In this document: piece after piece, positions 1 through 64,000 of the stretch | Layout: the number at the start of each line of letters is the position of its first letter | How positions within the stretch are numbered: the first letter of the stretch is position 1 | IMG/VR virus record: IMGVR_UViG_3300005573_000055 | Coordinates: 64,001-128,000 of that record | Reading direction: 5' to 3' (one strand) | From: a virus | Length of the DNA stretch: 64,000 nucleotides | Notes under the pieces: generated by a model | Seen by the model: the letters and a program-made list of their open reading frames with translations, nothing else | The model's database searches: none | Told to the model about the DNA's origin: nothing | Program-made: the position numbers and the translations under genes

Positions 1-85
1 TCTTATGCTTGGTTTTGACGTGAAGAATATCAACAAATCTGCGTTGATCTTCGTTGATATACATTATCAGGTCTTTAAGTATCAT
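1..85 (-). CDS. Partial hypothetical protein (runs off window start)
   Basis: ATG at 85 overlaps the ThiF stop (ATGA); frame MILKDLIMYINEDQRRF... is open to position 1. Confidence 0.6.
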   Translation of the reverse strand, partial: MILKDLIMYINEDQRRFVDILHVKTKHK

Positions 86-1233
86 GTTACACTTGCTGCT
101 ATGTTTTGCATCGCTTGTGATGACATATTTGAAAGAATGCTTTGCAGGGTTGTCTTTGGCTGACTGTTTAACTGAGCTAGTCTTTGTTTTTCTGCTTCAC
201 TTGTAAGAAAGACAGGTTCATTAATCTTAAATCTTCTTGTTTCACCAAACCTATTGAAGTAATAAACATCATACTCAAGCAAAGAACCAAGATAATCCAT
301 TGGCATTTGAGCAATACTCATCAGATTTACAAATTCCATCTTTGAAAGATTATCAATAAATGAGCCTTTTAAACCATACGTATAAAATATTTCTCTTAGA
401 TCAAACATTATCAAATATAGAATATTGAGTATCATGTTTGCAGCGGTTCTATTTATAGCTATACTTTGTGGTTTAGAGACAGCATTTTCTGCACATGATA
501 CTCTTGCAAGCTCTTCAGCTTCACGAAGCAGGCTTTCCTCTGTAAACAGTTCTGGCCATATAGTCTTCATACTTCTTGGTAATCCCAATTTTGGTCCTGT
601 AAGTATGATCTGCCCTTCCTTCTCGTCATTACCTGATGAAATTAGTAATACGTAGCTGCTATCATAAACACTTTCTATAAGACTGATAATACTATTACGC
701 ACTGTAAGATTATCAGTCGCATCAATTATTACCATAAAATCGCCATATGAATATCCAATGTCAAGCTCATTGCGTGAGGAGTCGACAAAGTTAATGTCTT
801 CAAACTTACAGACATGGGCCGATATTGGGAAACCTGATGCTATACTATAACGTTCTGCTAATACTTCTGCTTTTGGTTTGCCTATATCATTATAGATAAA
901 ATTCTGTCTTAGTATGTTCTTTTCTTCAACAATGTCTGGATCAACAATGTGTAAAAAGCAACTCATAGGAGGATTTGTTTGATCCTGCGTCTTTAAGAAG
1001 CTGTTGATCATCTGCACAAGACCGGGAATGACGTAGCCACCTGTGCCACCTGCACCTACAACAATGAATTTGAATCTTAGAAATCGATAGTTTCTTCCAC
1101 CTGTAACATCGTCAAAGTCACATATTTTATAATTGACAGTACGGTTTTGATCTATAGTAACCAAATATGGCATATAGATACGTAATTTCCCGTTTTCATA
1201 CTTAAGAAAAGAGTTGAATGTTGTATCTGTCAT
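82..1233 (-). CDS. E1-like/ThiF family activating enzyme (PRTRC ThiF-like)
   Basis: VVGAGGTGG nucleotide-binding loop; DPDIVEEKNILRQNF..DIGKPKAEVLAERY; IIDATDN; SCAE candidate catalytic Cys. Confidence 0.92.
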   Translation of the reverse strand: MTDTTFNSFLKYENGKLRIYMPYLVTIDQNRTVNYKICDFDDVTGGRNYRFLRFKFIVVGAGGTGGYVIPGLVQMINSFLKTQDQTNPPMSCFLHIVDPDIVEEKNILRQNFIYNDIGKPKAEVLAERYSIASGFPISAHVCKFEDINFVDSSRNELDIGYSYGDFMVIIDATDNLTVRNSIISLIESVYDSSYVLLISSGNDEKEGQIILTGPKLGLPRSMKTIWPELFTEESLLREAEELARVSCAENAVSKPQSIAINRTAANMILNILYLIMFDLREIFYTYGLKGSFIDNLSKMEFVNLMSIAQMPMDYLGSLLEYDVYYFNRFGETRRFKINEPVFLTSEAEKQRLAQLNSQPKTTLQSILSNMSSQAMQNIAASVT

Positions 1234-2213
1234 GGTTTACTGGCTCCATAAATTCTTTTATAAGAATCTAATATGCTTTCGATAGTTTTGTCTACACCTG
1301 GCTGCTTTGTTTCCTTCTTTTCACCTATGTATTTATTACTCTCAATGGTATTCGACACATCTTTACCATTAAGTCTTTTAGAACCAAAGAGACTGTCGTT
1401 GTCATCAAGGTCCCAATAATAATTTCCTTCATAATAATGACTTCCGTATTTTGAAACACCAAATTCGTCAGTAAAGCTATAACCATTATTCAAAGCTTTC
1501 TTCCAATCGCCAAATACAGATAAATCCGCCTTTCTTTCTTTGGTATCAAATATTGCACTGACAGGTAAGTTAACAAATTTTCCGCCAACATATGTTCTTG
1601 CAGAAATTGACGGTTCTTTGTTCATTATAGTACCAATAACCATGTAAATAATATTTTCTACATTGTGATCCCTATCATCAATGCCCGAGAAACTGCCCGT
1701 CATATTATGATGAGAATGTATCTCTATAGCATATTTATATTTCTCTTTCAAGCGAAAGATTTCCTGCATGGTCTCATCGTTAATATTGACAGATGCAGAA
1801 CTTACACGCTGTGGCATTACATAATAGTAAGGCTTATTATAGTCATTATCATTAAAGAAAAGATATACACACACTTCACTCGAATAGTGTTTATAGACTT
1901 CTCTAAAGAATTCAATTACATTGAAAAGCACTTCTTCAGGCAGTTTTGGTACATTGAGTTCAAAGGATTCATAAAGCTCGATGTTTATGCCCGGAAATAC
2001 GTAATCATACAACTTTACAGTAAACTTTCCTATTGAGTTAACTTTTCTTAAGAACATCCCGTTCTTAGCTATAATGAAAGCCTGCTTATCATCACTAGGA
2101 AGCTGGTCTATATAGTATTTATATTGATTGCGTAAGCCTTGAATTAATTCTGACATGGCTTGACTGTCAGTCTGTGTATTTACATACTGAGAATTTGATT
2201 TAGTGTTTAGCAT
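1230..2213 (-). CDS. JAB/MPN-family metalloprotease (PRTRC protein A-like deconjugase)
   Basis: SSEVC...PQRVSSASV...EIHSHHNMTGSFSGIDDRD (E...HxHx7SxxD JAB motif). Confidence 0.88.
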   Translation of the reverse strand: MLNTKSNSQYVNTQTDSQAMSELIQGLRNQYKYYIDQLPSDDKQAFIIAKNGMFLRKVNSIGKFTVKLYDYVFPGINIELYESFELNVPKLPEEVLFNVIEFFREVYKHYSSEVCVYLFFNDNDYNKPYYYVMPQRVSSASVNINDETMQEIFRLKEKYKYAIEIHSHHNMTGSFSGIDDRDHNVENIIYMVIGTIMNKEPSISARTYVGGKFVNLPVSAIFDTKERKADLSVFGDWKKALNNGYSFTDEFGVSKYGSHYYEGNYYWDLDDNDSLFGSKRLNGKDVSNTIESNKYIGEKKETKQPGVDKTIESILDSYKRIYGASKP

Positions 2214-2940
2214 ATAAATCTCCTAAAGTTATTTTACGTTTTGACGGCATTTTGGAAAGCCAATCATTTTCGCTACTGAATATTTTATCATGTGCATAGA
2301 TAAGGTCTCGTAGCGAGTCAGAGTTGAGATCAGTAGCACGCTGTGCTTCATGAATCATCCTAATGTTTCTTGTCACCATAGCTCCTAATGAATTGTCCCC
2401 CAATTCCATAGACACGGAGCCAAAACAAACTTTGCCATCATTATATATATTTGGCTGATAGCTTACAAGCAGTTGCGTATTTGGTCCACGATATTCATAC
2501 ATCATGTATGAATAGACCGTAATTGCACTTGCTTTTCTCTGTATGGAATCATACATCAAGTTAACTTGGTATAAATTATAAGGAATGTGAAGCTTAAGCG
2601 TTAGAGTCCCATTTTGACTGTCAAATATAGAAGCAAGATCAACATTTACTTCTTTAGCAAGATCTAATGCAGGTATTAAACCTACTCCTGTAACTCTGAG
2701 GTAATAAACGCTATTGTGGTTTGGAACGGCAACAAAGTAAGTATGATAATTGCCGTTTATATTTAAAGCTACAGTTCCCAACGGCAAGTCATAGACAAGC
2801 TCACTCTTTATGTTAAATATATCTTTGAGCTCATTAAAGGTCATTGGAAGCTTAACTACAGAAGGTTTGCCGAGGCTTTTGGTAAAATAATTAGCAACTA
2901 TAATGTCACTATATATGTCTAGTGAAATTATTTTATCCAT
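2200..2940 (-). CDS. Prokaryotic E2-like protein (PRTRC protein B-like)
   Basis: PNIYNDGKVCFG matches the E2 active-site PN(I/V)xxxGx(I/V)C motif; lies next to JAB and E1. Confidence 0.8.
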   Translation of the reverse strand: MDKIISLDIYSDIIVANYFTKSLGKPSVVKLPMTFNELKDIFNIKSELVYDLPLGTVALNINGNYHTYFVAVPNHNSVYYLRVTGVGLIPALDLAKEVNVDLASIFDSQNGTLTLKLHIPYNLYQVNLMYDSIQRKASAITVYSYMMYEYRGPNTQLLVSYQPNIYNDGKVCFGSVSMELGDNSLGAMVTRNIRMIHEAQRATDLNSDSLRDLIYAHDKIFSSENDWLSKMPSKRKITLGDLYAKH

Positions 2941-2949
2941 AGGTACTCC

Positions 2950-4632
2950 CTAAAAGTTTAAATAACTAATAAAGTCAAGTGCAACAAGTCCAGTAAGTAG
3001 CTTAGCTGAATTATCTGCTATTTTGTATAATATTTCTTCTGAGCGGCTGGCTGCATAGATAGCTTGACTGATATAATCGGCAGTTACAGAAGTGGATAAG
3101 TCAATAATAAAAGGAGGATGAGAGACAAATCCTTCATAACATGTTGCACCATAGCTTTTAATATTATAAGTATTGTATTTGCTTTTGTAGTCTTTACTCA
3201 TCCATGGAGCCAATTGAATCGAAGTGTATTCACTTTTACATACTATCTCTCTTATTGGTAGAAACGAATTAATTTCTGAGATAAGTAGTCTTACAAACAT
3301 GGAGTGATTACCATTATTAGATATTATATCGTCACCAACTACACGGCGAGTAATTTTAGTTACTTTTTCTGTGATCATAAGCGGTGGTATGTTCTCCATG
3401 ATCCCAAGAGCTGGTTTTTTCGAATCTAGCAGTGCCATATATGAATGTATTTTATGAATAACTAAAGCAGCTGCCAAATATGAATGCAAAATGCTTACTG
3501 CCATATATTTGATAAAGTTTGGGTATAAGAATTCTTCACCTGTACCGCTTTTGGCAAGCTTCATTGCAAGTATTTTCAAGTTTTTAATATTAAGAGAGCC
3601 ATCATTGTAGAATATAGCACCAAGACTTTCGTTTAGAAGTCTTAATATCATATAAAACTTTGCCATCGGGTGTATATTCAGCGATAAAACATGACTTACA
3701 GTGTTACTGAATATCTCTTTGCCGAATACTGCCATATATAAAAGCAGTACCTTGCCCATTGATGCACCAACATAAGTTGGCATCGTAAGTGGAGTATCTT
3801 TATCTTGAAATTTACAGTAATCAGGATAATTGCTATAAAATGCTTCAATCAGTTTGTGCGTGTTGCTGATTCTTATTTTTTTAGCATTGTCCAAATAATT
3901 AGCCATATATCTAATGGCAGGTCTATAATAATCACCAAGCGCTTCCATAAATTCTGAAGCATTGTCATATATAGCTGTATACGGAAATTCGTACATATGC
4001 GAGTAAGCATATATATTATCGATACAACCATAAGCGGGAAATAATGTGCTATATGGTACTTTGATATTACATCCTTCCTTTGCTAAAAATTCTTCAAAAT
4101 GGGAAGCTGCTAAGCTGTGTTCAAAATTAGATTCATTAATTATAACCTTCACCAATTTCACTATAGCCGAATCAGGTATTGGAAATAAAGCTTTCTCTTC
4201 GTTTGAGCAGACTTCCGTTTCCTTTTCTATAGTTTTTATTATATGATATAGGAAAAACACGTTCTCGTCAAATATTTCTGCATGATAGACTAAGTTGTTA
4301 AACTTGTATTTTAGCAATAGCCTTTTTTTGTCATCATGTTTGTAGTATCCATAAACTGCGGTATCTTTGAGATTGTCTTCTATCTTCTTTAGAACAATGG
4401 CTTCAAGGCCTGCTATATAAGTGTCAGTAAATCTATCCCATTGCTTCTGTTTCTTAAACAGCCGTCCCTTTTCTGGATAACTTACGTTTATAGAATTAAT
4501 AGATTTCTTGACAGAACTATCATACAATTTTAATCTTCTGAAATTATCCGCATTGCGCAGTACATAACTTGTATTGAGTAGAGCTATAAGCTCACTGCAA
4601 TTATTTATTTTCATTAAGTTTTCCATACACAC
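2950..4632 (-). CDS. Hypothetical protein in Ubl cassette (position of PRTRC protein F; possible target or E3-like factor)
   Basis: 560-aa ORF in the operon between Ubl and E2; no recognisable motif. Confidence 0.6.
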   Translation of the reverse strand: MCMENLMKINNCSELIALLNTSYVLRNADNFRRLKLYDSSVKKSINSINVSYPEKGRLFKKQKQWDRFTDTYIAGLEAIVLKKIEDNLKDTAVYGYYKHDDKKRLLLKYKFNNLVYHAEIFDENVFFLYHIIKTIEKETEVCSNEEKALFPIPDSAIVKLVKVIINESNFEHSLAASHFEEFLAKEGCNIKVPYSTLFPAYGCIDNIYAYSHMYEFPYTAIYDNASEFMEALGDYYRPAIRYMANYLDNAKKIRISNTHKLIEAFYSNYPDYCKFQDKDTPLTMPTYVGASMGKVLLLYMAVFGKEIFSNTVSHVLSLNIHPMAKFYMILRLLNESLGAIFYNDGSLNIKNLKILAMKLAKSGTGEEFLYPNFIKYMAVSILHSYLAAALVIHKIHSYMALLDSKKPALGIMENIPPLMITEKVTKITRRVVGDDIISNNGNHSMFVRLLISEINSFLPIREIVCKSEYTSIQLAPWMSKDYKSKYNTYNIKSYGATCYEGFVSHPPFIIDLSTSVTADYISQAIYAASRSEEILYKIADNSAKLLTGLVALDFISYLNF

Positions 4633-4643
4633 ACTCTTATTGG

Positions 4644-5105
4644 TTAGAAGTAACTCACAGATGTTGATGCTGATGGTCTATTCATCTTACTTAGTATAAT
4701 CTTCTTGAACTCTATCTTGTTGTAATTTGTCTTAGATACAATGTCATATTTTTCTTTCAAGTATTCAAGGATGGCTATCTGCTTTTCATCTAATATGCCT
4801 TTTCTCAAAATATATTCCCTTAACGCAGGAGATAAAGTCATTCCTATTTGAGATATTAGTGTACCTTTTATGTCTTCTGAATAACTAACACTATATAGAT
4901 AGCTAAACAGAAAGTTGATATATATGTAGTTTAGCAGGTCTCTTTGAGCTTTTTCATCAAGCTTTAATACATCTTTTACAGTAAACATATATGTCATAGC
5001 TTGAAAGATAAGATCTGACTCAATTTCTTTGAACATCATTTTAGCTGTATCATCTGACAGATTTTCAATTTTCTCTACAATTTGTTTGAGTATATTACCG
5101 TTCAT
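4644..5105 (-). CDS. Hypothetical helical protein in Ubl cassette
   Basis: 153-aa ORF with RBS, co-oriented. Confidence 0.65.
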   Translation of the reverse strand: MNGNILKQIVEKIENLSDDTAKMMFKEIESDLIFQAMTYMFTVKDVLKLDEKAQRDLLNYIYINFLFSYLYSVSYSEDIKGTLISQIGMTLSPALREYILRKGILDEKQIAILEYLKEKYDIVSKTNYNKIEFKKIILSKMNRPSASTSVSYF

Positions 5106-5177
5106 AGCAGCTCCTACATATTAAAATAAAGCACATTGGCATCCCGCCAACGTGCTATGAATAATTAAATCCTTTAA

Positions 5178-5366
5178 TTAACCTAATGTCTTCCCGGCTT
5201 TATAGAACATTACTTTGACCACATTATTTTCTTCATTGATTGTGCAGCTGTAATTATCAATTTCTGGGAAGCCATTTTGTTTTAAGACTTCTCTAATTTG
5301 ACTTTCAGGTAAGGTTCCGTTAAAATCTACTATGCGCTCACCGTTGATATAAACAGTTGTAGTCAT
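5178..5366 (-). CDS. Ubiquitin-like small protein (PRTRC protein C-like)
   Basis: 62 aa, beta-grasp-like pattern, ends ...VMFYKAGKTLG with a terminal Gly; upstream of E2/JAB/E1. Confidence 0.8.
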   Translation of the reverse strand: MTTTVYINGERIVDFNGTLPESQIREVLKQNGFPEIDNYSCTINEENNVVKVMFYKAGKTLG

Positions 5367-5397
5367 ATGTTATTTCTCCCTTTTTTGTTAAAAGTTA

Positions 5398-5931
5398 CTA
5401 AAAGTTATTATTTAAACGTTCTTTGAGCTGTTCAGCTATTTGCTGCTTTATACTGTCATACTCACTTTGAGTGCTAGAAGAAGCATCAGTTTTAATTTCT
5501 ATATTGCTTTCTTCTGGAAGCGTATCGGCTTCTTCTTGAAGTTTATCATTATCATCTTCTTTGCTGTCACTTTCTGCTGCTTTTGCTCGTAACTCTAAAG
5601 AAAGCTTTAAAGCATTATATAAATCGCTTTCACCACTGGTAGCAGCAGGCTCTGAAACTTCTTCTTCTTCGCTTTTGTCTTCATCTGCAAATTCATCTTC
5701 ATCTTCTTCAAAGTTATCATCTTCATAAATATCTTCTTCTTGCACCTGAGATACTTGACTAGAAGCTGCTTGTGCTTGGGATGCTTGACTAAGAGCTGCT
5801 TTAAGCTGTAAAGCTTTTTTGAGCTTGTCAGCATCAAGCTTATCTTGTGGCTCTGGGCCTTGAGGTTGATGTTCTGCAAATGTCGAGTTTTCGTAGATAA
5901 AGACATTTGCATTTGCAATGTTTACTATCAT
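5398..5931 (-). CDS. Acidic low-complexity protein (PRTRC protein E-like position)
   Basis: E/D-rich 177 aa; first gene of the cassette; LKxALxL(K/R)A-like motif occurs twice. Confidence 0.6.
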   Translation of the reverse strand: MIVNIANANVFIYENSTFAEHQPQGPEPQDKLDADKLKKALQLKAALSQASQAQAASSQVSQVQEEDIYEDDNFEEDEDEFADEDKSEEEEVSEPAATSGESDLYNALKLSLELRAKAAESDSKEDDNDKLQEEADTLPEESNIEIKTDASSSTQSEYDSIKQQIAEQLKERLNNNF

Positions 5932-6005
5932 AAGATCTCCCTATTTAGTTTTTACTTAGTTAAATGACTATCTATGCTTGAGAACTGTAGCTTTCTAAAC
6001 ACATA

Positions 6006-6030
6006 AAAACCTTTTATTCTACTAATTAAT
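6006..6030 (-). promoter_or_regulatory. Conserved 25-bp promoter-like motif, copy 1
   Basis: ATTAATTAGTAGAATAAAAGGTTTT, identical to 17711-17735; contains a TAGAAT -10-like box; intergenic, upstream of leftward genes. Confidence 0.65.
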
Positions 6031-6072
6031 GAACACCAAAGAGGATCATTAAGCAGTGTTTTATACCTAACT

Positions 6073-9000
6073 CTACAAAGTCTGCTGCATAGATAATAAA
6101 CACAATACATTGTCAATGAACTCTGATGAAAGTCTATAATATGATATATCTTTGTAGACATCACGGTTTAGGTACAAATTAGCAAGATTCTGCATGCTGC
6201 TTTCCCAGATATCGTCGTTTTTGCTTAGAATAGACATATCCTTGCCATTTGGCAATGTTGATATAATGGAAAACATACGGTTTTTCTGAGCAAGCTTTGC
6301 AACCTTTAGGAATTTCTTAATCATATCAGCACTGATAGAATGATTAGCATACAGATCCTGTGCAACTTCTTTATAGTTAAAGTATGGCAAGTAGTATTTT
6401 GAAAACGCAGAAGAGCCTGAGTCATTATGCTTGATACCTCGAATTACATAATCTTGAACTATTTTGCTATAGAGAAATTGCACATAAAGCATCTCATCGT
6501 AAGTCAGTTCTCCATTGAGATAAGCAAACTCGCTTGCGGCATTGAACTTCCAAAGAGACGATGTAGCTTTACCAACATCTGCTTTCGCAATTACAGCATT
6601 TGTAAATGTATTTACAAACCATGACTTTTCAATTATGTGAAACTTAAATTTAGCATTGTGGTCAAATGCTTTGGCAAGCTCATCGTTGAGATAGCTGTCT
6701 GTCCACTCCTGCTCATAGTTCTTTAATTTGTAATTATTCTCTTTGTAGTATCTATCTAATCTTTGTTGAATTTCTTTGTCAAAGATTATACATACTGGAT
6801 AGAGGTCTCCATCGCAGTCCGATTGATCAAGCAATATATCATATGGTGATCTTAAGACACATCCTTCGATAGAATAGATATCAATATATTTACTTAGACT
6901 GATACCTTGTGCTTTGATATGCTTTTCAAATTGTCTGCGTGTCCATACTTGTTTTACTTGAAATTGATGTCTCCAGATAACAGGATTTCTAACGCCTATT
7001 TCATAGATAGGCATATCTTCATTTTCGGCACGAAATGCAACAATCTTTTTTTCAAGCTCTTTATCTATAACAACAGAAATACCTTGCGGTATAAAAGCGC
7101 ATAACATTTGCTTAAAGTAGCCACCATATCCATTTACCGCTACTGCTGAGGCAAGGTATCCATGCTTTTCAAATAGTTTGAATATTATTCTCTTCTTGAG
7201 AATTTCATTGATAATTGTGATTCTGTCGTATAGAGTATTTTCATCAATTGATCTTTTAACATAGTCTCGCAAGTTTCGGTATATCATGCCAATTTGAACA
7301 GCAAAGTCGTTAATCACATAGATACTGTTTATTCCAAAAGAAATAGCAACGTTAGATATCATTCTTAGAGATGGCAGTTTAATATATCTACTGCCCACCT
7401 TAAGTGTTAAACCATTAGGAAAGAGTTTAATAATTTTGTTGTTTAAGAACTCACTGGGATTTTTAGCTATCATGATATTCATTTCAAGAAGCATAGCACG
7501 AATCTCTGAGCTTTCAATACTTACAGCATTGTCTATGTCTTCTTGACTAACAACAAAGTAGCTTATAATTTCGCGCAAGAACTGCTGTGAATAAGCATCA
7601 GAGTATTTATCAAGGAGCTTATAGGTAATTTCTTCAAGATCAGCGTTGTTCGATGTAAGCATTATCTTTAAGGTCTCAGGCATAATACGTATAAAGTCGG
7701 TCTTATAGTCAGCTGAGAGTTCTGTAACACCAAAGGTTACGTATCCGCAGTAGACATCATAGACTTTTCCGTTGTAATGCCATTTGACCATTCTTAGATC
7801 GCTGCATAAAGCTTCTATGTCGTCTTCACTTAGTGAACTTGGATCTATGTAAGTATGAGTTTCCTTTAGAACATTTTTAAGCGCTATCCATGAGAGTTTA
7901 AGACCATTGTTTAAGCTTTTCATGGATACAGGGCCTAATACCATACTTACAGGAAACCTGTTGTCTTCCCCTTCTTCAAGAATATCTTCAGGTAATTCTA
8001 CATAGCCTAAATTTCTATATGGAATAGTAACACCTTTAAGGCCGATTTCGTTGATAATTCTTGATACACCAATGCCAGTTTTAATTTGAAGCGTGATTTT
8101 GTATAAATCATCCTGCAGTTCTACAGATTGAATTACAGCACCAGGATACTTAAAGTTATATATAAGCTCATTTTCCCCGTTATAGTTTATTGCAATTGGA
8201 TCTCCGGGTTTAAGAATTGTTCCAACTGGCATTACGTAGACATCTTTTTTGCAAAGAAGTACTCTTGATGAATAAACTTGTCTTTCAGAGAGTTCTTTGC
8301 TGATAGGTATTTCTCCCCCAATAAGGGAATATTTGCCAAATGGGCTGTCTTCTTTATCCCCGATGTTTAGAAATATGCAAAGCGCACCAATTTTCTCGGC
8401 TGGATAATCCTCTGGCATAAGAGGATCTTTTTCTGGCATTACAGGACGTTTATATTCAGACGTAATATGCTGACGGAGTCTTTCTGGAATATTGGATTTT
8501 TTTGGGAATATGGTTATTATCTTTTCAGAGTCTCTATAGAATCCTGGAGCTTTATATTCATCGTGCTCTTTACAGAATATACCTTCTGCCGCCGATGTTA
8601 CAGATATGAGATTGCTAAATTTATCAATAATACTTCTAAGTTTCTTCTTAGCACGTATAACATTACCGTAAAGCAAGGCATCTCCTATATACTCATAATA
8701 GATGTTGTCTTTCTCACTAACAAATGGATTAATGACAAATACTCGGTTGTTTATCTTAGCAGCATTGTTTCTTGTCCAGATATCAGCTTTGTACTGAAGC
8801 TCATTTATTCTGGAAATATAGTGTCTGAGTCTTGATATGATATTGTAATCTGAGTTTGAATGACTTCTGTAGAACTTGTAAAGTGTATCATAAATTACAA
8901 GTCTATAGAACTGTTTAAGATTAAACTCTTTCTCTGAGATGTCATATATGTAAATGTATGGATACTCAGATACAACATCTTTAGGTATATCAACGTATAT

Positions 9001-9195
9001 ATCTGTAAAGCTTATTCTTATAGAAGAGCTATTTTCATCAGAATCGATAAAGAATGAATCGATGTTGTAGTTAAATACATCGAAGATTTCTTCGATGCTT
9101 TTATCTATATACAGCTCATAATTAGCAGGAAAGAATGTATTTGCTTTATAGTTCTGGTCTAATTGAGTTAATGTGCTGTTGATATTCTCGTTCAT
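6073..9195 (-). CDS. Single-chain two-barrel DNA-dependent RNA polymerase (beta/beta' fusion type)
   Basis: Beta-like: VGTILKPGDPIA, SRIINEIGLKGV, PVSMVLGP, VYCGYV. Beta'-like: GVRNPVIWRH and catalytic QSDCDGDLY (DxDGD). Confidence 0.85.
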   Translation of the reverse strand: MNENINSTLTQLDQNYKANTFFPANYELYIDKSIEEIFDVFNYNIDSFFIDSDENSSSIRISFTDIYVDIPKDVVSEYPYIYIYDISEKEFNLKQFYRLVIYDTLYKFYRSHSNSDYNIISRLRHYISRINELQYKADIWTRNNAAKINNRVFVINPFVSEKDNIYYEYIGDALLYGNVIRAKKKLRSIIDKFSNLISVTSAAEGIFCKEHDEYKAPGFYRDSEKIITIFPKKSNIPERLRQHITSEYKRPVMPEKDPLMPEDYPAEKIGALCIFLNIGDKEDSPFGKYSLIGGEIPISKELSERQVYSSRVLLCKKDVYVMPVGTILKPGDPIAINYNGENELIYNFKYPGAVIQSVELQDDLYKITLQIKTGIGVSRIINEIGLKGVTIPYRNLGYVELPEDILEEGEDNRFPVSMVLGPVSMKSLNNGLKLSWIALKNVLKETHTYIDPSSLSEDDIEALCSDLRMVKWHYNGKVYDVYCGYVTFGVTELSADYKTDFIRIMPETLKIMLTSNNADLEEITYKLLDKYSDAYSQQFLREIISYFVVSQEDIDNAVSIESSEIRAMLLEMNIMIAKNPSEFLNNKIIKLFPNGLTLKVGSRYIKLPSLRMISNVAISFGINSIYVINDFAVQIGMIYRNLRDYVKRSIDENTLYDRITIINEILKKRIIFKLFEKHGYLASAVAVNGYGGYFKQMLCAFIPQGISVVIDKELEKKIVAFRAENEDMPIYEIGVRNPVIWRHQFQVKQVWTRRQFEKHIKAQGISLSKYIDIYSIEGCVLRSPYDILLDQSDCDGDLYPVCIIFDKEIQQRLDRYYKENNYKLKNYEQEWTDSYLNDELAKAFDHNAKFKFHIIEKSWFVNTFTNAVIAKADVGKATSSLWKFNAASEFAYLNGELTYDEMLYVQFLYSKIVQDYVIRGIKHNDSGSSAFSKYYLPYFNYKEVAQDLYANHSISADMIKKFLKVAKLAQKNRMFSIISTLPNGKDMSILSKNDDIWESSMQNLANLYLNRDVYKDISYYRLSSEFIDNVLCLLSMQQTL

Positions 9196-9664
9196 TGATG
9201 ACTTCCTTCAGTAAGTTTATGCTATTAAGAATACTTTGCCTTAGTGTGCCGTTGTAGATTGAATGTACTATAACTGAAGACTTTGACAGGTTATAGGAAC
9301 CATAAATATATTTATTAATCAGCCTGAAATACTTGTCGTGCTTTCCTGAAAGCACAAAGGCACCAAGCATCAATGTTGGTTCAGATACTTTTCTAAATGT
9401 CCATGTCAATGTAGTTTTGATTAGTGAAGCAGTATATCCTGGCAGAAGATATAAATTACCGATAGATTGATTATCTACAGTATCCCTTACTGGAGATATA
9501 ATTATAGGAATACATGGCAGCACTGGCTTTACGTTTGCACTTCCATCTTTGTTTGTAACAGCGGTGGAGAATTCGATGAAGTCTTTGACAAGCTCAAAAG
9601 ACTTATTACCAAGGATGATTTTAGTTTCCTTGTAGGTTATAATTTCATTGAATTCTTTGTTCAT
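9146..9664 (-). CDS. Hypothetical protein overlapping the RNAP start (possible accessory subunit)
   Basis: 172-aa ORF with RBS; overlaps the RNAP gene. Confidence 0.6.
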   Translation of the reverse strand: MNKEFNEIITYKETKIILGNKSFELVKDFIEFSTAVTNKDGSANVKPVLPCIPIIISPVRDTVDNQSIGNLYLLPGYTASLIKTTLTWTFRKVSEPTLMLGAFVLSGKHDKYFRLINKYIYGSYNLSKSSVIVHSIYNGTLRQSILNSINLLKEVINEREYQQHINSIRPEL

Positions 9665-9752
9665 TTGATTCTCCTATGATATAACTTAATGCTTTTTAAG
9701 TGCTGGCATAGGCTTGGTATGCCAGCTACAGTAGACCAGCAGGCTTTTGCAT

Positions 9753-9938
9753 TTAGAAGCTGCTAATTGCTCCTAACAATCCAGCCATTGTTAGAAACAA
9801 TCTTCCAATCAGATACAGAAGACGTCCTGCGCCAGCACTAAACAGAAGTATTATTCCCATAAGTATTAGTGCTGCAATCAAGGTTAGTCTTTCTGCACTG
9901 CCTTGGAGTCTTCTAAATACAGCTATTGCTTGTTGCAT
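9753..9938 (-). CDS. Small membrane protein
   Basis: Two hydrophobic segments; GGAGG RBS. Confidence 0.55.
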   Translation of the reverse strand: MQQAIAVFRRLQGSAERLTLIAALILMGIILLFSAGAGRLLYLIGRLFLTMAGLLGAISSF

Positions 9939-9955
9939 ATATCCTCCTGCTGGGT

Positions 9956-10564
9956 TTATGTGGATAAGGCAATCTGTCCTGCTTTGACTCCAAGTAGTTC
10001 TTTTAGAGATTCTCTTGTAATAGTAATTACATTGTCAGACTTGGCTGATAAATTTATGTTACTGTCAAGGAAAGAGAATGTCACACGAAGGTTTTCAGTA
10101 TCATAATGAACAATCAGTTGTGATATTACATCCTTTGTAAGACTTTCTTTGGATAGGCTTACCATATATTCAGCATAAGTAAACGGATAATAGCTGTGAT
10201 ATAAGTCAGTGTATCGTGTAAGTATACGATTAAACTCAATAAAGTCCTCCATATTATATTTGGATGTAATGAAGATATTATTAATCCTAGTAGCATTTTG
10301 TTGGAATTCTGCTATAACACCTATTTTTTTGCTTCGACATAGAGATATTATATCATATTCATCCTCCGGCCTAATGGTTATTGGATTGATTAGCTTACAG
10401 AATTTGACTATTACTTCGTTTAGTGCAACTTTATCAGTTGCTCTTTGATCTTGGATATTTTCCATAGCGCACACTCTTATTTTTGACAATTGAAAACTAA
10501 CACCTATTTGAATCTGAGTGATGCTACAATAAAGTTTCTGAAAAGCGACTATTTCATTTATCAA
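9956..10564 (-). CDS. Hypothetical protein
   Basis: 202-aa ORF divergent from parA; start uncertain. Confidence 0.55.
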   Translation of the reverse strand: MINEIVAFQKLYCSITQIQIGVSFQLSKIRVCAMENIQDQRATDKVALNEVIVKFCKLINPITIRPEDEYDIISLCRSKKIGVIAEFQQNATRINNIFITSKYNMEDFIEFNRILTRYTDLYHSYYPFTYAEYMVSLSKESLTKDVISQLIVHYDTENLRVTFSFLDSNINLSAKSDNVITITRESLKELLGVKAGQIALST

Positions 10565-10586
10565 AAGAAATCCTTATAATTGCATT

Positions 10587-11351
10587 ATGACTATGATATT
10601 GTCAGTCGTTTCGCGAAAAGGAGGCACTGGTAAGACTACTACAGCAGTCAACCTTGCCGCATATTTGTCGGATAATTTCCGTGTACTGCTTATTGACATT
10701 GACTCACAATGCGGGGCTACCTATGAGTCGGGAATATACAATACAGACACTCCAGGCATAAATGATCTACTTACTGGCAAGAAATCTGTTGAAGAGGTGT
10801 TGCATAAAACTACATATAAGTATGACATGATTATATCAACTCCCATGCTTTCATTTACAGAAATGTCTATGAATAGGTATAATACTAATTACCTTAAGAA
10901 GCTTATATCTCCTATTGAAGATAGATATGATATTATCATTATAGATACACCGCCTACAGAATCACCATTGACTGCTTTCTCTATAGTGGCATCAACGCAT
11001 ATAATTATCACAGCTCAAACTGATCGTCGTTCCCTTGATAGTTTAGCTTTAACAGTTGATGAGGTTTATATTCTTAAAGAAAATGTAAATCCAAACCTTA
11101 AGATTATAGGCATACTCCCTACAATGCATTATTCAAAAGCCATAGTAAGCAGAGTCATGTTAGAGAAGATGCAGGAAAAGTATAAGGAGTTAGTGTTGCC
11201 GTTTATCGTCAAGTATAGTGCTGTATATAAGGAAGCATCTCTTGCATCGATACCTTTAAGATATTATCTCAATAAGTCTGCACTTGAGGATGAACCATAT
11301 AATAAACTTGCAACATATATAGGTGATATATGTCGAAATTCAACGAACTAA
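10587..11351 (+). CDS. parA: ParA/Soj family partition ATPase
   Basis: Deviant Walker A RKGGTGKTT; LLIDIDSQ; IIIDTPP; GILPTM. Confidence 0.95.
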   Translation: MTMILSVVSRKGGTGKTTTAVNLAAYLSDNFRVLLIDIDSQCGATYESGIYNTDTPGINDLLTGKKSVEEVLHKTTYKYDMIISTPMLSFTEMSMNRYNTNYLKKLISPIEDRYDIIIIDTPPTESPLTAFSIVASTHIIITAQTDRRSLDSLALTVDEVYILKENVNPNLKIIGILPTMHYSKAIVSRVMLEKMQEKYKELVLPFIVKYSAVYKEASLASIPLRYYLNKSALEDEPYNKLATYIGDICRNSTN

Positions 11352-11665
11352 GAAAGATGTACGAAAGACAGTCTCAGCAGATTACTGAGAAGATTGTCAT
11401 CACTGAAAAGATTAGCACTCCAGAAATTCCACAGAGCCAACAGATTGAGCCAAATGATATAAAGCTATTAATCTCTCAGATTCCTATTCAAAGATTTGAC
11501 TATAAGACCACAGTTTTCTTAACTGAAGAAGACTATCTTATGGTCAAACGCATTTTATACAAGCTTCAGCAAAGGAACAGGAAGATGACTTTTCGGCAGT
11601 TAATACACATAATGATACAAAAAGCTGGGTCAGAGATTGAAAAATTTTTAGACGGTCAGTCGTAA
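11330..11665 (+). CDS. Probable centromere-binding adaptor (ParG/omega-like ribbon-helix-helix)
   Basis: Overlaps parA; flexible N-terminus and C-terminal KTTVFLTEEDY...TFRQLIHIMIQ strand-helix-helix pattern. Confidence 0.7.
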   Translation: MSKFNELRKMYERQSQQITEKIVITEKISTPEIPQSQQIEPNDIKLLISQIPIQRFDYKTTVFLTEEDYLMVKRILYKLQQRNRKMTFRQLIHIMIQKAGSEIEKFLDGQS

Positions 11666-12060
11666 AGTCATATAGTCATAAAAGCATATCCTCATAAAGT
11701 AATACTATCATAAATGCGTATAACCATAAAACCGTATTATCACAAAGTCATACTGCCGTAAAGCTATAATATCATATAGTCATGCTTTCATAAAGTCATA
11801 AAATCATACTGCCGTAAAGTCGTACCTTAACAAAGTCATAAAGTCGTAAAGTCGTAAAGTCATATTATCACATAGTCATTCTTTCACAAAAGCATAAAGT
11901 CATAAAATCATATAGTCGCACTTTCATAGAACCATAAAGTCATATTATAATAAAGTCATACTATCATACAGCCATAAAATCATAATGTAGTAAAGTCATA
12001 CTATTATATAGTAATAAAGCCATACATTCTTAGAATCATAAAGTCATAAAATCATAAAGT
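11657..12060 (+). repeat. Degenerate 8-bp tandem array (consensus ~TAAAGTCA), putative centromere
   Basis: ~400 bp holding an 8-bp period (taaagtca, tatagtca, taaaatca, taaagtcg...) immediately after parA and the adaptor. Confidence 0.85.
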
Positions 12061-12858
12061 ATCAGTATTGCCAGACTGGCCTGTAATGTTAAGAAGCTGC
12101 TTTAACATATGCTCATTGATATAGATATCTTCATCGAACTCTTTAATTTCAGCAGGGAGATTTGGTTTGTTAGAATAAGAGTTTACAACTTCTTCAACAA
12201 GATAATCTATATCAGGACTTTTGCTGAAAGTTTCTTCTACCACTTCTTCATCTACAAGCTGCTCAGTCGGCATCTCTTGAATATTGCTTGATTTAGTGCT
12301 TACGGGCAGAGAACTTAGAGAGTTAATCTCTATATTTAACTTGCTTTCAGTGGTCTTGGAAAGTGTTTTCTTCTGTGCCGGAGGAGTACTTTCAGTCTTT
12401 ACCTCTTTGCTTTTAGGACTTACAGCTGGAATAGTAATCTTTTTCAATATAGCTTTTACTTTACCTGTAAGTTCATTAAACGATTTTGGTTTATGGTTTT
12501 CAATATGAAAATTACTGCCATAAATATAGATAGACAGATACATATCTGCAAGCTTTGCAAATACAATAAAGTTATATCCATAAACAGCTAAACTTCGGCT
12601 TGAAATTCCAACTCTTATAAATATGTGAGCAGTATTTTGGACGTCGATGCTTTGACCTAACTGTTTAATATAGGCCAATACTTGAAAACCTTTGGCTTTG
12701 AGCTCATCGACGAATTTGTATTTGTCATCCCTTGAAATCTGTCCAGCTGGGAGCTTATTAAAAGCTTCACCGATAATCTCCATAGTTGGAATCAGCTTTT
12801 CATCTGATTTAAGCACGACAACGTCGTCTAAGACGACGTAAATTGATTTTTTGTCCAT
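12052..12858 (-). CDS. Hypothetical protein
   Basis: Start moved to MDKKS with GGAG RBS. Confidence 0.6.
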   Translation of the reverse strand: MDKKSIYVVLDDVVVLKSDEKLIPTMEIIGEAFNKLPAGQISRDDKYKFVDELKAKGFQVLAYIKQLGQSIDVQNTAHIFIRVGISSRSLAVYGYNFIVFAKLADMYLSIYIYGSNFHIENHKPKSFNELTGKVKAILKKITIPAVSPKSKEVKTESTPPAQKKTLSKTTESKLNIEINSLSSLPVSTKSSNIQEMPTEQLVDEEVVEETFSKSPDIDYLVEEVVNSYSNKPNLPAEIKEFDEDIYINEHMLKQLLNITGQSGNTDTL

Positions 12859-13014
12859 TGATTTCTCCTTATATATTGTCTGACAGCGCCTTTTATTTAA
12901 AGCTTTGTCTGACACCTGTAAGACGCCTTTTAATGGAACGCTTTGTCTTACATGATTGCTATTGACCTGAATATTATTGCTTGCTTATTTTTGTGTATCA
13001 CAAATGGAGGAACC

Positions 13015-13239
13015 ATGTTTACAAAATACGACGCAAAACTTGACTTGAGAATTAGCAAAGAATATAAAGAATTTCTGCGTCAGCTATCACTTGAAGCTAA
13101 GCAACCAATGTCAAAACTTGCAAGAGAGTACCTTGAAAGCACTCTCCGCAAGATATACAGAAAGAAATTCAGTAATAAAGATGCTCAAAGCGATGCTTTA
13201 CCTCCTTCTGGCGAGAATAATAGCGGGGCAGGGGAGTGA
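13015..13239 (+). CDS. Ribbon-helix-helix DNA-binding protein
   Basis: KLDLRISKEYKEFLRQLSLEAKQPMSKLAREYL; GGAGG RBS before ATG at 13015. Confidence 0.75.
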   Translation: MFTKYDAKLDLRISKEYKEFLRQLSLEAKQPMSKLAREYLESTLRKIYRKKFSNKDAQSDALPPSGENNSGAGE

Positions 13240-13877
13240 CTTGCTTCTAGCGAGGGCACATAAGCTTTTCTTAAAAGCTTAATTATCATCATTGCATCAA
13301 AGTATGCATCATGTATGTGCTCTGTTGCCTCTTGATAGTTAAAGCCTGCTCTCATAATACATTCTTCCAAAGATGGAGGTTCAGTATCTGTAGACCAGTT
13401 AATGTATAATATCGATGGATCCAAATACCTCTGTCTAATAGCAATTCTATCCTTCCAGCCAGGAAGCCTTTCAAGAAACAATTTGTCAAAGGCACCAAAG
13501 TTTTTTCCTGCACAGGTAATTCTTATTCTATCATCCCAGTCAAGCTTAAAGCCATGGTCTATAAGCCAGCTTGCAACTTCATACACTACATTACTTTCAT
13601 GTAAGAGTTCCATTTCGATATCTTTACCGCCGCAGTTGTAGGTAACTGTACTTTTACTAGATTTTGTTTCGCCTAAAAGCTTTATGATTTTGCTGTTTAA
13701 TGCCATAGCCTTCATGTCCCCAGATATACGATTTCTTTTAATACCTATATTAAGGTAGGGGGGATTCGGAACTGGACGTTCTGTATCTTCCAATATCATT
13801 GCTATTTGAAGAATTTGGTCTTGTTCTGGATTTAAACCAGTTGTTTCTACATCAACAGAAATGTATTTCATTGTCAC
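13185..13877 (-). CDS. DEDDh 3'-5' exonuclease (DnaQ/oligoribonuclease-like)
   Basis: SVDVETTGL; GKNFGAFD; HDAYFDA. Confidence 0.9.
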   Translation of the reverse strand: MTMKYISVDVETTGLNPEQDQILQIAMILEDTERPVPNPPYLNIGIKRNRISGDMKAMALNSKIIKLLGETKSSKSTVTYNCGGKDIEMELLHESNVVYEVASWLIDHGFKLDWDDRIRITCAGKNFGAFDKLFLERLPGWKDRIAIRQRYLDPSILYINWSTDTEPPSLEECIMRAGFNYQEATEHIHDAYFDAMMIIKLLRKAYVPSLEASHSPAPLLFSPEGGKASL

Positions 13878-14371
13878 CTCACAAATTTATCACAGATTAT
13901 TTTATTTACAACCTTTATAGTTTTTTGATAGTTGCTATATATGTAGTAGTAATACTTAATTGCAGCGCGTGGACTTTCAAAGAAGATATGAAACTTCTTT
14001 GTACGTGGATAATATGCTGCCATAATTGTTGCGGCAATTAAGTCTAAGTTTTTGTAACGATAATGAGAAAAGTATTGCAGTTTCCCACCACTTACACTAA
14101 TTGGTACACAGAAGTCACTTGTCTTTACCTCGGCTGAACCGTGAAAATATTTATAGATGTCAAGTAATTTTAACACCATGTCAATATATTTATAGTATAA
14201 GCCAATATCTTCAATCTCATATGTTAGATGCTTTCTTCTTATGTCATGAATCTCTGTAATGTAAGTTACAGGCTCTTTAAATACACTATTGATAAGCTTT
14301 TCTCCTAAAGCATCAAATTTAAGCCTTTCGGATACAATCATGACATATTCAAACCGCTCATCTTTAATCAT
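13874..14371 (-). CDS. Hypothetical protein
   Basis: 165-aa co-oriented ORF. Confidence 0.55.
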   Translation of the reverse strand: MIKDERFEYVMIVSERLKFDALGEKLINSVFKEPVTYITEIHDIRRKHLTYEIEDIGLYYKYIDMVLKLLDIYKYFHGSAEVKTSDFCVPISVSGGKLQYFSHYRYKNLDLIAATIMAAYYPRTKKFHIFFESPRAAIKYYYYIYSNYQKTIKVVNKIICDKFVR

Positions 14372-14382
14372 GTCAGTATTTC

Positions 14383-15006
14383 CTAAATAGTTTCTTCAAT
14401 CCTGTCGAGCATTAAGTCAGATGTTACTTTTCTAAATCTGTTTATATACTCTTCAGAATATGCACCATAGTATCTTGATATGACTTTCTCAACAAGATTA
14501 TATCTTCCTTTAGATTTTTCCTGATTTGATATTGTTCTTAGTATATAAGCTGATGCTTCTATTGAAACATCAGGCAAGTAGAGTTCCATGTAACTGTGTG
14601 CAATATCTCTATGTTTGAGACTATCAGACCAAAACTCCCAGATGACAGCACTTATACCATGGGCCCTTGTGGTAACAGGTTTACCTTTCACGTGCAGCTT
14701 GATAGGGCTGTGTCTCGCATCTAATCTGTAGTCTGATTCAATCTTAATTATAGCATAAACAAGCAGGGGAGAGATACTGTACTTTTTTGAGTATTGCTCT
14801 ATGGCATTAATGTAAATATTAGTAATTTTCTCTGAGCATCCTATCTTATGCAAATCTTTCCTTATTAAGTATATATCATCGCTAGCAACTTCTGCCTTAA
14901 CAGAGTTGCTTTTACTGTAAATACGACCATAATAAGTACTTAGCGATACCATAGCAGCTAAAGATAAAAGTAATGGCAGTAATATTTTTAACATGCGCTT
15001 ATTCAT
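14383..15006 (-). CDS. Lytic transglycosylase (SLT domain) with N-terminal anchor
   Basis: Hydrophobic N-terminus; YSISPLLVYAIIKIESDY; LYLPDVSIEASAYIL; RYYG. Confidence 0.85.
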   Translation of the reverse strand: MNKRMLKILLPLLLSLAAMVSLSTYYGRIYSKSNSVKAEVASDDIYLIRKDLHKIGCSEKITNIYINAIEQYSKKYSISPLLVYAIIKIESDYRLDARHSPIKLHVKGKPVTTRAHGISAVIWEFWSDSLKHRDIAHSYMELYLPDVSIEASAYILRTISNQEKSKGRYNLVEKVISRYYGAYSEEYINRFRKVTSDLMLDRIEETI

Positions 15007-15026
15007 ATACCTCCTTAGTATTTATT

Positions 15027-15242
15027 TTAGGATTTCTTTTTGTAGTCATTGACGTAGAAACCTGCGCCTTTAAAGACAAGCATTGTAGAACCTGAATAAG
15101 ATCGGCGCAGAAGCTCACCGCATTTTTCGCAGGTGAGTTTGTCTTTCATATCATCATATTTTTCTACAGGAATGATAAACTCTACAGCTATGTCAAAGTT
15201 TTCACATTCAGTATTGGTGCACTTAAACTCATAGATGGGCAT
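15027..15242 (-). CDS. FmdB-family zinc-ribbon protein
   Basis: MPIYEFKC..C...CEKCG...FKGAGFYVNDY. Confidence 0.85.
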   Translation of the reverse strand: MPIYEFKCTNTECENFDIAVEFIIPVEKYDDMKDKLTCEKCGELLRRSYSGSTMLVFKGAGFYVNDYKKKS

Positions 15243-15329
15243 AATTTGCCTCCTTAGATTGGTGATAAAAATCTGCACATAATCTATCTTATGTAAACTA
15301 AGTCCTATAAGTTGTTATTTTACAATGAG

Positions 15330-15641
15330 TTATAGGTATGTCTCCTCTGGGTGTTTTATGGATATGAATGACTTAAGATGCTTCTCAAGTTGTTCGTGCA
15401 ATTTTGGATTGCCGCACTCTGTGCAGTAATATTCCAGTATGTAGTCGCTGTCTGAATTTGCATTCATTACATCATATGGATTATCACACATGTTTTCAAT
15501 CATATCTTCAACTGTAAAGCTTGGATGATATTCTACTACAAAAAGGCGTATTTCACCTTTAAGACAATTCCGGCATTTACCTATATTTCTATGTTTATCT
15601 ACCAACTTCTTGAACTTTTCGAAATCCTCATCTGATGTCAT
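15330..15641 (-). CDS. Zinc-binding hypothetical protein (paralog of 16780-17091)
   Basis: KCRNC ... CTECGNP. Confidence 0.6.
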   Translation of the reverse strand: MTSDEDFEKFKKLVDKHRNIGKCRNCLKGEIRLFVVEYHPSFTVEDMIENMCDNPYDVMNANSDSDYILEYYCTECGNPKLHEQLEKHLKSFISIKHPEETYL

Positions 15642-15652
15642 TTAAAACCTCC

Positions 15653-16783
15653 TTAAGTTTTTAGTATTTTCTTTCGCACCAAAGAAATCTTTGTGGTCTT
15701 AAAATATCTCAAGTATGTTGTGGGACTTGGCAGTCCTCTTTCTTTGGCAAGCTTTCTATATTCGCTGTAAGGCGGTACGTGACCTAGTTCTTCGCACAGA
15801 TCCTTATATATCTTAGAGAGCATTTTTATAGTATATCTTTTGTGTATACGTCCTATAGGCCTAAAGCCTGCATGAAGTCGGAGTTCATTCATCCCGCCAA
15901 ATCTTACGCAGAATACATCTGCGTTGTAGATTTCATCGCTGTTATTTAGCATTTCAGATGTAGCACCATATTCATAACAGCCATACTTCATTGAAAATGC
16001 TTTATACATTTCAATTAGTTCTTCATTGGTTTCAGTTACCTCTTCGGGTGAAGAATTAGCTGGTTTTATCCCCGCAGCTTTAATTGCATTTATCCACGAG
16101 CCAAAGTATTTTTTGTAATGATGGTCCTTAAAGCCAAGCTTATCCAGCTCTGTAGATGCCGGAGCTTTACCATATTTCTTATAATACTCCTTTATCCTTT
16201 TAAGGATTATTTCTCTTGTTATAGGTGGCTCTTTTAGGCCATATAGAATGAGTATATCATTATATTTAAGATTAAACTTAGTCCTTATATAGTTTATGCT
16301 TGGAACATAGCTTGCATCTCTCCTTCTGTCAAAGTCATGCCAGTTCTTCGGCTTAATCCGCTTAAACTCGCGGATAAATCTTTTGATGACTTCTTCTTTA
16401 GTCAAAGACTCATAGAACTCCCTTTTATTAGTTCTCAAGGGAGATGAACCAAAAATCTCCATGCATATGTCAAACCATGTCTTGTTGCCGAAATACTCTT
16501 TTATTGTCTTCATGTCTATTCTATAAACCTTATACATATCGGCAAGATATGGTATGCGCTTATACTTCTTATAAAACTTCATTGCTAGTTCTGCTATGTA
16601 CTCCCTTGAAAGATCCTTGTGAACATTTACTGGAAGATTAGCTTTCTTAAGAGCATTGTTCCATGAGCCAAATCTTGAATATGCAAACCAATGAATGCTA
16701 TATGGCATTTCTTTTCTTTTTGGAGAGCGGCCATGTTTCTTATAGAAATCTTTAAGGTGTTGAATAAACTCCTTACGGGTCAT
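15653..16783 (-). CDS. Homing-endonuclease-associated repeat protein (no nuclease domain seen)
   Basis: Several repeats such as RFGSWNNALKKA, YFGSWINAIKAAG, RFGGMNELRLHAG, each preceded by xxxGRxP-like helices. Confidence 0.75.
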   Translation of the reverse strand: MTRKEFIQHLKDFYKKHGRSPKRKEMPYSIHWFAYSRFGSWNNALKKANLPVNVHKDLSREYIAELAMKFYKKYKRIPYLADMYKVYRIDMKTIKEYFGNKTWFDICMEIFGSSPLRTNKREFYESLTKEEVIKRFIREFKRIKPKNWHDFDRRRDASYVPSINYIRTKFNLKYNDILILYGLKEPPITREIILKRIKEYYKKYGKAPASTELDKLGFKDHHYKKYFGSWINAIKAAGIKPANSSPEEVTETNEELIEMYKAFSMKYGCYEYGATSEMLNNSDEIYNADVFCVRFGGMNELRLHAGFRPIGRIHKRYTIKMLSKIYKDLCEELGHVPPYSEYRKLAKERGLPSPTTYLRYFKTTKISLVRKKILKT

Positions 16784-17091
16784 ACGTCTTGGTTATAATC
16801 CCCTATTTCATTTACTATTTCAAAATTGTCTTTAAGTATCTTTCTAAGCTCGTCTGTAATAGCTGGCTTTCCACAGTATTCACAATTAATATGCAACGCA
16901 AAATATGCTTGGTCATATAGAGGACTGAAGTCGCCATCCATAAAGCATGACAGTAAAACATCTATGTCAAATGCATCATATATGGAAACCATGTGGAAAA
17001 TTATGTCGTTGCCGCAGTTTTGGCATTTGAGCTTCTCCGGATGGTGCTCTTTGAGCTCTTCTAATACCTTTACTTCTTCGCTGAAGTTCAT
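16780..17091 (-). CDS. Zinc-binding hypothetical protein
   Basis: KCQNCG ... CEYCGKP. Confidence 0.6.
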   Translation of the reverse strand: MNFSEEVKVLEELKEHHPEKLKCQNCGNDIIFHMVSIYDAFDIDVLLSCFMDGDFSPLYDQAYFALHINCEYCGKPAITDELRKILKDNFEIVNEIGDYNQDV

Positions 17092-17095
17092 TTTT

Positions 17096-17443
17096 CTATT
17101 CCTCCGTAAGGTTTATATGTACGATTGCGTTGTCACGGAATAAAGATATTATTCTCCTTAAGAACTCAAGTCTCTTGATGACTTCATCATACTGATTGTC
17201 AATACTGATGTCTAAATTCATAACATTCACATAAGGCAGTATCCTATCATCGATGTCATCAAGTACTTCATCAATTACATCACGAAAGTCTTCTACGGTT
17301 AAATAATCCTGCAGTGCATGGTCATATATTATACTCAAAGCAAGCACTTCCATATTATCCATTGGAGTTATTTCTACTGCAGTTTGAAGGCGCAGCTTAT
17401 ATCCAAGTTGATTTAAGGTATGTTTTGTTTTTGTTTCATTCAT
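17096..17443 (-). CDS. Hypothetical protein
   Basis: Co-oriented ORF with GAGG RBS. Confidence 0.55.
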   Translation of the reverse strand: MNETKTKHTLNQLGYKLRLQTAVEITPMDNMEVLALSIIYDHALQDYLTVEDFRDVIDEVLDDIDDRILPYVNVMNLDISIDNQYDEVIKRLEFLRRIISLFRDNAIVHINLTEE

Positions 17444-17684
17444 AGTAACTACCTCGTTCTACTTTGAATAAAGTCGATTCATCAAAGAGAAGAATATCGA
17501 GATTGATAATAGCTTCGAGTTTTGACTCAAGATTGGACATACAGAATGATGCAAGTTCTTCTCCTTTGCGCGGAATGTAAGTATATCCAATGAGTTTGTC
17601 GAGATCTCTTTCCATAGCAGGATCTCTTGGACCGCCAACTTTTATTACAAGAACAGGCTGAACTTCTTGAATGATACTTGCCAT
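17436..17684 (-). CDS. Hypothetical protein
   Basis: First gene after promoter motif copy 2; AAGGAG RBS. Confidence 0.6.
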   Translation of the reverse strand: MASIIQEVQPVLVIKVGGPRDPAMERDLDKLIGYTYIPRKGEELASFCMSNLESKLEAIINLDILLFDESTLFKVERGSYYE

Positions 17685-17710
17685 ATAAACTCCTTTATTA
17701 CTTATTAAAT

Positions 17711-17735
17711 AAAACCTTTTATTCTACTAATTAAT
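17711..17735 (-). promoter_or_regulatory. Conserved 25-bp promoter-like motif, copy 2
   Basis: Identical to 6006-6030. Confidence 0.65.
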
Positions 17736-17787
17736 ATCCACTGAGTCACCATAGTTAGTATTCTAAGTAAAGCTTGTATATCAATAA

Positions 17788-18219
17788 TTAATTATGCTGC
17801 GGCTCTATGAAAGTCTCATCTTTTATGATTTTGCCAAATTTATCTTTCTTGTTGCCTTTAGCGTCATTGTGTTGACATATAGTACTCAGTACCTTTTTAG
17901 GATCATAACCGGCTATATATATTGCACCGATAGCGATATAAATTATATCTCCTAAAGCGTCAACCATATCAGAGGCCGTCATTTGACGTTCTGGATTGGT
18001 TGCAATTACCACCTTGCCGTTTTTAACATAGCTTGATATGTTTGAATGTTTAGAAGCAAACTCTCTTGATAAAGCTTTGGCTTCATTTCTTTCATATCCG
18101 CAAAACTCAAACAGCTCTTCTGCTAAGAGCATTGTTTGAAGATGATGGTTGAATTCTTTGAGTAAGTCTCTATCTTTATTCCAATTATATATTGATTGAA
18201 AGATTTCTTCTGCTGTCAT
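17788..18219 (-). CDS. MazG-like nucleotide pyrophosphohydrolase
   Basis: LAEELFE ... MVDALGDIIYIAIG ... NDAK...KDKFGKIIK. Confidence 0.8.
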   Translation of the reverse strand: MTAEEIFQSIYNWNKDRDLLKEFNHHLQTMLLAEELFEFCGYERNEAKALSREFASKHSNISSYVKNGKVVIATNPERQMTASDMVDALGDIIYIAIGAIYIAGYDPKKVLSTICQHNDAKGNKKDKFGKIIKDETFIEPQHN

Positions 18220-18228
18220 GTTTACTCC

Positions 18229-18597
18229 TTATTTCTTTTTTACTTTTACTGTACCAACTGTACCAATACCAACTTTACCTTTTTTATCAACAGTAATGGT
18301 GCTTATGCTGCTGGGTTGCTTAGATTGCTTTAGCTCTTTAAGACAGCTTGCGCATACCATACATGCATTGTCTTCGTCGTAGTAATATGTCTCTTCCCCG
18401 CAGAAAGAACAATATCCACTATGGTTGTCGTATAACACATTCCAGTTACTCAGTGGCATATAGTCATAACCTAGCTTCAATATACGAAGCTGAACTCTGT
18501 AATAAGCTAGTTCTTCACCGAGCTCATCAAAGACACTTTCTATTGTTTGTCTTACTCTGTCAGATAGTTTTGCTTCAAGTTTAGTTAGCTCATTCAT
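18229..18597 (-). CDS. Zinc-finger hypothetical protein
   Basis: CSFCGE ... VCASC. Confidence 0.55.
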   Translation of the reverse strand: MNELTKLEAKLSDRVRQTIESVFDELGEELAYYRVQLRILKLGYDYMPLSNWNVLYDNHSGYCSFCGEETYYYDEDNACMVCASCLKELKQSKQPSSISTITVDKKGKVGIGTVGTVKVKKK

Positions 18598-18612
18598 CCT
18601 TAAACTCCTTCT

Positions 18613-18843
18613 TTATTTTGGTTCTTTAATTGGAATCCCTTGCCGAAGCATTCTTTCAAAGTTTTCTTTCTTAACAGCGTCAAGATTCCTTAATGCTTCT
18701 TCAACTGTTTCGCCGTCTGCAATAAAAGCATCACGACCAAGAAGCGGTATGCAAGCTGAATAACCTCCGCCTTCATCCTTTGGTATTTTGGTTATCTCAA
18801 TAGTGTAGCTTAAGTTTAAGTAATATTCCAAGTTCTTTTTCAT
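18613..18843 (-). CDS. hicB: HicB-family antitoxin-like protein (orphan)
   Basis: YTIEI...EGGGYSACIPLLG...ADGETVEEALRNL...GIPIKEP. Confidence 0.85.
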   Translation of the reverse strand: MKKNLEYYLNLSYTIEITKIPKDEGGGYSACIPLLGRDAFIADGETVEEALRNLDAVKKENFERMLRQGIPIKEPK

Positions 18844-18855
18844 GAGTATATTCCT

Positions 18856-19206
18856 TTAAATTTTAGAATATTCAGCAAGGAAGAAGTCAAAATCATTCTC
18901 ATCAAGACTTAGCTGAAACTCCCTGTCAGACTTAAGCTCTGGTCTTTCAGGTCGCCACTTAAGTCTCATAATAAGCATTTTATCGCCCTCTGTAAGATTA
19001 CTTATATTTGCTCTGTTTATTAAAAGCTCAATTCCAGTCCATTGTTTAATCAGTTCTATATTGGCTCTATAACCAATATAGTTTTCGAGCGTTTTGGAAT
19101 TGTAAGCTTCTCTAAGATAGTTTGTAAACTCTTCCTTTGAAATTCTTCGAAGAGCATACACGCCTGGAGAAGGCATCATTGCTGAATTAAGCAGTAAGGT
19201 TTTCAT
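18856..19206 (-). CDS. DUF1874 (STIV B116/YddF, AcrIII-1-like) protein
   Basis: LLNSAMMP..G.Y..RRISKEE...NYIGY...TGIELLINR...LTEGDKMLIMRL..RP; GY in place of the usual GH. Confidence 0.75.
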   Translation of the reverse strand: MKTLLLNSAMMPSPGVYALRRISKEEFTNYLREAYNSKTLENYIGYRANIELIKQWTGIELLINRANISNLTEGDKMLIMRLKWRPERPELKSDREFQLSLDENDFDFFLAEYSKI

Positions 19207-19253
19207 TAGCACTCCTTGTTTGTCTTACAAATATAATAGGCAAAATAATAAGT

Positions 19254-19511
19254 TTAACTAACCAAATAATTAAGCAATTTCTCAATATATTCTATCATCT
19301 CTTCAGAAGTATCTTCTGGCAAAGTATACATGCCACTGCTATATACTAGGTCATAAATAAGATCATCTTTGCTGTAAACTGGATCTTCAGGCATGGGATG
19401 TTTCTCTATGTAGTTAAGTATATCTTCCTCGGCAATATCTAAATATATTGGATCTATCGCCGTAAAAAAACTGTCTTCGATTGCTGCAAGTACACGTTTA
19501 ATTACTATCAC
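19254..19511 (-). CDS. Hypothetical acidic protein
   Basis: Co-oriented ORF. Confidence 0.5.
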   Translation of the reverse strand: MIVIKRVLAAIEDSFFTAIDPIYLDIAEEDILNYIEKHPMPEDPVYSKDDLIYDLVYSSGMYTLPEDTSEEMIEYIEKLLNYLVS

Positions 19512-19938
19512 TTGGGCCTCCTATGAGTTTTGATCGATTAATTAAAAAGACAGTTAAAGCTAAAAAGCTTACAAGTGCTGTAGTAACTGATAAGTATTTT
19601 ATCCAGATTAGAAGCCACAGTGAACTGCTATACTTAAGAAGTATTGCGGCAAGCAGAGAAACAGTCATTATAGCTATACTGATAAGCAAAGCTCTATTAT
19701 ACCTTTGCCGGCTTTGTTTGATATCTTTAGACAAAAGATCTCTGCATATAGCATTTAGTATTAATGAATAAGCCAATGCAGAAATGTTTATAATAAATAA
19801 AAGCAATAATATAAGTGTAGTCCACAGTATAAAACCAACACCATTGCTAAACATATAGCTTAAATACGTTAAAAAACCAGTAACAAACAGCAGCCAGCCT
19901 ATACCAGCAAAGACTTGTACTGTTATCTTACTGCTCAT
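19498..19938 (-). CDS. Four-TM membrane protein
   Basis: Four hydrophobic segments. Confidence 0.65.
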   Translation of the reverse strand: MSSKITVQVFAGIGWLLFVTGFLTYLSYMFSNGVGFILWTTLILLLLFIINISALAYSLILNAICRDLLSKDIKQSRQRYNRALLISIAIMTVSLLAAILLKYSSSLWLLIWIKYLSVTTALVSFLALTVFLINRSKLIGGPSDSN

Positions 19939-20341
19939 CGTGTGTCTCTAAACTGGTTTGCGGATTGCCTAAGAGATATTCTTTTTCAATTTGCTTTGTT
20001 TCTTTGTTATAATGAGATACACACACTGTTGCCGAAACAGGAATAATTCCTGATTCTATGTCTTTCTTTAATAATTCATACTCGTCTTTTGTTACCAATA
20101 CACCTGAAAAATCACCAACGCCAGAATTACTAACGGAAAAAGTACCATAAGGATTTGTAATTAATGTTCTTGTCCAAACTGCCATACCAGCTTCTACATT
20201 CCGCTCTTCACATACTGTTTCATCTGTATAGCCGCACTCAGAACAATATATGAGCTGATCACCTGTATCAGAATTATATTCGTTAGCGCATTTATATAAT
20301 CCGCATCGTGGACATTTCTCAATTGATGATATATGACTCAT
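19928..20341 (-). CDS. Zinc-ribbon protein; C-terminal half paralogous to 36244-36468
   Basis: CPRCG...CSECG; PYG...SG.L.T..EYELLK..I.SG...IEKEYLL shared with 36244-36468. Confidence 0.65.
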   Translation of the reverse strand: MSHISSIEKCPRCGLYKCANEYNSDTGDQLIYCSECGYTDETVCEERNVEAGMAVWTRTLITNPYGTFSVSNSGVGDFSGVLVTKDEYELLKKDIESGIIPVSATVCVSHYNKETKQIEKEYLLGNPQTSLETHDEQ

Positions 20342-20360
20342 ATTGTTTCTCCTTGTATAT

Positions 20361-21158
20361 TTAGGAAAAATACTTAACAAACCTTCTCCTCTGCCAGCTC
20401 TCGAAAACCTTTCTTAGGCCCAGTAGTTGCAATAAGCTATTAAGCCAAGTGTATGGTTCTTTAATGGAAAACTTGCCTGGATCACCTTGGTATAAAAACC
20501 TTACTTTAATGTTTAACCTACCAGCAAGTTTTGATAAGTATTTATAACGCAAGGAGCCATCAAATTTCAGTTGGCCATATATCCATATGGCATTAAGAAG
20601 ATTCCAGTATTTATGTTGGCCGAAGTAGCTTGAACATGCTATGATAATGCTGTTACCGTATGGCTTAATCATATCATGAAGCTTATTGATATTCCTTCTT
20701 GTGCCGTCAACAAACAAATGGCCATTTGATAGCTGCACTCTTTCCTTAAGTAAGTCAACTAGCTCTTCTTCCGAGAGAAGTTTGTTCTCAAGATAAGACT
20801 CAATTGGCTCGCCTAAATAATAGTAAAGTTTTACTTGACTACTTAGCTTGCTAAATTGACTAATTACTTCACGGTAGTTGTAGTTGGGATTGTTTTTCTC
20901 AATGCCCCTGTTGCCCAAACCTTGTGCAAAGTCAACAAGCATAAACTCAAAGCCAGCTTTTACTGCACATTCAAAGTTTTTAATCATTCTTGCCGTGTAA
21001 GATGAAATATCATCTCCATCTTTCCACATAGTTCTAACGATAATGCCATTGAAGCCTTGAGATCTTAGCTTGCGTAGAGTTTCAAGGTCGAAATCAATCC
21101 AGTAATCTGGCAACCATATTCCCATGATGGTTGCTTTATCGTTATTTGCATTACACAT
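20361..21158 (-). CDS. Hypothetical protein (possible glycoside-hydrolase-like barrel)
   Basis: LRSQGFNGIIVR...AVKAGFEF...YYYLGEP pattern is suggestive only. Confidence 0.45.
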   Translation of the reverse strand: MCNANNDKATIMGIWLPDYWIDFDLETLRKLRSQGFNGIIVRTMWKDGDDISSYTARMIKNFECAVKAGFEFMLVDFAQGLGNRGIEKNNPNYNYREVISQFSKLSSQVKLYYYLGEPIESYLENKLLSEEELVDLLKERVQLSNGHLFVDGTRRNINKLHDMIKPYGNSIIIACSSYFGQHKYWNLLNAIWIYGQLKFDGSLRYKYLSKLAGRLNIKVRFLYQGDPGKFSIKEPYTWLNSLLQLLGLRKVFESWQRRRFVKYFS

Positions 21159-21176
21159 ACTTCCGGAGACAATAAT

Positions 21177-21572
21177 TTATTCTTCAAACATTCTAGCAAC
21201 TTCTTCAAGCGCAAACCAGGCTAAGCCATTTCTGATGGTATATGAAGTATCGCTTTTGTCTCGTGTATATAAAGCTAGTCCTATATCATTGTCGCTTAGG
21301 TTTAAATCTTTAAGACAGTTAAAGTTCCTAATTAACTCAAATAAGCTAGTGCCTATCCCACTTGCAAGCTCTTCTGCGAGTTTTAGGATTTGTTTTTTAT
21401 GTCTGTTGAAAAATCTATTTGTATCATCATAATAAATAAAACCATCAAAGCCAGTATCTGCCCCATGTTCTAGAACGTCTGGAATTGATTCTTTACCTAC
21501 TTGTCTTATGACTGCTTTGATTAGTGATTCATATTCTTTGTTCTCAGCTAAGACTTGCTTTAGTGTTTTCAT
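21177..21572 (-). CDS. Phage-type hypothetical protein
   Basis: HGADTGFDGFIYYDDT..FF...LAWFALEEVA. Confidence 0.6.
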   Translation of the reverse strand: MKTLKQVLAENKEYESLIKAVIRQVGKESIPDVLEHGADTGFDGFIYYDDTNRFFNRHKKQILKLAEELASGIGTSLFELIRNFNCLKDLNLSDNDIGLALYTRDKSDTSYTIRNGLAWFALEEVARMFEE

Positions 21573-21609
21573 TTCTTATCTCCTTTATTAAACTAGGTTA
21601 GTTAAACAT

Positions 21610-22188
21610 TTATGTTGTGCATATCTCTGTATAGCCACGGAGTACTGAAGCTCCAAGCTCTCCTTCGGGAAGCGGAGTATCACAGTGCTTGATGTTGTAA
21701 TCTGGCAATTTAGATTCGAGCACTCCATCTTTAGTGTAGACAAATATCTTTCTTTTATTGCCTGGACCATAGTCAACATAGTCATTTTCAATTTCTGCCG
21801 AAAAAACAGCATAGATATTCCAATGATGTGGCTCAGAAAGCAAAGAATGTTGCGCATATACAGGAATGGTTTTAATTTCCATAGAAACATTATATCCTTG
21901 CTCGACGAGTGCTTTAGCTATTTTCGATTTGTCAAGAATTTGCTGAAAAGTAAGGCCTAGCTCTTCCAAGTTATTATTAACTGCATTAGAAAATGCTTCA
22001 ATTGATTTGAGTTTGTAATCCTCCGGGAAATCCTGAAAGCTATTGGTGTACATCTTAATTCTATTATTGTAAACGCTCTTGATCTTTACAGCCTCTACTA
22101 TTTCGTGCGACTGAAAGACCTTAATACCTTGAGCTTCAGCATTGTCTTTCGAGAAGTTGCACAGCTTGTAGAATTCTTCTCTTGTCAT
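21610..22188 (-). CDS. Hypothetical protein
   Basis: 192-aa ORF with GGAGG RBS. Confidence 0.6.
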   Translation of the reverse strand: MTREEFYKLCNFSKDNAEAQGIKVFQSHEIVEAVKIKSVYNNRIKMYTNSFQDFPEDYKLKSIEAFSNAVNNNLEELGLTFQQILDKSKIAKALVEQGYNVSMEIKTIPVYAQHSLLSEPHHWNIYAVFSAEIENDYVDYGPGNKRKIFVYTKDGVLESKLPDYNIKHCDTPLPEGELGASVLRGYTEICTT

Positions 22189-22202
22189 AAGCCCTCCGGT
22201 TT

Positions 22203-22700
22203 TTAATAAATTAGCTTTCCTTGCTCGATAAGCTTTTCAGCTTTACTTCTTAGTTTACCATCAAGGAGTTCAAGCAGCCTTACAGCTTTTTCTCCATGTC
22301 TCTCGTAAGAATCAATCAACAACTGAATATTACAGTAATCTCGCGTAGTAAAGTTTGACTTCCTTAGCTTTTCTTCAAGTTCACACAACTCTTGCTGACT
22401 TTGTATTGCATCAATTCCCCTTGCTAAATCTTGAGGTATATCATCATCAATCGTAACATATCTTCCAAACTTGTAGCTTTGAAGATCTTCAAAAGATGTT
22501 ATCTCATCGCACCAATAATTGCCTATCTTTGAACTACCATTCATTCCTTTAGCAGAGTTTTTTACCATTTCAGGAATGTTTTGCTTTGTGATGGTAAAAT
22601 TCGATCCGCCACTGAAAGTACTATAGTGATAGCATTTGTAATTCAGTTTTAGCAATTGATCAAAGATGTTCTTTGGTAAGAGACTTCTCTTAATGTACAT
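22203..22700 (-). CDS. Hypothetical protein
   Basis: AGGAGG RBS. Confidence 0.6.
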   Translation of the reverse strand: MYIKRSLLPKNIFDQLLKLNYKCYHYSTFSGGSNFTITKQNIPEMVKNSAKGMNGSSKIGNYWCDEITSFEDLQSYKFGRYVTIDDDIPQDLARGIDAIQSQQELCELEEKLRKSNFTTRDYCNIQLLIDSYERHGEKAVRLLELLDGKLRSKAEKLIEQGKLIY

Positions 22701-22718
22701 TTTACCTCCTATTTATGT

Positions 22719-22979
22719 CTATTTATGTTTAAACTCTTCTTCAATTTTTTCAGCAACTTCCAGTAATTCTTCTTCATCCAGAAACATCTGAACCAAATCG
22801 TCGCCTGCATAGTCAATTTGAAATAACATATATTCATTTTTGTCTAACTTAAATCCTCTCAATATTGTTGTTGAATCCAAGTCCTTTGTAAGAATCTCCT
22901 GCTTTGATTTCATGTCGCACACCATGTTATAAAGTGTGGTTGCGTCTACTGAAATTTCAGGCTCTAGTTCCCTATCCAT
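22719..22979 (-). CDS. Hypothetical acidic protein
   Basis: AGGAGG RBS. Confidence 0.6.
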   Translation of the reverse strand: MDRELEPEISVDATTLYNMVCDMKSKQEILTKDLDSTTILRGFKLDKNEYMLFQIDYAGDDLVQMFLDEEELLEVAEKIEEEFKHK

Positions 22980-23190
22980 TTTCCCTCCTATGAACTTGTT
23001 TGACTATTGTTTTCATCTTTTTTGATAAACCGTTTGTAAAAATCTTCAGATTGAACGTAATTGTCAACCATGGCTTTAAGAGTCCTTAATCGCCTATTTG
23101 CAGCTCTATAATAAACAACAATAAACAACGACTATGCTAGCGATTATCCCATATGCAAAGACAAGAGCTATTACTGTCATTTCTGTCATT

Positions 23191-23730
23191 TTAAAATTCA
23201 TACTGATCTTGACGTGGTATTTCAACCAAATAGATGAAATAATTCTTACGTTTAATAGCTGATTCAAAATGTGAAATTTCATAGTTTGGAAAGTTTTTCT
23301 TAACCTGCCGTATTGTATCTTTAATTACCTGATTTGGCGCGTTAGTAAGGAACATAACGGTTATAATTTCTCTACCTTCAGTCCACCAAAGTTCTATCAT
23401 GCGGAGCTTGTTCTTATTGTCTTGATCTCTGTTCTCTGCTGTATCACCAAGTTTGGATAGCACAAATGTATCTTCATCTGAGACTGTTATCTTTATAAGA
23501 GAACGCCATATCAAGTTAAATGCTTCCTCGAAATCTTCGAATGTAGGATTATCTTTCGTCTTTTTAAGATGAGATACTATAACACCTATCTCTTCATTCG
23601 GCATATTTGTAAGATATACACGGTTCATAAGACCGCCGTCTCCCATATCACACAGCACTTCAATAAAATGATAGGGCTTAAAGGTGTCATCAAGTATTTC
23701 TTTGTATTCATTAATATTTTCTTTCTTCAT
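23191..23730 (-). CDS. Hypothetical protein with internal duplication
   Basis: YLTNMPNE / FLTNAPNQ repeated halves. Confidence 0.6.
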   Translation of the reverse strand: MKKENINEYKEILDDTFKPYHFIEVLCDMGDGGLMNRVYLTNMPNEEIGVIVSHLKKTKDNPTFEDFEEAFNLIWRSLIKITVSDEDTFVLSKLGDTAENRDQDNKNKLRMIELWWTEGREIITVMFLTNAPNQVIKDTIRQVKKNFPNYEISHFESAIKRKNYFIYLVEIPRQDQYEF

Positions 23731-23905
23731 TTTCTTGTTTCTCCACATTTTGGTTTTCTTCTCTTGTAGCTGCTTTCCATGCTGCTTTAGACAGATCGGA
23801 AAACATCGGCAATAGAAACATAATCCACAAAATTCCCAAGGGGCCTATAAGTATTGCTGGCGCTATGGCCAGTAGCACAGCTATCAGAATTCCAAGTTTT
23901 CTCAT
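23711..23905 (-). CDS. Small membrane protein
   Basis: Hydrophobic N-terminal half; GGAG RBS. Confidence 0.5.
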   Translation of the reverse strand: MRKLGILIAVLLAIAPAILIGPLGILWIMFLLPMFSDLSKAAWKAATREENQNVEKQENEERKY

Positions 23906-23919
23906 ATATTTATCTCCTT

Positions 23920-24615
23920 TTAAGTTAGTTCTCTTTCAAGTAAAGATTTTATCAGACTTTCAAGCTCTAAGATATCCATTTGTAGTTTTTCTTTGTCTTT
24001 TGGAATTTGCTTTCTATCTGACAATGAAAAATCTATTAGAGGAGTATCTCTGTCCATCGAAGCCCACAGTTTCTCGAAGCTTTCCTCGTCGATATTCTCA
24101 TATTCTTTGCCAAACTGCGATTCAACACATGAATAATCTAGTTGATGAATCGTATGTTCCTCGCTATCGACTTGTATCTTAAATTCACTTAGTATCGAGC
24201 GAACTTTGGATGACTCAGAGACATAGTATATACAACAATCACCAGGCTGATAATTTTCTTTCACAATAAACATCTCATCTGAGTATTTAGCGGTAGTCCT
24301 ATTATCTCCAATAGATGACTTCATTCTCTGATACAGTTTTTCCAAGTATTCAACAGCCTTTTGTTTATTTGAAAAAGGTATACTAGCAGGATACGTGGTT
24401 AATTCAAAATATGGTTCGCTGTAATGAAACTCTTCATAGACTTTATATCTTGTAAATTCCTGCCTTATAAATCTCTTACCTTTGAAATACTGAGTGCCTG
24501 GAATTAGGTTTAGTATTTCCTTTTTAAGATCATGAAACTTTACAGTATATTCAAAGGGAAGGGCGTTGATATTGTATCTATTGATATCGACAAGCAGTCT
24601 TAATATCTTTTCCAT
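23920..24615 (-). CDS. Hypothetical protein
   Basis: 231-aa ORF coupled to the upstream gene. Confidence 0.55.
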   Translation of the reverse strand: MEKILRLLVDINRYNINALPFEYTVKFHDLKKEILNLIPGTQYFKGKRFIRQEFTRYKVYEEFHYSEPYFELTTYPASIPFSNKQKAVEYLEKLYQRMKSSIGDNRTTAKYSDEMFIVKENYQPGDCCIYYVSESSKVRSILSEFKIQVDSEEHTIHQLDYSCVESQFGKEYENIDEESFEKLWASMDRDTPLIDFSLSDRKQIPKDKEKLQMDILELESLIKSLLERELT

Positions 24616-25004
24616 TATAAATCTTCCTTTCGATCAATGATTTTATTAACTCTATTTTTTAACAACAAATACCTTTCTAATGTCTTTACTTTTTTAGCAG
24701 ACTCACTTTCTAAAATATATTCTCTCGGCACAACTTTATCGGCACATGGACTAATCTTATCTTCAAATTGTGAACGAGTTAAATCTATTTCCTCTCCGTT
24801 TGGCAACCGGTTCCAATAGTGATGATAATGCACACAGCATAAAATCTCTCCACCAAAAAAGTCTTGTATAATCAAGGCAGTAACTGCACACTGACCGAAA
24901 GCAGGATTTTGATTATTCCATTTTTCTTGGTCAGGTAAATAACAAGTTTCTTTAGACCAAGCCTTTTTTAAGGCATCTTCTAATAGCTTAATACTAATAT
25001 CCAT
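24615..25004 (-). CDS. YunG-like protein
   Basis: AWSKET...NPAFGQCAVTALIIQDFFGGEI...HYWNRL..G.EIDLT.SQF. Confidence 0.75.
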   Translation of the reverse strand: MDISIKLLEDALKKAWSKETCYLPDQEKWNNQNPAFGQCAVTALIIQDFFGGEILCCVHYHHYWNRLPNGEEIDLTRSQFEDKISPCADKVVPREYILESESAKKVKTLERYLLLKNRVNKIIDRKEDL

Positions 25005-25039
25005 ACTGTTTTATCTCCTTTTTAAGATAAGAAAAAACG

Positions 25040-25588
25040 TTATAGAGTATACTTGCTATAAAGCAAATCTATTGCATATTTCATATCATCTCCAAAGAGA
25101 AGTCCCAGTTGGCTTTCCATTTCTTCAAGCATTAAGGGATTTGGAATGCAAAACTTTGACACAATGAGCATATCATATACTCCAAACTGTATGTCTTTTT
25201 CGAGGAATAAGACTGGCATGTTGCCTATAAAATCCATATTGTCTGATACTCTTTGAAGATCAAAGCAATATCTATTACCATCATCAGGATATATACTATA
25301 TATCTTATAGCCGCATAGACTGATCTTTGGCAATTTGTAAAGCATTTGCTTAATTTCAAAGTCTTTGCTAGACTTAGTGTTTAAGATAATACTTAGTCCC
25401 CGTTTTTCTTTGTTCTCGACAATTTGCAGCAAATTACTTCTCTTCTTAAGCTTTAGATCATAGAATGTATTAGAGGATGGATCAAAGAGATACTTGCCAC
25501 TGACAATAGACATTGTCTTTGAGCCAATTAAGTATTTGTCGAGCACGGGGAAATAACAATTATCTTTAAGGTCTATGTTTACCGACAT
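25040..25588 (-). CDS. Hypothetical protein
   Basis: 182-aa ORF. Confidence 0.55.
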   Translation of the reverse strand: MSVNIDLKDNCYFPVLDKYLIGSKTMSIVSGKYLFDPSSNTFYDLKLKKRSNLLQIVENKEKRGLSIILNTKSSKDFEIKQMLYKLPKISLCGYKIYSIYPDDGNRYCFDLQRVSDNMDFIGNMPVLFLEKDIQFGVYDMLIVSKFCIPNPLMLEEMESQLGLLFGDDMKYAIDLLYSKYTL

Positions 25589-25594
25589 GATGCT

Positions 25595-25927
25595 TTACCA
25601 TTTTTGTAATTCTTCAAGTGGATCTTTGTGTTCCCAACTATTAGCAGGAACTTTTGATATTTCAAGCTTGCTGCCAAACATCCTTTTAGCTTTTCCTAAA
25701 TACTCTTCCCATGTTTCCGTATTTACATATTGACTATAATTATCCCACTTTTTAAGCTGTGGATGTTCAGCCAAGATAAACTCTTTGCAGAATTGAGAAG
25801 CCCGTGGCAATTGATGCGTAAATAAGCTGTCATCAAGCATATAGTTCAAGATTGCATAGATGTTATCCATGCTTGTTAGCAATTTTCCGTGAGTAACACT
25901 TAAGATTGTTCCAATGTCAAATTTCAT
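25595..25927 (-). CDS. Phage-type hypothetical protein
   Basis: ILSVTHGKLL...IYAILNYM...LFTHQLPRA...HPQL. Confidence 0.6.
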   Translation of the reverse strand: MKFDIGTILSVTHGKLLTSMDNIYAILNYMLDDSLFTHQLPRASQFCKEFILAEHPQLKKWDNYSQYVNTETWEEYLGKAKRMFGSKLEISKVPANSWEHKDPLEELQKW

Positions 25928-25948
25928 CTTTCCCCCATTATTTATTAG

Positions 25949-26257
25949 CTAACCTCCTTGAGTAGTCAGTGAAAGTTCTGAATCTATAGAGCTTATTTCC
26001 TCTTTGATAAGACCTTCGATATCTTGATTGTAGATCATTCTCATCTTGCAGACATCGTAAACTATATAATTGTCAAACATTCCTTCAATTGGAATATTGC
26101 CGTCAGATGATATGAATATACTATCACCAAAGGTTTCTTTTAACCTATTAGTCAGCTGGCGAATGAACTCAAGAGCCTTTGTTCTACTGTAGAACGCACA
26201 GTCAAGAAAGCCTATCTTACTGTTAGTTTCTTTTCTGATAAGATAAATCTTCTTCAA
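25949..26257 (-). CDS. Hypothetical protein
   Basis: Co-oriented ORF. Confidence 0.5.
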   Translation of the reverse strand: MKKIYLIRKETNSKIGFLDCAFYSRTKALEFIRQLTNRLKETFGDSIFISSDGNIPIEGMFDNYIVYDVCKMRMIYNQDIEGLIKEEISSIDSELSLTTQGG

Positions 26258-26793
26258 GTTGATGTCTCCTCTATTGTTCTAAAATTACTTAAGTTATTTA
26301 TTGCGTAAAAAGTAATCATAATTGCATCAGCAATGTCTTGTGTCAAGTCTTTTTTCTTGATTTCAGTGTTTTTCTTTACATACCTAAGCGCATCTTTCTT
26401 GATGTTCTTAAAGCCAAAGTATTTTCCCCACTGACGAGCATCAACGTAGTGAATTTCATAGTCAAATCCTGCATGAACTGAAGCATATTCTATGGCATTT
26501 AGAGTAGCTTCCAGTGCTCTTGCGGCGGAAATGGATGCTCTAAATCGAACATTATTTATCATAGGCCGCTCAATGGCTATGACTACATAGACAGGTTTAT
26601 CATAATTATCAACTGCACTTGCAATAAGACTGCTTAGAGCAAGTGCATTGATTCTTTGGATGTTGCTTTTCTTCTTGGTATAGTTTCTTTCAGTATAAAC
26701 AGGCATTTTAGAATACTCAATTATCTTGCTGCCGTCGCTTATAACTATAGCGCCAGTTACTCCATTGTCGATGCCAATGTAAAGGATATTCAT
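26254..26793 (-). CDS. RuvC-like Holliday junction resolvase
   Basis: YIGIDNGVTGAI; IAIERP; V.ARQW; DIADAIMI. Confidence 0.85.
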   Translation of the reverse strand: MNILYIGIDNGVTGAIVISDGSKIIEYSKMPVYTERNYTKKKSNIQRINALALSSLIASAVDNYDKPVYVVIAIERPMINNVRFRASISAARALEATLNAIEYASVHAGFDYEIHYVDARQWGKYFGFKNIKKDALRYVKKNTEIKKKDLTQDIADAIMITFYAINNLSNFRTIEETST

Positions 26794-26796
26794 GTT

Positions 26797-27246
26797 TTAC
26801 CTTTTGTTTTTAGTAGACATAATAAAGCTATCAATTGACACTGCTGGTTCTTCAACCTGAATGGAGTTCTTAAAAACAGTATCAACAATTACTTCAATAG
26901 TAAACTTATTTGTCTCATACTCCTTGACAAGCGCAAATGCAGGATTTAACTCCTCCATAGCGCTTGAATCAATAAAGTCAATAATGTGTTTATCTTTTAT
27001 GTAATCAACATCATTGAACATTGCCTTAAGGGATTTTCTTCTCTTAATGACAATAAATCCCACAGAACGCCAATTCATTTCCTCATTGTAAAATCCTATA
27101 TCAAACACTAAAGCTGAGCCACCTTTAGATCTTTCGTCTACTCTTTTCTCAAGTAGTACTTTTTTCCCAGTAGGACTTATGAGATAAACTCTAGGAATAC
27201 ACAGCGATAGGAAAAGTAATTCCCTTACTGAAGTGCTTTCTGACAT
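26797..27246 (-). CDS. Hypothetical protein
   Basis: GGAG RBS; 149 aa. Confidence 0.55.
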   Translation of the reverse strand: MSESTSVRELLFLSLCIPRVYLISPTGKKVLLEKRVDERSKGGSALVFDIGFYNEEMNWRSVGFIVIKRRKSLKAMFNDVDYIKDKHIIDFIDSSAMEELNPAFALVKEYETNKFTIEVIVDTVFKNSIQVEEPAVSIDSFIMSTKNKR

Positions 27247-27261
27247 ATATTGTCTCCAGAA

Positions 27262-27486
27262 TTAAACTGATGCGGATAAAGAGGTTTGCTTTTGTGGTTG
27301 TGAAGATTTCTTTATAGATAATACTTTGTAGCTGATATTGCATTCATCAAGATAAGCCTGAACATCTTCGAATTTCTTATCTGCAAGATGATCATATCCA
27401 AAGGAAGTAAAAGTAACAGTGCCATCTTTGATGATAAGAAATTCAAGACGTCCATTGTTGCGGAAAATAACTAATTGTTTATCCAC
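27262..27486 (-). CDS. Hypothetical protein
   Basis: Co-oriented small ORF. Confidence 0.45.
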   Translation of the reverse strand: MDKQLVIFRNNGRLEFLIIKDGTVTFTSFGYDHLADKKFEDVQAYLDECNISYKVLSIKKSSQPQKQTSLSASV

Positions 27487-27769
27487 CTACTATCACTCCT
27501 CTACTAGTTTCAATTTTTGTTAATCGTTTTTCTGTTATATAAAATAGTAACGTAGTAGCTATATTAGCGGCAACGAAGGCAAGTGCAGGCTGTAACACCA
27601 GTAACAAGACAAATGCTATACCTAAATACGTGAAAATATACAGCATGAAGATATAGAAGTAGCAGTAAATCATATAGAATGCAAACTTTAATCCTAAAAG
27701 GAAAAAGCTAAAGAACTGCTTAATTTTTAGTAAAAGCTTTTTTACCATTGTGATTAGCTTCACTTTCAA
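27479..27769 (-). CDS. Small membrane protein
   Basis: Long hydrophobic stretch. Confidence 0.5.
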   Translation of the reverse strand: MKVKLITMVKKLLLKIKQFFSFFLLGLKFAFYMIYCYFYIFMLYIFTYLGIAFVLLLVLQPALAFVAANIATTLLFYITEKRLTKIETSRGVIVGG

Positions 27770-27911
27770 CCTCCTTGGTTTGTTTATTATTTGTTGTATA
27801 TTGCGGGCAAAAGAGTACTTTTGCGCCGGAAGTGACTATGATCTTGCACTTGTTAGCGCATTTTAAACATAGTTCAGCTACCTTCATCGAAGGATATTTC
27901 TCTGCTGACAT
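27720..27911 (-). CDS. Small Cys-rich protein
   Basis: CLKCANKC...CPQY; AGGAG RBS. Confidence 0.5.
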   Translation of the reverse strand: MSAEKYPSMKVAELCLKCANKCKIIVTSGAKVLFCPQYTTNNKQTKEVESEANHNGKKAFTKN

Positions 27912-27968
27912 AAAAACTCCTTGAGAAATGTTAATCGAATGGTTTGAAAAGCGCAGGTATTGTTTTAG

Positions 27969-28175
27969 TTATTCTTTTCTATCAGCTTTTTTGTCATCAT
28001 GCTTACTATCAAAGAGCTTGTTAGCTTTAATAGTAAGCTCTTCGCCGGCAGGATTTTTAAATACATAAATCACATCACCAGTGTCAACTTCTACATCTTC
28101 GCCGATATACTTATATCCTCTTTGCTCTAAGGCTATCTTAAGAGAGTTAATTAACTTTTCAACGTTTTTATCCAT
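27969..28175 (-). CDS. Hypothetical protein
   Basis: AAGGAG RBS. Confidence 0.55.
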   Translation of the reverse strand: MDKNVEKLINSLKIALEQRGYKYIGEDVEVDTGDVIYVFKNPAGEELTIKANKLFDSKHDDKKADRKE

Positions 28176-28194
28176 ATTTTATAACTCCTTTATT

Positions 28195-29841
28195 TTATTT
28201 ATCTAAATGCCAATCTACAAGTTTAGCTGCTCGGCCTTCGTGGCCTTTAAATCCAGCAACCTTAGCCACACGGCCGATGTACTGATCTTTATTCTCCATA
28301 ATGTCAAGAACTGTATCATAGTTGCCAACCTGACCTGGTCCAAGCTTAAATCTTTTGCCTGACTCTAAAGATCTACACCACATAACACCTGCGATAGCAC
28401 CTTTGTCAGTGATTCTAAAGTCAATGTCTTCAACTATCCAATCAAAAAGATCTTCACGCCACTTGATCTTAAAACCATTAATAATGGAATCACCAAAGCC
28501 AGTAGCAACAAGCCCTTCCATAGAACGATCATCTATATCGGTAAGCTCAACTACTTTGAGAATATCTGGCTTAAGAAGAGCAACTTTCTCTTGGAATTTT
28601 CTATTCTCAAAGAAGGGAGCATCATAAAGCTTTAAGTTTCCATATTTATCTACGCGATAGAGCCTAATTTCTGGCTGGACATTATCAGGTCTAAGCGAGT
28701 TGGAGTTTAGTATTCCGCCAATTTCATGGGCTGGAATATATCCTCCGGGAATAATGCCAAAATACTTCTTCCGGAAGAGAAGCTCTCCCATAGCTTTAAT
28801 CTCTTTCTCAGAAGAAACATCTGCCAATTCCCAGACTTTAGGTGTATATTCTATCCTTCGGCCCGTAGTTTTACTTATTCGCGGGGAATAGATTCTTGTG
28901 CCTTTCTTTGTAGTCCAGACGTAACAACTAGCTCCATCATATTTCTTAGTAATTGTCGCCGGATCAATTTTCTTCTCAAACTCGCTAACAGTATCAATGA
29001 GCTTTAAGTGCAATCTATCTTCAAACCTAACATCAGGATTAGTCTTAAAGCCCCAAACAGCGATAGGAGTCTTGCCATCATAAAGTTTATGGATGTATAT
29101 AGTATTATCAGGATCCAGCTGTGGGATATACATTTCTGCAGTTTCACCTTTTCCGCCGGAAATCTTCATAATCAAAGCATCTCCTTCAAGGACCTTCTGT
29201 CTAGTAAAACCACTACCATAGCCTTGACTTAGACTGCCGTTAAAGAACTCAAAAGAAGCCTCACTTTTAGAATGGTCAATATTTTGAGGAACTCTCGAGC
29301 GATTACTAATCTCTTCCCGCAAAAATGCAATAAGCTCTTTCTTGGAAGTTTCAGTCAAATGTCCATCTCTATTAAACTTAATTTTACTTTCCACAGGCTT
29401 ACCAGATACTCTTACAATGAAAGAAGTGCCATTTCCAAAATGCACATCAAGGTGTTTGCCTGCTCTACTGGCATCATGATAGACAACAACAAAGCTTGTT
29501 TTTCCCTTAGAAGAAAACCAGCTTCTTCTGCCAAGAAAGAGGTGAGACTCATTTATGTTATGCATCCTAATTACTTTCATTGCAGCCAGATCAACAATAC
29601 TAAAAGCAACCATAAAGCCAAAGCTTTCGCCTAAACGCTCGGCAAAGTGTCTTCCATCCCCCTTTTTCGCCCGAAAAATAAACGCTCCCTTCCTTGCAAC
29701 CCTCAAAGCCTTAACAAGCTTTCCAACAGGAAGTAAACCAACAAAATTCCAAAAACTAAGCCTTCCTAAACCTAAAGACCTACTTCCCTGGCCAACAACA
29801 ATACTAAACTCCTCTAAGAATTTCACTTTTCCTCCTTGCAT
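28195..29841 (-). CDS. ATP-dependent DNA ligase fused to a LigD-type 3'-phosphoesterase domain
   Basis: PE-like VVVYHDASRAGKHLDV, IDHS, GYGSG; ligase motif I KKYDG, MGEL, EGLV, FKIK; C-terminal OB-like region. Confidence 0.75.
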   Translation of the reverse strand: MQGGKVKFLEEFSIVVGQGSRSLGLGRLSFWNFVGLLPVGKLVKALRVARKGAFIFRAKKGDGRHFAERLGESFGFMVAFSIVDLAAMKVIRMHNINESHLFLGRRSWFSSKGKTSFVVVYHDASRAGKHLDVHFGNGTSFIVRVSGKPVESKIKFNRDGHLTETSKKELIAFLREEISNRSRVPQNIDHSKSEASFEFFNGSLSQGYGSGFTRQKVLEGDALIMKISGGKGETAEMYIPQLDPDNTIYIHKLYDGKTPIAVWGFKTNPDVRFEDRLHLKLIDTVSEFEKKIDPATITKKYDGASCYVWTTKKGTRIYSPRISKTTGRRIEYTPKVWELADVSSEKEIKAMGELLFRKKYFGIIPGGYIPAHEIGGILNSNSLRPDNVQPEIRLYRVDKYGNLKLYDAPFFENRKFQEKVALLKPDILKVVELTDIDDRSMEGLVATGFGDSIINGFKIKWREDLFDWIVEDIDFRITDKGAIAGVMWCRSLESGKRFKLGPGQVGNYDTVLDIMENKDQYIGRVAKVAGFKGHEGRAAKLVDWHLDK

Positions 29842-30163
29842 TTTTCCGCATAATTACAGTAATCAACACAGAAATAGCATTCGACATAGTCAATCCCAAA
29901 ATACCACCAGCAACAGCATCACCAAAGCCAAGCATCGAAACAAGGAAGCAAGTAACAAACAAATCAAGCAGGAAATACCTGCCGAGACTGAAAAACCTAC
30001 CAATATTGCGGAACAATGAAAATACCTTGCCAAAGAAATCAACAATAAAATTTCCCTTCGGCCGATAAATATACACATTCTCCAAGAAAGGCCTAAGCTC
30101 CAAATACCAAAACCACACAGCTACAACAACCATTGCAACACCAAGCAAAAGCAACATTGCCAT
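29804..30163 (-). CDS. Membrane protein
   Basis: Three hydrophobic segments; GGAG RBS. Confidence 0.6.
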   Translation of the reverse strand: MAMLLLLGVAMVVVAVWFWYLELRPFLENVYIYRPKGNFIVDFFGKVFSLFRNIGRFFSLGRYFLLDLFVTCFLVSMLGFGDAVAGGILGLTMSNAISVLITVIMRKNARRKSEILRGV

Positions 30164-30390
30164 AGCTTACTTCTCCTTTATTGTTTTAAACTTAGATAAA
30201 GCACCAAATGCCTTCTCCTGCAACTTAGAAGTTAATTTCCAGAAAGTCAAGAACAGCACGCTGTAAATAAACACTCTCAATGAAGAAAAGTACATCTTCA
30301 AGTAGTGTTTAACCTTAATGACCATAATGCCTCCTTAATGACTCTTAAATGCCTCTTTTAGGCTGTTTTTCATTTGAGTTAGAAAAGTAA

Positions 30391-30407
30391 GGCGGGTCTT
30401 GCCCGCC
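30391..30407 (-). terminator. Probable intrinsic terminator after ssb
   Basis: GGCGGG/CCCGCC hairpin followed by TTACTTTT on the minus strand. Confidence 0.55.
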
Positions 30408-30432
30408 CTGGAACACCTGGATTGGCAGAGGA

Positions 30433-30843
30433 TCAGAAGGGAAGGTCGTCCGGAAGCCCGACTCCCTCTACCTCTGCCAATTTGTCAGACAAAACCTGAC
30501 TTTCTGTCATACCAGCTTCCTCTGTACCGTTGCCATTACCTCTCAGGATGTTTATCTGAGTAGCAAGAACGTCGTAATAAGCTACCTGAGTGTCTTTATT
30601 ATAGGAAGAGCGAAGTTTCCCGACGATTAAGACCTTCTGTCCTTTCTTGAAGGAATTGGCTTTGTCGTCGAAGTTAGTGAAATAGGAAATATTGTGCCAG
30701 GTAGTATGCTTTGTCAGGCCGTTTCTGCCGTTGTAAAACTCGTCGTTGGCTAGTTTGAAGGCAACGAACTTTCGGCCATTTTCAGAATTGCGGATGATAG
30801 GATCACTGCCAATATTTCCTTCGAGAATTACTAAGTTAATCAT
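30433..30843 (-). CDS. ssb: Single-stranded DNA-binding protein
   Basis: NLVILEGNIGSDP...F.LA...TTWHNI...KKGQKVLIVGKL; acidic tail DDLPF. Confidence 0.95.
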   Translation of the reverse strand: MINLVILEGNIGSDPIIRNSENGRKFVAFKLANDEFYNGRNGLTKHTTWHNISYFTNFDDKANSFKKGQKVLIVGKLRSSYNKDTQVAYYDVLATQINILRGNGNGTEEAGMTESQVLSDKLAEVEGVGLPDDLPF

Positions 30844-31136
30844 GCTATTTCCTCCGATGTTTGTTTGAGTGTTAACTTTTTGGATTTGTAGAGATTGTCA
30901 AGAACAGTCTTAGAGACGTTTAATTCTCTGATGGTAAGCCCATTGCGGACGACTAGGGATATTTTCCCGAGCAAAGAGGATATAGTTTGTATATCTTTCT
31001 GGCTGCAGGAGCTTCCATCTAATTTTTGCGGGCGAAGGACATACATTGTTCCTTCTTTGCGGGAATCAAATTTCCTCACAATCTGGAACATGATGTCCTT
31101 CTTCTTACTCTTTGGAACTAAGTAGTACATTGTCAC
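30840..31136 (-). CDS. Hypothetical protein
   Basis: GGAGG RBS; coupled to ssb. Confidence 0.55.
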   Translation of the reverse strand: MTMYYLVPKSKKKDIMFQIVRKFDSRKEGTMYVLRPQKLDGSSCSQKDIQTISSLLGKISLVVRNGLTIRELNVSKTVLDNLYKSKKLTLKQTSEEIA

Positions 31137-31318
31137 ACCTCCTTTTTATTTGTTTATTCAAAATCCTTTTCTTTTCCTGATAGAAAGTCTCTAAAGCTTG
31201 TAGAGCACCAAAGACTTTCTAATCAGGGGCGAAAAGGCTTGTCTTTCAAATGCAAATCTATAGCACCTGCAAATGCAGGAAAGCTGCATTTTTGTATGCC
31301 TTTCTGCTACAGACTGAT

Positions 31319-31490
31319 GTTTATCCTCCGGGAAAGTCTTTCAAGAGGGTTTTTCATTCGCCGGAAAGGGAGTTTATCCTCCGGGAGAAACCTTTCAAGA
31401 GGCTTATCCTTTCTTGAGGGGTTTATCCTCCGGGGATGGGCCTTTCAAGATAGCTTATCCTCTCTTGAAAGAGGAGCTTTATCCTCCGGG
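31319..31490 (-). repeat. Four spaced CCCGGAGGATAAA repeats with intervening TCAAGA/TCTTGA hairpins (candidate sRNA)
   Basis: + strand TTTATCCTCCGGG at ~31320, 31373, 31422, 31478; two further AGGATAAGC motifs in hairpin loops. Confidence 0.75.
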
Positions 31491-31569
31491 AAGTAAGCAA
31501 ATTTTCTCGTGGATTGCTGGTCGAGGGCTATCAGGCAACCCACGCTAGCTATTTCAAACCTGTTTATGC

Positions 31570-31845
31570 TTAGAAATACTCCACAAAGTCGTGTTTTCTG
31601 TGGTATGTAAACTTTTTCTCGGGGGTTAGAATGGTGCTGAAGTCAAACTTTTCGTTTCTGGTGAAGGTTTTTATTTCATGCTCAAGTCCGGAAGGTGGTT
31701 CTTCGTCTAATTTTGCGGCGAAGAAGTAAATTTTACCTCCTTTGTAAGCTATGAGCTTGTATCCTTCAGCTTTCTGGATGGTTTCTGTCTGCAGGGTGTG
31801 TAGGTCCACAACTTTGGTAAGTCTAAAAGTCATTTGTCTCCTCAA
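31570..31845 (-). CDS. Hypothetical protein
   Basis: Co-oriented ORF; likely start MTFRL. Confidence 0.5.
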   Translation of the reverse strand: MRRQMTFRLTKVVDLHTLQTETIQKAEGYKLIAYKGGKIYFFAAKLDEEPPSGLEHEIKTFTRNEKFDFSTILTPEKKFTYHRKHDFVEYF

Positions 31846-32083
31846 AGTTTTCTTCTTTAAGCGTTTTTGCGAATCCTCTTGCAGCTTTACGCATTGCGTA
31901 GGCTGTAATAAACGCCATTTTGAAGAGTCCGTAGGTCATTTTAACGTCGTCAATGGTGGCTGTAACTTTGTCGGAGGCCTTCTGGATCTGCAGTTTGGCC
32001 TTTTTCTGTAGGTCTTGGATGTCTTCCTTTGCCGCTTGCTTGACTACTGGGAGTTCTTGCTTTAGGGCCTTGAAGAATTTCAT
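31823..32083 (-). CDS. Helical hypothetical protein (tandem paralog of 32080-32322)
   Basis: LKQELPVVKQAAKEDIQDL vs LKKELPVLKQAAKEDLQNL. Confidence 0.7.
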   Translation of the reverse strand: MKFFKALKQELPVVKQAAKEDIQDLQKKAKLQIQKASDKVTATIDDVKMTYGLFKMAFITAYAMRKAARGFAKTLKEENFEETNDF

Positions 32084-32322
32084 TGTTTATCCTCCTTTTT
32101 TAGCATTTCTTTTACGGTTATAGGTCTTTGGTTGGGTTTGGACATCATGTAAGCTGCCAGGAATCCTACTTTGACGGCTTCGTAGAACATTTTTGCTTCT
32201 TCAACAGTCTCTTTAGCCTTTTCTATCACATCTTTGGCGGTTTTGTCTAAATTCTGCAAGTCTTCCTTTGCTGCCTGCTTTAAAACTGGAAGTTCTTTCT
32301 TTAAGAGTTCTAAGAGTTTCAT
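32080..32322 (-). CDS. Helical hypothetical protein (tandem paralog of 31823-32083)
   Basis: Shared ELPVxKQAAKEDxQxL and FxxAYxM motifs; AAGGAGG RBS. Confidence 0.7.
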   Translation of the reverse strand: MKLLELLKKELPVLKQAAKEDLQNLDKTAKDVIEKAKETVEEAKMFYEAVKVGFLAAYMMSKPNQRPITVKEMLKKEDKQ

Positions 32323-32342
32323 TGTTACCTCCTTGGTTTTTG

Positions 32343-32591
32343 TTATGGCATTACACTTGCCCTGAGACGGGCTAAGATATCCTTGTATTTTCTCCAGCTT
32401 TCTTTGTAATCATCAGGTATCTGAATCCCGTCGCATATGCTCTGGACTCTGTCTATCTCGTCATACAGCCCTGATTCAGCAAAATTGTTCATGTGGTTTC
32501 GCATTTCGATGATTGTCTCCACGAAGGAGGCCTGAATTGCCTCCCTCGGGGTTAAATACTTTGGTACTAAATCACAGATTGAAGACTTCAC
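32343..32591 (-). CDS. Hypothetical protein
   Basis: Co-oriented ORF with RBS. Confidence 0.5.
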   Translation of the reverse strand: MKSSICDLVPKYLTPREAIQASFVETIIEMRNHMNNFAESGLYDEIDRVQSICDGIQIPDDYKESWRKYKDILARLRASVMP

Positions 32592-32599
32592 AGCCGCTC

Positions 32600-32884
32600 C
32601 TATTTATGTTCTAAAATGAATGTTGGATCTATGTAGGTGTATCTCTCAACATCCTCCAAGCGGACAACGCTGACGTACTCTAGGCCAGGACCTAATTTAA
32701 CTATAGCTTTAGCTCTGTCGGTGTAGCTTTTGATGATTGTGCTCTCTGGTTCAATACCCAGGCTTTCTAATCTGGACATGGCCTTCTGGATTGCAGCTTC
32801 GCGCAATAGGGTATCGTTGTACCTTGCCAGAAAGTCCTGAAGCGGCATTCTGTGCCCTTTGTGAACTACCATTATTTCTGCCAT
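32600..32884 (-). CDS. Hypothetical protein
   Basis: GGAGG RBS. Confidence 0.55.
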   Translation of the reverse strand: MAEIMVVHKGHRMPLQDFLARYNDTLLREAAIQKAMSRLESLGIEPESTIIKSYTDRAKAIVKLGPGLEYVSVVRLEDVERYTYIDPTFILEHK

Positions 32885-33124
32885 TTATTCCTCCGTTATT
32901 TGTTTTATGTGTTCGTTAACCATTCTTGCTAAGCCTTCATGTCTGGGAATAAGCGTAAGCTCCTTCTTCCCGGGGAGATATTGGCTGGCAATTACTGTTC
33001 GGCAGTCATTAATTATCTGACTTGCCGTCTCTCCCTCTTCAACCGAAATAGTGAACTTAATGGTCTCCTGGTGAAATCTTTCCAAGGGAGCTGAAAATTC
33101 GTATTCGATTTGCACAAGTTTCAT
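32885..33124 (-). CDS. Hypothetical protein
   Basis: AGGAGG RBS. Confidence 0.55.
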   Translation of the reverse strand: MKLVQIEYEFSAPLERFHQETIKFTISVEEGETASQIINDCRTVIASQYLPGKKELTLIPRHEGLARMVNEHIKQITEE

Positions 33125-33144
33125 TTTTCCTCCTTTGTTAGTTA

Positions 33145-33573
33145 TTATTTTCTTCCAGCATCAGCAGGTATCTCTCCCAGGCGGGCAGTGTCCCATTTTT
33201 CGAGTCGGAAATCCCCTTGCCTTAGGAGGTTCTTAATTGTCCAGCATGCTTTAAGCGTCTCTTCGTAATGGTTTATATTTTTCTTCTTAGGCTTACCATT
33301 TAGAGCCCAGCTTAAAGCAACCATTGAGTCTGAGAATACGATGGCCTTCTTGAAGCCTTTGGCAATCAGCCATTGGAGCCCGATAATTATTGCCACAAGC
33401 TCCAGGAAGTTGTTCGAATAAGGCTTTTGCGAGTCCCAGCTGTGGACTATACGTCCTCTATATGTCACTTTTGCGCCGCCTAAACCAGGATTGCCGGAGG
33501 ACCAGGCATCTACAGTTATATAGGGGTATTCCTCCCCTTCGGCGGTAATAACAGTTTTTTCCTTAACGATCAT
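33145..33573 (-). CDS. rnhA: Ribonuclease HI family protein
   Basis: ITVDAWSSGNPG, SNNFLELVAI, FSDSMVALSW, KWDT..LGEIPADAGRK. Confidence 0.88.
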   Translation of the reverse strand: MIVKEKTVITAEGEEYPYITVDAWSSGNPGLGGAKVTYRGRIVHSWDSQKPYSNNFLELVAIIIGLQWLIAKGFKKAIVFSDSMVALSWALNGKPKKKNINHYEETLKACWTIKNLLRQGDFRLEKWDTARLGEIPADAGRK

Positions 33574-33588
33574 TACTCCTCCTTGTTT

Positions 33589-33804
33589 TTATTCAACTGA
33601 TAAAGCTAAAGATAGCGGTCTATGCAGCACACTCTGCCCGCAGAATGGACAGATCTCCCTTTCTTCTATCATGTCTGTAAAGACTGTCATTCCGCAGGAT
33701 CTGCATACGATTACTGTTTGCTCTTCGGCGGGATCTTCGATTCTGTCAACGCCGAAAATTTCGTTAATAGAAAACAGTTCTTCCGGGCGGAGAATTATCT
33801 CCAT
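33589..33804 (-). CDS. Small zinc-ribbon protein
   Basis: CRSCG ... CPFCG. Confidence 0.6.
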   Translation of the reverse strand: MEIILRPEELFSINEIFGVDRIEDPAEEQTVIVCRSCGMTVFTDMIEEREICPFCGQSVLHRPLSLALSVE

Positions 33805-34030
33805 AGTAACCTCCTATTTTTTGTTAATAAATTGGTTATTTTATGTGGTGCAAAGAGTAGGCTTTTTTGATGCAGAGCTTACTCTGCAGTCTGCCCTTTG
33901 TGTTTCGGATGGCGCTTGTAGACGGTTTTCGGCGTTATCGGCCTACTCACCTTCTTTGGCAGCGGAATTCTGATCTTGGGTTTTTTGATCTTAGTACCTT
34001 TCATTTGATTATCTCCTATTATGTATAGAG

Positions 34031-34051
34031 AAAGCGGCATTTAGCCGCTTT
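34031..34051. terminator. Hairpin terminator (possibly bidirectional)
   Basis: AAAGCGGC-ATTTA-GCCGCTTT right at the stop of 34051-34497. Confidence 0.55.
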
Positions 34052-34497
34052 TAATCCAAATAATCGTCTAAAGCCTTTTGACGCAGTGGTTCTAAGGCAT
34101 CCATGATTTCGTTGATGCCGTCCCACTGCTCTTCGGCGTAGTTGAACTCTTTGACCCTAAGAGACTGCTTGACTTTTCGGAAAGTCTCCGGGTCAAGCTT
34201 TCCGGAGTAGACCTGCAAAACGGAGGCTGGAACTGGACCGTCTGTGATGCGTAAGCTGAATCTCTCTCTTGGGAACACTCTGTCGGCTGTTGTGTCCCCT
34301 TTGAGGGATACGTCGTGCTGATCTTTAAGCGACGGCCACTTACAGAGAACAACTGCTCTGACAACGTTCTCTGAAATGATGTCTGTGATAACGAACTCGA
34401 GGTTTTTCTCGGGATATTTCCAGATCTGGCCTTCTTCAAGGCGATCTGGTTTGTTGAGTAAATACTCAAGATAAGCGTGTTCTTCAAAGTGTGTCAC
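34051..34497 (-). CDS. Hypothetical protein
   Basis: 148 aa; AGGAGG RBS. Confidence 0.6.
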   Translation of the reverse strand: MTHFEEHAYLEYLLNKPDRLEEGQIWKYPEKNLEFVITDIISENVVRAVVLCKWPSLKDQHDVSLKGDTTADRVFPRERFSLRITDGPVPASVLQVYSGKLDPETFRKVKQSLRVKEFNYAEEQWDGINEIMDALEPLRQKALDDYLD

Positions 34498-34700
34498 AAT
34501 TCCTCCTTTAATAATTGTTGCAGGTATAATTTATCACTTCTGCGCATGGCCCTTCTTATCTTGGCCTTTAGGTGACCTTTGGGCCTGCTTTTGTTGTTGC
34601 GCTCCTTTATCCAGCGATATTCTTCAGTCAGGCGTGCTGGATAATGGAGCTGTTCATTTTTAACCATTAGTTCCTCCATTTTAATTGTCTTTGTCTGCAA
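34494..34700 (-). CDS. Small basic protein
   Basis: Co-oriented ORF. Confidence 0.45.
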   Translation of the reverse strand: MQTKTIKMEELMVKNEQLHYPARLTEEYRWIKERNNKSRPKGHLKAKIRRAMRRSDKLYLQQLLKEEL

Positions 34701-34862
34701 TTTCAGTGATTAATGTGAACAAAGCGAACAGGAATATCATTCCGAACTCGTATGCCATAATAGCGGGTCTATCGTCCCCCGTTTCGTTACAGTATATGGC
34801 AACTGAAAATATGATAACCAGTGATAACAGAGCAAGGAAGATGAGTGATTTCATTTTACCTC

Positions 34863-35147
34863 CTATGATAATTTGATTTTAATTAAGATATATTCAACCG
34901 CTTTGCCGTCCGGAGCAACAGCGGTTCTTAGTTCGTAGTAGTTTTTGAGTTCGAATGAGTCGAGGATCTCAGTTTTGTCCATAACCTTCTTGTTTAAGGG
35001 AACTAATTCGATAAGATAGGCTTCCCAAACTTCGCCTTCTCTGGCGAGTTTGGCATTTATAAAGGCTGGGAAGATCACCTTCCCGTCTTGAAATATCGGA
35101 GCGCTTGAGAGCTTCCCGTACTTATCTTTTGTTACTTTGAGTTCCAT
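34863..35147 (-). CDS. Truncated duplicate of the N-terminal domain of 35161-36087
   Basis: MELKVTKDKYGKLSSAPIFQDGKVIFP...EGEVWEA vs MELTITRNKFGELAGSPIFQDGKVIFP...EGEVWEA. Confidence 0.7.
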   Translation of the reverse strand: MELKVTKDKYGKLSSAPIFQDGKVIFPAFINAKLAREGEVWEAYLIELVPLNKKVMDKTEILDSFELKNYYELRTAVAPDGKAVEYILIKIKLS

Positions 35148-35160
35148 TTTTATCTCCTTG

Positions 35161-36087
35161 TTAGTTTATAATCTCTTCTGAGAGGACGGTTTCTCTCTCT
35201 AAGCAGTGTGAAACCTCTTTGAATTCGAGGATTTCACTGCTTAATTCTTTGAAACCTTCTCTTTCGAGGGGTAAATTGTGATCAGCTGTCCATTTATATC
35301 CAATCTGTGCTATCTTGGTATAGCAATAGCGACGTGAGTCAACTCTTGACTCACGGACATTATCCTCACTGTTAGAATATTTTGGAGCGTAGCTGCTCCA
35401 TCTTTCAATAATTCTCTTTACTTTTCTGACATCGATGTCCAGCTCAAACTCTTTGGATTCGACTCTTCTTGACAGAAATTCCTTCTCTACCACCTCGAAG
35501 GTTGTAGTGTCTTTTACGAAGCCGCGGTATTCAGCGACTTCCTTCTCTATATTCTCCCAGACTTTTAATTTCTTTGCATTCAAGTCGACTTCGCAGTTGT
35601 AGTCGCTGCTGAAGACCTTTCCGGTTGCGACTACTCTGATGATTTTGTTGTCAATAGACATAACTCTCTTGTATGTCTCTATTTCTTTTTTGTATTTATC
35701 GGCGATTTCAACAGGCAGATCTTTCCAATAGAAGTAGTAATTCGTATGGTCTGCCTTTACTTTCCCACCGACTCTGTAATATTTGATGTATGAAACCCCC
35801 TCTAGTATTCTTACATATCCATTAGAATAATAGTGCTCTTTGATTTGAGGGGCCGGCAATTCGGGAAGGATCAAGCGAAATACTCCCTTGAACATAGGTT
35901 TCCCTTTGCGGTCAACCTTGTTTAAGGGAATGAGCTTTACCAGTTCGGCTTCCCAGACTTCTCCTTCTTTGGCGAGTTCTGGGTTTTCAAAGACCGGGAA
36001 GATTACCTTTCCGTCCTGAAAGATTGGAGAGCCTGCGAGCTCTCCGAACTTATTTCTAGTTATTGTTAATTCCATTTTCATCTCCAT
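35161..36087 (-). CDS. Hypothetical protein
   Basis: 308-aa ORF downstream of a motif-bearing intergenic region. Confidence 0.65.
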   Translation of the reverse strand: MEMKMELTITRNKFGELAGSPIFQDGKVIFPVFENPELAKEGEVWEAELVKLIPLNKVDRKGKPMFKGVFRLILPELPAPQIKEHYYSNGYVRILEGVSYIKYYRVGGKVKADHTNYYFYWKDLPVEIADKYKKEIETYKRVMSIDNKIIRVVATGKVFSSDYNCEVDLNAKKLKVWENIEKEVAEYRGFVKDTTTFEVVEKEFLSRRVESKEFELDIDVRKVKRIIERWSSYAPKYSNSEDNVRESRVDSRRYCYTKIAQIGYKWTADHNLPLEREGFKELSSEILEFKEVSHCLERETVLSEEIIN

Positions 36088-36131
36088 ATGTTAGTTCACG
36101 GTCTCGGAGTGGTAGATATCCACTCCTTTGC

Positions 36132-36210
36132 CAATACTAATGTAGTTCGATTGACAGTGTGTGTTAATGCAGGCGTGTGTGTGTCCTGGCGGCTTTCCTT
36201 TTAGCCGCCG
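36132..36210 (-). promoter_or_regulatory. Repeated (AC)n...AATCGAACTACATTAG motif, copy 1
   Basis: + caatactaatgtagttcgatt followed by GT tracts and a GGCGGCT/AGCCGCC hairpin; 20/21 identical to 36505-36525. Confidence 0.65.
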
Positions 36211-36243
36211 CGTGATTGGAATTATCCGCCAGCACATAAAAAA

Positions 36244-36468
36244 CTATTTCAGCAGATATTCCTTTTCGATCTCGTTTGTCTTCTCGTCGTAGCGGTATAC
36301 CCATACTACCGCATCGTCGCTGACAAGTCCGGATTGGATGCGCTCCTTGAGGAGCTCGTAATCTTCCTCCGTCATTAGGATGCCGGAGGCGTCGTGAATG
36401 CCACCGTCGGCGATGAAGAATACGCCGTAAGGACGGGGATCTTGTGAAAATATTGATAGTAAGTCCAT
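36244..36468 (-). CDS. Hypothetical protein paralogous to the C-terminal half of 19928-20341
   Basis: PYGVF...SGILMTEEDYELLKERIQSG...IEKEYLL. Confidence 0.65.
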   Translation of the reverse strand: MDLLSIFSQDPRPYGVFFIADGGIHDASGILMTEEDYELLKERIQSGLVSDDAVVWVYRYDEKTNEIEKEYLLK

Positions 36469-36504
36469 GTTACTCCTCCTATTTTAAGTGTTGTTTATTA
36501 TCAT

Positions 36505-36607
36505 CAATGCTAATGTAGTTCGATTAATAGATGCGTGTGTGCTAATGGGAGCGTGTGTGTGTCAATGCGGGCGTGTGTGTGTCGAGGCGGCTCCCCTTTT
36601 AGCCACC
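36505..36607 (-). promoter_or_regulatory. Repeated (AC)n...AATCGAACTACATTAG motif, copy 2
   Basis: + caatgctaatgtagttcgatt followed by GT tracts and a similar hairpin. Confidence 0.65.
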
Positions 36608-36773
36608 GCACGTTCAAAATTACCCCTTAGTGGGGTAATTAAAAAAAATAAATACAATATTCACCCGATGAAAGGTGAATATATGGAAGGCTCATCAGCC
36701 CTCCTCCTTTTGTTTGACTGCCCCACTTTCCCGGGGCTTGGGGTTTTTTAAGGTGGTTTTCTCCACCATCATT

Positions 36774-36822
36774 GCCCCCACGCCAGACTTGAACTGGCTG
36801 CTGGCCCTACCCAGGGTGGGGC
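36774..36822 (-). ncRNA. Anticodon-less tRNA-like element A
   Basis: GCCCCAC-C-CTGG[GTAGGG]CCAG-CA-GCCAG[TTCAAGT]CTGGC-GTGGGGG-C: acceptor-like stem, D-like hairpin, canonical T arm. Confidence 0.75.
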
Positions 36823-36842
36823 GGCAAGGTAGGCAGACGTGA

Positions 36843-37130
36843 CTATTTAATCACGTCGCCTACCTTGTACTCGGGGTTGTGGCTTACTGAAACCACGTAT
36901 CCCCCGAGTTTGGGGTCAAAAACTGCGATGCTGCCGACGGTGTGCGCATACTTATGTATGAGCACTGCGGCTACCGGAAGGGATGCTGGCCCGTTGACTT
37001 TTAGCAACGGGATCCCTTTAATTTCCGGGGCGTTGTCTTTTACAAACTGAACGAGTTCGGCGTTTGTTGCCGGGTCGCCGAACCCGATCGTTAATGTGTC
37101 GTTATTAAATGACATATTGAATAATGCCAT
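36843..37130 (-). CDS. csx3: Csx3/Crn3-family ring-nuclease-like protein
   Basis: LKVNGPASLPVAAVLIHKYAHT...AVFDPKLGGYVVSVSH...KVGDVI, close to the Csx3 signature HKYAHT..AVYDPRLG.VV.SH...GDVI; GGAGG RBS at MALFN. Confidence 0.88.
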   Translation of the reverse strand: MALFNMSFNNDTLTIGFGDPATNAELVQFVKDNAPEIKGIPLLKVNGPASLPVAAVLIHKYAHTVGSIAVFDPKLGGYVVSVSHNPEYKVGDVIK

Positions 37131-37176
37131 GTTAACCTCCTTTTTAAAGTTATTAAATAATAATTTATGATGAATT

Positions 37177-37231
37177 TGGCTCAGGCGGGACTTGAACACC
37201 GCTCTCTCAGGCTTCCAGCAGCCACTGAGCC
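37177..37231 (-). ncRNA. Anticodon-less tRNA-like element C
   Basis: GGCTCAG-T-GGCT[GCTGGA]AGCC-TGAGAGA-GCGG(T)G[TTCAAGT]CCCGC-CTGAGCC-A. Confidence 0.7.
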
Positions 37232-37237
37232 ACCACA

Positions 37238-37630
37238 CAAGCTATCTTAGTAGCTCGATAGCTTGCAGTCTCGCTGATCACCCCTTCCCTTGAGCTCCGA
37301 TGCTACTATCGTTGCTCAAGGTTCCGTCGGGTTTACTCAGCTACCCGAAGCCCAATTAGCGTTACCCAGGACGCGCCACGTGGAGGCTTGGGCTTTTGCG
37401 TCCCACAACATTACTGGCTAAGTGGGACAGCCAGTGTCCGTTATGTGGCTGATCCGTGGAGCATTGCACTCCGGTGAGTGGACGCCACATCGGCCTGCTG
37501 AGGCGAGGCCACACCTTGGGTCTTCGAGCCGCTTGGGCGGAATGGGTCCACGGCTCTGAGACCCATAAACCTATAAGCCAGGCTTAGCCTAGCTTATAGG
37601 CTATTCTTTATCCCCTTAAAGGGACCACAT
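37238..37630 (-). ncRNA. Hairpin/pseudoknot-dense non-coding tract (candidate structured RNA)
   Basis: Perfect 7+7 bp pseudoknot at 37400-37435; stems CCTTGAGC/GCTCAAGG, AAGCTATC/GATAGCTT, CCTATAAGC/GCTTATAGG, ATGTGGC/GCCACAT. Confidence 0.6.
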
Positions 37631-37763
37631 AGACACGGCGGAGGTAGGTTGGTTATATGACCCGGGTTAGGTGGGGTCCGCCGCTGATACATGCGAGCAG
37701 AGCGAATGTAGACTAAGTAGGTATAGCTCTGGCTTCCCGGGTCTGGTTGGTCTTCGCAAGGGA

Positions 37764-38014
37764 GTGTGTGTAGGCGGAGCGGGTACATGGAAGGTTTTAG
37801 CGACCCAGGTTAGGTGGGCACCGCCGGGTACACATGTGAGGTGGGGACGGAGCCATGGATGGTTTTAGCGACCCATGGAGGGGTGGTAGACTGGGGCGTG
37901 TGTGAGGCGGAGCGGAGGTGGGTTGATTTAGGGTCAACAGGTCAGGTTAGGTTGGCCCAGGTTGGTCAGGCTGGACAGGCCTCCGTTGGGGGCGTGTGTG
38001 AGGCGGAGCGGAGG
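37764..38014 (+). repeat. G-rich direct repeats
   Basis: GGGGCGTGTGTGAGGCGGAGCGGAGG at 37893 and 37989 (variant at 37764); CATGGAWGGTTTTAGCGACCCA at 37786 and 37854. Confidence 0.75.
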
Positions 38015-38023
38015 CCTGTCTTG

Positions 38024-38389
38024 CTAGTCTAACTCGCTCCAGTCGAAGCCGTTAATTCTAACTACCGGCTTCTTCTTTGTAATCGCTGAAGCGAGTTTCC
38101 TAGCGTTGCAATACGCTGGCCGTGCACCACAATTGACGTGCAGCACTTCGGCAACGATCTCTTTCCAGTTATTCCTCTCTTTGAGACGTTGCACGTACCA
38201 GTGCTCCACGTTGGGTCGGGTATCTTTGATGCCACTGCCCCATTTGATCTGGATAGCATAAGCTATCCCATCAATTATGACAATGACATCAATCTTGGCC
38301 TCGTGGTCAAGGCGTTTATGTGTAATCACCTCGAATCCACTATTCCTGAGCGCATCGACAATCATGCGCTCGAGGATGAGACCATTCAT
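38024..38389 (-). CDS. PD-(D/E)xK restriction-endonuclease-fold protein
   Basis: LERMIVDALRNSGFEV...DHEAKIDVIV...AIQIK. Confidence 0.7.
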   Translation of the reverse strand: MNGLILERMIVDALRNSGFEVITHKRLDHEAKIDVIVIIDGIAYAIQIKWGSGIKDTRPNVEHWYVQRLKERNNWKEIVAEVLHVNCGARPAYCNARKLASAITKKKPVVRINGFDWSELD

Positions 38390-38880
38390 AATGCCCTCCC
38401 GTTGTGGTTTAGCCAGCTACGATCTGGCTCGGGCAGCTTCTTATAGCCCTCCTGTGGGTCGAATTGATAGATCTCTACATTGAAATGATGGAGACCTATC
38501 AACATCCCTATCAGGGCCGATAGACCAATCGGACCGCTGAGGACTAATTTTATCTTGCAATTTTGGTTTTGTGCCATAGCACTGTAAACCTCTGTTGCAA
38601 GTTTTTTATAGTCCTCGTCGGTCACTAACATTGGTCTACCGAGCACGAGGTTGACGTCTATCAGCGTGTCAAGTTCGCCAAAGTAGGCTTTGACAGCTTC
38701 GCTAACAGGACGTCCTACCTGCAGGGCTATAATATAGTCCTTGCCGCCTTCATTGGCATATTTTTTCTTCTTGGCAATCTTGGTCTGAGACCAGATTTTA
38801 ACAGTGATTGCCAAGGAGACTAATGCCAACAAAGGCTCGGCAATAGCCCAAGCCTGGGAGATGAATTCAAAGAGGTTCAT
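38386..38880 (-). CDS. N-terminal TM helix plus short SAVED-like domain
   Basis: IKLVLSGPIGLSALIGMLIG...VEIYQFD...Y resembles the C-terminal SAVED signature (IHLFxxGPxxLAxxLG...VYx...Y). Confidence 0.65.
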   Translation of the reverse strand: MNLFEFISQAWAIAEPLLALVSLAITVKIWSQTKIAKKKKYANEGGKDYIIALQVGRPVSEAVKAYFGELDTLIDVNLVLGRPMLVTDEDYKKLATEVYSAMAQNQNCKIKLVLSGPIGLSALIGMLIGLHHFNVEIYQFDPQEGYKKLPEPDRSWLNHNGRAL

Positions 38881-38932
38881 GACTGCCTCCCGATGGCTAA
38901 ACTTAGAACTGGTATAACGGTCTATAGAATGG

Positions 38933-39754
38933 CTAAACTATCCTGCCTCCGTTATACCAGTACATGAACCCTCCTGGAGCCCATTTTGTCCTAAGCCCCA
39001 TTCTCAGTTCAGGGAACTTTCTGGAAACCTCATCAAGATATTCCATAGTGGTCTCCAGCGGCAATGGTCGCCAATCAATTCCAGACACGGGCTTGTATAC
39101 CCTGACTGTCCAGAATTTATTGTCGACATTGCCATGCTTAACAACCATCTCTGCGATGTGCAGGAAATCATCCAAGGTGGTTGTAGAAAATACGCATGTG
39201 CGTACATCTACAAGCACACCTTTATTGCTTAAGATCTCCTGAACACGCAGGGAGTTGTTGAGCATTTTTTCTCCCTGACCGTTTCTGAGGCCAGCGCGCA
39301 TATTGAATTCTGCGCCGTCTGCGGCCTTAAGATCAATTGCTGCATAATCCAAATACGGCAGCAGCATTTCAACAAATTTAGGACTGCTGCCATTATGCGC
39401 AATTGAAATCTTCTGGCCACGTTCAGCACAGAAGCGCGCTATATCCATAGAGTCTTTGATAAAGACACAAGGATCGCCTCCAGAAAGACGAATCCTTTCG
39501 CCTTTATCTAAGGACTCCTGGATCAGAGAGAATATCTCTGAGGCTTTATATCTTCCGGCAGTGATTATGTCACCTTTGTCGGTGACAAACTGCCCGTCGC
39601 GTTTGCAATATGGGCAGTGGAAGTTACACCTGCCGAAAGAGATAATCCTCATCATCTCTATTTCCCTACCAAATAACTTGAGGAAATAGGCCGGTCGCAC
39701 TTCTGCAGCCGGCTTTCCTCCGTAGGGAATGAGAGTGAGTATTCTCTCTTTCAT
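38933..39754 (-). CDS. Radical SAM enzyme (NrdG/PflA activase-like)
   Basis: CNFHCPYC, LSGGDP, HNGS, DYAAIDLKA, VDVRT; GGAGG RBS at MKERIL. Confidence 0.9.
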   Translation of the reverse strand: MKERILTLIPYGGKPAAEVRPAYFLKLFGREIEMMRIISFGRCNFHCPYCKRDGQFVTDKGDIITAGRYKASEIFSLIQESLDKGERIRLSGGDPCVFIKDSMDIARFCAERGQKISIAHNGSSPKFVEMLLPYLDYAAIDLKAADGAEFNMRAGLRNGQGEKMLNNSLRVQEILSNKGVLVDVRTCVFSTTTLDDFLHIAEMVVKHGNVDNKFWTVRVYKPVSGIDWRPLPLETTMEYLDEVSRKFPELRMGLRTKWAPGGFMYWYNGGRIV

Positions 39755-39813
39755 GTGGCCTCCAGGCTGGAGGTTCATGTTCATTGATTTATTTTATCTA
39801 TTATCTACTATCC

Positions 39814-42576
39814 TTAATCCTCCTTTCTTAATTTAAACTTAACGCTGAAGCCAGTCGGCTTGCCAGTCTTAACACTGATGTAAGGATATACCTCGTCAAC
39901 TCGGTAATATCCTTCATCAATGTTGCGGCATTCATCGCCGACTTTGAACTTCAGCTTCTGACCGCCTACTGAGATGCTAAAGGTCTTTATTTCTTTGCCA
40001 TTAGCATCTCTTTCGGCGGTAATTTCTACGAGTGAATCTCTGTGTTTTGTTCTGGCATTGATGTCCAATGCTTCGAACATTTCACAGAGATTCAGCTCGT
40101 CAGCGTATACCCGCACCTCGAACGTTGGCAGTGCGGCATTAAAGAAGTTGCTTGTGGCAATATACCACTTCAACTCCTTGGTGCCGCCAATGCCAAGCTC
40201 GCAGAGCACCTCAAGGAGTACCTGCCATACGCCATTGATGAACAGGTATCCTTGAGATTTGCGCTTCTGCGGGTCATTGCTGGTTGCTATGTATTCGAGG
40301 ACCGAATATACAACAGCCTTTTGGTCCTCTTTACATAGTGCCATGAACTGCAAAGAATACTTCTTATTAATTTCTCGTATCTTTGCAATTCTGGCATCAA
40401 CGTCTCGCTTGAGCTCTTCGATTTTATTAAGAGCTGCAATTTCGCCCTTATAATCGAAGTAGCTCCTGAGTTTTCTGCCGTATTTAGCGAGACGCTCAGC
40501 AATGGCCTGCTGCTGGCGCACACTCAGGTGCGGGTACACCTGGTCGGCAATACCAGCCTGCAGCTTGCCAAAGACCTCTTTGACAATTCCGTTCATATTT
40601 CTGACGAAATTGTCAATTATGGAGTCTTTGACAATCCGAGAATCCCCTTCCTCTCTGAAGAATCGAGGAGCAAGGAATGCAAAGCATTGAGACTGCTTGA
40701 TTGCATCAATGCAAGCCTCAACCTTTACCGCCTGCTCTTCATATCCTTCAGCTGAACCCTTCTGGACTCTATCAATAATGGGTTCAAACTGGAAGGAATT
40801 CTCCTGCAGGGTCTGGTAGAGGGCCATGAGATCCTTGTCTTTGTTGCCAAAGACGAAGATCTCGACCTTTAGGGCAGCCTTAAGCATCTCAACATTGGCT
40901 GCGCGGCCAATGATGTATGCTTTGCCCGCGAAGTCTCTAACAGATTGTAATAGTTTTTCATCTTCTGTTAGAGTTGGCCCGATAGCTTTGATAGCTGTGG
41001 CGGTAAGTGTATCTACAAGACCGCTTACAGCCATGAAAGCTTTGGCCACATCTGCGGGCAGGTTGCCCTTAGGTCCGGCTGCCTGAGGAGCTTCGGCTTT
41101 AGCCTTAGCTTCCCCATCAAGAGGTGTTTCGGCAGCTGGTACCCACTCTACATTACTCCAACCAGCTTTGCGAACAATAGAATATTCGCCAAGCTGATTT
41201 GGATTTCTGTAGAGCAGATACTTGCCTCTGCCCTTCTTGATGAGGACAAAGCTATCGTCGAAATCAGGACCGCCGTGTCGGGGTTTGAGTCTGAGATACT
41301 CATCCCAGCCAACGCACACGTTGTTCTGATCGACAATAACTCTGCCTTCAGGCAGCCTTCCGAAGAATACCTTGCCATCTTCGACTTTAACGATAGATGT
41401 AAGGTATCTTCTTTTGGCCCCTGGCACGAAGACTCTGGGCCATTGGGACTCATCGGCTTTGCCGGTGCCCCATTTTGGCCCATAGAACTTCTTGCCGACC
41501 AGCCGAATAACGTCCATGACCAGAGGTCTAAAGACGCTCCAGTCTACTCCGGCTTTGATGAACTCTTTGAGTCTCCACCCGCTACTGCCAAGTGGATTGA
41601 GCTCATCTTCTTCCGGATCAACGTTGTCCGGCATTGTCTCTTCGGCATCGCCGTCGTCGATGCTGAGGATGATCTCGTTAAATTTCTCACGATCGGTGAG
41701 AGCATTAACAATATATCTCACCGTCTCACCGAGATATTTAACGAGTTTTTCGGCCCTCAGCTGACCAACTGCCAATAGATTGAGTGCAGATTGCACATCA
41801 ATCATGACGTGGTCGTTGCCGTGGACCTCCTCAGCAATCGCCCAGACAACATCACGAGCTTTGACGCCGTGGTCTTTGCACCACTGAGCGTTAATGGCAA
41901 GCTCGCGTTTGATGTTGCTTTCGGCGATATAAATATCGTTAACAGGGACTTTGTTGGAAACAACAATGTGTCCCTTAACGAATTTATCACCGAGCAACAT
42001 CGTGATGCTGCCTCGACGGCGAACGCCGAGTAGCGCTGCGGCGCCGCTGCCAGCAACTACCTGGCCGTCTAAGGCTATGTAACCAGGTATATACTTAATA
42101 TTAATATACTCTGGTATAGCCTTGAGGCCTTTGGCCGAAGATAGCCTCAACAGTCGGCCGATTCTCTTTCCAGCCGTCTGTTTGTTGGCATCTTCTTTGG
42201 CCTTAATCGGTAGCTGCATCAGCTTTCCAGCACTGTCAAATATTTTGACAATGTACAGATCTGTATCTTTGTGATAACAGATCGTACTATTGTCAAAATG
42301 ATTTGCAATGCTGTCAAGCTGCGGCTTGGTGTCATTGCCGATAGTCGAGTGTTCAACTATCGTCAAGACCCAGCCTTCAGCAAAAGCATCTATAAATCCT
42401 GGTCTGAGATCAGGATTATAGAACTTTTGCTGAACTGGCAGCGCTCCGATCAATTCCTTTTCGGCAGCTAAGATGGCTTGCTTGCTTTCTCCGTAGAGAT
42501 AAGCAGTGAAGCCATCCTGATAGTTGCCGATTAGGAATGCCTTAACTGTCATGGCAGCCTCCTTCATGCTTGCCAT
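39814..42576 (-). CDS. YonO/cellular-RdRP-like single-chain two-barrel polymerase with atypical DFDD loop
   Basis: GKRIGRLLRLSS, LDGQVVAGS, KFVKGHIVV, IYIAESNIK, RVFVPG, HGGPDFDDSF, LLYRNPN, IGRAAN, IIDRVQKG parallel RdRP/YonO motifs. Confidence 0.72.
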   Translation of the reverse strand: MASMKEAAMTVKAFLIGNYQDGFTAYLYGESKQAILAAEKELIGALPVQQKFYNPDLRPGFIDAFAEGWVLTIVEHSTIGNDTKPQLDSIANHFDNSTICYHKDTDLYIVKIFDSAGKLMQLPIKAKEDANKQTAGKRIGRLLRLSSAKGLKAIPEYINIKYIPGYIALDGQVVAGSGAAALLGVRRRGSITMLLGDKFVKGHIVVSNKVPVNDIYIAESNIKRELAINAQWCKDHGVKARDVVWAIAEEVHGNDHVMIDVQSALNLLAVGQLRAEKLVKYLGETVRYIVNALTDREKFNEIILSIDDGDAEETMPDNVDPEEDELNPLGSSGWRLKEFIKAGVDWSVFRPLVMDVIRLVGKKFYGPKWGTGKADESQWPRVFVPGAKRRYLTSIVKVEDGKVFFGRLPEGRVIVDQNNVCVGWDEYLRLKPRHGGPDFDDSFVLIKKGRGKYLLYRNPNQLGEYSIVRKAGWSNVEWVPAAETPLDGEAKAKAEAPQAAGPKGNLPADVAKAFMAVSGLVDTLTATAIKAIGPTLTEDEKLLQSVRDFAGKAYIIGRAANVEMLKAALKVEIFVFGNKDKDLMALYQTLQENSFQFEPIIDRVQKGSAEGYEEQAVKVEACIDAIKQSQCFAFLAPRFFREEGDSRIVKDSIIDNFVRNMNGIVKEVFGKLQAGIADQVYPHLSVRQQQAIAERLAKYGRKLRSYFDYKGEIAALNKIEELKRDVDARIAKIREINKKYSLQFMALCKEDQKAVVYSVLEYIATSNDPQKRKSQGYLFINGVWQVLLEVLCELGIGGTKELKWYIATSNFFNAALPTFEVRVYADELNLCEMFEALDINARTKHRDSLVEITAERDANGKEIKTFSISVGGQKLKFKVGDECRNIDEGYYRVDEVYPYISVKTGKPTGFSVKFKLRKED

Positions 42577-42600
42577 GCAGTTTTTGGCTTCTCTTCTATT

Positions 42601-43392
42601 TTAGAAGGACATCAAGCTTGGTCTTTCGCCAAGCTCTTCGAGCTTGCGAAGACTAGCTTGATATGTTTCCTTTAAGTATGCTAATGTCTCCTTGTATTGG
42701 GCAACAAAGTCTCGCTTCATCTTACGGGCGAGACTGTTGCCAAATTCCTTTTTGAAATGGGCCGTTTTGTATTTAATATATTTGGCCCAATTTTTGATCT
42801 TTTTCCGGAAATATTTAACATCCCGGAAAATTTCTTTGTATTCTTTTAACCAAATCTTTTCGGCTTTTTTAGCCTTTTTGATTTGGTCGAATAATTTAGC
42901 TGCAGCATCCATAATGGTAAGATGCTTCTTACCGATTATGTCTACTGCCGTCCATGCGGATTTGGCACCGACTTCTTGTGCCTTCTCTGCATAGAACTTA
43001 TTCAGTTGCTCAATTGATTTATTAAGCTTTTTGAGCACTGAACTGTAAATTCTTTGGGCTCTGGTCAAACCGATACCGCGTACCGTGACCTGACCCTTCA
43101 TTCTTCTAAGGGTGGTGACGGCACGGGCTTTGTCGACCAATTTGTAAGCCCACTGAAGCTTCCAGCTGAGCCTTCTGACTCTAGCTTTCAGCTTTTTTTC
43201 TGTCTCATTCATTTTATTTATTTTGATTTTTGGGGCCCTTGCCACCTTGTCCTTTAGGACGAGGAGCTTGGCGGCCTGGACGGCGCCGGCCCCGACAGTT
43301 TTGTCCCCCGAAGCGGCTCTGTGGAGCACATCACGAGCCTCCTTCAGGGTGGCTGGCAGTTCTACCAGCCAATCCTTTTTAATTTTTTTCAT
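42601..43392 (-). CDS. Highly basic Lys/Arg-rich helical protein
   Basis: Very high K/R content; start moved to MKKIKK with GAGG RBS. Confidence 0.7.
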   Translation of the reverse strand: MKKIKKDWLVELPATLKEARDVLHRAASGDKTVGAGAVQAAKLLVLKDKVARAPKIKINKMNETEKKLKARVRRLSWKLQWAYKLVDKARAVTTLRRMKGQVTVRGIGLTRAQRIYSSVLKKLNKSIEQLNKFYAEKAQEVGAKSAWTAVDIIGKKHLTIMDAAAKLFDQIKKAKKAEKIWLKEYKEIFRDVKYFRKKIKNWAKYIKYKTAHFKKEFGNSLARKMKRDFVAQYKETLAYLKETYQASLRKLEELGERPSLMSF

Positions 43393-43399
43393 GATTTCC

Positions 43400-43720
43400 T
43401 CAAATTTTTGCTTGCAATACACCGGCGGTTTTTGTATATTGCAAGCGGTTTTGGTTTTTACCAAACCGCCCTTAGCCGGGTAGCGTGTTTAGGCACGCTG
43501 CCCGACACATCTAATTGAATTTAGCGTCCCAATTAGCAAGGACGGTGCGTTGAAAAAGCAAGTCGCACGCTTGCCCTGTCAAACTCTACGGCACTGACAG
43601 GCATGCCCTTGTTGATTTGGCGCCACGAACCAGGCTCAACAAGCCAAGCCTGAGCAAAGCAGGAAGCGCGCATCGGTGGCACACCTCGCCGAAGCGGGTG
43701 CTCATGCGTGCTGCAATTAT
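43400..43720 (-). ncRNA. Structured leader/ncRNA upstream of the basic protein-polymerase operon
   Basis: Stems GCTTGCAATA/TATTGCAAGC, GCGGTTT/AAACCGC, CCTGTCA/TGACAGG, CTCAGGCT/AGCCTG; pseudoknot at 43511-43544. Confidence 0.55.
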
Positions 43721-43770
43721 TTTTATTCCCCGTGTGTGTTATATTACACAGGGAACAATTCTAAAAAAAA

Positions 43771-43830
43771 TAGTTCGATTCAAGTGTGTGTGTGTGGCGT
43801 GTGTGTGATGCACGCTACGCATACACATAA
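43771..43830 (-). promoter_or_regulatory. (AC)n...AATCGAACTA motif, copy 3
   Basis: + tagttcgatt followed by GT-dinucleotide tracts. Confidence 0.6.
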
Positions 43831-43861
43831 AAGCGATTCAATCGTTAATCAACTAATTGAA

Positions 43862-45058
43862 TCACTTTTTTATTAACTTGAGGGCCGCCTTGAGACCCTC
43901 AAGAATACCGTCGACATCGCGGACATCCACTCTGTCGACGTATAGGATTTTCCCATCTCCTACAGTACGCCATCTTGCACGTGGAGTACTGTATTTATAA
44001 GCATAATTATCCAAGTAAATCCATGTGGACTTACCGGATAATTTATTGTCTTCGAGATGGGAAATCCCATCATAGTCGCCAATGTAGAGGATATAGTCGA
44101 ATTGACTATATATCTCACGCTGGCGACTTTCCTCATCAACGTCTTTTTCTATTATGCTGCCATTTGAATTTGGCGCATAATATACTGAGACGTTGATTTC
44201 CTTGGCGAAATTAGCTAATTCTTGGGCGATCTTTTTAGTTGCGCCCGAGAATGTTACACAGGACCCGCTCTCATCGTTGGTGATGAGAATCTTTGGTCCG
44301 TCGTTCTTTCGCCAAGGATCATATACTGCGGGCAACGGATTTCTATGCGTTGCCCGCAGTATTTCATACTTTAGAGGGTTGATCTTTTCTTCCTCAATTG
44401 TGGGTAACCCTCTCAAACCCCACAATTGGGCCAAAATTTCAGCACAAGCCGCCTCTGTGCGGCGATCGATTTCAATGTCGCCGCCGCCACCAACACATGT
44501 GGCCGGCGACTTGTGCTTATGAATTAATTTTATTTTTGCATCGGGATTTCCATCAAGCTGTTTTTTGACAGCTTCCCGATGCTTTTTAATTAATTCTTGC
44601 TTCTTCCGTCTCTTATAAGAGACGAGAAGAGCTAAATTTTTATTGAGGGCTTCTTGTGCCTTTTCATAATCCTGAGCGTCTTTACGCCCAAGATTATCAG
44701 GCTTTGAAGCCCTCTTTTTGGGCGAGGAGGGCTTGTCTTTGCCTTTGCCCTCCTCTTTCCCATTTCGAATCTCTTGATTAGCGACGCTATCGCCCCCATG
44801 ATAGTCGTCGCTAATTTTTTCAATAGCGTCTTGCACCTCTGCTTGCATCTGGTGCAGACGCTTTTCTGAAACTTTGTAGAGTTTTCCACCGCCCAGCTTC
44901 AGCGCCTCATCCATTGTGAGGTCCCTGCAGAAGCCAGGGCCATATATAAAACTATGGACACCATTTTCATATAAGGTGCCCTTTTTCAGATCCGGTACGT
45001 ATTCATAATGATATACTTTACCGGATCTATCTGTAATCAAAAAAGTGATTACTTTCAT
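43862..45058 (-). CDS. VWA-like (MIDAS) partner of the MoxR ATPase
   Basis: LITNDESGSC (DxSxS), LYIGDYDG; charged linker; follows MoxR. Confidence 0.7.
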   Translation of the reverse strand: MKVITFLITDRSGKVYHYEYVPDLKKGTLYENGVHSFIYGPGFCRDLTMDEALKLGGGKLYKVSEKRLHQMQAEVQDAIEKISDDYHGGDSVANQEIRNGKEEGKGKDKPSSPKKRASKPDNLGRKDAQDYEKAQEALNKNLALLVSYKRRKKQELIKKHREAVKKQLDGNPDAKIKLIHKHKSPATCVGGGGDIEIDRRTEAACAEILAQLWGLRGLPTIEEEKINPLKYEILRATHRNPLPAVYDPWRKNDGPKILITNDESGSCVTFSGATKKIAQELANFAKEINVSVYYAPNSNGSIIEKDVDEESRQREIYSQFDYILYIGDYDGISHLEDNKLSGKSTWIYLDNYAYKYSTPRARWRTVGDGKILYVDRVDVRDVDGILEGLKAALKLIKK

Positions 45059-45074
45059 ATTTTCTCCACTCTTA

Positions 45075-45123
45075 GCCCCCACGCCCGACTTGAACGGGCT
45101 GCTGGCCTGATCCAGGGTGGGGA
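45075..45123 (-). ncRNA. Anticodon-less tRNA-like element B
   Basis: TCCCCAC-C-CTGG[ATCAGG]CCAG-CA-GCCCG[TTCAAGT]CGGGC-GTGGGGG-C; compensatory A-T to C-G change in the T stem relative to element A. Confidence 0.78.
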
Positions 45124-45128
45124 ACCAT

Positions 45129-45860
45129 TTAACAATATTCGGACTTCAACGCCTTGAAGGCGTTGAAGCCGATGATTTCAATTAATTTCTTTCTAGTCTC
45201 GGAAGGATCGCCGGTCTCCTTCCAGAGACTTGTCCAAAAGGCGGGTTCGGGTAGCCCGCCTTGGACTTTTTTGATTAAATTTGCCATCTCTATCGCGGAT
45301 GGCGATTTAAACGCATCCTCTCCGCGAAGAGAGGCTAAAATGCTTTTAATTACATTCTTGTATTCCAGGCCGGCGTCCTGGAATACAAGACGGTCAGTTA
45401 CCTCGCTATACCCCACGTAGGTCCTGACCGTAAACCTACGCAAGGTTTCTTCTCGCAACCCCCTTCTGTTATTGGAGGTCGCTAAGAAGATAATCTGCTC
45501 TGGGCGGTACTGGATTTCCCGCCCCATTATCTCAATTAAGCTGTCCTCCAAGAGTGGAAGGAGGAGATCCTCCACTCTTGGTTTGGACTTATCGATCTCA
45601 TCGAGGAGAATTATTACCTTCTCCTCGAGAGAGGCTTCCAACCCCTTTGTTAGAGGGGTGGAGAATAAATGTAGTAAACCGTCGACAACCGTCCACCCGA
45701 AGAACAGCTCTTCGGGGGTGAGGCTATCGGTTATCGACATTTTAAACATTTTATAATTAAACCTTTCCGCCAGCCTCTTGGCGGTAAAGGTTTTCCCAGT
45801 CCCGGGTGGTCCCCAGAGGAGGACCTTGTCTCCGGGCTGGAGCCAATTTATAATATCCAT
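45129..45860 (-). CDS. MoxR-family AAA+ ATPase
   Basis: WGPPGTGKT, ILLDEIDK, TSNNRRGLREETLRRF; start moved to MDIINW. Confidence 0.88.
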   Translation of the reverse strand: MDIINWLQPGDKVLLWGPPGTGKTFTAKRLAERFNYKMFKMSITDSLTPEELFFGWTVVDGLLHLFSTPLTKGLEASLEEKVIILLDEIDKSKPRVEDLLLPLLEDSLIEIMGREIQYRPEQIIFLATSNNRRGLREETLRRFTVRTYVGYSEVTDRLVFQDAGLEYKNVIKSILASLRGEDAFKSPSAIEMANLIKKVQGGLPEPAFWTSLWKETGDPSETRKKLIEIIGFNAFKALKSEYC

Positions 45861-45869
45861 CTTATTTTT

Positions 45870-46495
45870 CCTTAAAATCCGCCACCGATTCCCCTCCCTT
45901 GGTGCGGGTTGCTGCATCAACAGGCACCTAAATCCTGTTGACGCCCTGCGGGTTGAGGGTGGGTGACTACACGACTCGTCTTCCACCCTGAGGGGCGCCT
46001 TAGGTGGGCCACTCTATCCGTCAAAGCCTATTATCTAGCAGCCCAGTTATCTACAGTATACCGCTAGTAACAGGCACATGCTAGACGGATAGCCATCTTC
46101 ACTCAGCTATAATCGTGAAGATGGGAGCCCGTTCGGCTTCGTAACCACAAGAGAATGTCCAGAGTATAACTGTATTAAAGTTATAGCCCTTTAATACAGC
46201 CTTCTGAATATGGACATTCTCCCTTTTGTCCGCCTACCCGGCGCAGAGAAAGTTAAGTCGTGTTAGCTATCTCTGCTACCGCTATGTCGGCAGACAAAAA
46301 ATACATAGCTCCGTTGTTTAAAGTGGGATACGGCACCACTGTTAGACCCTTTTGATGGTCATAGATACCTCCTTTCTCTGCTCCTTTTCCGCCGGCGGCA
46401 TAGCGGAAACGGAACAGCTTAAGTTAAACATTATCCAGCCGCCTTTTAACATGGGGTGGGCTCGCAGCAAGAAAGCATGCCTCTGCCCACCCCAA
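45870..46495 (-). ncRNA. Long hairpin/pseudoknot-dense non-coding tract with a micro-ORF
   Basis: Stems GAGAATGTCCA/TGGACATTCTC, CTGTATTAAAG/CTTTAATACAG, CCATCTTCAC/GTGAAGATGG, CTATCCGTC/GACGGATAG; pseudoknot at 46224-46309. Confidence 0.6.
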
Positions 46496-46504
46496 AAACA
46501 AAGA

Positions 46505-46745
46505 CCTGGTCTCTTCCTTCTGTCCCTTCTATCTCTATTTCCCTCCCTCTCTGTCTCCCATCTCCATTCTCTTCCCCTCTCTGCCCCTTCCATCTCTGTT
46601 CCCTCTCCCTTTCTGTCTCTCCTATCTGTATATCCCTCTCTGTCTGTCTATCCTCTCTGCTAACCCATTTCCCTCTACCTGCCGTTCTTTCTTGCCTTCT
46701 TCCCTCACTTTTTCCCTCATTTCTTCCCTCGTCGCCTGCTTGCTT
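46505..46745 (+). other. Polypyrimidine/polypurine tract at the divergent transcription junction
   Basis: + strand overwhelmingly C/T (tctctatttcccctccctctct...). Confidence 0.75.
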
Positions 46746-46906
46746 ACACCCCGTGGGCTCGAACTGGCTTTGCCTTGCTGCTTGGATTTTGCTGGCTGAA
46801 TTTTTACTTTTCCAAATTTTGAGTTCTTCCCTATAGGCGCTCTGTTGCTTGTGTGCTTCTTTTTCTTTAGATTTGCGCATTTAAGTAAAATCTCTTTGGT
46901 GAGACA

Positions 46907-47782
46907 ATGGACTTAGGCTTGTGGACTGTGGTTATTAAGTTTATTTCAGTGCTTAAGCTTCTGTCGGCGTATATTTTGAATGCCTGCGAAGATAAAAGGT
47001 ACGTTAGGTTTCTTGTGTGGGAGGCTGTTATTGATACTTCTTTGATAGTGGGTTTTTTCTTGTTGGAGCATTTTCACTTTAGGTGGGAGCCTTCGACTGG
47101 AAGGTTATTGATGTTTGTGATGAATGCTTGGCTGTTGTTTTTGTTGGATGGATTTGCTTTGTGGGTGATTGTTTTGAGTTTGATAGTTGGAACTTTGTTG
47201 ATTTTGTTTGTGGGTGGGTATTTGTCTTTGATCTTGTGGTGTTTGATCTTGATGTGGTATTTTTGGGCAAAGGAGAGAAGGGATTTTGTTTCTGCGGCAA
47301 TTGGGAGTGTTTATGCTGTGAATTTGATTAGGCTTTTGTGGTATGCTTTAAATCTTGACTGGAAGATGGTGGCTTATACTTTCGATTTGGTGTGGCAGTA
47401 TGGGGTTTATGTTGGTATTATATTCCATTGCGCAAGAAAACATCAGTCTGCCAAAAAGGAAAATTCTCTCCAGCGGCCAAAAACTGCTGAGATTATCTAC
47501 CCTCCTTGGATTGAAGAGCTAAGTGAGCGTGAGCTTGAAGTCCTCTGCTGGCTTTCTGCGGGGCTTAAGAGTGAAGAAATTGCTGAGTGTATGTATATTT
47601 CTAAAAGAACAGTGGATTACTATCGCTCTGAGCTTAAGAGGAAGCTAAAGTGTAACAGTGTTGCTGAGTTGATTAGGCTTACCGTGGAAAATAGGGATGT
47701 TTTGCTTCGTAGGTTAAATAAGATTGATTCTTCTGGCTCTAAGAATGGTATAAGTAACGGTATTGGTAAAACTACTAGGTAG
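46907..47782 (+). CDS. Membrane-anchored LuxR-family regulator
   Basis: Several N-terminal TM segments; LSERELEVLCWLSAGLKSEEIAECMYISKRTVDYYRSELKRKL. Confidence 0.88.
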   Translation: MDLGLWTVVIKFISVLKLLSAYILNACEDKRYVRFLVWEAVIDTSLIVGFFLLEHFHFRWEPSTGRLLMFVMNAWLLFLLDGFALWVIVLSLIVGTLLILFVGGYLSLILWCLILMWYFWAKERRDFVSAAIGSVYAVNLIRLLWYALNLDWKMVAYTFDLVWQYGVYVGIIFHCARKHQSAKKENSLQRPKTAEIIYPPWIEELSERELEVLCWLSAGLKSEEIAECMYISKRTVDYYRSELKRKLKCNSVAELIRLTVENRDVLLRRLNKIDSSGSKNGISNGIGKTTR

Positions 47783-47887
47783 AATTATCAATTAATTTTA
47801 GAACAATTTACATTGTGTTTTGGAATAATTGCCAAAGAGGTATGTATTATATTTGCCCCGCCAAAAAAACAAAATTGGAGGTCAGCA

Positions 47888-48487
47888 TTGGTTGGTGATG
47901 TGATTCTTAGTCTAATCTACAAGCGAGGGCTTACTGTTAAAGAGTTTTCCAGGCAAACTGGAATTGCTCGTTCTTCTATCCACAGATACATCAAGGGCAC
48001 TGTTACTCCGGGGTTAAAGCAAATTCTTACGATGTCAAGAGTGTTGAATGTATCTCCTGAAGTGTTCTTCCAGAAGGAGACGCCGCCACAGGAGTCTGTT
48101 GGTTGCCGGGACTGCTTGCTTATGAGACGTTATGAGTTTTTGAAGAGTGGGGTTCTTTTTGGTGTGTTTTCTGATAAGCAGTCTAAGTTTGAGGTGCATA
48201 CTTATCAGGCAAGTAAGGATTGTGAGATTAATCTTGAAAAGATTGCAAAGTCGTTTCAGGGTTTTCTAATGGCAGATAAGGAGCTTGTTGGTTTCGGCGG
48301 CCAGAGTGTTGATGCTGGCAAGATATATAAATTTACGCCAGCGAAAGTTGCTGTTGTTCCTAAGGACAGCAGAGTTACTTTTTATGTTGACAATTGCAAC
48401 TGTATAAGTTTTGCAAAAATTTTATCTGAGAATTTGTCTGATGTCGATACTTTTAGTAAAATTGTGGTGAAGAATTTACATTTTTAG
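47888..48487 (+). CDS. XRE-family HTH transcriptional regulator
   Basis: RGLTVKEFSRQTGIARSSIHRYIKGTVTPGLKQILTMSRVLNVSPEVFF; TTG start after GGAGG (start uncertain). Confidence 0.8.
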   Translation: MVGDVILSLIYKRGLTVKEFSRQTGIARSSIHRYIKGTVTPGLKQILTMSRVLNVSPEVFFQKETPPQESVGCRDCLLMRRYEFLKSGVLFGVFSDKQSKFEVHTYQASKDCEINLEKIAKSFQGFLMADKELVGFGGQSVDAGKIYKFTPAKVAVVPKDSRVTFYVDNCNCISFAKILSENLSDVDTFSKIVVKNLHF

Positions 48488-48523
48488 GCGCTCATACATA
48501 CCCCCAAAAAAATGAGTCCTAAG

Positions 48524-48568
48524 TATCCGCATCTCGTGTCATTTGGCACATTTGCGGATATTTTTTTT
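48524..48568 (+). terminator. Intrinsic terminator
   Basis: TATCCGCA...TGCGGATA stem followed by T8. Confidence 0.7.
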
Positions 48569-48646
48569 GTCATTTCTGATAAATAATTCTTGATTAGGCA
48601 TTTCTGGAGAAGTAAATATGCATATGTAAATTCTAAAGAGGTTTGT

Positions 48647-48907
48647 ATGTATCTAACAGATGACTTGCTTAAGTTCTTTAAGTCGCTTAAAGGTTCGTTC
48701 TTGGAGGCAATGTTGAGTTTGTATGAGTTTAGGAATTCTGAAGGTGTTGATCCACTTTCGTGTCCTTATTTCAAGAAAGCTGAAAGGCTTGCTTATGAGG
48801 AAGGTGAGATTGATAGGCTTATAAGTGGAATGAAGTATATCATTAAAAAGTATGAGCAGCACAATGGACAACAACAAGACCAGTCTTCCAGCAGTCAGGC
48901 AGAGTGA
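48647..48907 (+). CDS. Hypothetical protein
   Basis: GAGG RBS before MYLTDD. Confidence 0.5.
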   Translation: MYLTDDLLKFFKSLKGSFLEAMLSLYEFRNSEGVDPLSCPYFKKAERLAYEEGEIDRLISGMKYIIKKYEQHNGQQQDQSSSSQAE

Positions 48908-49598
48908 AGATAAGATCTTCGATAAGCTTTCTTCGCTGCGTAACAGGTATAACATAACTCTTACGCCGGAGGAGGTTTCTTCGCTTAAAGATTACTACGC
49001 GCAGAAGTCAATTGGCATTAATGCTAATGTTGCCATTATCTGCAAAGGTGAGGATTGTCCTTTCAAAGAGGGATGCTGGTTTTGGGAAAATAAAAAGCTT
49101 CCTTTAGGAAAGCAGTGTCCTATTGAAACTGAATTGATTATCTATCACACTACTAAACTCATTGAAGAGTTTAATGTCAATGAGAATAATCATTCTGAGC
49201 TTATGCTTATTCAAGAGTTAGTTGAGTTGCTGATTTACGAGATGAGGCTTTCCTACATCCTTTCGCATCCTGAACATGCAATGCTTTTTAGTTCTAAGCC
49301 GATATTCTCTGCTTTGGGCGATGTAGAGTATGAAGAAGATGTTCATTGGGCGATGAAGCTTAAAGAGAAAATTAAGAACAGAAAGATGAAGATTCTTGAG
49401 TCTTTAAATGCTACCAGGAAAGAAAAGTGGAAAGTTGAGCGTGATATGTTGAAGGCCTTGAAGAATAAGGAGACCAGTACAGATGGGAGTTACAGTGGGC
49501 TTGTCATTAAACTCAAAAAGTTGATGAACGATATCAAGAAGTTTGAGGAACATATGCCTGAAGAGGCTATCTTTGAAGAAATTAGAAAGTCAGATTGA
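48864..49598 (+). CDS. Cys-motif helical protein (possible terminase small subunit)
   Basis: CKGEDCPFKEGC...CPIE; C-terminal coiled LESLNATRKEK; upstream of packaging genes. Confidence 0.5.
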   Translation: MDNNKTSLPAVRQSEDKIFDKLSSLRNRYNITLTPEEVSSLKDYYAQKSIGINANVAIICKGEDCPFKEGCWFWENKKLPLGKQCPIETELIIYHTTKLIEEFNVNENNHSELMLIQELVELLIYEMRLSYILSHPEHAMLFSSKPIFSALGDVEYEEDVHWAMKLKEKIKNRKMKILESLNATRKEKWKVERDMLKALKNKETSTDGSYSGLVIKLKKLMNDIKKFEEHMPEEAIFEEIRKSD

Positions 49599-49640
49599 TC
49601 GCTAAATAAAATTAAATAAAACTAACTGAGGAGATCCCCA

Positions 49641-49979
49641 ATGAAAAAGCAACAAGAGAAAAACAGTCTAAGCCTTCAAGTTAAGCTGAATATTGAAGTC
49701 TTGACAGATAAACAGCCGTTTGATATCCAGAAGTTCTTGATCGATAAGCTTTCTGAGATATATAAGAAGCTTGGTGATAGTGGAGAACTTAAAAATTTTG
49801 ATGTTGAAGTTTCTTTAAATGACAAACAGGGTTCGTCTATTACGATTACATATCCAACAATAATATATCCAAGTTATCCAAATTATCCTTACATAACTTA
49901 TTCACCTAATACATCTACAGGTGTCCTGTATTGTGATACAACTTCAAACAGTGGAGATACAAATGATAAACCATATTAA
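49641..49979 (+). CDS. Hypothetical protein
   Basis: GAGGAG RBS; Y/P/T-rich tail. Confidence 0.55.
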   Translation: MKKQQEKNSLSLQVKLNIEVLTDKQPFDIQKFLIDKLSEIYKKLGDSGELKNFDVEVSLNDKQGSSITITYPTIIYPSYPNYPYITYSPNTSTGVLYCDTTSNSGDTNDKPY

Positions 49980-49997
49980 ACCATATTGAGGGCTAAT

Positions 49998-50306
49998 ATG
50001 ACTCGCATTCAAATTCCAAAGGAATATTATCTTGAAAATCCTGCCTACTATAGCGACAGTGTATTTAAGAATTTCTTCAAGGCTGTTGGGTCTTTAAGGC
50101 ATTTCGGCGGAAAGGTAAAACGTAATGCTCCAAAAGATATGTATTTATTCAGTTCTTACTTTAGGACCGAAGAAGAGACAGACATAGCATATAATCTTTT
50201 GATTTATGTGTTTGATAAGTTCTATCCAGATACAGATGAAGTAAGCGTCTCTTCATTTTTGCCGAAGTATATGGATGTTTTATTCGAAGCAGGATTTTTT
50301 GGTTAA
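49998..50306 (+). CDS. Hypothetical protein
   Basis: GAGG RBS before MTRIQ. Confidence 0.55.
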   Translation: MTRIQIPKEYYLENPAYYSDSVFKNFFKAVGSLRHFGGKVKRNAPKDMYLFSSYFRTEEETDIAYNLLIYVFDKFYPDTDEVSVSSFLPKYMDVLFEAGFFG

Positions 50307-50334
50307 TGTTTTGGTTAACATTGCTGGTTAGCTA

Positions 50335-53184
50335 ATGTATTCAGGCAGCTTTAGAACAGTATTTGATCTATTAAAGCAAGGCAAAGGCTTTGTCTTCGAC
50401 GTAGAAACGCTTGGTTTTAGAGCCGACCAACCGCTCTATTCTGCAAGCTTTGTTTCCTGGATGGAGCCTCAGCCAAAGACTTTCTACGTTGAGCATAGCC
50501 CTGAAGTTCTTGAGCGTGCCTCTGCAATGGGCCGCGCTGGATATACTGCTTTAGATTGGACTAAGTTAAGTAAAAGCAGTTATGCAGATATCGGCAAAGA
50601 GCTGACACGTAGGCTCAATAAAAGCCGCTTTATTGTAGGCCACAACATTGCATTTGACTTCTCTGTCCTTGCTGAGGCTCTACCTAAGGAACAGTTTTAT
50701 GCTATCCAAAAGGCCCTCCAAAGTATATCAGACCCAGAGCTAAAAGCCCAAATCCGCCAAGCTAAAGCTCAGTATGGCGCTATACCTAAAGAACTTCAGG
50801 ATATAAAGCGATATAAATACCTAAAAATTCACTACCCCGCCGCCTATATTAATGCCCCCTTCCGCCACCAAGACACCTTCGGCCATGTCAAGCCAAAAGC
50901 TTACATGGCCTATAGTAGATATTTAAACTATATTCAAGAATCTCAGCAAGCATTTGGAAGGTCTGTTATTGATACGCTTTTGCTGTCAAGAATTGCAGCT
51001 GGATTTGGTAAAGAGCTTGGACTTTTAGAGACAAAGCTGCCCGATGCTCTTATAGGACTTGGTTCTACACTTGAAGGTATAGCTACAGCTATAGGTATAG
51101 ACACAAAATCAGCTCACACAGAAGCTGACGTTCTTTACAACAAGAAAGTAGCTGAATTTTTATTATCTGGCGACATCGACAAACTTGCTGAGGCATCAAG
51201 AAAAGGGCTTGGTAAAAAGCTTGCTGCAATAGCTGATCGCTCGCAACGATTTACTGCACTCGGTCTTAAAGGTGAAACCGAAAGTCTGTTTCGCTACTTA
51301 GAGAAAGTAGGTAGCAGCAAAACAGTGATGAAGCATATCATCACTTCGAGATTAAGTGAAGTTGCGCGCGAGATGTATTTCCGCGGCGGCTATCCAATTA
51401 GAACTATTGCAGGCCGTAGATCGGTTATCGAGAAGAATATTAATATTATTCTTGGAAGATTTCTTAAAACATATCACCCGCTGCTTGAAAATATTGCCGA
51501 AGAAAAGCTTTCCCGTAGAGAGGCTCTTATAGCTCTTAGGGAAACTTATGAACGTATATATAATACCATTCAGTTAAAACATCTTGCTTCAAGAGGCGCT
51601 AAAGATTACAAATACTTTGAAGAACGTGCTTACCAGCGTGAAAAAGCTTTTAGACGATATCAACGCATACTTGCAAATAAAGCTCGTTCAGAGCGGTTGG
51701 CAGTTCACCCCGAAGAGATTACCAGTATTCTTAAATCTGGTACCCCTCGTTCTTTGCTTATTGGTGCAGGAGTTCTGCTTGGCCTTAGTCTTCTTGGCAC
51801 TACATATTCTTTGATGAAAGAACGAACAACTGAAGACAACCCAACACGTATAGAAGGTTTACATCCAGGTGATGGTGTCAATAAAGAAATAATAGATGCC
51901 TATACTGACTTTGGAAGCCCGCTTAAGATGCCAGGTGGTATCAGTAAAGCATTTGGTTTTGTAGGACGTGTCATTGGAGATACTCTTACTAATGTAGCTG
52001 AGCATAGCCGCTATGCAGCAGCTGGATTTGCTCTTGGTATTTATACGGGATATAATAGCAAACATAAATCAGATACAACAAGCCTGCTTACCAGTGTTGC
52101 TATTGACTTGACGGATGATATACTGCTTGCAGTCGGAGGAAGTGCTTTAGGTGAAAAACTTGCATGGATGCATCCATTAGGTGCTGGTATGTTTGGTTTC
52201 GGACTTGGTAAATTGCTTGGTGCACGTATATCAGGAAAGGATGATGATTATAATACAATAGAAGGATTACGGCATGGCGGTGTTGCAGAAGCTATGAGAA
52301 AACGCTTTACAGATTTTGGTTCTGGATACAAAGGACCCAATCCACAGCTTTCTCCATCTTACAATGAAGCAGAAGATGTTCCTCGATATGAGATAATGAG
52401 AGCAAGTAAGATTGGTCTTTCGGAAGAAGAATTATATGAATGGGCAATTAAACCAACAAAAGAGCCGAGTGAGTATGTAGCTGCATCTGCTTCAGCTGGA
52501 ACTGCTTTACACCAGTATATGCAGGCCATTGGATATCAGCAGAATCCTTTCTACAAACATGAAATTCTTGTTGTAAATAGACAGCATGGTATAACAGGCC
52601 ATATTGACGAACTTACAGCTATGGGCATTGGTGATATTAAAACTGTAAACAGCGGTATATTCAATGCCATAGCTAAAGAAGGTAGACCAAAACCATCTCA
52701 TTATGCACAAGTTCAATTTTACATGGGTACAACTGGTGTAGAGCATGGATATATTAAATATGTAGATAGAGACAATCCGCTTAGACAAAAAGTCTACCAG
52801 TTTGATTTTGATCCGATATATTATGAAAATCTGTTAGCTAAAGTCGAACGTGTGCGTGCTCGTGTTCTTGAGGATATTGCAACTGGAAGACTTGACGAAG
52901 ATAAACTTCCAAAGACTGCATCTATAGAGCGTCTTGAGAAAGATGCTTTAGAGATATCTATAGTTGAAACGCCAGAATATATGGCAATGACTTTAGATGA
53001 GAGGCGAAGGATATTCAAAGAAGAGATGGATTATTTACGTTCTGTTAAGCGTGGAATGCCATCATCAGGGCCTGGGGCTGAAAGAATTCAAAAACGTAAT
53101 CAAGAAAAAAGACATTACCTTGTAAGCACACAGGGTATAGGTCTGCAAACCTGGTATAATAGAAGCAAACATCATGTAATGTAA
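50335..53184 (+). CDS. Large protein: DEDD exonuclease-like N-domain, glycine-rich TM-like middle, Cas4/RecB-like PD-(D/E)xK C-domain
   Basis: FDVETLG, GHNIAFD, IDTL, AHTEAD; GTALH...TGHID...GDIKT...HYAQVQFYM; IEGL..G...TDFGS occurs twice. Confidence 0.7.
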   Translation: MYSGSFRTVFDLLKQGKGFVFDVETLGFRADQPLYSASFVSWMEPQPKTFYVEHSPEVLERASAMGRAGYTALDWTKLSKSSYADIGKELTRRLNKSRFIVGHNIAFDFSVLAEALPKEQFYAIQKALQSISDPELKAQIRQAKAQYGAIPKELQDIKRYKYLKIHYPAAYINAPFRHQDTFGHVKPKAYMAYSRYLNYIQESQQAFGRSVIDTLLLSRIAAGFGKELGLLETKLPDALIGLGSTLEGIATAIGIDTKSAHTEADVLYNKKVAEFLLSGDIDKLAEASRKGLGKKLAAIADRSQRFTALGLKGETESLFRYLEKVGSSKTVMKHIITSRLSEVAREMYFRGGYPIRTIAGRRSVIEKNINIILGRFLKTYHPLLENIAEEKLSRREALIALRETYERIYNTIQLKHLASRGAKDYKYFEERAYQREKAFRRYQRILANKARSERLAVHPEEITSILKSGTPRSLLIGAGVLLGLSLLGTTYSLMKERTTEDNPTRIEGLHPGDGVNKEIIDAYTDFGSPLKMPGGISKAFGFVGRVIGDTLTNVAEHSRYAAAGFALGIYTGYNSKHKSDTTSLLTSVAIDLTDDILLAVGGSALGEKLAWMHPLGAGMFGFGLGKLLGARISGKDDDYNTIEGLRHGGVAEAMRKRFTDFGSGYKGPNPQLSPSYNEAEDVPRYEIMRASKIGLSEEELYEWAIKPTKEPSEYVAASASAGTALHQYMQAIGYQQNPFYKHEILVVNRQHGITGHIDELTAMGIGDIKTVNSGIFNAIAKEGRPKPSHYAQVQFYMGTTGVEHGYIKYVDRDNPLRQKVYQFDFDPIYYENLLAKVERVRARVLEDIATGRLDEDKLPKTASIERLEKDALEISIVETPEYMAMTLDERRRIFKEEMDYLRSVKRGMPSSGPGAERIQKRNQEKRHYLVSTQGIGLQTWYNRSKHHVM

Positions 53185-53206
53185 TAAAATCAATTAAGGA
53201 GGCTTT

Positions 53207-53764
53207 ATGGCACTTGGAACAATTGCTCGAGTACTTGGCGGCGCATTTGCAGGCGCTGCGGTTGGCGGTACTTATGGAGTTGCAACAGATAAAGACACAG
53301 GTAAAACTGCTGCTATGGGTGCCTTACTTGGCGGCGTTTTAGGGTATGCAGCACTTGGAAGATCAGGAACTTTAGCAGAAAATATAACAAGAGCTGGACA
53401 AAGAGTTGGAAGCATCGCTGGCAAAATTGCAAAAACATCGGCATATCAAAATACGATTGACTTTGTTAAAAGTTTCAACAGAGGAACATATGTTACCTTA
53501 AGGAGAATGTTCCCAAATACTCTTGGTAAAAATCCGTTGCTTGGTAGAATTTATGCCAGTGCGATTACAGGTGCTTTAGTTGGTGGGACAATGGGTGCTG
53601 CGCAAGGTGCTGTTTCAAGAAAGAGAACCATGTTCGGTGGATTTGTGCGTGGTGCTCTTTTAGGAGGATTTATGGGTGCTGGACTTGGTTTTAGACGTAG
53701 ATTTGTTAAACCTATTAATCCTATAAAGAATGCCGCTAGAATACCTAATCCTTTTACAAGATAA
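53207..53764 (+). CDS. Glycine-zipper protein (possible virion/ejection protein)
   Basis: GGAFAGAAVGG, GALLGGVLG, GALVGGTMG repeats; AAGGAGG RBS. Confidence 0.65.
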   Translation: MALGTIARVLGGAFAGAAVGGTYGVATDKDTGKTAAMGALLGGVLGYAALGRSGTLAENITRAGQRVGSIAGKIAKTSAYQNTIDFVKSFNRGTYVTLRRMFPNTLGKNPLLGRIYASAITGALVGGTMGAAQGAVSRKRTMFGGFVRGALLGGFMGAGLGFRRRFVKPINPIKNAARIPNPFTR

Positions 53765-53796
53765 TTAATCGCTTAAGCACAATTTGGTAAAAGCCT

Positions 53797-54720
53797 ATGT
53801 TACCAGAAAAACAAAATCTTGACGATGCAAATGACCTCTCTATGATTGGCCCTGATATAGGGCCTGTCATGGCACTTATGGGGTTGACTGTTGCTGCAAG
53901 TGCACTTATCCCTGCGGCCGTCCGCTCTACACATAAATATGCTCGTTTTCTTTCTAGATATGCAGAAAATCCTCGCATTAAGCAGTATGCATCAAGAGTT
54001 TCGTCCTATTTAGGTAATGTCGATAAGCGCATCAAAGGTAAATACCGCGGTGGTTTTATAGGCTCCCTATTTGGTGCAGATACTGCACGAAAAGGACCGC
54101 TTGAAGGCTGGCGTGGTAAATTTATGAAAAATCTTGGTGTTGAAAATGCAGTGCTCTCTGGGCCATTTATGCAGGATTTAAGATCATTTGCGCCTTTAAT
54201 GACAACACATGCCAATGGTTTTACAGCTGGTGCATGGAATAAAGCTCTAAGAAAGATGTTTGGCAGCAATAAAATTATCAACAAAGGCGAAATGATGTAT
54301 ACTGTTGGTGCAATGCCTATTTTCTCTATGTTTGGAATTCAACAGGCTGCCAAAGAATATGGTCTTGGCGGAGCTATTATGGCCGGTATAGCAGAGCCTC
54401 TAACCTTTGCCTCTTACAGACTTGGAGAAGCTGCTGGCTCTGCGCTTGGGTATGGCCTTGGTGGAGCACTTGGAAGTCGTATTGCAGGCGTTGGACTGGG
54501 TGCAGTATCGGCACTTCTGCCAATGGCTATATTCTCTACACTTGGCAGAATGAGCAGTCTTGGAAGAAAGTGGTCAACACCTGACTTCGGCGGAAATGTC
54601 CAAGATAATTCTTATTCATATACTATGCGTCAAAGAAGCCTTAATGCTATAAGAACGTCTATGTTTAACATACGTGCAGAACTTGGCAATGAAGCTATCA
54701 GGCTTGCTGGTCTTTCCTGA
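53797..54720 (+). CDS. Glycine-rich hydrophobic protein (possible virion/ejection protein)
   Basis: GxxxG-rich C-terminal half; TMRQRSLNAI tail. Confidence 0.6.
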   Translation: MLPEKQNLDDANDLSMIGPDIGPVMALMGLTVAASALIPAAVRSTHKYARFLSRYAENPRIKQYASRVSSYLGNVDKRIKGKYRGGFIGSLFGADTARKGPLEGWRGKFMKNLGVENAVLSGPFMQDLRSFAPLMTTHANGFTAGAWNKALRKMFGSNKIINKGEMMYTVGAMPIFSMFGIQQAAKEYGLGGAIMAGIAEPLTFASYRLGEAAGSALGYGLGGALGSRIAGVGLGAVSALLPMAIFSTLGRMSSLGRKWSTPDFGGNVQDNSYSYTMRQRSLNAIRTSMFNIRAELGNEAIRLAGLS

Positions 54721-54759
54721 TGTTCTTTGAAATTGCTGCAACTAATTCTAGAGGTTTTA

Positions 54760-55233
54760 ATGTCAAAGAAAAAACATTCCTATAAGTATAATGATCCAAA
54801 GTATAAACTTTGGCGTGAAAAGGTATTTAGACGCGATAGATATATGTGCCAATTATGTGGATCTAAAGGAGGACTGAATGCTCATCACATTAAACGCAAA
54901 GCAGATTATCCTAATTTAGCATATACAGTTAAAAATGGTATCACACTTTGCACAACCTGTCATGAAATTATAACTGGCTATGAGGAACATTTTGAGGAAC
55001 TTTTTGACGCTGTCGTGATAAAGCATGTAACATTTGATTTGCTGTATATATTTTGGAGCGGCATTATTGAAAAACTGCCGAATATTGTTGAAACATTTAA
55101 GGCAAAGAACAAATGGATGAACATATTCTACTTCCTTGGTAGTAAAGTTAAGACTTCCAAGAAGGAACACAAATCAGATAGAAAATATGCACAGAAGAAT
55201 ATGCACCTTGAAAACATATCAGCAAAGCTATGA
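54760..55233 (+). CDS. HNH endonuclease (terminase-associated)
   Basis: WREKVFRRDRYMCQLCG...LNAHHI...NGITLCTTCH. Confidence 0.9.
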   Translation: MSKKKHSYKYNDPKYKLWREKVFRRDRYMCQLCGSKGGLNAHHIKRKADYPNLAYTVKNGITLCTTCHEIITGYEEHFEELFDAVVIKHVTFDLLYIFWSGIIEKLPNIVETFKAKNKWMNIFYFLGSKVKTSKKEHKSDRKYAQKNMHLENISAKL

Positions 55234-57203
55234 AATCTAAATCAGTAGATAAATATACACATACAGTCATAAGTCAGCCGTACGATTACTTTAGACAGCT
55301 GTTTACTAATGTTTCTACAGAGAGCGAAGACATAGTCATTGATGCTTATAATATTACTTTTAATCCAGAAAACACAGCGCGGTATATAGAGTGGTGCATC
55401 AAAAATGTCATAGAGTCGCGTAAAGCTCCATGGCTTATTGAAGCTATGAAGCATGATCCTGCTTTTATGGTAGATCCTATAAATGATTATTATTTAAAGT
55501 TAATTCCTGGTGTATTACGTAATTCATTAAATGACCGTGAACTTCTTGAAGCTATAGCTCTTTATGACCCTGTAACATGGGGTCAGTTATACCTGTTGCA
55601 GAAACACGTAGATCCATTTACAGGCAAAGTTGGCTGGCAGCCGCGCATGTCAAAAGATGGCATCTCCTATCAAGCAATGCCTATTCGATGCCGATCACCA
55701 AGATTAGTTGTCAGAGCGGGCCGCCGTGTTGGTAAAACTGCAGCACTGGTTGTGAAGATCCTGCATCGTGCTTTTACCTGGACTCCAACAGAAACTCTTG
55801 GTTATTACAATATAGTGATTTTTACGCCAAACCAGTCGCAGTTAAATACAATATTTAAGATGATTGAAATCATGATTGACAACAATCCCGTTCTGCTCAA
55901 TGAAATTAAAAATGATGGCCGTATACCAACACGCAAAACTCCCAATATCGAACTCGAATTTAAGAATGGTGTTGTAATCAAAGGCTTTGTTTCTGGATCT
56001 ACAGCAATACGTTCGTCGTCTGCCCACTTCCTTGTAATTGATGAAGCTTCCTATCTTACTACTCCGGACATAGAGGCAGCTATAGCTCTTATTACAGAAA
56101 ATCCAGAAGTTGAACTATGGGTATCTTCAACTCCCAGCGGATTGCGTGACTGGTTTTATCAGATTGTTCATTCTGAAGACTTTGTTTCATTTCATTTTCC
56201 ATCAAATAAATTCCATCCATACTGGAACGAAAAGATGGAAAGTGATATGCGTGCTTTATATACAGATGCAGGCTACAAGCACGAAATTCTTGCTGAATTT
56301 GCTGCCGATGGTCAGGGGGTATTTCAAACTGTATTTATTGATAAAGCAAAAAGACAGTATAAGTATGAAGACCAGAGGCCAAATCCAGAATGTTATTATG
56401 GCTTTGGTGTTGACTGGAACGATATGGCAAATGGTACAAAGATATGTATTGTTGAATATAATCCTTCGCTGAAAAAATATCGTGTTGTCGGCAAAGAGTC
56501 GGTCTCAATAGAGAACTGGACGCAGCTAATGGCAGTAAAGAAAATCCAGGAACTAAATCGCATATGGCAGCCAGCAGTTATATATTGCGACTACGGACAT
56601 GGTGCAACTGCTATAGAGCTTTTGCATGCTTTAGGTGCTGAGGCTCCTCCAAATTCTGTTGATAGAAAACTTCTTGATGCAAAGTCAATTAACTTTTCCT
56701 CCTATGTAGATATCTATGACCCAGGCACTAATGCTAAAGTGCAAAAGCCTCTAAAACCATACATGGTTAACAATGCTGTAAGGATATTTGAGGAAGAGCT
56801 TATTGAAATATCTGAATATGACAACCACTTGATTAAACAAATGGAAAATTACATCATTGATCATTATACCCCAAAAGGTATACCGGTGTATAAAGCTTCT
56901 CCTGAGTTTGGAGACCATGATCTTGATGCATTAATGCTTGCACTGCTTGGATTTAACCTTGAATTTTCATCTCTTACAAAACCAAGATTTGTAGCAAGTT
57001 TTGTCGTAAGTATTCCTCAAAAATATCAGGCATTTCAAAACAGATTAGGACTTTCTGCAGAGCAACTCTCATATATCAAACGTCTTGAGAAAGATAAGGA
57101 ATTTGAGCGTCAAGAGTATCTGCTTGCACATGGCATAAAAGATAGACCTCTTACAGCATTTGGACGTTCTAATGTTAGAAGATTTGGTATAAGACGCTAT
57201 TAA
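55230..57203 (+). CDS. terL: Terminase large subunit
   Basis: RAGRRVGKT Walker A, LVIDEA Walker B, SSTPSG, GVDWN and DHDLDALMLA nuclease motifs. Confidence 0.92.
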   Translation: MKSKSVDKYTHTVISQPYDYFRQLFTNVSTESEDIVIDAYNITFNPENTARYIEWCIKNVIESRKAPWLIEAMKHDPAFMVDPINDYYLKLIPGVLRNSLNDRELLEAIALYDPVTWGQLYLLQKHVDPFTGKVGWQPRMSKDGISYQAMPIRCRSPRLVVRAGRRVGKTAALVVKILHRAFTWTPTETLGYYNIVIFTPNQSQLNTIFKMIEIMIDNNPVLLNEIKNDGRIPTRKTPNIELEFKNGVVIKGFVSGSTAIRSSSAHFLVIDEASYLTTPDIEAAIALITENPEVELWVSSTPSGLRDWFYQIVHSEDFVSFHFPSNKFHPYWNEKMESDMRALYTDAGYKHEILAEFAADGQGVFQTVFIDKAKRQYKYEDQRPNPECYYGFGVDWNDMANGTKICIVEYNPSLKKYRVVGKESVSIENWTQLMAVKKIQELNRIWQPAVIYCDYGHGATAIELLHALGAEAPPNSVDRKLLDAKSINFSSYVDIYDPGTNAKVQKPLKPYMVNNAVRIFEEELIEISEYDNHLIKQMENYIIDHYTPKGIPVYKASPEFGDHDLDALMLALLGFNLEFSSLTKPRFVASFVVSIPQKYQAFQNRLGLSAEQLSYIKRLEKDKEFERQEYLLAHGIKDRPLTAFGRSNVRRFGIRRY

Positions 57204-57236
57204 TAACACTACTTAAGCAATAAATGGAGAAAAGCT

Positions 57237-57998
57237 ATGGTTACAGAAGATTTATCAATCTATATTGAAGATAGTGACGGCATTTTTACGCCGCTTGAAA
57301 ATGATACCATCTATGTCTTTAATCCTGAAAAGTCTTATCGCATAGCTTTTAGAAACAATACCGATAATTTTATGTCTATAGATAAATCCAGTATTAATAA
57401 TATTATACCTCTAAGCGAAGACGTATATTTAGATCCGCAAAAGACTCTCTTTTTTGATGTTGTGCAGCCTTTAGATAATCCCGCAGATATTTATGTTAAT
57501 TATAATGTTTCACCAATTCCGCTTAAAAATAGAATAAATGTTCATCATTTTCTGCATGAAAATCCAAGTGGTTTTCTGATTGGATATAACACCGTATCTG
57601 ATAATGTTTCAACATTTGATGGGCTTACACTTTATGTGCAGGGGTATTTTTTTACAAATAAAGGTGATGCTGATATAGTTAATTTATCAGACAGAGTTAC
57701 TATCGGTATCAACCAGCTGCGTGAGATATTTTATACAATTGATGGACAAACTACTTCGACACACTACCTTCTCCTTGATTTTAATGAGCCATATGTATTT
57801 ACATTTTATATCAAACATGGCAGCATTACCGTCTACTGCAATAACGATTATGTAACGGTCATTCCTGTGGAGTTAAATAATCCTCTTAATGTAAGAGTTG
57901 GCGGATTTGATGGATATCTACTGTTTTATGGTTTATTCAATATAGAACATGACAATTTCACCAGAAAATATATCAACAAATTTTTACTTGGACTATGA
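57237..57998 (+). CDS. Beta-rich hypothetical (probably structural) protein
   Basis: Aromatic beta-strand pattern; lies between terL and portal. Confidence 0.55.
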   Translation: MVTEDLSIYIEDSDGIFTPLENDTIYVFNPEKSYRIAFRNNTDNFMSIDKSSINNIIPLSEDVYLDPQKTLFFDVVQPLDNPADIYVNYNVSPIPLKNRINVHHFLHENPSGFLIGYNTVSDNVSTFDGLTLYVQGYFFTNKGDADIVNLSDRVTIGINQLREIFYTIDGQTTSTHYLLLDFNEPYVFTFYIKHGSITVYCNNDYVTVIPVELNNPLNVRVGGFDGYLLFYGLFNIEHDNFTRKYINKFLLGL

Positions 57999-58537
57999 GA
58001 TCTATTAAAGAATTTGGTAAACCAGCTTCCTTCGAAGAAATCAAAGAACGAAAGGAAATCAATGTCTCCCCTCTTGAAATAGCAAGGGATCAGACTATAC
58101 AGCTATATTACTGGCTTTATCCTTATATAGCATCCGAATTTAAGCATAGAGAAGACATTCAACAATGGGCAACGCAAATCTTAAAAGAGTTTAAGCAAGA
58201 AGTAGCTAAATTTAATCAGCAGTTGAATAACTTGGTTGCCATATTTAATAGCCATATACATCCAACCTCTCAGGGCCCGACAAGCCCTACGACTTCGCAA
58301 ATGACTGCGCCTCAGCTTAATACATGGAAAGCTCAGCCGGAGGATTTTTATTTTGGAGACGATCTTATCACTGATAGTTCAAAATATACATCGGCCATTA
58401 AGCATCGAGATCCAGAAGAAAAGCCTTCCAGTTATAAACCTAGTATCGATGTTGTAAAAGAGCTTAAGAAAATCAAGAAGTTTATACCATTTGATATTCA
58501 AACTGGCGAAGGCGACTACGTTCAAGATGAATCTTAG
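57995..58537 (+). CDS. Structural protein with HxH spike-like motif
   Basis: Coiled segment then FNSHIHPTSQGPTSP, resembling HxH metal-binding tips of phage spike proteins. Confidence 0.5.
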   Translation: MRSIKEFGKPASFEEIKERKEINVSPLEIARDQTIQLYYWLYPYIASEFKHREDIQQWATQILKEFKQEVAKFNQQLNNLVAIFNSHIHPTSQGPTSPTTSQMTAPQLNTWKAQPEDFYFGDDLITDSSKYTSAIKHRDPEEKPSSYKPSIDVVKELKKIKKFIPFDIQTGEGDYVQDES

Positions 58538-58557
58538 GGAATAATCTGGAATAATCT

Positions 58558-60399
58558 ATGGATATAAAACAAAAAGTTGTTATTCCAAAGCCTCAAAGAC
58601 AATCAATAAGCTTTGCTGTAGAGAAATCTAAGTATAGCACTACAGAAAAAGGTTCTACATTATACGACGACTTCTCCGAGCAGAAAAGCTTATTGCTTAA
58701 TGGATACAATGCTATGCTTTTTGAGATTGAACGTTTGATGAATGTTATCGTTGAGCGTTCAAAGAGTTATGACTTAAAGGTGGAAAATACAACTGATGAT
58801 GTTATAGTCAAAGCATTGTTCTATAATGTATTTAACGGTGAGAAGAAGACCATTACATTTGAAGATTACATAGATTTAATAATTTATTCCAAATCGCCAA
58901 ACGGAATCATCCCATCGGAATATCTCGGCAAGCTGAAAGATGCTTTTGGTAAGCAGATTATTGAAAAACAGGCCTACGATTTATTATATGTTTATCCATT
59001 GCTGCAGAGCGCTTATAATATTAACACGGCTGCATCCTCCTTGGAGAATATAGATGCTATAGATATCTATATTGATAACAACAATCACACTACATCACAT
59101 CCAAGCTCTTCAAGTAGTTCTACGAGCAATGTTGTAAATGTATCAGAAAGCAAAATTAAACGTATCATAGAAGAATGCTGGCCATGTGAGCAAAGACTGT
59201 ATTGGATTAAGAAAACATTTGGCATGCCTTTTAATGCTGAAGGTCGCAAATATTACGATATGTATTTCACACAGATGTGGCGTACATATCTTATGGAACT
59301 TAGAAATATATTATCTATTAAGCTCGGTCTTTTTGATTACGGATTGCTTAGTACACTGTGCGCTGCAGGCAGAATGCTGCTTAGTTATGTATGTATACCA
59401 GATTTAAACTCTATTGCCTCTTTGCTTAAGACGAGACTCCAAGCATTAGACAAAGAGCTTTCTGAAGATTTTTCGTTTGCATTTGGCGATATTCTTGAAA
59501 CATCAATTTCTTACAGCATAAAGTTTGTAGCTTCCCGCATGAGGGATCTGCTTTTTCAGCATATGCAGCTTATAACTGGCGCCGTAGATTGCACGCTTTT
59601 AGCCCTTCGAGAACAGATGCGTAAGCTGAAATTCTTAAGTGAAGATGTCTATAAGAATATAGCATCATTTACCGATACAGTACTTGAATCAGAGAGATGG
59701 CTTTATGACCGTATTGATACATTGTTTAATGAGCTTGATAAGATTAATCTTCAATCATACTTAATGAATGTAGAGATTTACAGGAAAATCTCTACAGCAA
59801 AGAAGACGTCTTTGCATCTTGGATTTTTGGCGAAGCTTATAGCAGGTTTTATTTATGCGCGTAATGCGCTTTCTTCTAAGCATGTAAACAATCTTACAAC
59901 TTTGATCGATGCTATATGCCGTGCTGCAGTAGCAGAAGCTTATCCATGGATTATATTTAATCCGCCATATACGGGTCCAAAAGGCGGCCCTCAAGATCAA
60001 GGCGACACACAAGGCGGCTCTGATACCACAGAAGATGACACTGGAGGAAGCGGAGGTGGAGGTAAAGATGGCAGCGATGAAACATCCATCCCCGTCCAAG
60101 ACCCAACTATTCCTAATGGAATTTTTGATGGCGGTATACACGATTTACTCAATGATGATCGGTATAAGAAGTTTTTTGATAAGTATAAACTTATTAAGAG
60201 TCTTGAAAATGGTATTATTGATTTGACAATAGATGATGTTGTCAAGTTGCAGCTCAACAGTCTTAAAGACAATATAATAACTGATGCTGGCAAAGAATCC
60301 TTTGCTATAACATATAACTCATGTATGTATAGCGGCGGTAAGTCTTTCTTTACCAGCGATAATATACAAGAAATCTTAGATAGACTTAAAAAGAATTAA
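58558..60399 (+). CDS. Hypothetical virion-module protein
   Basis: 613 aa; CWPC and scattered Cys; G/D/T-rich linker. Confidence 0.6.
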   Translation: MDIKQKVVIPKPQRQSISFAVEKSKYSTTEKGSTLYDDFSEQKSLLLNGYNAMLFEIERLMNVIVERSKSYDLKVENTTDDVIVKALFYNVFNGEKKTITFEDYIDLIIYSKSPNGIIPSEYLGKLKDAFGKQIIEKQAYDLLYVYPLLQSAYNINTAASSLENIDAIDIYIDNNNHTTSHPSSSSSSTSNVVNVSESKIKRIIEECWPCEQRLYWIKKTFGMPFNAEGRKYYDMYFTQMWRTYLMELRNILSIKLGLFDYGLLSTLCAAGRMLLSYVCIPDLNSIASLLKTRLQALDKELSEDFSFAFGDILETSISYSIKFVASRMRDLLFQHMQLITGAVDCTLLALREQMRKLKFLSEDVYKNIASFTDTVLESERWLYDRIDTLFNELDKINLQSYLMNVEIYRKISTAKKTSLHLGFLAKLIAGFIYARNALSSKHVNNLTTLIDAICRAAVAEAYPWIIFNPPYTGPKGGPQDQGDTQGGSDTTEDDTGGSGGGGKDGSDETSIPVQDPTIPNGIFDGGIHDLLNDDRYKKFFDKYKLIKSLENGIIDLTIDDVVKLQLNSLKDNIITDAGKESFAITYNSCMYSGGKSFFTSDNIQEILDRLKKN

Positions 60400-60419
60400 C
60401 TAATAGCAGGTGTATAGAG

Positions 60420-62141
60420 ATGGCCGAAGTAAACAATCAAAATCAATCTTTAACAAATATTGTGGTCAAAAAAGACCTTTCGGTTTTAACGCTGCCGTCT
60501 TTTAAACAAAAGAGCACAAATGTTCCTGTGCTGCAATACCGCAAAAGCGGCATTTTTAAGCACAGAACATTTACATTTGACGGCCGTTACGAAAAACCAG
60601 AATATAATCTCTATGAGATCTTAGCAGCTGAAGATGGTGAAGCTTATATTAAGCGCACTATACAAAGAAAGCGCGGACTTGCTGACAAAGAGGGCTGGAC
60701 TCTTGTTGGCAATAACCCCAGAACTCTGGAGTATATCAAAAATCGCTTGATGGAGATATCCATCGTATCTAATATACCTATAGAACTGCTTATCAAGGAT
60801 ACGATCGGCGATTTGATAAGATTCCATAATGCATTTTGGAAAAAGATACGCAACGAAAAGGCATCATCTGGCCGTCCGAGACGTGTAAAAACAATGTATG
60901 GCACCAAAATATTAAAGCCAGTTGCTGCTTATGTGCGTATCCCTCCTGAAACAGTACAGGTCGAATGCGATCCATTTGGTAATCCTATTTCATACAGGCA
61001 AATGCTTCCAAATGGTATGTTTAGCGAAGAATTTGATGCTGAAGATATTATACATTTTACATTCAACAGAAGAGCTGGACAGATATTTGCTGCACCTGCA
61101 TTTCTTCCTGTAATTGACGATGTACAAATGCTGCGGTCGCATGAAGAGAAGTTGCAGCTTCTTACAGACCAATATCTCTTCCCTCTTATTATCATGCAGA
61201 TAGGCACTGATGCAATGCCCGCATCGGTATTTCCAGATGGCACAACTGAAATGGATATCTGGGCATCAAAAATTAACGATATGCCTAATAATGGCATAGT
61301 TGTGGTAAGCCATAGACATAAATTTGAGGTCATTGAAACAAAGAACATTCTGCCTATAGAAAAATACCTTGAATACTTCAAGCGCAGAGTGATTGCAGGT
61401 TTAGGTATTAGCACAATGGATTTAGGCGAAGGAGAAGGTCTTAATCGTTCGACGGCTGAAACAACATCTAAGATATTAACAGAAGATGTAAGTGATTATC
61501 AAAAAGAATTTGCCTATCAATTTAACTTCGAAGTCATCAATGAACTCCTCCTTGAAGGCTTTATGCCAAATGTGCTTCTTGAAGAGAACATTGTTCGTCT
61601 AAGATTCAATGAGATTGATACAGATAACAAGATTAAAATAGAAAATCATGCAGCAATGCTTTACTCGATGAATACAATTGACGAAGATGAAATGCGTGCA
61701 ATGCTCAAGCGCCAGCCTATAAAACCCTCCCAAAGAGAAAAACTGTTTATGTCGCTCTCCCAGGAAAATACTCAAACCCAATCTGCTCAATCTGCTGCAA
61801 AGGAAAAAGACCAGCCTTCCAATCAGCATGGCAGAAAGCTTGCACCAACGGGACGTAAATCTTCTATGGAGGTTCATTGGCAGGATTTAAAAACTGAACT
61901 TATCAATCATTTCAGCATTTACGGATATGATTTCATCAAAATTCCGATTAAATCTTGGATAATTAAACTTGACTTCGGCAATGTTGACAACTTTATTTAC
62001 AGCAAACTTTTCGACGAACTTGACAGTATTGTGGATCTTACCATTGAGAAAGTTACACGCGGCATTATCACCGAGAAAGAATTTATCGATACACTTATTA
62101 AATCCATCAAAAATTATATAGGACAGTTCTATGAATCATAA
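60420..62141 (+). CDS. Portal protein
   Basis: IPPETV...EDIIHF...LGISTMDLGEGEGLNRSTAE...DEDEMR; lies between terL and protease. Confidence 0.85.
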   Translation: MAEVNNQNQSLTNIVVKKDLSVLTLPSFKQKSTNVPVLQYRKSGIFKHRTFTFDGRYEKPEYNLYEILAAEDGEAYIKRTIQRKRGLADKEGWTLVGNNPRTLEYIKNRLMEISIVSNIPIELLIKDTIGDLIRFHNAFWKKIRNEKASSGRPRRVKTMYGTKILKPVAAYVRIPPETVQVECDPFGNPISYRQMLPNGMFSEEFDAEDIIHFTFNRRAGQIFAAPAFLPVIDDVQMLRSHEEKLQLLTDQYLFPLIIMQIGTDAMPASVFPDGTTEMDIWASKINDMPNNGIVVVSHRHKFEVIETKNILPIEKYLEYFKRRVIAGLGISTMDLGEGEGLNRSTAETTSKILTEDVSDYQKEFAYQFNFEVINELLLEGFMPNVLLEENIVRLRFNEIDTDNKIKIENHAAMLYSMNTIDEDEMRAMLKRQPIKPSQREKLFMSLSQENTQTQSAQSAAKEKDQPSNQHGRKLAPTGRKSSMEVHWQDLKTELINHFSIYGYDFIKIPIKSWIIKLDFGNVDNFIYSKLFDELDSIVDLTIEKVTRGIITEKEFIDTLIKSIKNYIGQFYES

Positions 62142-64000
62142 AGCCCATCTTCTTGACTTAGATTTTATTTCTGTAAATCATATCTTATATGATCAATCAA
62201 CAAGAGAGCGGCTGCTCGATGTTATATTTAGCAGTTTAGACAGTCAAACAAAACAGGACGTTCCAAAAGACAAGCGCAAAGGACTTATTGTAAGAACACG
62301 AGTTACACATGCTGGCAGGCTTACAGGCCATAGACACTTGTACCTTCCCGAAAATGTTCGCTATGGGCTTGACTCTTTTACAAAGCCGTTTGGAATTCCT
62401 GTGCTTGCTCATCATGATGTGCATAATGACCCGATAGGCCGTGTTATTAAAGCATCTTACATACCAACACAGCCTGCTTTTATGTCTGATAGTGAATTTG
62501 AATTTCTGGATACTTTAAGTGATATTAATAAAACATCACTTAAGCGTCTAAACAAAATATTAGGACCGCACCTTGAAAATCCGCAGTTTGAAGGTCTTGG
62601 ATATGTTGAAGCTTTGTTTAATATTATTGACAAAGATGCTATTGAGAAAATAGTGGACGGCCGCTATCATACTGTTTCAGTTCAATATGAACCAGCATGG
62701 GTTAAGTGTTCCGTCTGCGGAGCAGATGTTATGCAAGGTATATGTGAACACATGCCTCCTGGTACAAATGTAGACGGCAAGAGAAGTTTTATCATATTTG
62801 GACCAATGCGATATGTCGAGGTCTCCTATGTCAACGTTCCAGCAGATAACCTTGCCTTTAATGTTGATATAACCAAAGACAGTCTATTTGCATTTGACCA
62901 TAAGTTTGTGCCTTCATCGAAGAATTCATTTTACATTCAGACCCAAGACTCTATTGAAAGTATATCATCAATACTAAATACAAATCAAAACAATATAGGA
63001 GATGCTATGAAATTCAAGCTAAAAGATATTAAAGCAAATCCTGATAGATACGAGCTTCTTGCGAAATATCTGCCTGAAGATAAGATTTTAGATAAAGAGA
63101 AGCTCGAAGGACTTCAGGATTCTGACTTCATTGGCGCTGGAAGGCTCTTCCCTGCCGTAGATGAAGAACATTTAGAAGCTGTAATTAAGCTTTTAGACAA
63201 TGTATACGACTGCAAAGAAAAAGAAGAACTCTTAGACTTTGCAAAACAAAGACTTGCAGCTTTAGATAACAAAGATGGTGCTAACAGTAATGCTAATAAC
63301 AATGACAGCAATAACGCCAATGGTGATGGTAATACCGACGAAAAGAAAGATGTCAATGCAGGCAGTCAAGATGAGCAATCACAAAAGACAGATGCTTTGA
63401 AAATTACCATTAATGGCAAGCTTTTCGAAGTTACACCATCCGAAGATGGAACTGTGGCTGTAACTTTAAGTAAAGATGATGCTGTTGAAATATTAAAACA
63501 GACATTGCCCGAAGACCTTAAAGCTGAAGATGCTTTAACTGTTATTAACAGTCTCTTTGCAACATTGCCATCTACAACAATGGACAGCTTAAAGCGTGCA
63601 TTTGCAGGTGATATTATTGCTGAATTTGAAGACAGAGTTAATAACTACAAGAATGAAATTGCTGCCTTGCAAAAACGTCTCGAAGCAAGTGGTGCATTAG
63701 TCAGCGAACTCGACAGCGAACTTAAAGATTTTTATATTGAAAAGATACTTTCCTACCGTGATAAACTCGATCCTCAGCAAAGTGAAGATAGTCTTAAAGC
63801 TCAGTTCAAAGACATGTCACTTACAGAGCTAAGAGCCTCTTATAAAACTCTGTCGGTTGTAATGAAACACAATGATACTATTTCACCTGATGCTAATATT
63901 AAGAATGATAATATAGACAATAAAGATGACAATAGCGACGATCATCTCCAGTCAATCAAAGCAAAGATAATTGACACATATAGAACTTTATATGTCAAAG
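62131..64000 (+). CDS. Prohead protease fused to scaffold-like region (partial; not in ORF track)
   Basis: Frame from ATG 62131 appears open to the window end: PVLAHHD...PIGRV...AIEKIVDGRYHTVSV...CSVCG...CEH...YVEVSYVNVPAD, then acidic coiled-coil. Confidence 0.85.
   Translation, partial: MNHKAHLLDLDFISVNHILYDQSTRERLLDVIFSSLDSQTKQDVPKDKRKGLIVRTRVTHAGRLTGHRHLYLPENVRYGLDSFTKPFGIPVLAHHDVHNDPIGRVIKASYIPTQPAFMSDSEFEFLDTLSDINKTSLKRLNKILGPHLENPQFEGLGYVEALFNIIDKDAIEKIVDGRYHTVSVQYEPAWVKCSVCGADVMQGICEHMPPGTNVDGKRSFIIFGPMRYVEVSYVNVPADNLAFNVDITKDSLFAFDHKFVPSSKNSFYIQTQDSIESISSILNTNQNNIGDAMKFKLKDIKANPDRYELLAKYLPEDKILDKEKLEGLQDSDFIGAGRLFPAVDEEHLEAVIKLLDNVYDCKEKEELLDFAKQRLAALDNKDGANSNANNNDSNNANGDGNTDEKKDVNAGSQDEQSQKTDALKITINGKLFEVTPSEDGTVAVTLSKDDAVEILKQTLPEDLKAEDALTVINSLFATLPSTTMDSLKRAFAGDIIAEFEDRVNNYKNEIAALQKRLEASGALVSELDSELKDFYIEKILSYRDKLDPQQSEDSLKAQFKDMSLTELRASYKTLSVVMKHNDTISPDANIKNDNIDNKDDNSDDHLQSIKAKIIDTYRTLYVK

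Follow-up and report, generated by a model that had tools for sequence, protein, structure and literature searches.

A very divergent, ParB-less relative of the PRTRC cassette is joined to a reverse transcriptase gene in a phage genome

The cassette and its genomic setting

The 64,000-nucleotide stretch of DNA analysed here (the window) covers positions 64,001 to 128,000 of IMG/VR virus record IMGVR_UViG_3300005573_000055, a record of 155.5 kb with a CheckV completeness of 88%. The list of open reading frames and their translations places seven co-oriented, tightly packed genes on the minus strand at positions 82-5931, which encode, in order along that strand, an acidic protein, a ubiquitin-like protein (Ubl), proteins of 153 aa and 560 aa, an E2-like protein, a JAB peptidase, and a ThiF-type E1. 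Neighbouring genes are separated by gaps of 9-72 nt or overlap by 4-14 nt, and a GGAG-type Shine-Dalgarno sequence lies upstream of six of the seven. An initial annotation of the same DNA had described a complete, co-oriented Ubl/E2/JAB/E1 set; all seven genes are found where it placed them with catalytic residues intact, and the catalytic motifs it quoted are real and conserved in the alignments of E1, JAB, and E2.

The phage context is confirmed: the source, a large uncultured phage, is a virus record, and the window holds genes for the terminase large subunit (55230-57203) and the portal (60420-62141). Misassembly, which had been raised as a concern, is excluded by the nearest relative (L002), which has the same cassette gene order and the same neighbour genes, and by a GC content that is even (0.33-0.36) across 1-28 kb of the window. 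Directly upstream of the cassette lies a gene for a 1040-aa protein with a DCDGD motif (6073..9195, minus strand). It had been read earlier as a phage RNA polymerase and shows no match in Pfam, NCBIfam, PHROGs, PADLOC, or PDB sequences; L002 (4.6e-141) and two further relatives, L007/L011 (3.2e-51), encode homologs upstream of their cassettes.

The operon extends leftwards beyond the E1 gene, a feature absent from the initial annotation. The first 28 codons of a retron-type reverse transcriptase (RT) gene occupy positions 1..85 of the minus strand, and the reading frame (280 aa, YGDN; RVT_1 1.7e-18) continues past the left edge of the window. Its ATG (85-83) overlaps the TGA stop of the E1 gene (84-82) as ATGA within the sequence GTA ACA TGA TAC. 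The RT gene is followed by genes for an 84-aa Lar-type zinc ribbon and then a 164-aa Whirly protein.

Components of the cassette

The acidic protein (177 aa; 5398..5931, minus strand), at the position of protein E of PRTRC (ParB-related, ThiF-related cassette), has a pI of 4.05 and a D+E content of 26%, and its gene is preceded by the Shine-Dalgarno sequence GGGAG. It matches no family in Pfam, NCBIfam, PHROGs, or PADLOC, and the protein E profile TIGR03741 likewise gives no match. An acidic protein (pI 4.0-5.0) nevertheless precedes the Ubl gene in seven of ten related phage loci, and canonical PRTRC_E proteins have a pI of 4.3-5.0.

The 62-aa Ubl (5178..5366, minus strand), a homolog of PRTRC protein C, ends in KTLG followed by the stop codon and so carries a free C-terminal Gly62. 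Its AF2 model (pLDDT 85.2) shows two strands, a helix, and two further strands with a floppy tail at residues 56-62, the beta-grasp topology on which the initial annotation depended. Most of its top 50 VIA matches are beta-grasp Ubls (Z 4-5.3), including the BilA-type Ubl 8tyz_B (Z 4.6) and MoaD proteins. These structural matches, and those of the E2-like protein, are weak (Z 4-5.4), and neither model has a significant Foldseek match. By sequence, the protein C profile TIGR03738 finds nothing in the genome, and an HMM built for the phage Ubl family from the window Ubl as seed matches canonical PRTRC_C at 5.3e-10. A signature FPEL...AG(T/A)KG is common to the phage Ubls and canonical protein C, and the phage family has the C-terminus (K/R)xGTKG with a conserved terminal Gly. 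The window Ubl is a single unit. In some relatives the Ubl is encoded as two to five head-to-tail units, each ending in a Gly tail, and some are short-capped; such poly-Ubl genes imply cutting after Gly.

Between the Ubl and 153-aa genes lies a terminator-like hairpin (5130..5156, minus strand) with an 11-12 bp stem (12 pairs, six of them G-C) and a U-rich tail. The 63-nt stretch around it folds at -19 kcal/mol (z -3.2), a value equalled by one of 200 shuffles. The hairpin may act as a partial terminator and so allow the tag to outnumber the enzymes; it is taken as a lead only because the region holds four terminator-like sites where 3.9 are expected by chance.

The slot between the Ubl and E2 genes is variable. 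Its first gene encodes a 153-aa orphan (4644..5105, minus strand; Shine-Dalgarno AGGAG) with no family in Pfam, NCBIfam, PHROGs, or PADLOC and no Atlas relative; the 85-aa protein that L002 encodes in this place is not similar to it. The second, at the position of PRTRC protein F, encodes a 560-aa orphan (2950..4632, minus strand; 558 aa from a probable ATG at 4626). A search of 5.8 billion proteins returned only the protein itself, as did a full HMMER pass over 1.84 billion representatives, and its Atlas model has a pLDDT of 0.31. It matches neither TIGR03742 nor an HMM of three canonical PRTRC_F proteins, which in turn found no phage ORF. The slot genes are unrelated between lineages, and F-position proteins cluster among close relatives only. 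The 560-aa protein is a candidate specificity factor or substrate. The initial annotation had viewed both ORFs as candidate targets or E3-like factors; the lineage-variable position fits this view, and the role itself is a guess.

The E2-like protein (246 aa; 2200..2940, minus strand) is a relative of PRTRC protein B/Prok-E2_D with a UBC/RWD fold and a catalytic Cys172. Taken alone, it is matched weakly by Prok-E2_D (2.1e-3) and PRTRC_B (TIGR03737; 15.2 bits, E 0.01), while ten of 21 same-position proteins in related phages match PRTRC_B at E <=0.01 (best 2.8e-6). E2 enzymes and RWD domains dominate the top 50 VIA matches of its model (pLDDT 71.5; Z <=5.4). N164 and C172, eight residues apart, are invariant in 21 sequences, and C172 is the only Cys in the protein. 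Further downstream, the phage family, the window protein included, has the motif N-x-D-L with invariant N206 and D208 where canonical PRTRC_B has F-T-H-P-N. Canonical PRTRC_B has an HPN histidine and a downstream histidine, neither of which is present in the window protein.

The JAB/JAMM metallopeptidase (327 aa; 1230..2213, minus strand) is related to PRTRC protein A, carries a JAB-N region at its N-terminus, and is matched by TIGR03735 (PRTRC_A; 46 bits, 4.3e-12) and Prok-JAB (3.5e-5). E113, H166-S167-H168, S176, and D179 are invariant across the phage and canonical PRTRC_A proteins, which also have G52 and P92 of the N-terminal region in common, and 39 of 48 related ORFs retain an intact HSHx(7-8)SxxD. 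The adjoining E1 (383 aa; 82..1233, minus strand) contains the nucleotide-binding GAGGTGG loop, Cys247 within SCAE, and an extra C-terminal 100 aa. Its domain content in Pfam is ThiF only (9.1e-11), and TIGR03736 (PRTRC_ThiF) matches at 84.5 bits (6.9e-24). Across 22 sequences there is no variation in the GAGGTGG loop, R109/Q110, D174, or C247 (SCAE).

Distribution among phages

Related E1 proteins are encoded in 49 IMG/VR contigs, where they form about ten deep lineages, and in cultured phages of Bacillus, Salmonella, Vibrio, and Acinetobacter. Maintenance of the module over such a range argues for selection in phages. Some relatives are also expressed, as LC-MS detected both the E1 and the protein at the E2 position in Salmonella phage Arash (PMC10585845). 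An RT gene lies within 830 nt after the E1 gene in 13 of the 49 related loci and does not adjoin it in the other 36; hence the kit can do without an RT. Our literature search found no paper on the phage cassette.

Comparison with PRTRC and other known systems

The initial annotation had assigned the locus the layout of PRTRC, and this holds for gene order and for the nearest family match. The window order acidic-Ubl-(153)-560-E2-JAB-E1 corresponds to the canonical E-C-F-B-A-ThiF; for example, the Cupriavidus plasmid NZ_CP016951 reads ParB-E-C-F-B-A-ThiF. PRTRC models are the best family matches for the phage E1, JAB, and E2, profile matching identifies the Ubl as a protein C homolog, an acidic protein precedes the Ubl in both, and in both a JAB with a JAB-N region adjoins the E1. 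In the E1 tree, the window protein pairs with that of L002 in a starred 94-row group that includes canonical PRTRC ThiF, though outside the canonical clade. However, a search with the PRTRC models, as had been suggested, gives scores that are all far below cut-off: 84.5 against 144.75 bits for TIGR03736, 46 against 101.8 for TIGR03735, and 15.2 against 131.45 for TIGR03737. By the NCBIfam cut-offs the cassette is therefore not a PRTRC member, and PRTRC is its nearest detectable relative.

The phage cassette also differs from PRTRC in content and lacks both ParB and protein D. As the initial annotation had stated for the window, there is no PRTRC ParB, and TIGR03734 and PF02195 find no match anywhere in the 155.5-kb record. 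Profiles for proteins D, E, and F (TIGR03739, TIGR03741, TIGR03742) also give no match, and genes of similar size or charge occupy the E and F positions. The F-position protein of the phage is an unrelated orphan and the 153-aa gene is extra; the phage E2 has N-x-D in place of T-H-P-N of canonical B; and Gly is the last residue of the phage Ubl, with canonical C running on for three more. The phage cassette is phage-borne and followed by an RT gene, whereas PRTRC resides on plasmids and integrative elements.

PRTRC (NCBIfam TIGR03734-03742) corresponds to operon type 6d of Iyer, Burroughs and Aravind 2006 (PMC1779556), to which the Pfam families Prok-E2_D and Prok-JAB belong. Of the features described for this type, the phage has a small free-standing beta-grasp protein whose C-terminal Gly is conserved, an E2-like protein with a conserved Cys, and a JAB with JAB-N adjoining a rhodanese-free E1. 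The absolutely conserved downstream His of the E2 is missing from the phage family. The JAB-N of type 6d has a strictly conserved Arg and Trp, and an alpha-helical protein with conserved polar residues is encoded between its Ubl and E2 (PMC1779556); the corresponding phage slot holds the 560-aa gene, which has no detectable relative. A tested function of PRTRC, or a biochemical test of any PRTRC/6d system, was not found in the literature searched.

Bacterial defence systems provide the functional analogs. Bil (BilABCD) and Bub (6E/DUF6527) encode a Ubl, an E2, a JAB-type peptidase, and an E1 in separate genes, as does the phage (PMC10557695, PMC11601596, PMC11601603), and by analogy the same chemistry would be expected of the phage cassette. 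Yet these are anti-phage defences of the host and not a conserved phage module, and the Bil models in PADLOC show no sequence match to the cassette proteins. Their multi-domain Ubls consist of unlike beta-grasp domains with one terminal Gly (PMC11601603), in contrast to the identical repeats of the phage poly-Ubls, each ending in GTKG. Similarly, type II CBASS shares the E1/E2 and JAB logic, with Cap2 as an E2-E1 fusion and Cap3 as the JAB, but its conjugated moiety is the CD-NTase whereas the phage has separate E1 and E2 genes and a dedicated small Ubl. The E1 domain gives weak PADLOC matches to CBASS-type 'E1-E2' models (best 23.6 bits). The head-to-tail units of the relatives resemble eukaryotic polyubiquitin, though what the phage Ubl has in common with ubiquitin is the fold and not the sequence.

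A probable conjugation module and its possible roles

The cassette is likely a working, phage-adapted ubiquitin-like conjugation module that shares its lineage with the plasmid PRTRC cassettes but lacks ParB, conjugation being proposed on the model of Bil, Bub, and CBASS Cap2. We infer the following course. The Ubl, already ending in Gly62, would need no trimming; the E1 would adenylate this Gly and take the Ubl onto Cys247, from which it would pass to Cys172 of the E2-like protein and on to lysines of target proteins. The JAB peptidase would take the tag off again and, in relatives with a poly-Ubl or capped Ubl, also cleave the precursor. The cassette has no recognisable E3, and the lineage-specific slot proteins (153 aa, 560 aa), perhaps with the acidic protein, may select the targets or be the targets. 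The cassette forms one operon with the RT gene, after which come the zinc-ribbon and Whirly (ssDNA-binding) genes, so during infection the tagging machinery would be co-produced with this nucleic-acid module and would probably act with or on it.

What such a machine would be aimed at may be viewed in more than one way. It is possible, at rather less than even chances, that it is turned against the host, either tagging and disabling host proteins, including those of defence, or using the JAB to strip the conjugates of Bil, Bub, or CBASS Cap2. Conserved enzymes combined with a lineage-variable slot are a pattern typical of conflict systems, and every bacterial Ubl system characterised has a role in phage-host conflict (PMC11601603). 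Stripping, however, would be served by a stand-alone JAB, yet the complete set is retained, its own Ubl included; moreover, no similarity to Bil proteins is seen in PADLOC, and the host is not known to possess a Ubl system. More doubtfully, the same machine may stabilise, mark, or regulate the virion, assembly, or replication proteins of the phage itself, possibly the RT or Whirly protein. A need for the tag in large, stoichiometric amounts is suggested by poly-Ubl genes of up to five units, and translational coupling links the cassette to the RT, zinc-ribbon, and Whirly genes. In Bacillus phage vB_BceM_WH1, the gene encoding a penta-Ubl carries the annotation 'virion structural protein', a label for which no paper was found. 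Likewise, the Arash E1 and E2-position protein come from a particle proteome, but 116 proteins are listed in this 'structural proteome', ribonucleotide reductases among them, so that it is not virion-specific (PMC10585845).

Defence systems are often phage-borne, and the kit could thus be cargo that excludes competing phages as Bil does for bacteria. This is improbable, as many large phages have the module as a syntenic core block amid their transcription and replication genes rather than as an accessory island, and the PADLOC defence models yield weak E1-domain matches only. It is very improbable that no protein is tagged and that the E1 and Ubl serve a ThiS/MoaD-type sulfur-carrier or other acyl-adenylate pathway, for example an RT-linked modification of nucleic acids or cofactors. 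ThiF and MoeB models are weak second-rank matches of the E1 (best equivalog score 31.9 bits, below the cut-off of 159), MoaD proteins occur among the fold matches of the Ubl, and JAB, Ubl, and E1 are also found together in sulfur pathways (PMC1779556). Nevertheless, no rhodanese domain is detected, the E2-like protein with its invariant single Cys is always present, and the poly-Ubl precursors suit a consumable tag.

Gene order and phage setting

The conjugation cassette proposed in the initial annotation for 82-5931 is borne out by the ORF calls, which place seven co-oriented genes on the minus strand. These encode an acidic protein of 177 aa (5931..5398), a ubiquitin-like protein (Ubl) of 62 aa (5366..5178), proteins of 153 aa (5105..4644) and 560 aa (4632..2950), an E2-like protein of 246 aa (2940..2200), a JAB protease of 327 aa (2213..1230), and a ThiF-type E1 of 383 aa (1233..82). 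The intergenic gaps are 9-72 nt, overlaps of 4-14 nt join the last three genes, and six of the seven genes have a GGAG-type Shine-Dalgarno site upstream. For the 560-aa gene, the probable start is two codons in, at the ATG at 4626, which matches the 558-aa version deposited in the public collection.

The window covers positions 64001-128000 of a single virus record of 155,523 bp (completeness 88%, CheckV), and the phage setting claimed for the cassette holds, with a terminase large subunit at 55230-57203 and a portal at 60420-62141. Megablast of positions 1-12000 against phages gave no match. The nearest relative, a 154-kb IMG/VR contig (L002) whose E1 is 37% identical, keeps the whole block in the order 1030-aa protein, acidic protein (98 aa), Ubl (62 aa), 85-aa protein, 211-aa protein, E2, JAB, E1, reverse transcriptase (RT), zinc ribbon, and Whirly protein. 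Because of this shared synteny, the even GC content (0.33-0.36 over 1-28 kb of the window) and the Shine-Dalgarno sites, a misassembly or non-phage insert is ruled out; a decayed remnant is likewise ruled out, as every catalytic residue is intact and conserved. Farther along, at 28000-48000, the GC content climbs from ~0.34 to 0.40-0.51 and drops again past 48 kb, which marks a compositionally distinct island.

The conjugation enzymes

Alignments with relatives support the catalytic sets that had been read as intact in the three enzymes. In the E1 (Pfam ThiF, 9.1e-11), the GAGGTGG loop, R109, Q110, D174, and C247 of the SCAE motif are invariant in 22 aligned sequences. In the JAB, the residues E113, H166, S167, H168, S176, and D179 are invariant, also when protein A of the canonical plasmid cassette PRTRC (ParB-related, ThiF-related) is included, and G52 and P92 of the N-terminal JAB-N region are common to phage JAB and canonical protein A. 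The E2-like family (21 sequences) has P120, N164, C172, N206, and D208 as invariants; C172 is the sole cysteine of the window's protein, and the 8-residue Asn-to-Cys spacing is that of the UBC HPN...Cys site.

The AlphaFold model of the E2-like protein (pLDDT 71.5) has no significant match in Foldseek. In a Foldseek-independent search, E2 enzymes (Ubc9, UBE2J2, UBE2F, UBC12, UbcH5c, Ubc13, and Atg10) and RWD/FANCL domains dominate the top 50 over residues 46-246 (Z <=5.4), so that an E2/RWD fold is the consistent theme of the model matches and is weakly suggested by them. The E2 profile has no match among PDB sequences, and its search of a large protein collection returned two proteins only. 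Among the relatives, the JAB ORF is split into two to three pieces in loci L016, L025, L008, and L049, and the E1 likewise in L034, L036, and L049, in some cases separated by a gene on the opposite strand, a pattern that points to inserted mobile genes, introns or inteins and not to decay.

The Ubl and its head-to-tail relatives

The identity of the Ubl is argued more strongly by sequence than by structure. An HMM grown from it over related phage loci describes a family with (K/R)xGTKG at the C-terminus or close to it, and this HMM matches the protein annotated as PRTRC protein C on a Cupriavidus plasmid (5.3e-10), with which the phage family has the signature FPEL/YPEL...AG(T/A)KG in common; the NCBIfam PRTRC_C model does not match the window's Ubl. 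The check named beforehand, whether the 62-aa protein lacks a beta-grasp fold, did not refute the assignment. The model (16 relatives as basis; pLDDT 85.2) has the topology strand-strand-helix-(short helix)-strand-strand, followed by a disordered tail (56-62) ending in Gly. Foldseek gave nothing significant for it, and in a wide search ubiquitin-like beta-grasp proteins made up most of the top 50. The best single match is the FdhD N-terminal domain (Z 6.9); MoaD (6jc0, Z 5.3), the Ubl of a bacterial E1-E2-Ubl complex (8tyz_B, Z 4.6), TINCR, Fubi, SUMO, and ISG15 are also found.

The window's Ubl is a single unit whose KTLG tail terminates exactly at Gly, and that of L002 has one extra Lys. Several relatives carry poly-Ubl genes with identical head-to-tail units, every one of which terminates in AGTKG: L026, L047, and L050 have three units, L015 has four or five, and L020 has two. 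For example, gp211 of Bacillus phage vB_BceM_WH1 (L052:2775-3674) consists of five equal-length 57-aa units, each ending in QAGTKG, and a 15-residue tail, and has counterparts in the phages Edson and KLEB27-3. It is annotated as ‘virion structural protein,’ a label for which a literature search found no basis. The architecture is that of eukaryotic polyubiquitin and implies cleavage after Gly, presumably by the JAB.

Directly after the Ubl gene of the window lies a strong hairpin with a U-rich tail (5156-5130, minus strand; -19 kcal/mol, z -3.2). It may be a partial terminator or internal attenuator that makes the tag outnumber the enzymes, a reading offered only as a lead since such sites in the region number at chance level.

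Relation to PRTRC and operon type 6d

The PRTRC/6d type has been catalogued since 2006 (PMC1779556). Operon type 6d comprises a small Ubl with a C-terminal Gly, an alpha-helical unknown, an E2-like protein, JAB-N with JAB, and E1 (PMC1779556). The PRTRC-type layout ascribed to the window is confirmed, as its order acidic-Ubl-(153)-560-E2-JAB-E1 equals the annotated order ParB-E-C-F-B-A-ThiF of the Cupriavidus taiwanensis plasmid NZ_CP016951 from E onward, with one extra gene. Profile searches with the PRTRC, Prok-E2 and JAB models, which had been suggested as a check, returned these families as the best matches but did not reach their cut-offs. The best NCBIfam model for the E1 is PRTRC_ThiF (84.5 bits, 6.9e-24; cut-off 144.75); the JAB scores 46 bits with PRTRC_A (cut-off 101.8) and 24.1 bits with Prok-JAB (cut-off 25); and the E2-like protein weakly matches Prok-E2_D (18.3 bits) and PRTRC_B (15.2 bits), the latter being matched singly by 10 of the 21 members of the E2-like family (best 2.8e-6). 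PHROGs gave almost no matches to the cassette. Membership of the Bil or CBASS systems is ruled out by PADLOC, which found weak matches only, of the E1 domain to CBASS-type E1-E2 models.

The differences from PRTRC are several, and all PRTRC scores fall far short of the family cut-offs. The absence of a PRTRC ParB extends to the whole 155,523-bp record, which has no ParB or ParB_N domain. Where plasmids have ParB, the window has a gene for a 1040-aa protein (6073-9195, minus strand). This protein carries a DCDGD motif and has homologs upstream of the cassette in L002 and in L007/L011; searches of Pfam, NCBIfam, PHROGs, PADLOC, and PDB sequences returned nothing for it. PRTRC proteins D, E, and F have no model match in the cassette, and canonical PRTRC_F is unrelated to the 560-aa protein at its position. 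An acidic protein (pI 4.0-5.0) precedes the Ubl in 7 of 10 phage loci, as PRTRC_E does in the canonical cassette, and the 177-aa protein gave no match with canonical PRTRC_E as the query. Canonical PRTRC_B has T-H-P-N, with a histidine called absolutely conserved (PMC1779556), whereas the window's E2-like protein has N-x-D there.

In a FastTree phylogeny of 111 E1 sequences, which is rough and has long branches, the window pairs with L002 (support 83) as one of about ten deep lineages of poorly separated order. This lineage lies inside a starred group of 94 rows, which also holds the canonical PRTRC ThiF clade, itself starred and separate from the window's lineage. Because of these differences and the E1 tree, the cassette is filed not as a family member but, judged from its sequence, as a relative that would work like PRTRC/6d outside the NCBIfam PRTRC families. 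It is the most divergent form in this analysis, with a single ready-made Ubl.

Distribution and the variable slot

Scanning IMG/VR by E1 alignment yielded 49 loci, many of them on contigs of 100-315 kb, while a scan of viral contigs with a single protein gave none. A JAB ORF is present in 44 of the 49, nearly always directly before E1, and the recurrent layout is Ubl (60-90 aa or poly-Ubl), small protein, 200-585-aa protein, E2-like protein (220-280 aa), JAB, and E1. Cultured phages with this E1 include Bacillus phages Edson, vB_BceM_WH1, and vB_BauM_KLEB27-3, Vibrio phages D69/D148/D181, Salmonella phage Arash, and Acinetobacter phage ME3. Scanning gut Clostridia genomes added many more E1 copies on MAG contigs (L055-L094), which form a large clade and have the rotated layout JAB(~450)-E1(~240)-60-454-103-200-224-280-586. 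These copies are probably phages or prophages binned into MAGs, since IMG/VR viral contigs nest within the same clade.

The proteins encoded between the Ubl and E2 genes group only among close relatives. In a search of 5.8 billion proteins and in a full HMMER pass over 1.84 billion representatives, the sole match of the 560-aa protein was itself. Pfam, NCBIfam, PHROGs, and PADLOC gave no match for it and Atlas nothing usable, it does not resemble its positional counterpart in L002, and by these searches it is a true orphan. Likewise, nothing was found for the 153-aa protein in Pfam, NCBIfam, PHROGs, PADLOC, Atlas or its L002 counterpart. A conserved enzyme core beside a fast-changing or replaceable partner is the pattern to be expected if, in a conflict system, that partner served as substrate or specificity factor.

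Coupling to a reverse transcriptase

The stop codon of the E1 (TGA, 84-82) directly overlaps the ATG (85-83) of the next gene, which encodes a retron-type RT of 280 aa (RVT_1, 1.7e-18) with YGDN replacing YxDD. The genes after it encode an 84-aa Lar-type zinc ribbon, a 164-aa Whirly protein, and four unknowns, and then comes nrdJ. Of the 49 phage loci, 16 have an RT <=10 kb from the E1 and 13 have one <=830 nt downstream of it, and the RT-linked loci are scattered across several deep E1 lineages. None was found near the cassette at three canonical plasmid PRTRC loci.

Proposed mechanism and possible benefits

The best-supported reading is a complete cycle of tagging, activation, transfer, and removal, every chemical step of which we infer by homology from systems that have been tested, namely Bil, Bub, and Cap2 (PMC11601603). 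Gly62 of the Ubl would be adenylated by the E1 and then carried on C247, handed to C172 of the E2 and from there onto target lysines; the JAB would reverse the tagging and, in relatives with precursors, would also process those. The bacterial Ubl conjugation systems tested so far (CBASS Cap2/Cap3, Bil, and Bub) are host weapons against phages (PMC11601603). Here it is the phage side that owns a complete Ubl kit, retained over deep phage lineages.

As to what the phage would gain from this cycle, tagging of host proteins, for take-over or counter-defence, and tagging of the phage's own proteins, either of the virion or of the RT/Whirly module, carry roughly equal weight. A sulfur-carrier role and a use in keeping out rival phages are given little weight. 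Less likely than not, in our estimate, is a broader version, in which large phages run their own Ubl-tagging as a core infection function, here functionally wired to the YGDN RT, the zinc ribbon, and the Whirly ssDNA binder; for example, the RT complex or its cDNA-bound proteins might be tagged or controlled by the Ubl, with the lineage-specific orphan proteins as E3-like selectors. If true, no viral Ubl-conjugation pathway would precede such RT-wired core tagging in prokaryotes, and protein tagging would be newly linked with reverse transcription.

A full-text literature search found no experimental study of PRTRC/6d, the one operon type of the 2006 catalogue of which this holds, and the full-text literature, including a 2021 jumbo-phage survey, gave no description of phage-borne PRTRC-like cassettes, phage poly-Ubl genes or the RT link. 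The targets, once found, would also tell what PRTRC does on plasmids, and would reveal whether bacterial viruses evolved polyubiquitin-style precursors and E3-like specificity factors of their own, independently. The RT coupling in the window's lineage adds a second unexplained partner.

Expression in cultured relatives

Direct testing is possible through cultured relatives, namely Salmonella phage Arash and Bacillus phages vB_BceM_WH1, Edson, and KLEB27-3. The LC-MS ‘structural proteome’ of Arash comprises 116 proteins (PMC10585845), and its record (L115, OQ632216) labels gp246c (E1) and gp248c (E2 position) as ‘structural protein.’ Since the list also includes ribonucleotide reductases and RNA ligases, the detection is taken to mean that these two proteins are made, not as proof that they are virion parts. 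The Arash Ubl has 66 aa, ends in RTGTKG and lies at L115:107-307, in a frame that differs from that of the annotated gp251c (L115:102-320). The gp251c product as annotated is a hydrophobic non-Ubl sequence, and the frame chosen in the deposited annotation is apparently the wrong one.

Follow-up and report, generated by a model that had tools for sequence, protein, structure and literature searches.

Covarying armless tRNA-like elements at phage gene boundaries: candidate processing signals beside a csx3-like gene

Genes and tRNA-like elements of the locus

The window, by which we mean the whole 64,000-nucleotide stretch of viral DNA analyzed here, carries on its minus strand a csx3-like gene, a MoxR-type AAA+ ATPase gene, and three short tRNA-like elements, designated A, B, and C (Table 1). 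Csx3/Crn3 is a cyclic-oligoadenylate ring nuclease; the csx3 gene shares its island with a stand-alone SAVED-domain gene, and a search of viral contigs returned no csx3 relatives. The gene downstream of B has no Pfam or PDB match; a DxSxS-like motif is invariant in four homologs, and an Atlas lead (0.87) points to VWA_CoxE. A 920-amino-acid open reading frame also gave no matches, and its structure model, with a pLDDT of 36, is unusable.

Table 1 Features of the csx3 and MoxR regions (window coordinates)
Feature	Position	Strand	Details
Element A, armless tRNA-like fold	36774..36822	minus	49 nt
csx3-like gene	36843..37130	minus	95 aa; PF09620, E 1.5e-11; flanked by C and A
Element C, second subfamily	37177..37231	minus	46 nt ahead of csx3 start
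Conserved structured 5' domain joined to C	37232..37345	minus	folding z -4.1; no Rfam family
Predicted minimal HDV-like ribozyme without P4	37348..37404	minus	117 nt upstream of C
7-bp hairpin	37413..37435	minus	loop complementary to ribozyme P1 5' strand
Gene downstream of B	43862..45058	minus	possible vWA-like MoxR partner (weak support)
Element B, same family as A	45075..45123	minus	49 nt
MoxR-type AAA+ ATPase gene, upstream of B	45129..45860	minus	243 aa; by homologs

An earlier note on this DNA had described three minus-strand elements of about 50 nt, and all three stand. Element A, which starts 20 nt past the csx3 stop, has a 6-bp acceptor stem with a G-G opposition at 1:72, a 4-bp D-like stem, a 2-nt linker, a 5-bp T arm, and a C discriminator. 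Comparison with B gives exactly the 6 differences in 49 positions that had been reported: position 1, loop positions 13, 15, and 16, and a compensatory pair (28/38). The fold proposed for A and B is also their minimum-free-energy (MFE) fold. B lies in a 70-nt gap within an apparent operon, and a covarying copy occupies the same gap in G001, L028, and L032. The earlier placement of B between a MoxR stop and a VWA gene is right in its spacing (5 nt past the stop, ending 16 nt ahead of the next ATG), while the vWA label is weakly supported. C was correctly said to bracket csx3 together with A, the PF09620 gene lying between them. It consists of a 7-bp acceptor stem, U8, a 4-bp D-like stem, a 7-nt linker, a T stem with a bulged U, and an A discriminator. 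The single fold once proposed for all three elements holds as a topology, but U8, the longer linker, the bulged T stem, and a different MFE structure set C apart; folded in isolation, C forms another hairpin rather than the armless tRNA.

As in canonical tRNA, the T arm carries a TTCRANY loop and is stacked on a 6-7-bp acceptor stem. The anticodon stem-loop is absent, and a linker of 2 nt (A and B) or 7 nt (C) joins the D-like stem to the T arm. ARAGORN called no tRNA in the window, in agreement with the earlier view that these are not full tRNAs; with introns and a lowered threshold it produced implausible joins only. A descriptor of the armless fold, tuned to permit the T-stem bulge of C, matched only A, B, and C in the 155.5-kb record and gave 3 matches across 30 Markov-shuffled genomes. 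The Rfam scan, which covered the window from about 27,000 to 49,000, had no match at A, B, C, or the C-linked domain, and nothing in the same genome outside the window reached gathering level. Folding z-scores of single elements are modest (-0.9 to -2.1); it is covariation and position, rather than stability, that carry the case for the elements.

Covariation and placement of the armless family

Relatives and unrelated phages yielded 25 distinct members of the family of A and B, all folds of 46-59 nt with an acceptor stem, a 4-bp D-like hairpin, and a T arm but no anticodon arm. Among 15 sequences, two-sided changes occur in 13 of 16 pairs and span all three helices, with 97% of cells paired (0/500 in shuffled controls; 36-50% paired in slid controls), and covariation is similar with a 35-sequence set. 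The family tolerates G-U pairs, which points to an element that acts at the RNA level. C was not recovered, the A/B covariance model failing to detect it. We conclude that A, B, and C are real and that A/B and C are separate subfamilies.

Members of the A/B family share several sequence features. The T loop reads TTCRAGT in 24 of 25; in 22 of 25 a GG stands immediately ahead of the 3' strand of the D-like stem, which it abuts directly. Pair 1:72 is open in about half, position 1 being mostly U or C (U1-A72, or C1 opposite A72). RCCA is lacking, C73 is present in 20 of 25, and A and B also lack G+1. Even copies found by protein synteny alone retain the T-stem sequence, which includes an unusual C52-G62 pair. 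Of 27 copies, 21 lie -6 to +25 nt past a same-strand stop codon (2.1 expected; 2 when strand flipped), a count in which gene boundaries are judged from open reading frames, the copies are not phylogenetically independent, and the compactness of the genome puts any intergenic element near a stop.

The armless fold is present in phages of very different hosts. A scan of viral contigs for the exact A/B consensus pattern gave zero matches, Rfam returned nothing at 11 other family loci, and nothing in cultured phages matched B or the actinobacterial-type copy. Moorella phage MTATph1, the nearest cultured phage by terminase (33% identity), lacks the GGTTCRANTCC motif, and Arthrobacter phages with a related primase gene have no room for an element ahead of it.

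The RNA joined to C and equivalent gaps in relatives

C had been counted as a third copy of the same element; it is instead the 3' domain of a structured RNA of ~170 nt that is conserved in two relatives (G001 and L033). In the 5' domain, a GUA/GA internal loop interrupts a helix, an A-rich internal loop bears a variable hairpin, and there is one further hairpin. The two domains travel as a unit, past csx3 in G001 and L033 and ahead of csx3 here, and the G001 homolog of C ends in ACCA. Readings of the 5' domain as a group I intron, a TPP, c-di-GMP-I, or cobalamin riboswitch, or RNase P RNA were dropped on inspection: they were short motif likenesses only, lost in homologs and without Rfam support.

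Upstream of this unit lies a candidate self-cleaving ribozyme that the earlier note had missed. Positions 37404-37348 are predicted to fold as an HDV-like nested double pseudoknot with a 7-bp P1 that includes a G1-U wobble, an 8-bp P2, a 3-bp P3, L3 and P1.1 motifs, and the catalytic C (37359) in J4/2; the cut would fall between 37405 and 37404. The element scores 35.6 bits against RF00094, below the Rfam gathering score. An HDV-like descriptor finds it as its sole match in the genome, with 0 matches when the C is changed to A, G, or U and 0 in 30 shuffles. The hairpin just beyond it (Table 1) could form a pseudoknot that competes with ribozyme folding. No tRNA or armless element was found upstream of 37404.

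Gaps equivalent to the element sites appear to hold other RNA-cutting devices in relatives. L035 has a pistol ribozyme 40 nt past the csx3 stop (62.5 bits). L033 has an HDV-like match ahead of csx3, in the same gap as here, and a 135-nt mini-tmRNA in a nearby gap, 6 nt past a stop. A nearby gap in G001 contains a twister-P1 match (E 9e-6, below gathering).

Possible function and known counterparts

We judge the chances somewhat better than even that the elements work like t-elements, bringing in host RNase P and/or RNase Z to cleave an early, anti-defense transcript. Each would form an acceptor-stem/T-arm stack of ~12 bp with a D-like hairpin; docking of its GG on the T loop could make a tRNA elbow. 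RNase P would then cut on the 5' side of the element and/or RNase Z on the 3' side, where A and B offer no CCA that would block RNase Z. The long leftward early transcript would be split at gene boundaries into smaller mRNAs, each structured at its 5' or 3' end, so that stability and translation could be set separately. Cuts at C and A would release the csx3 message, and the ends of the ~170-nt RNA would be set by the HDV-like cut and by an RNase P site at C. The sequences themselves show the fold, its covariation, its strand and position, and the ribozymes of equivalent gaps; within this model we infer transcription, elbow formation, the cutting enzyme, and the benefit to the phage. RtcB, a CCA enzyme, an RNase Z-like protein, and Ro60 (TROVE) were not found in G000 and G001 (88% and 75% complete), so the reader of the elements is probably a host factor.

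Elbow features (T loop and GG) recruit RNase P and RNase Z in mascRNA (PMC11693755), and bacterial RNase P cuts acceptor-plus-T-arm hairpins at the correct site, measuring 12 bp from the T loop (PMC11143913). The idea of tRNA punctuation raised in the earlier note gains from covariation, post-stop placement, and the putative ribozymes and mini-tmRNA of equivalent gaps, but A and B have neither G+1 nor RCCA. For the RNase P of E. coli and B. subtilis, contact with RCCA is described as essential (PMC11143913), and an element with U or C at position 1, no RCCA, and C73 would be a suboptimal substrate for the bacterial enzyme, which counts against the model. So do the T-stem sequence constraint, which seems to exceed what RNase P should need, and the C-type fold, which is not the MFE structure in isolation. 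The GG sits directly on the D-like stem, unlike in tRNA, and an elbow is not guaranteed.

Several of these features would suit an element that is never cut. The fold could stay in the mRNA as a REP-like barrier to 3' exonucleases, or as a dock for a host or phage protein that binds the elbow or T arm, with effects on termination, antitermination, or re-initiation at the gene that follows. Tight spacing behind stop codons, conservation of the T stem at the sequence level, and the poor fit to the G+1/RCCA rules of RNase P favor this explanation, which we nevertheless consider fairly unlikely: a plain barrier needs no canonical T loop, the sharing of the fold by phages whose hosts differ widely fits recognition by a universal tRNA enzyme, and the self-cleaving ribozymes and mini-tmRNA of equivalent gaps have a cut as their common property. 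The GC-rich hairpins soon after stop codons might also suggest intrinsic or atypical terminators or pause sites. This is very improbable, since the elements have no U tract, a terminator scan lists none of them, B lies inside an apparent operon, and termination requires neither a conserved T loop nor a three-helix topology.

It is decidedly improbable that the excised mini-tRNAs and the C-type RNA are themselves the active products, acting as stable decoys for, or ligands of, host factors that recognize the top half of tRNA (CCA-end-modifying toxins, tRNA-sensing defenses, or type III CRISPR-tied nucleases). The presence of csx3 and the SAVED-domain gene in the island, the ACCA end in G001, the joint movement of C and its 5' domain, and the precedent of AcrIIIA1, an anti-CRISPR bound to a tRNA fragment (PMC11662646), are in keeping with such products. 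A processing step would still be required, however; acceptor identity varies freely, A and B encode no CCA, and lone copies are scattered behind stop codons, with no dedicated transcription unit; a decoy would have no need of a site 4-21 nt past a stop. The anticodon loop, which the elements lack, is the target of most tRNA-cutting defense nucleases. Decoys for anticodon nucleases are therefore unlikely, and the earlier suggestion of tRNA-mimic decoys is weakened. The elements might instead be relics of decayed tRNA genes or of att sites that no longer serve a purpose, an outcome that the earlier note had counted as refuting its reading. The same pattern also recovered a genuine tRNA-Lys(CUU), in L045 and L052, which resembles the elements in acceptor and T arm, and two variants retain a vestigial anticodon-like hairpin (L019 7031-7088 and L032 494-554), making descent from tRNA genes likely. 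Loss of function is another matter: it is largely refuted by compensatory changes in all helices, and we treat it as excluded. Both acceptor strands are kept and covary, whereas att duplications keep the 3' part only; genomes hold several divergent copies; and no tyrosine integrase was found in G000, G001, G002, or G003 (a search limited to that class, with PF00589 for G000 and G001).

A broader and distinctly unlikely form of the RNase P/RNase Z reading supposes an interchangeable phage kit of RNA-cutting marks (two armless tRNA-mimic lineages, mini-tmRNA, and HDV-like, pistol, and twister ribozymes) that carves the early anti-defense operon into separately controlled pieces. These pieces, and chiefly the uncatalogued C-type RNA that would be released between ribozyme and RNase P site next to csx3, would be anti-defense RNAs or would be read by a dedicated factor that recognizes the conserved T-stem sequence.

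Organelles, haloarchaea, and vertebrate lncRNAs provide established examples of tRNA-like processing signals; we did not find them described as a family inside phage mRNAs in the open-access papers searched, which does not prove their absence. If the elements are indeed RNase P/RNase Z signals, host tRNA maturation enzymes serve phage mRNA control, and a natural substrate of 46-49 nt would give multiplexed RNA expression a compact tool. The reading also bears on the siting of self-cleaving ribozymes beside phage genes, for which a role in polycistron processing is a suggestion and not yet established (PMC6765202); that idea can be tested directly on the natural swaps of ribozymes and tRNA mimics in equivalent gaps.

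The tRNA-like domain of tmRNA resembles the elements in joining an acceptor stem to a T arm without an anticodon; it is an RNase P substrate, as the elements would be, and a mini-tmRNA occupies a similar gap in L033. A, B, and C differ in having a paired D-like stem, no G3-U70, and no Rfam or ARAGORN tmRNA match. The acceptor-like stem of YrlA RNAs is closed by a loop and their gene lies beside Rsr/Ro60, whereas the acceptor stem of A, B, and C is made by the two ends of the element, with no TROVE gene and no Rfam match. YrlA bacterial Y RNAs (PMC4201824) do occur in phages. They share with the elements a nondecoding tRNA-like domain that has D, T, and acceptor-like parts. The candidate at 37404-37348 recalls the theta and other minimal HDV-like ribozymes of phages (Kienbeck et al. 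2024, PMC10879173) in its predicted fold, its sense orientation with the genes, and its proximity to a tRNA-like unit; theta ribozymes cut within 5 nt of a tRNA 3' end, whereas the predicted cut site here follows no tRNA and the tRNA-like unit is downstream of the ribozyme. mascRNA and menRNA (PMC11693755) are likewise reduced tRNA mimics with a small D stem-loop; in them two Gs of this loop touch the T loop, a contact that the GG of the phage elements may make. C, a tRNA-like 3' domain behind a structured upstream RNA, recalls MALAT1-mascRNA in its layout. No sequence relation is implied: mascRNA is vertebrate and nuclear, and its anticodon-like stem is absent from A, B, and C and vestigial in the two family variants. 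t-elements are known from plant mitochondria (Forner et al. 2007, PMC1920247) and flank crRNAs in Haloferax (PMC4946936). The phage elements are set apart by residing in bacterial viruses, by forming a uniform three-helix family of 46-59 nt without an anticodon arm, by equivalent gaps that can hold ribozymes, and by cleavage that is only predicted. Like t-elements, which are proposed guides for RNase P and RNase Z, they are nondecoding, noncanonical tRNA-like folds with a T-arm motif that sit at gene ends within long transcripts, here at gene boundaries judged from open reading frames and on the presumed transcribed strand.

A family of armless tRNA-like elements

An earlier note had placed three anticodon-less tRNA-like elements (A, B, and C) in this phage, and we confirmed all three at the positions in the table. 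The six differences between A and B match its description, and by computed folding both adopt the fold it proposed. ARAGORN called zero tRNAs, no Rfam family matched A, B, or C, and a structural descriptor matched these elements alone in the record (0.1 matches per shuffled genome).

Related contigs were reached by MoxR protein (G001, L028, L032, and L033) or Csx3 (L033 again, plus L035), and these relatives, selected without any RNA criterion, contain eleven additional A/B-type copies. Searching with a T-arm pattern gave more copies in unrelated viral and metagenome contigs and on contigs that had been binned together with genomes of Anaerolineales, Solirubrobacterales, and Clavibacter. A covariance model trained on 15 copies returned 30 matches (E < 1e-6), representing 25 distinct sequences of 46 to 59 nt, training set included.

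The covariation that the earlier note had named as a check is present in the A/B family. All three helices covary, with 97% of cells paired and two-sided changes in 13 of 16 pairs, a level reached by 0 of 500 shuffles; slid registers are only 36 to 50% paired. The D-like stem exists in at least four distinct paired forms, and the acceptor stem of the L032 copy is fully exchanged. GG lies just 5' of the D-like stem's 3' strand in 22 of 25 distinct members, and the T loop reads TTCRAGT in 24 of 25; T-arm conservation is built into the pattern-found copies, and the synteny-found copies show it too. Because the helices covary and the T arm is also kept in synteny-found copies, these comparisons indicate that selection maintains the fold, most likely at the RNA level, since G-U pairs are tolerated. 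The elements likely descend from tRNA genes, because a real tRNA-Lys shares their T stem and a vestigial anticodon-like hairpin survives in two variants (on L032 and L019), which stand midway between tRNAs and armless elements. A degenerate A/B-like fold on L035, with a non-canonical T-like loop, was missed by the covariance model.

Element C and other RNAs in equivalent gaps

C had been assigned the same fold as A and B; its tRNA-like topology stands, but its family membership does not. C carries U8, its linker is 7 nt long, and its T stem is bulged. The A/B covariance model does not detect it. Homologues occur in G001 (3' end ACCA) and L033, and in all three genomes C forms the 3' domain of an RNA of ~170 nt. 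The 5' part of this RNA keeps its internal loops and shows compensatory helix changes (folding z -4.1 for the domain in the window), although three sequences cannot support statistics. We infer that the C unit moves as a single piece, because it lies before csx3 here and after it in both relatives.

The predicted HDV-like ribozyme scores under the Rfam gathering threshold, yet it has all helices, the G1-U wobble, and the catalytic C; an HDV-like descriptor matches once in the genome, with no match in shuffles or when the catalytic C is changed. L033 carries an HDV-like ribozyme in the matching gap before csx3, L035 a pistol ribozyme 40 nt past the csx3 stop (the gap occupied by A in the window), and G001 a twister-P1 match within the early island. 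The L033 mini-tmRNA has a tRNA-like domain with G3-U70, and just 56 nt replace its mRNA-like domain. The common property of these ribozymes and the mini-tmRNA is that RNA is cut, or cuttable, in these gaps.

Features in the window and in related contigs
Feature	Location	Strand	Remarks
A	36822-36774	minus	
B	45123-45075	minus	
C	37231-37177	minus	
HDV-like ribozyme, minimal (predicted)	37404-37348	minus	directly 5' of C unit
csx3	36843-37130	minus	leftward island
SAVED-domain gene, stand-alone	38386-38880	minus	E 3e-7; near csx3; also in L033
920-aa ORF	39814-42576	minus	DFDD-type motif
Non-coding leader, ~480 nt	45860-46341	minus	upstream of MoxR gene
Dispersed direct repeats	36157-36227, 36535-36625, 37659-38014		GT/CA-dinucleotide-rich; 26-nt exact repeat; non-coding gaps of island
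Four ~17-nt repeats	31316-31490		spacing 49-56 nt; fifth copy at 28733
Local duplication, small early genes	34989-35157 / 35917-36085		76% identical
Local duplication, small early genes	31977-32087 / 32216-32326		71% identical
Mini-tmRNA, 135 nt	L033 11627-11761		intergenic gap, 6 nt past stop codon; RF00023, 63.9 bits
Degenerate A/B-like fold	L035 9750-9795		~10 nt past stop codon, upstream of csx3
Variants with vestigial hairpin	L032 494-554, L019 7031-7088		

Genomic context

In 21 of 27 copies, the A/B-type element starts between -6 and +25 nt relative to a stop codon on the same strand, against 2.1 expected at random positions and 2 with the strand flipped; these counts describe placement and not a probability, since copies are non-independent and intergenic elements always lie near gene ends. 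Four of five relatives have a copy between MoxR and the gene that follows it. Three of the remaining copies lie 545 to 660 nt upstream of a MoxR gene, and in G001 and L028 this copy heads a long conserved non-coding leader. The window's leader is 71% identical in these two contigs, with the element at its 5' side; it has no Rfam match and is probably a separate large structured RNA. In high-GC contigs (L020, L026, L050, L056, and alike), a longer variant of 54 to 58 nt lies 26 to 30 nt ahead of a large gene with primase/polymerase relatives in Arthrobacter phages.

The full record of this uncultured phage (155.5 kb), to which the window belongs, includes terminase and portal genes. Among the many small genes of the leftward island (~27.5 to 46.9 kb of the window), some locally duplicated, are csx3, a MoxR-type ATPase gene, a radical SAM gene, a weak nuclease-like ORF, and the SAVED-domain gene, a candidate sponge for cyclic-oligonucleotide signals. 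Pfam, cultured-phage, and Atlas searches gave no match to the 920-aa ORF, and its single-sequence structure model was unusable; ORFs of 843 to 896 aa occupy its position in relatives. The GT/CA-rich repeats are possibly phage promoter or operator motifs, and similar CA runs precede csx3 in L033.

Possible roles and known systems

In mascRNA, the T loop and two Gs of the D loop form an elbow that recruits RNase P and RNase Z (PMC11693755), and in plant mitochondria t-elements are proposed to generate mRNA ends in this way (PMC1920247). We lean toward a reading of the sequences in which the phage elements would draw host RNase P and/or RNase Z to the early transcript, where cuts would divide it and give structured ends. 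No tRNA-processing or ligating enzymes were found in the phage or G001. A and B lack G+1 and RCCA, making them imperfect RNase P substrates; having no encoded CCA fits RNase Z, as in B. subtilis. The cutting model gives no account of the fixed T-stem sequence. An uncut barrier or protein platform is a less probable role, and release as decoys, which the earlier note had offered beside cutting of the polycistron, is less probable still. Terminators are quite improbable and fit the terminator scan poorly; decayed tRNA or att remnants, least plausible of all, fit poorly with the covarying helices and with a tyrosine integrase search that gave no match in the phage or G001.

The phage elements are real, and no description of this armless tRNA-like phage family turned up in the open-access literature searched. 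They do not belong to the tRNAs, tmRNAs, YrlA RNAs, or att remnants. In their action the phage elements would resemble t-elements and mascRNA, systems defined by mapped RNA ends. The HDV-like ribozyme falls outside the theta ribozymes. According to a review, a role for phage-associated ribozymes in processing polycistrons is suggested but not established (PMC6765202).

Follow-up and report, generated by a model that had tools for sequence, protein, structure and literature searches.

A Csx3/Crn3-family protein encoded outside any CRISPR locus, between conserved RNA elements, on a large uncultivated tailed phage

The csx3 locus and the phage that carries it

The DNA analyzed here, referred to as the window, is a stretch of 64,000 nucleotides that corresponds to bases 64001-128000 of a 155.5-kb IMG/VR virus record (IMGVR_UViG_3300005573_000055), estimated to be 88% complete. 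The record encodes a large terminase (TerL) and a portal protein and is a large uncultivated tailed phage. An earlier note, made from the sequence without database searches, had placed a stand-alone homologue of the ring nuclease Csx3/Crn3 at 36843-37130 of the window; the open reading frame (ORF) lies exactly there, on the minus strand, and encodes a protein of 95 aa (P0001). The gene and its surroundings comprise the following features, in window coordinates.

36657-36682, minus strand: terminator-like hairpin followed by a T run, after mini-tRNA A; probably the end of the csx3 unit
36774-36822, minus strand: mini-tRNA A, 21 nt after the csx3 stop codon, with acceptor stem CCCCAC/GTGGGG and T arm GCCAG-TTCAAGT-CTGGC
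36843-37130 (stop codon included), minus strand: csx3/crn3 homologue of 95 aa, identified by its ORF, its translation, a match to PF09620 and an AF2 model
37136-37140, minus strand: Shine-Dalgarno sequence GGAGG, read from the sequence, five bases before the csx3 ATG (37130)
37172-37348, minus strand: conserved structured RNA of ~165 nt, 78% identical to L002:6451-6623 of a related phage; mini-tRNA B is its 3' end
37177-37231, minus strand: mini-tRNA B, with acceptor stem GGCTCAG/CTGAGCC, hairpin GGCT/AGCC and a T arm with the loop TTCAAGT
37349-37404, minus strand: candidate HDV-like self-cleaving ribozyme, with predicted cleavage 5' of G37404 (Rfam HDV_ribozyme, 35.6 bits)
37405-38023, minus strand: ORF-free, GC-rich leader (GC 54%) with (CA)nCGCC repeats, upstream of csx3, where transcription of the csx3 unit probably starts

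A start of csx3 at the GTG at 37238 was considered and rejected, since its frame would cross the structured RNA and would mismatch the N-termini of homologues (MA[LV][FY]N...).

The phage has no cultured relative among 50,697 GenBank phage records, against which tblastn of the Csx3 protein and megablast of 24 kb both gave zero matches; the nearest cultured TerL is that of a Moorella phage, at 33% identity, which is uninformative on the host. A 154-kb record (G001, with its csx3 locus L002) is syntenic throughout and shares ~60 proteins with the phage, at 22-73% identity. GC content reaches 40-54% in an island at 28000-47000 of the window and is about 35% in the remaining genome. G001 is syntenic across this island, where its own GC rise is only slight, and its synteny over the whole genome rules out a chimeric contig as the source of the island. 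Elsewhere, at 11658-12060, the window holds ~400 nt of an 8-mer (AGTCATAA) and of 40-56-nt tandem repeats, which resemble replication-origin iterons.

The earlier note had seen neither cas genes nor a CRISPR array in the window, and this holds for the window and for the entire 155.5-kb record. It had also pointed to a cas operon elsewhere on the contig as something that could explain the gene. Searches of the whole record (estimated 88% complete) found no RAMP protein, with positive controls matched, and no Csm1/Cas10, Cas10 palm domain or SMODS cyclase, each with control genomes matched; nor was there any CRISPR-like array. The RecE/Cas4-like domain of a 949-aa protein (50335-53184) was examined as a possible cas gene and set aside, as it matches recombination exonuclease families.

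Family membership and genomic context of viral and cellular csx3

The phage protein is a genuine member of the Csx3/Crn3 family. The search against a Csx3 profile that the earlier note had proposed gave 44.4 bits for Pfam PF09620 (Cas_csx3), far beyond chance at a cut-off of 21 (E 1.5e-11), and the PADLOC Csx3 models matched at E 2.5e-17 and 1.6e-15; the equivalog cut-off of NCBIfam TIGR02579 (55.4) was missed, at 42.9 bits. The motifs quoted in the note are all present, with HKYAHT at residue 59, AVFDPKLG at 69, SH at 83 and GDVI at 91. Among PDB sequences, the chains of Archaeoglobus fulgidus Csx3 (AfCsx3) matched at E 4e-5 and about 28% identity. An AF2 model built on 40 homologues (pLDDT 96.4, pTM 0.85) led to the same protein, in that AfCsx3 chains make up the 11 best Foldseek matches (TM 0.71-0.81, rmsd about 2.0 A), followed by the cA4-sensing domain of Cat1 (9mud).

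A. fulgidus Crn3/Csx3 (AF_1864; 3WZG, 3WZI, 6VJG, and 6YUD) and M. mazei Csx3 are among the closest known systems, both belonging to the same Pfam family as the phage protein. AfCsx3 is slightly larger (about 104 aa versus 95) and has the same fold (TM about 0.8, rmsd 2.0 A), and the equivalents of its H57, H61, D69, P70, and H80 are present in the phage protein. Unlike AfCsx3, however, the phage protein is encoded by a phage without a CRISPR locus, belongs to a cyanobacteria-rich bacterial subfamily, has Ala in place of H60 and Lys in place of R71, and reads NGP where AfCsx3 has an SGR loop.

Close relatives of the phage protein, at 41-53% identity, were found in 80 species genomes, mostly of filamentous cyanobacteria but also of a few Saccharibacteria and of one Entotheonella. 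These cellular members of the subfamily sit inside type III CRISPR operons: the ORFs within 6 kb of csx3 at 13 cellular loci include 23 RAMP proteins, 9 Cas10/Cmr2 palm domains, Csm2, Csm4, Cmr3, and Card1. HD_4 proteins also adjoin csx3 in 5 of the 13 sampled cellular type III loci. Another 13 loci in IMG/VR carry a relative of the phage protein. No cas family was detected among 137 ORFs neighboring csx3 in 11 viral loci, and a RAMP gene was found in none of 12 csx3-bearing viral records, the phage under study included, with positive controls matched and three of the records at least 98% complete. Genomic association with type III CRISPR-Cas is therefore absent for phage csx3 and present for the cellular members of its subfamily. 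As a viral gene that lies outside any CRISPR locus, on a record with TerL and portal genes and no cas genes, phage csx3 resembles the genes for AcrIII-1 and AcrIII-2.

The gene has a long history in phages. It is 64-68% identical in two relatives, G001 (at L002) and an 18-kb metagenomic contig (L104), and at 68% identity it encodes one of the best-conserved proteins shared with G001. The gene order of the island in L104 (AAA_5 ATPase, 400-aa protein, 863-aa protein, radical SAM protein, SAVED protein, small protein, RNA gap, and csx3) is the same in the window. Values of pN/pS among the three csx3 genes (window, L002, and L104) are 0.20-0.34, with synonymous sites saturated; purifying selection has thus preserved csx3 for a long time in this lineage, in three or more related phages.

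A tree of 115 sequences groups the phage protein with those of L002 and L104 (the latter P0004) and with one metagenomic sequence (P0003), at an SH-aLRT value of 90. This group falls within a ten-member clade that includes the protein of another viral locus, L003 (SH-aLRT 91), and lies outside the cyanobacterial clade; the tree is unrooted, is built on few columns, and is poorly resolved. The earlier note had pictured a ring nuclease captured from a host, a view that finds no support in the placement of the protein in a small viral and metagenomic clade outside the cyanobacterial one, and the direction of any donation is not given by an unrooted tree.

The immunity conferred by type III CRISPR relies on cyclic oligoadenylate (cOA) alarms. 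Cells clear one of these, cyclic tetra-adenylate (cA4), with the small enzyme Csx3/Crn3, whose Mn2+-dependent cleavage of cA4 yields A2-P. Given that the cellular members of the subfamily lie in type III loci and the viral copies outside them, an anti-type III role is the best reading of the phage gene. On the analysis as a whole, we consider it fairly probable that the phage Csx3 is a functional ring nuclease that degrades host cA4 and so blunts type III CRISPR immunity. According to this proposal, the phage would make Csx3 during infection, and the protein would bind and hydrolyze the cA4 produced by Cas10 of a host type III CRISPR system; loss of cA4 would in turn keep Csx1/Csm6, Can/Card1, CalpL, TM-SAVED, and similar effectors off. 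By analogy with AfCsx3, cA4 would be enclosed by Csx3 dimers stacked head to tail, with D72 and K74 on one face and H59, H63, and H84 on the opposite face, which would bind the metal.

AcrIII-1 (DUF1874; SIRV1 gp29 and STIV B116) was the first viral ring nuclease anti-CRISPR. The role proposed here for the phage Csx3 is alike, namely, that of a small viral protein destroying cA4 to blunt type III CRISPR, whereas fold and chemistry are unrelated: AcrIII-1 is metal independent and uses His47, while Csx3 is Mn dependent and acts as stacked dimers. Two further viral proteins are comparable, namely, AcrIII-2, a ring nuclease of the SAVED type (PMC12751052), and AcrIII-3, a Csx15 whose status is so far proposed. 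Like the phage Csx3, each is a cOA-binding module of cells that also occurs in viruses, has been proposed to act as an anti-CRISPR, and holds cA4 between stacked units, although the protein families differ. AcrIII-2 has been tested experimentally, whereas the phage Csx3 is known here from its sequence and a model; its cA4 binding, catalysis, oligomerization, expression timing, and anti-CRISPR effect are what we infer.

The viral ring nucleases in the literature up to October 2026 are AcrIII-1 and AcrIII-2, which have been characterized, and AcrIII-3, which has been proposed (bioRxiv 10.64898/2026.10.26.761840). A survey of 28,114 phage genomes reported AcrIII-1, Csx16, and Csx20 and no Crn3 (PMC12409355). 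We found no published description of a viral Csx3 in the literature up to October 2026, and our literature search found neither biochemistry nor genetics of the bacterial Csx3 subfamily to which the phage protein belongs. New here are the long-term conservation of csx3 in a phage lineage, the co-resident DUF1874 and half-SAVED genes described below, and the ribozyme and mini-tRNA flanks. If active, the phage Crn3 would be the third cellular ring nuclease family in viral counter-defense, as well as the first handle on a bacterial Csx3 subfamily with Ala at the position of AfCsx3 H60.

The putative active site and the companion genes of csx3

In AfCsx3, the D69A and H60A mutants are inactive and the R71A and H80A mutants strongly impaired, and H57 and H60, reported to be absolutely conserved, are the proposed Mn2+ ligands (PMC7371418). 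The corresponding residue pairs (phage protein/AfCsx3) are H59/H57, A62/H60, H63/H61, D72/D69, P73/P70, K74/R71, and H84/H80, and a profile alignment of the two proteins gives the same register as the PDB match. All of 120 homologues share H63, D72, P73, K74, and H84, and 119 of them have H59; the phage protein has all of these residues. The position of AfCsx3 H60 is Ala62 in the phage protein and A, S, T, G, V, or C among the 120 homologues. The phage sequence HKYAHT corresponds to HKYHHT in AfCsx3, which explains why the best PDB match of the phage protein is the H60A mutant. In addition, R71 is replaced by Lys and R46 by Pro throughout the subfamily; the change of R71 to Lys is conservative, and Lys74 is invariant in the subfamily. 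The strong Csx3 signature described in the earlier note is thus borne out as regards the family match and the motifs, but it is not fully canonical, given the changes at H60, R71, and R46.

Because Ala is the norm among the 120 homologues, Ala62 as a private inactivating mutation of the phage gene was ruled out. Moreover, the pattern of Ala at the H60 position with His63 is also seen in cellular copies of the subfamily that lie within type III operons. In the AF2 model, H59 and H63 are separated by one helical turn where the helix of residues 51-62 ends, making a two-histidine metal site plausible. Without H60, catalysis by the phage protein would rest on the i+4 histidine, H63.

The same alanine is the starting point for an alternative that we regard as unlikely, in which Csx3 serves as a cA4 sponge or decoy, maybe in filaments, with little or no cleavage. 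The AfCsx3 H60A mutant, which matches the phage protein at this position, is inactive yet binds cA4 in crystals (PMC7371418), and the Csx3 fold is a pure cA4 sensor in Cat1, the protein reached by Foldseek after the AfCsx3 chains (9mud; bioRxiv 10.64898/2026.10.26.761840). Csx15 offers a precedent, having been described as a good sponge and a slow nuclease (PMC13148439), and there are viral homologues (L008 and L009) without both helix histidines. However, H59, H63, D72, K74, and H84 vary little or not at all across the subfamily, and this extends to the copies in cellular type III operons, in which one would expect an off-switch enzyme. Furthermore, type III systems make so much cOA that sponging has been argued to be a poor way of countering them (PMC13148439). 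Degradation of cA4 remains the reading that we prefer for the phage protein.

The viral homologues lacking both helix histidines (L008:10001-10297 and L009:10001-10297) read AKSFSAV in this region and keep the DPK and SH motifs. A third viral homologue (L007:10001-10297) lacks the first helix histidine and likewise keeps DPK and SH. Judging from their sequences, all three may be non-catalytic variants, and in L008 and L009 the Csx3 fold is apparently kept without the helix histidines.

Two further genes on the phage bear on cOA signaling.

18856-19212, minus strand: DUF1874/AcrIII-1-like gene of an 'IGY' subfamily (PF08960, 49.1 bits)
38386-38880, minus strand: gene for a 164-aa protein with an N-terminal transmembrane (TM) helix and a half-SAVED (CARF-like) cyclic-oligonucleotide-binding domain (Pfam SAVED, 30.7 bits)

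The earlier note had contrasted csx3 with AcrIII-1 as the characterized viral ring nuclease. That contrast is incomplete, as the same phage also carries a DUF1874 gene, 18 kb from csx3 and of a subfamily with Tyr in place of His. The protein reads IGYRA where STIV B116 and Csx1-Crn2 read IGH(D/E)S, which puts Tyr at the position of the catalytic His (His47 of AcrIII-1). A word-based homologue search with this protein returned only itself, while a full HMMER search gave 370 matches at E<=1e-3, and the Tyr is common to 147 of the best 150 of these relatives. Thus, the Tyr variant is a large, conserved sister subfamily of DUF1874 rather than a decayed copy. In a phage that also has DUF1874, Csx3 may be superfluous as another cA4 nuclease.

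DUF1874 and csx3 also co-occur in an unrelated 154-kb phage record, 98% complete (G005), and here the two genes are adjacent. At this locus (L006:10001-12085), the order is a 226-aa Csx3 fusion, a DUF1874/AcrIII-1 homologue whose GHES motif is intact, and an HD_4 protein, an arrangement that has the appearance of an anti-cOA cluster.

The 164-aa protein combines one TM helix with the second half of a SAVED domain and has no effector domain; its PADLOC matches include SAVED4--SAVED (E 8e-19) and SAVED_TM (E 2e-17). Its gene lies two genes upstream of csx3, follows a radical SAM gene, overlaps the gene of a 121-aa protein, and is conserved together with csx3 in L104. The trio of radical SAM protein (NrdG-like, a weak match), TM half-SAVED protein, and 121-aa protein occupies 38024-39784 on the minus strand and is collinear in L104 and absent from G001. 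Since csx3 co-occurs with DUF1874 and half-SAVED genes, these associations point to cyclic-oligoadenylate signaling as the target.

Alternatively, Csx3 may be the off-switch of a cOA module of the phage's own, consisting of the radical SAM protein, the TM half-SAVED protein, and the small protein as a putative nuclease, and serving, for example, in the exclusion of rivals or the timing of lysis. Consistent with such a module, the radical SAM gene, the SAVED gene, the gene for the small protein (121 aa in the window and 125 aa in L104), the RNA, and csx3 are collinear in the window and L104, and PADLOC groups the SAVED protein with CRISPR-associated SAVED and SAVED_TM effector families. We nevertheless give this explanation little credence. 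No cyclase was found on the phage, so that the signal of the module would still need a host source, and the SAVED protein lacks an effector domain. G001, moreover, keeps csx3 and the RNA without the radical SAM and SAVED genes, indicating that csx3 is independent of both, and the neighbors of csx3 are unrelated in ten other viral records. Under the preferred reading, in which Csx3 degrades the cA4 of the host, a phage with csx3, Tyr-type DUF1874, and half-SAVED genes would make a compact test case for the layered degradation and sequestration of a single signal.

RNA elements around csx3

The two tRNA-like elements that the earlier note had described on either side of csx3 are real and conserved, with compensated stems and homologous copies in two related phages; they are, however, anticodon-less mini-tRNAs rather than tRNA genes. 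Each of mini-tRNAs A and B consists of an acceptor stem, a small hairpin, and a T arm and has no anticodon arm. ARAGORN found no tRNA or tmRNA in the window or in the whole record, its relaxed mitochondrial mode giving noise only, and in the window Rfam returned no family at gathering score and no tRNA match at E<=1. Single-sequence folding z-scores of the mini-tRNAs are weak (-0.7 to -1.9), and the support for them lies in conservation and compensated changes.

Across three phages, the homologous island contains eight A-type mini-tRNAs whose acceptor and T stems show compensated changes. The copies lie at 36774-36822 and 45075-45123 of the window (minus strand), L096:776-822 and 2100-2146, L103:12627-12674 and 13173-13220, and L104:250-296 and 2936-2994. 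As they also follow other genes of the island, the A-type elements are a general punctuation of the island, not specific to csx3, and they may act as punctuation signals for RNase P/Z.

Between the structured RNA upstream of csx3 and its L002 counterpart, RNAalifold identifies nine base pairs that are changed on both sides. In L002 the RNA lies on the other side of csx3, downstream of the gene, where its stems are compensated and it ends in CCA. An exact-motif scan of IMG/VR with the conserved core of this RNA found the L002 contig only.

Candidate HDV-like ribozymes occupy the same position upstream of csx3 in the window (35.6 bits, E 0.007) and in L104 (33.8 bits), both below the Rfam gathering score of 50. 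The HDV-like core (RF00094/RF02682) is a nested double pseudoknot of P1, P2, and P3/L3 with a J4/2 cytosine. Between the two candidates, P1 and P2 are wholly different in sequence yet fully paired, and P3/L3 is identical; the helices were compared by script, as MAFFT left the 3' halves out of register. Theta ribozymes, minimal HDV-like ribozymes of gut phages (PMC10879173), offer a parallel in that they too occur in tailed phages near a tRNA-shaped element. They differ in placement, however, sitting 3' of real tRNAs, whose trailers they trim, whereas the candidate here sits 5' of an RNA domain, a mini-tRNA, and a protein gene. At the viral locus L003, on a 136-kb contig of a more distant phage, a Pistol ribozyme (L003:10367-10431, plus strand; 62.5 bits against a gathering score of 34.5) begins 40 nt after the csx3 stop codon. 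It was the sole Rfam match at gathering score in seven other csx3-bearing viral loci (139 kb), six of which were without any family.

AfCsx3 was originally described as an RNA deadenylase. A further alternative is that the phage Csx3 acts on RNA and, for example, binds or trims the structured RNA and mini-tRNA accompanying its gene. A structured RNA ending in a mini-tRNA adjoins csx3 in three phages, on varying sides; self-cleaving ribozymes adjoin it as well (the candidates in the window and L104, and Pistol in L003), and an RNA tetraloop was bound by AfCsx3 in crystals (3WZI). The RNA activity of AfCsx3 has since been re-interpreted as cA4 mimicry (PMC7371418), however. In addition, A/C-type mini-tRNAs are found after other island genes too and are therefore a general feature of its transcripts, and the lack of any Rfam family at six of the seven other viral loci likewise speaks against a role in RNA metabolism. 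We judge an RNA substrate to be very improbable for the phage protein and retain the degradation of cA4 as its proposed activity.

The flanks of csx3 point to a strategy of the phage for processing its mRNA. From these elements, which have good support at the sequence level, we infer a single transcription unit, in which the csx3 mRNA would be cut from a longer RNA by the candidate HDV-like ribozyme and by tRNA-processing enzymes. To our knowledge, such ribozyme and tRNA 'punctuation' of an anti-defense gene has not so far been described in phages. More tentatively, and with greater doubt than we attach to ring nuclease activity itself, csx3 can be pictured as a self-processing cassette, in which a (CA)nCGCC leader, a cut by the HDV-like ribozyme, and mini-tRNAs (or, in L003, Pistol) at the other end would yield a short, insulated, and stabilized mRNA. 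Together with the Tyr-type DUF1874 and the membrane half-SAVED protein, the product of this cassette would form a three-part arsenal against cOA.

The (CA)nCGCC motif of the leader has 9 matches, against 0.88 expected, of which eight are on the minus strand at 36172-43805, all intergenic in the GC-rich island; these repeats may be promoters of a phage-encoded polymerase. Similar CA-rich repeats lie ahead of the csx3 leader in L104. The related phages also hold other RNA elements. In L104, a 135-nt 'mini-tmRNA' (L104:11613-11747, plus strand) comprises the tRNA-like domain only and matches Rfam tmRNA at 63.9 bits, against a gathering score of 47, with ~290 model positions deleted. In L002, ~3 kb from csx3, a twister-P1-like match (L002:9483-9534, plus strand) reaches 39.9 bits, below the gathering score of 67.2.
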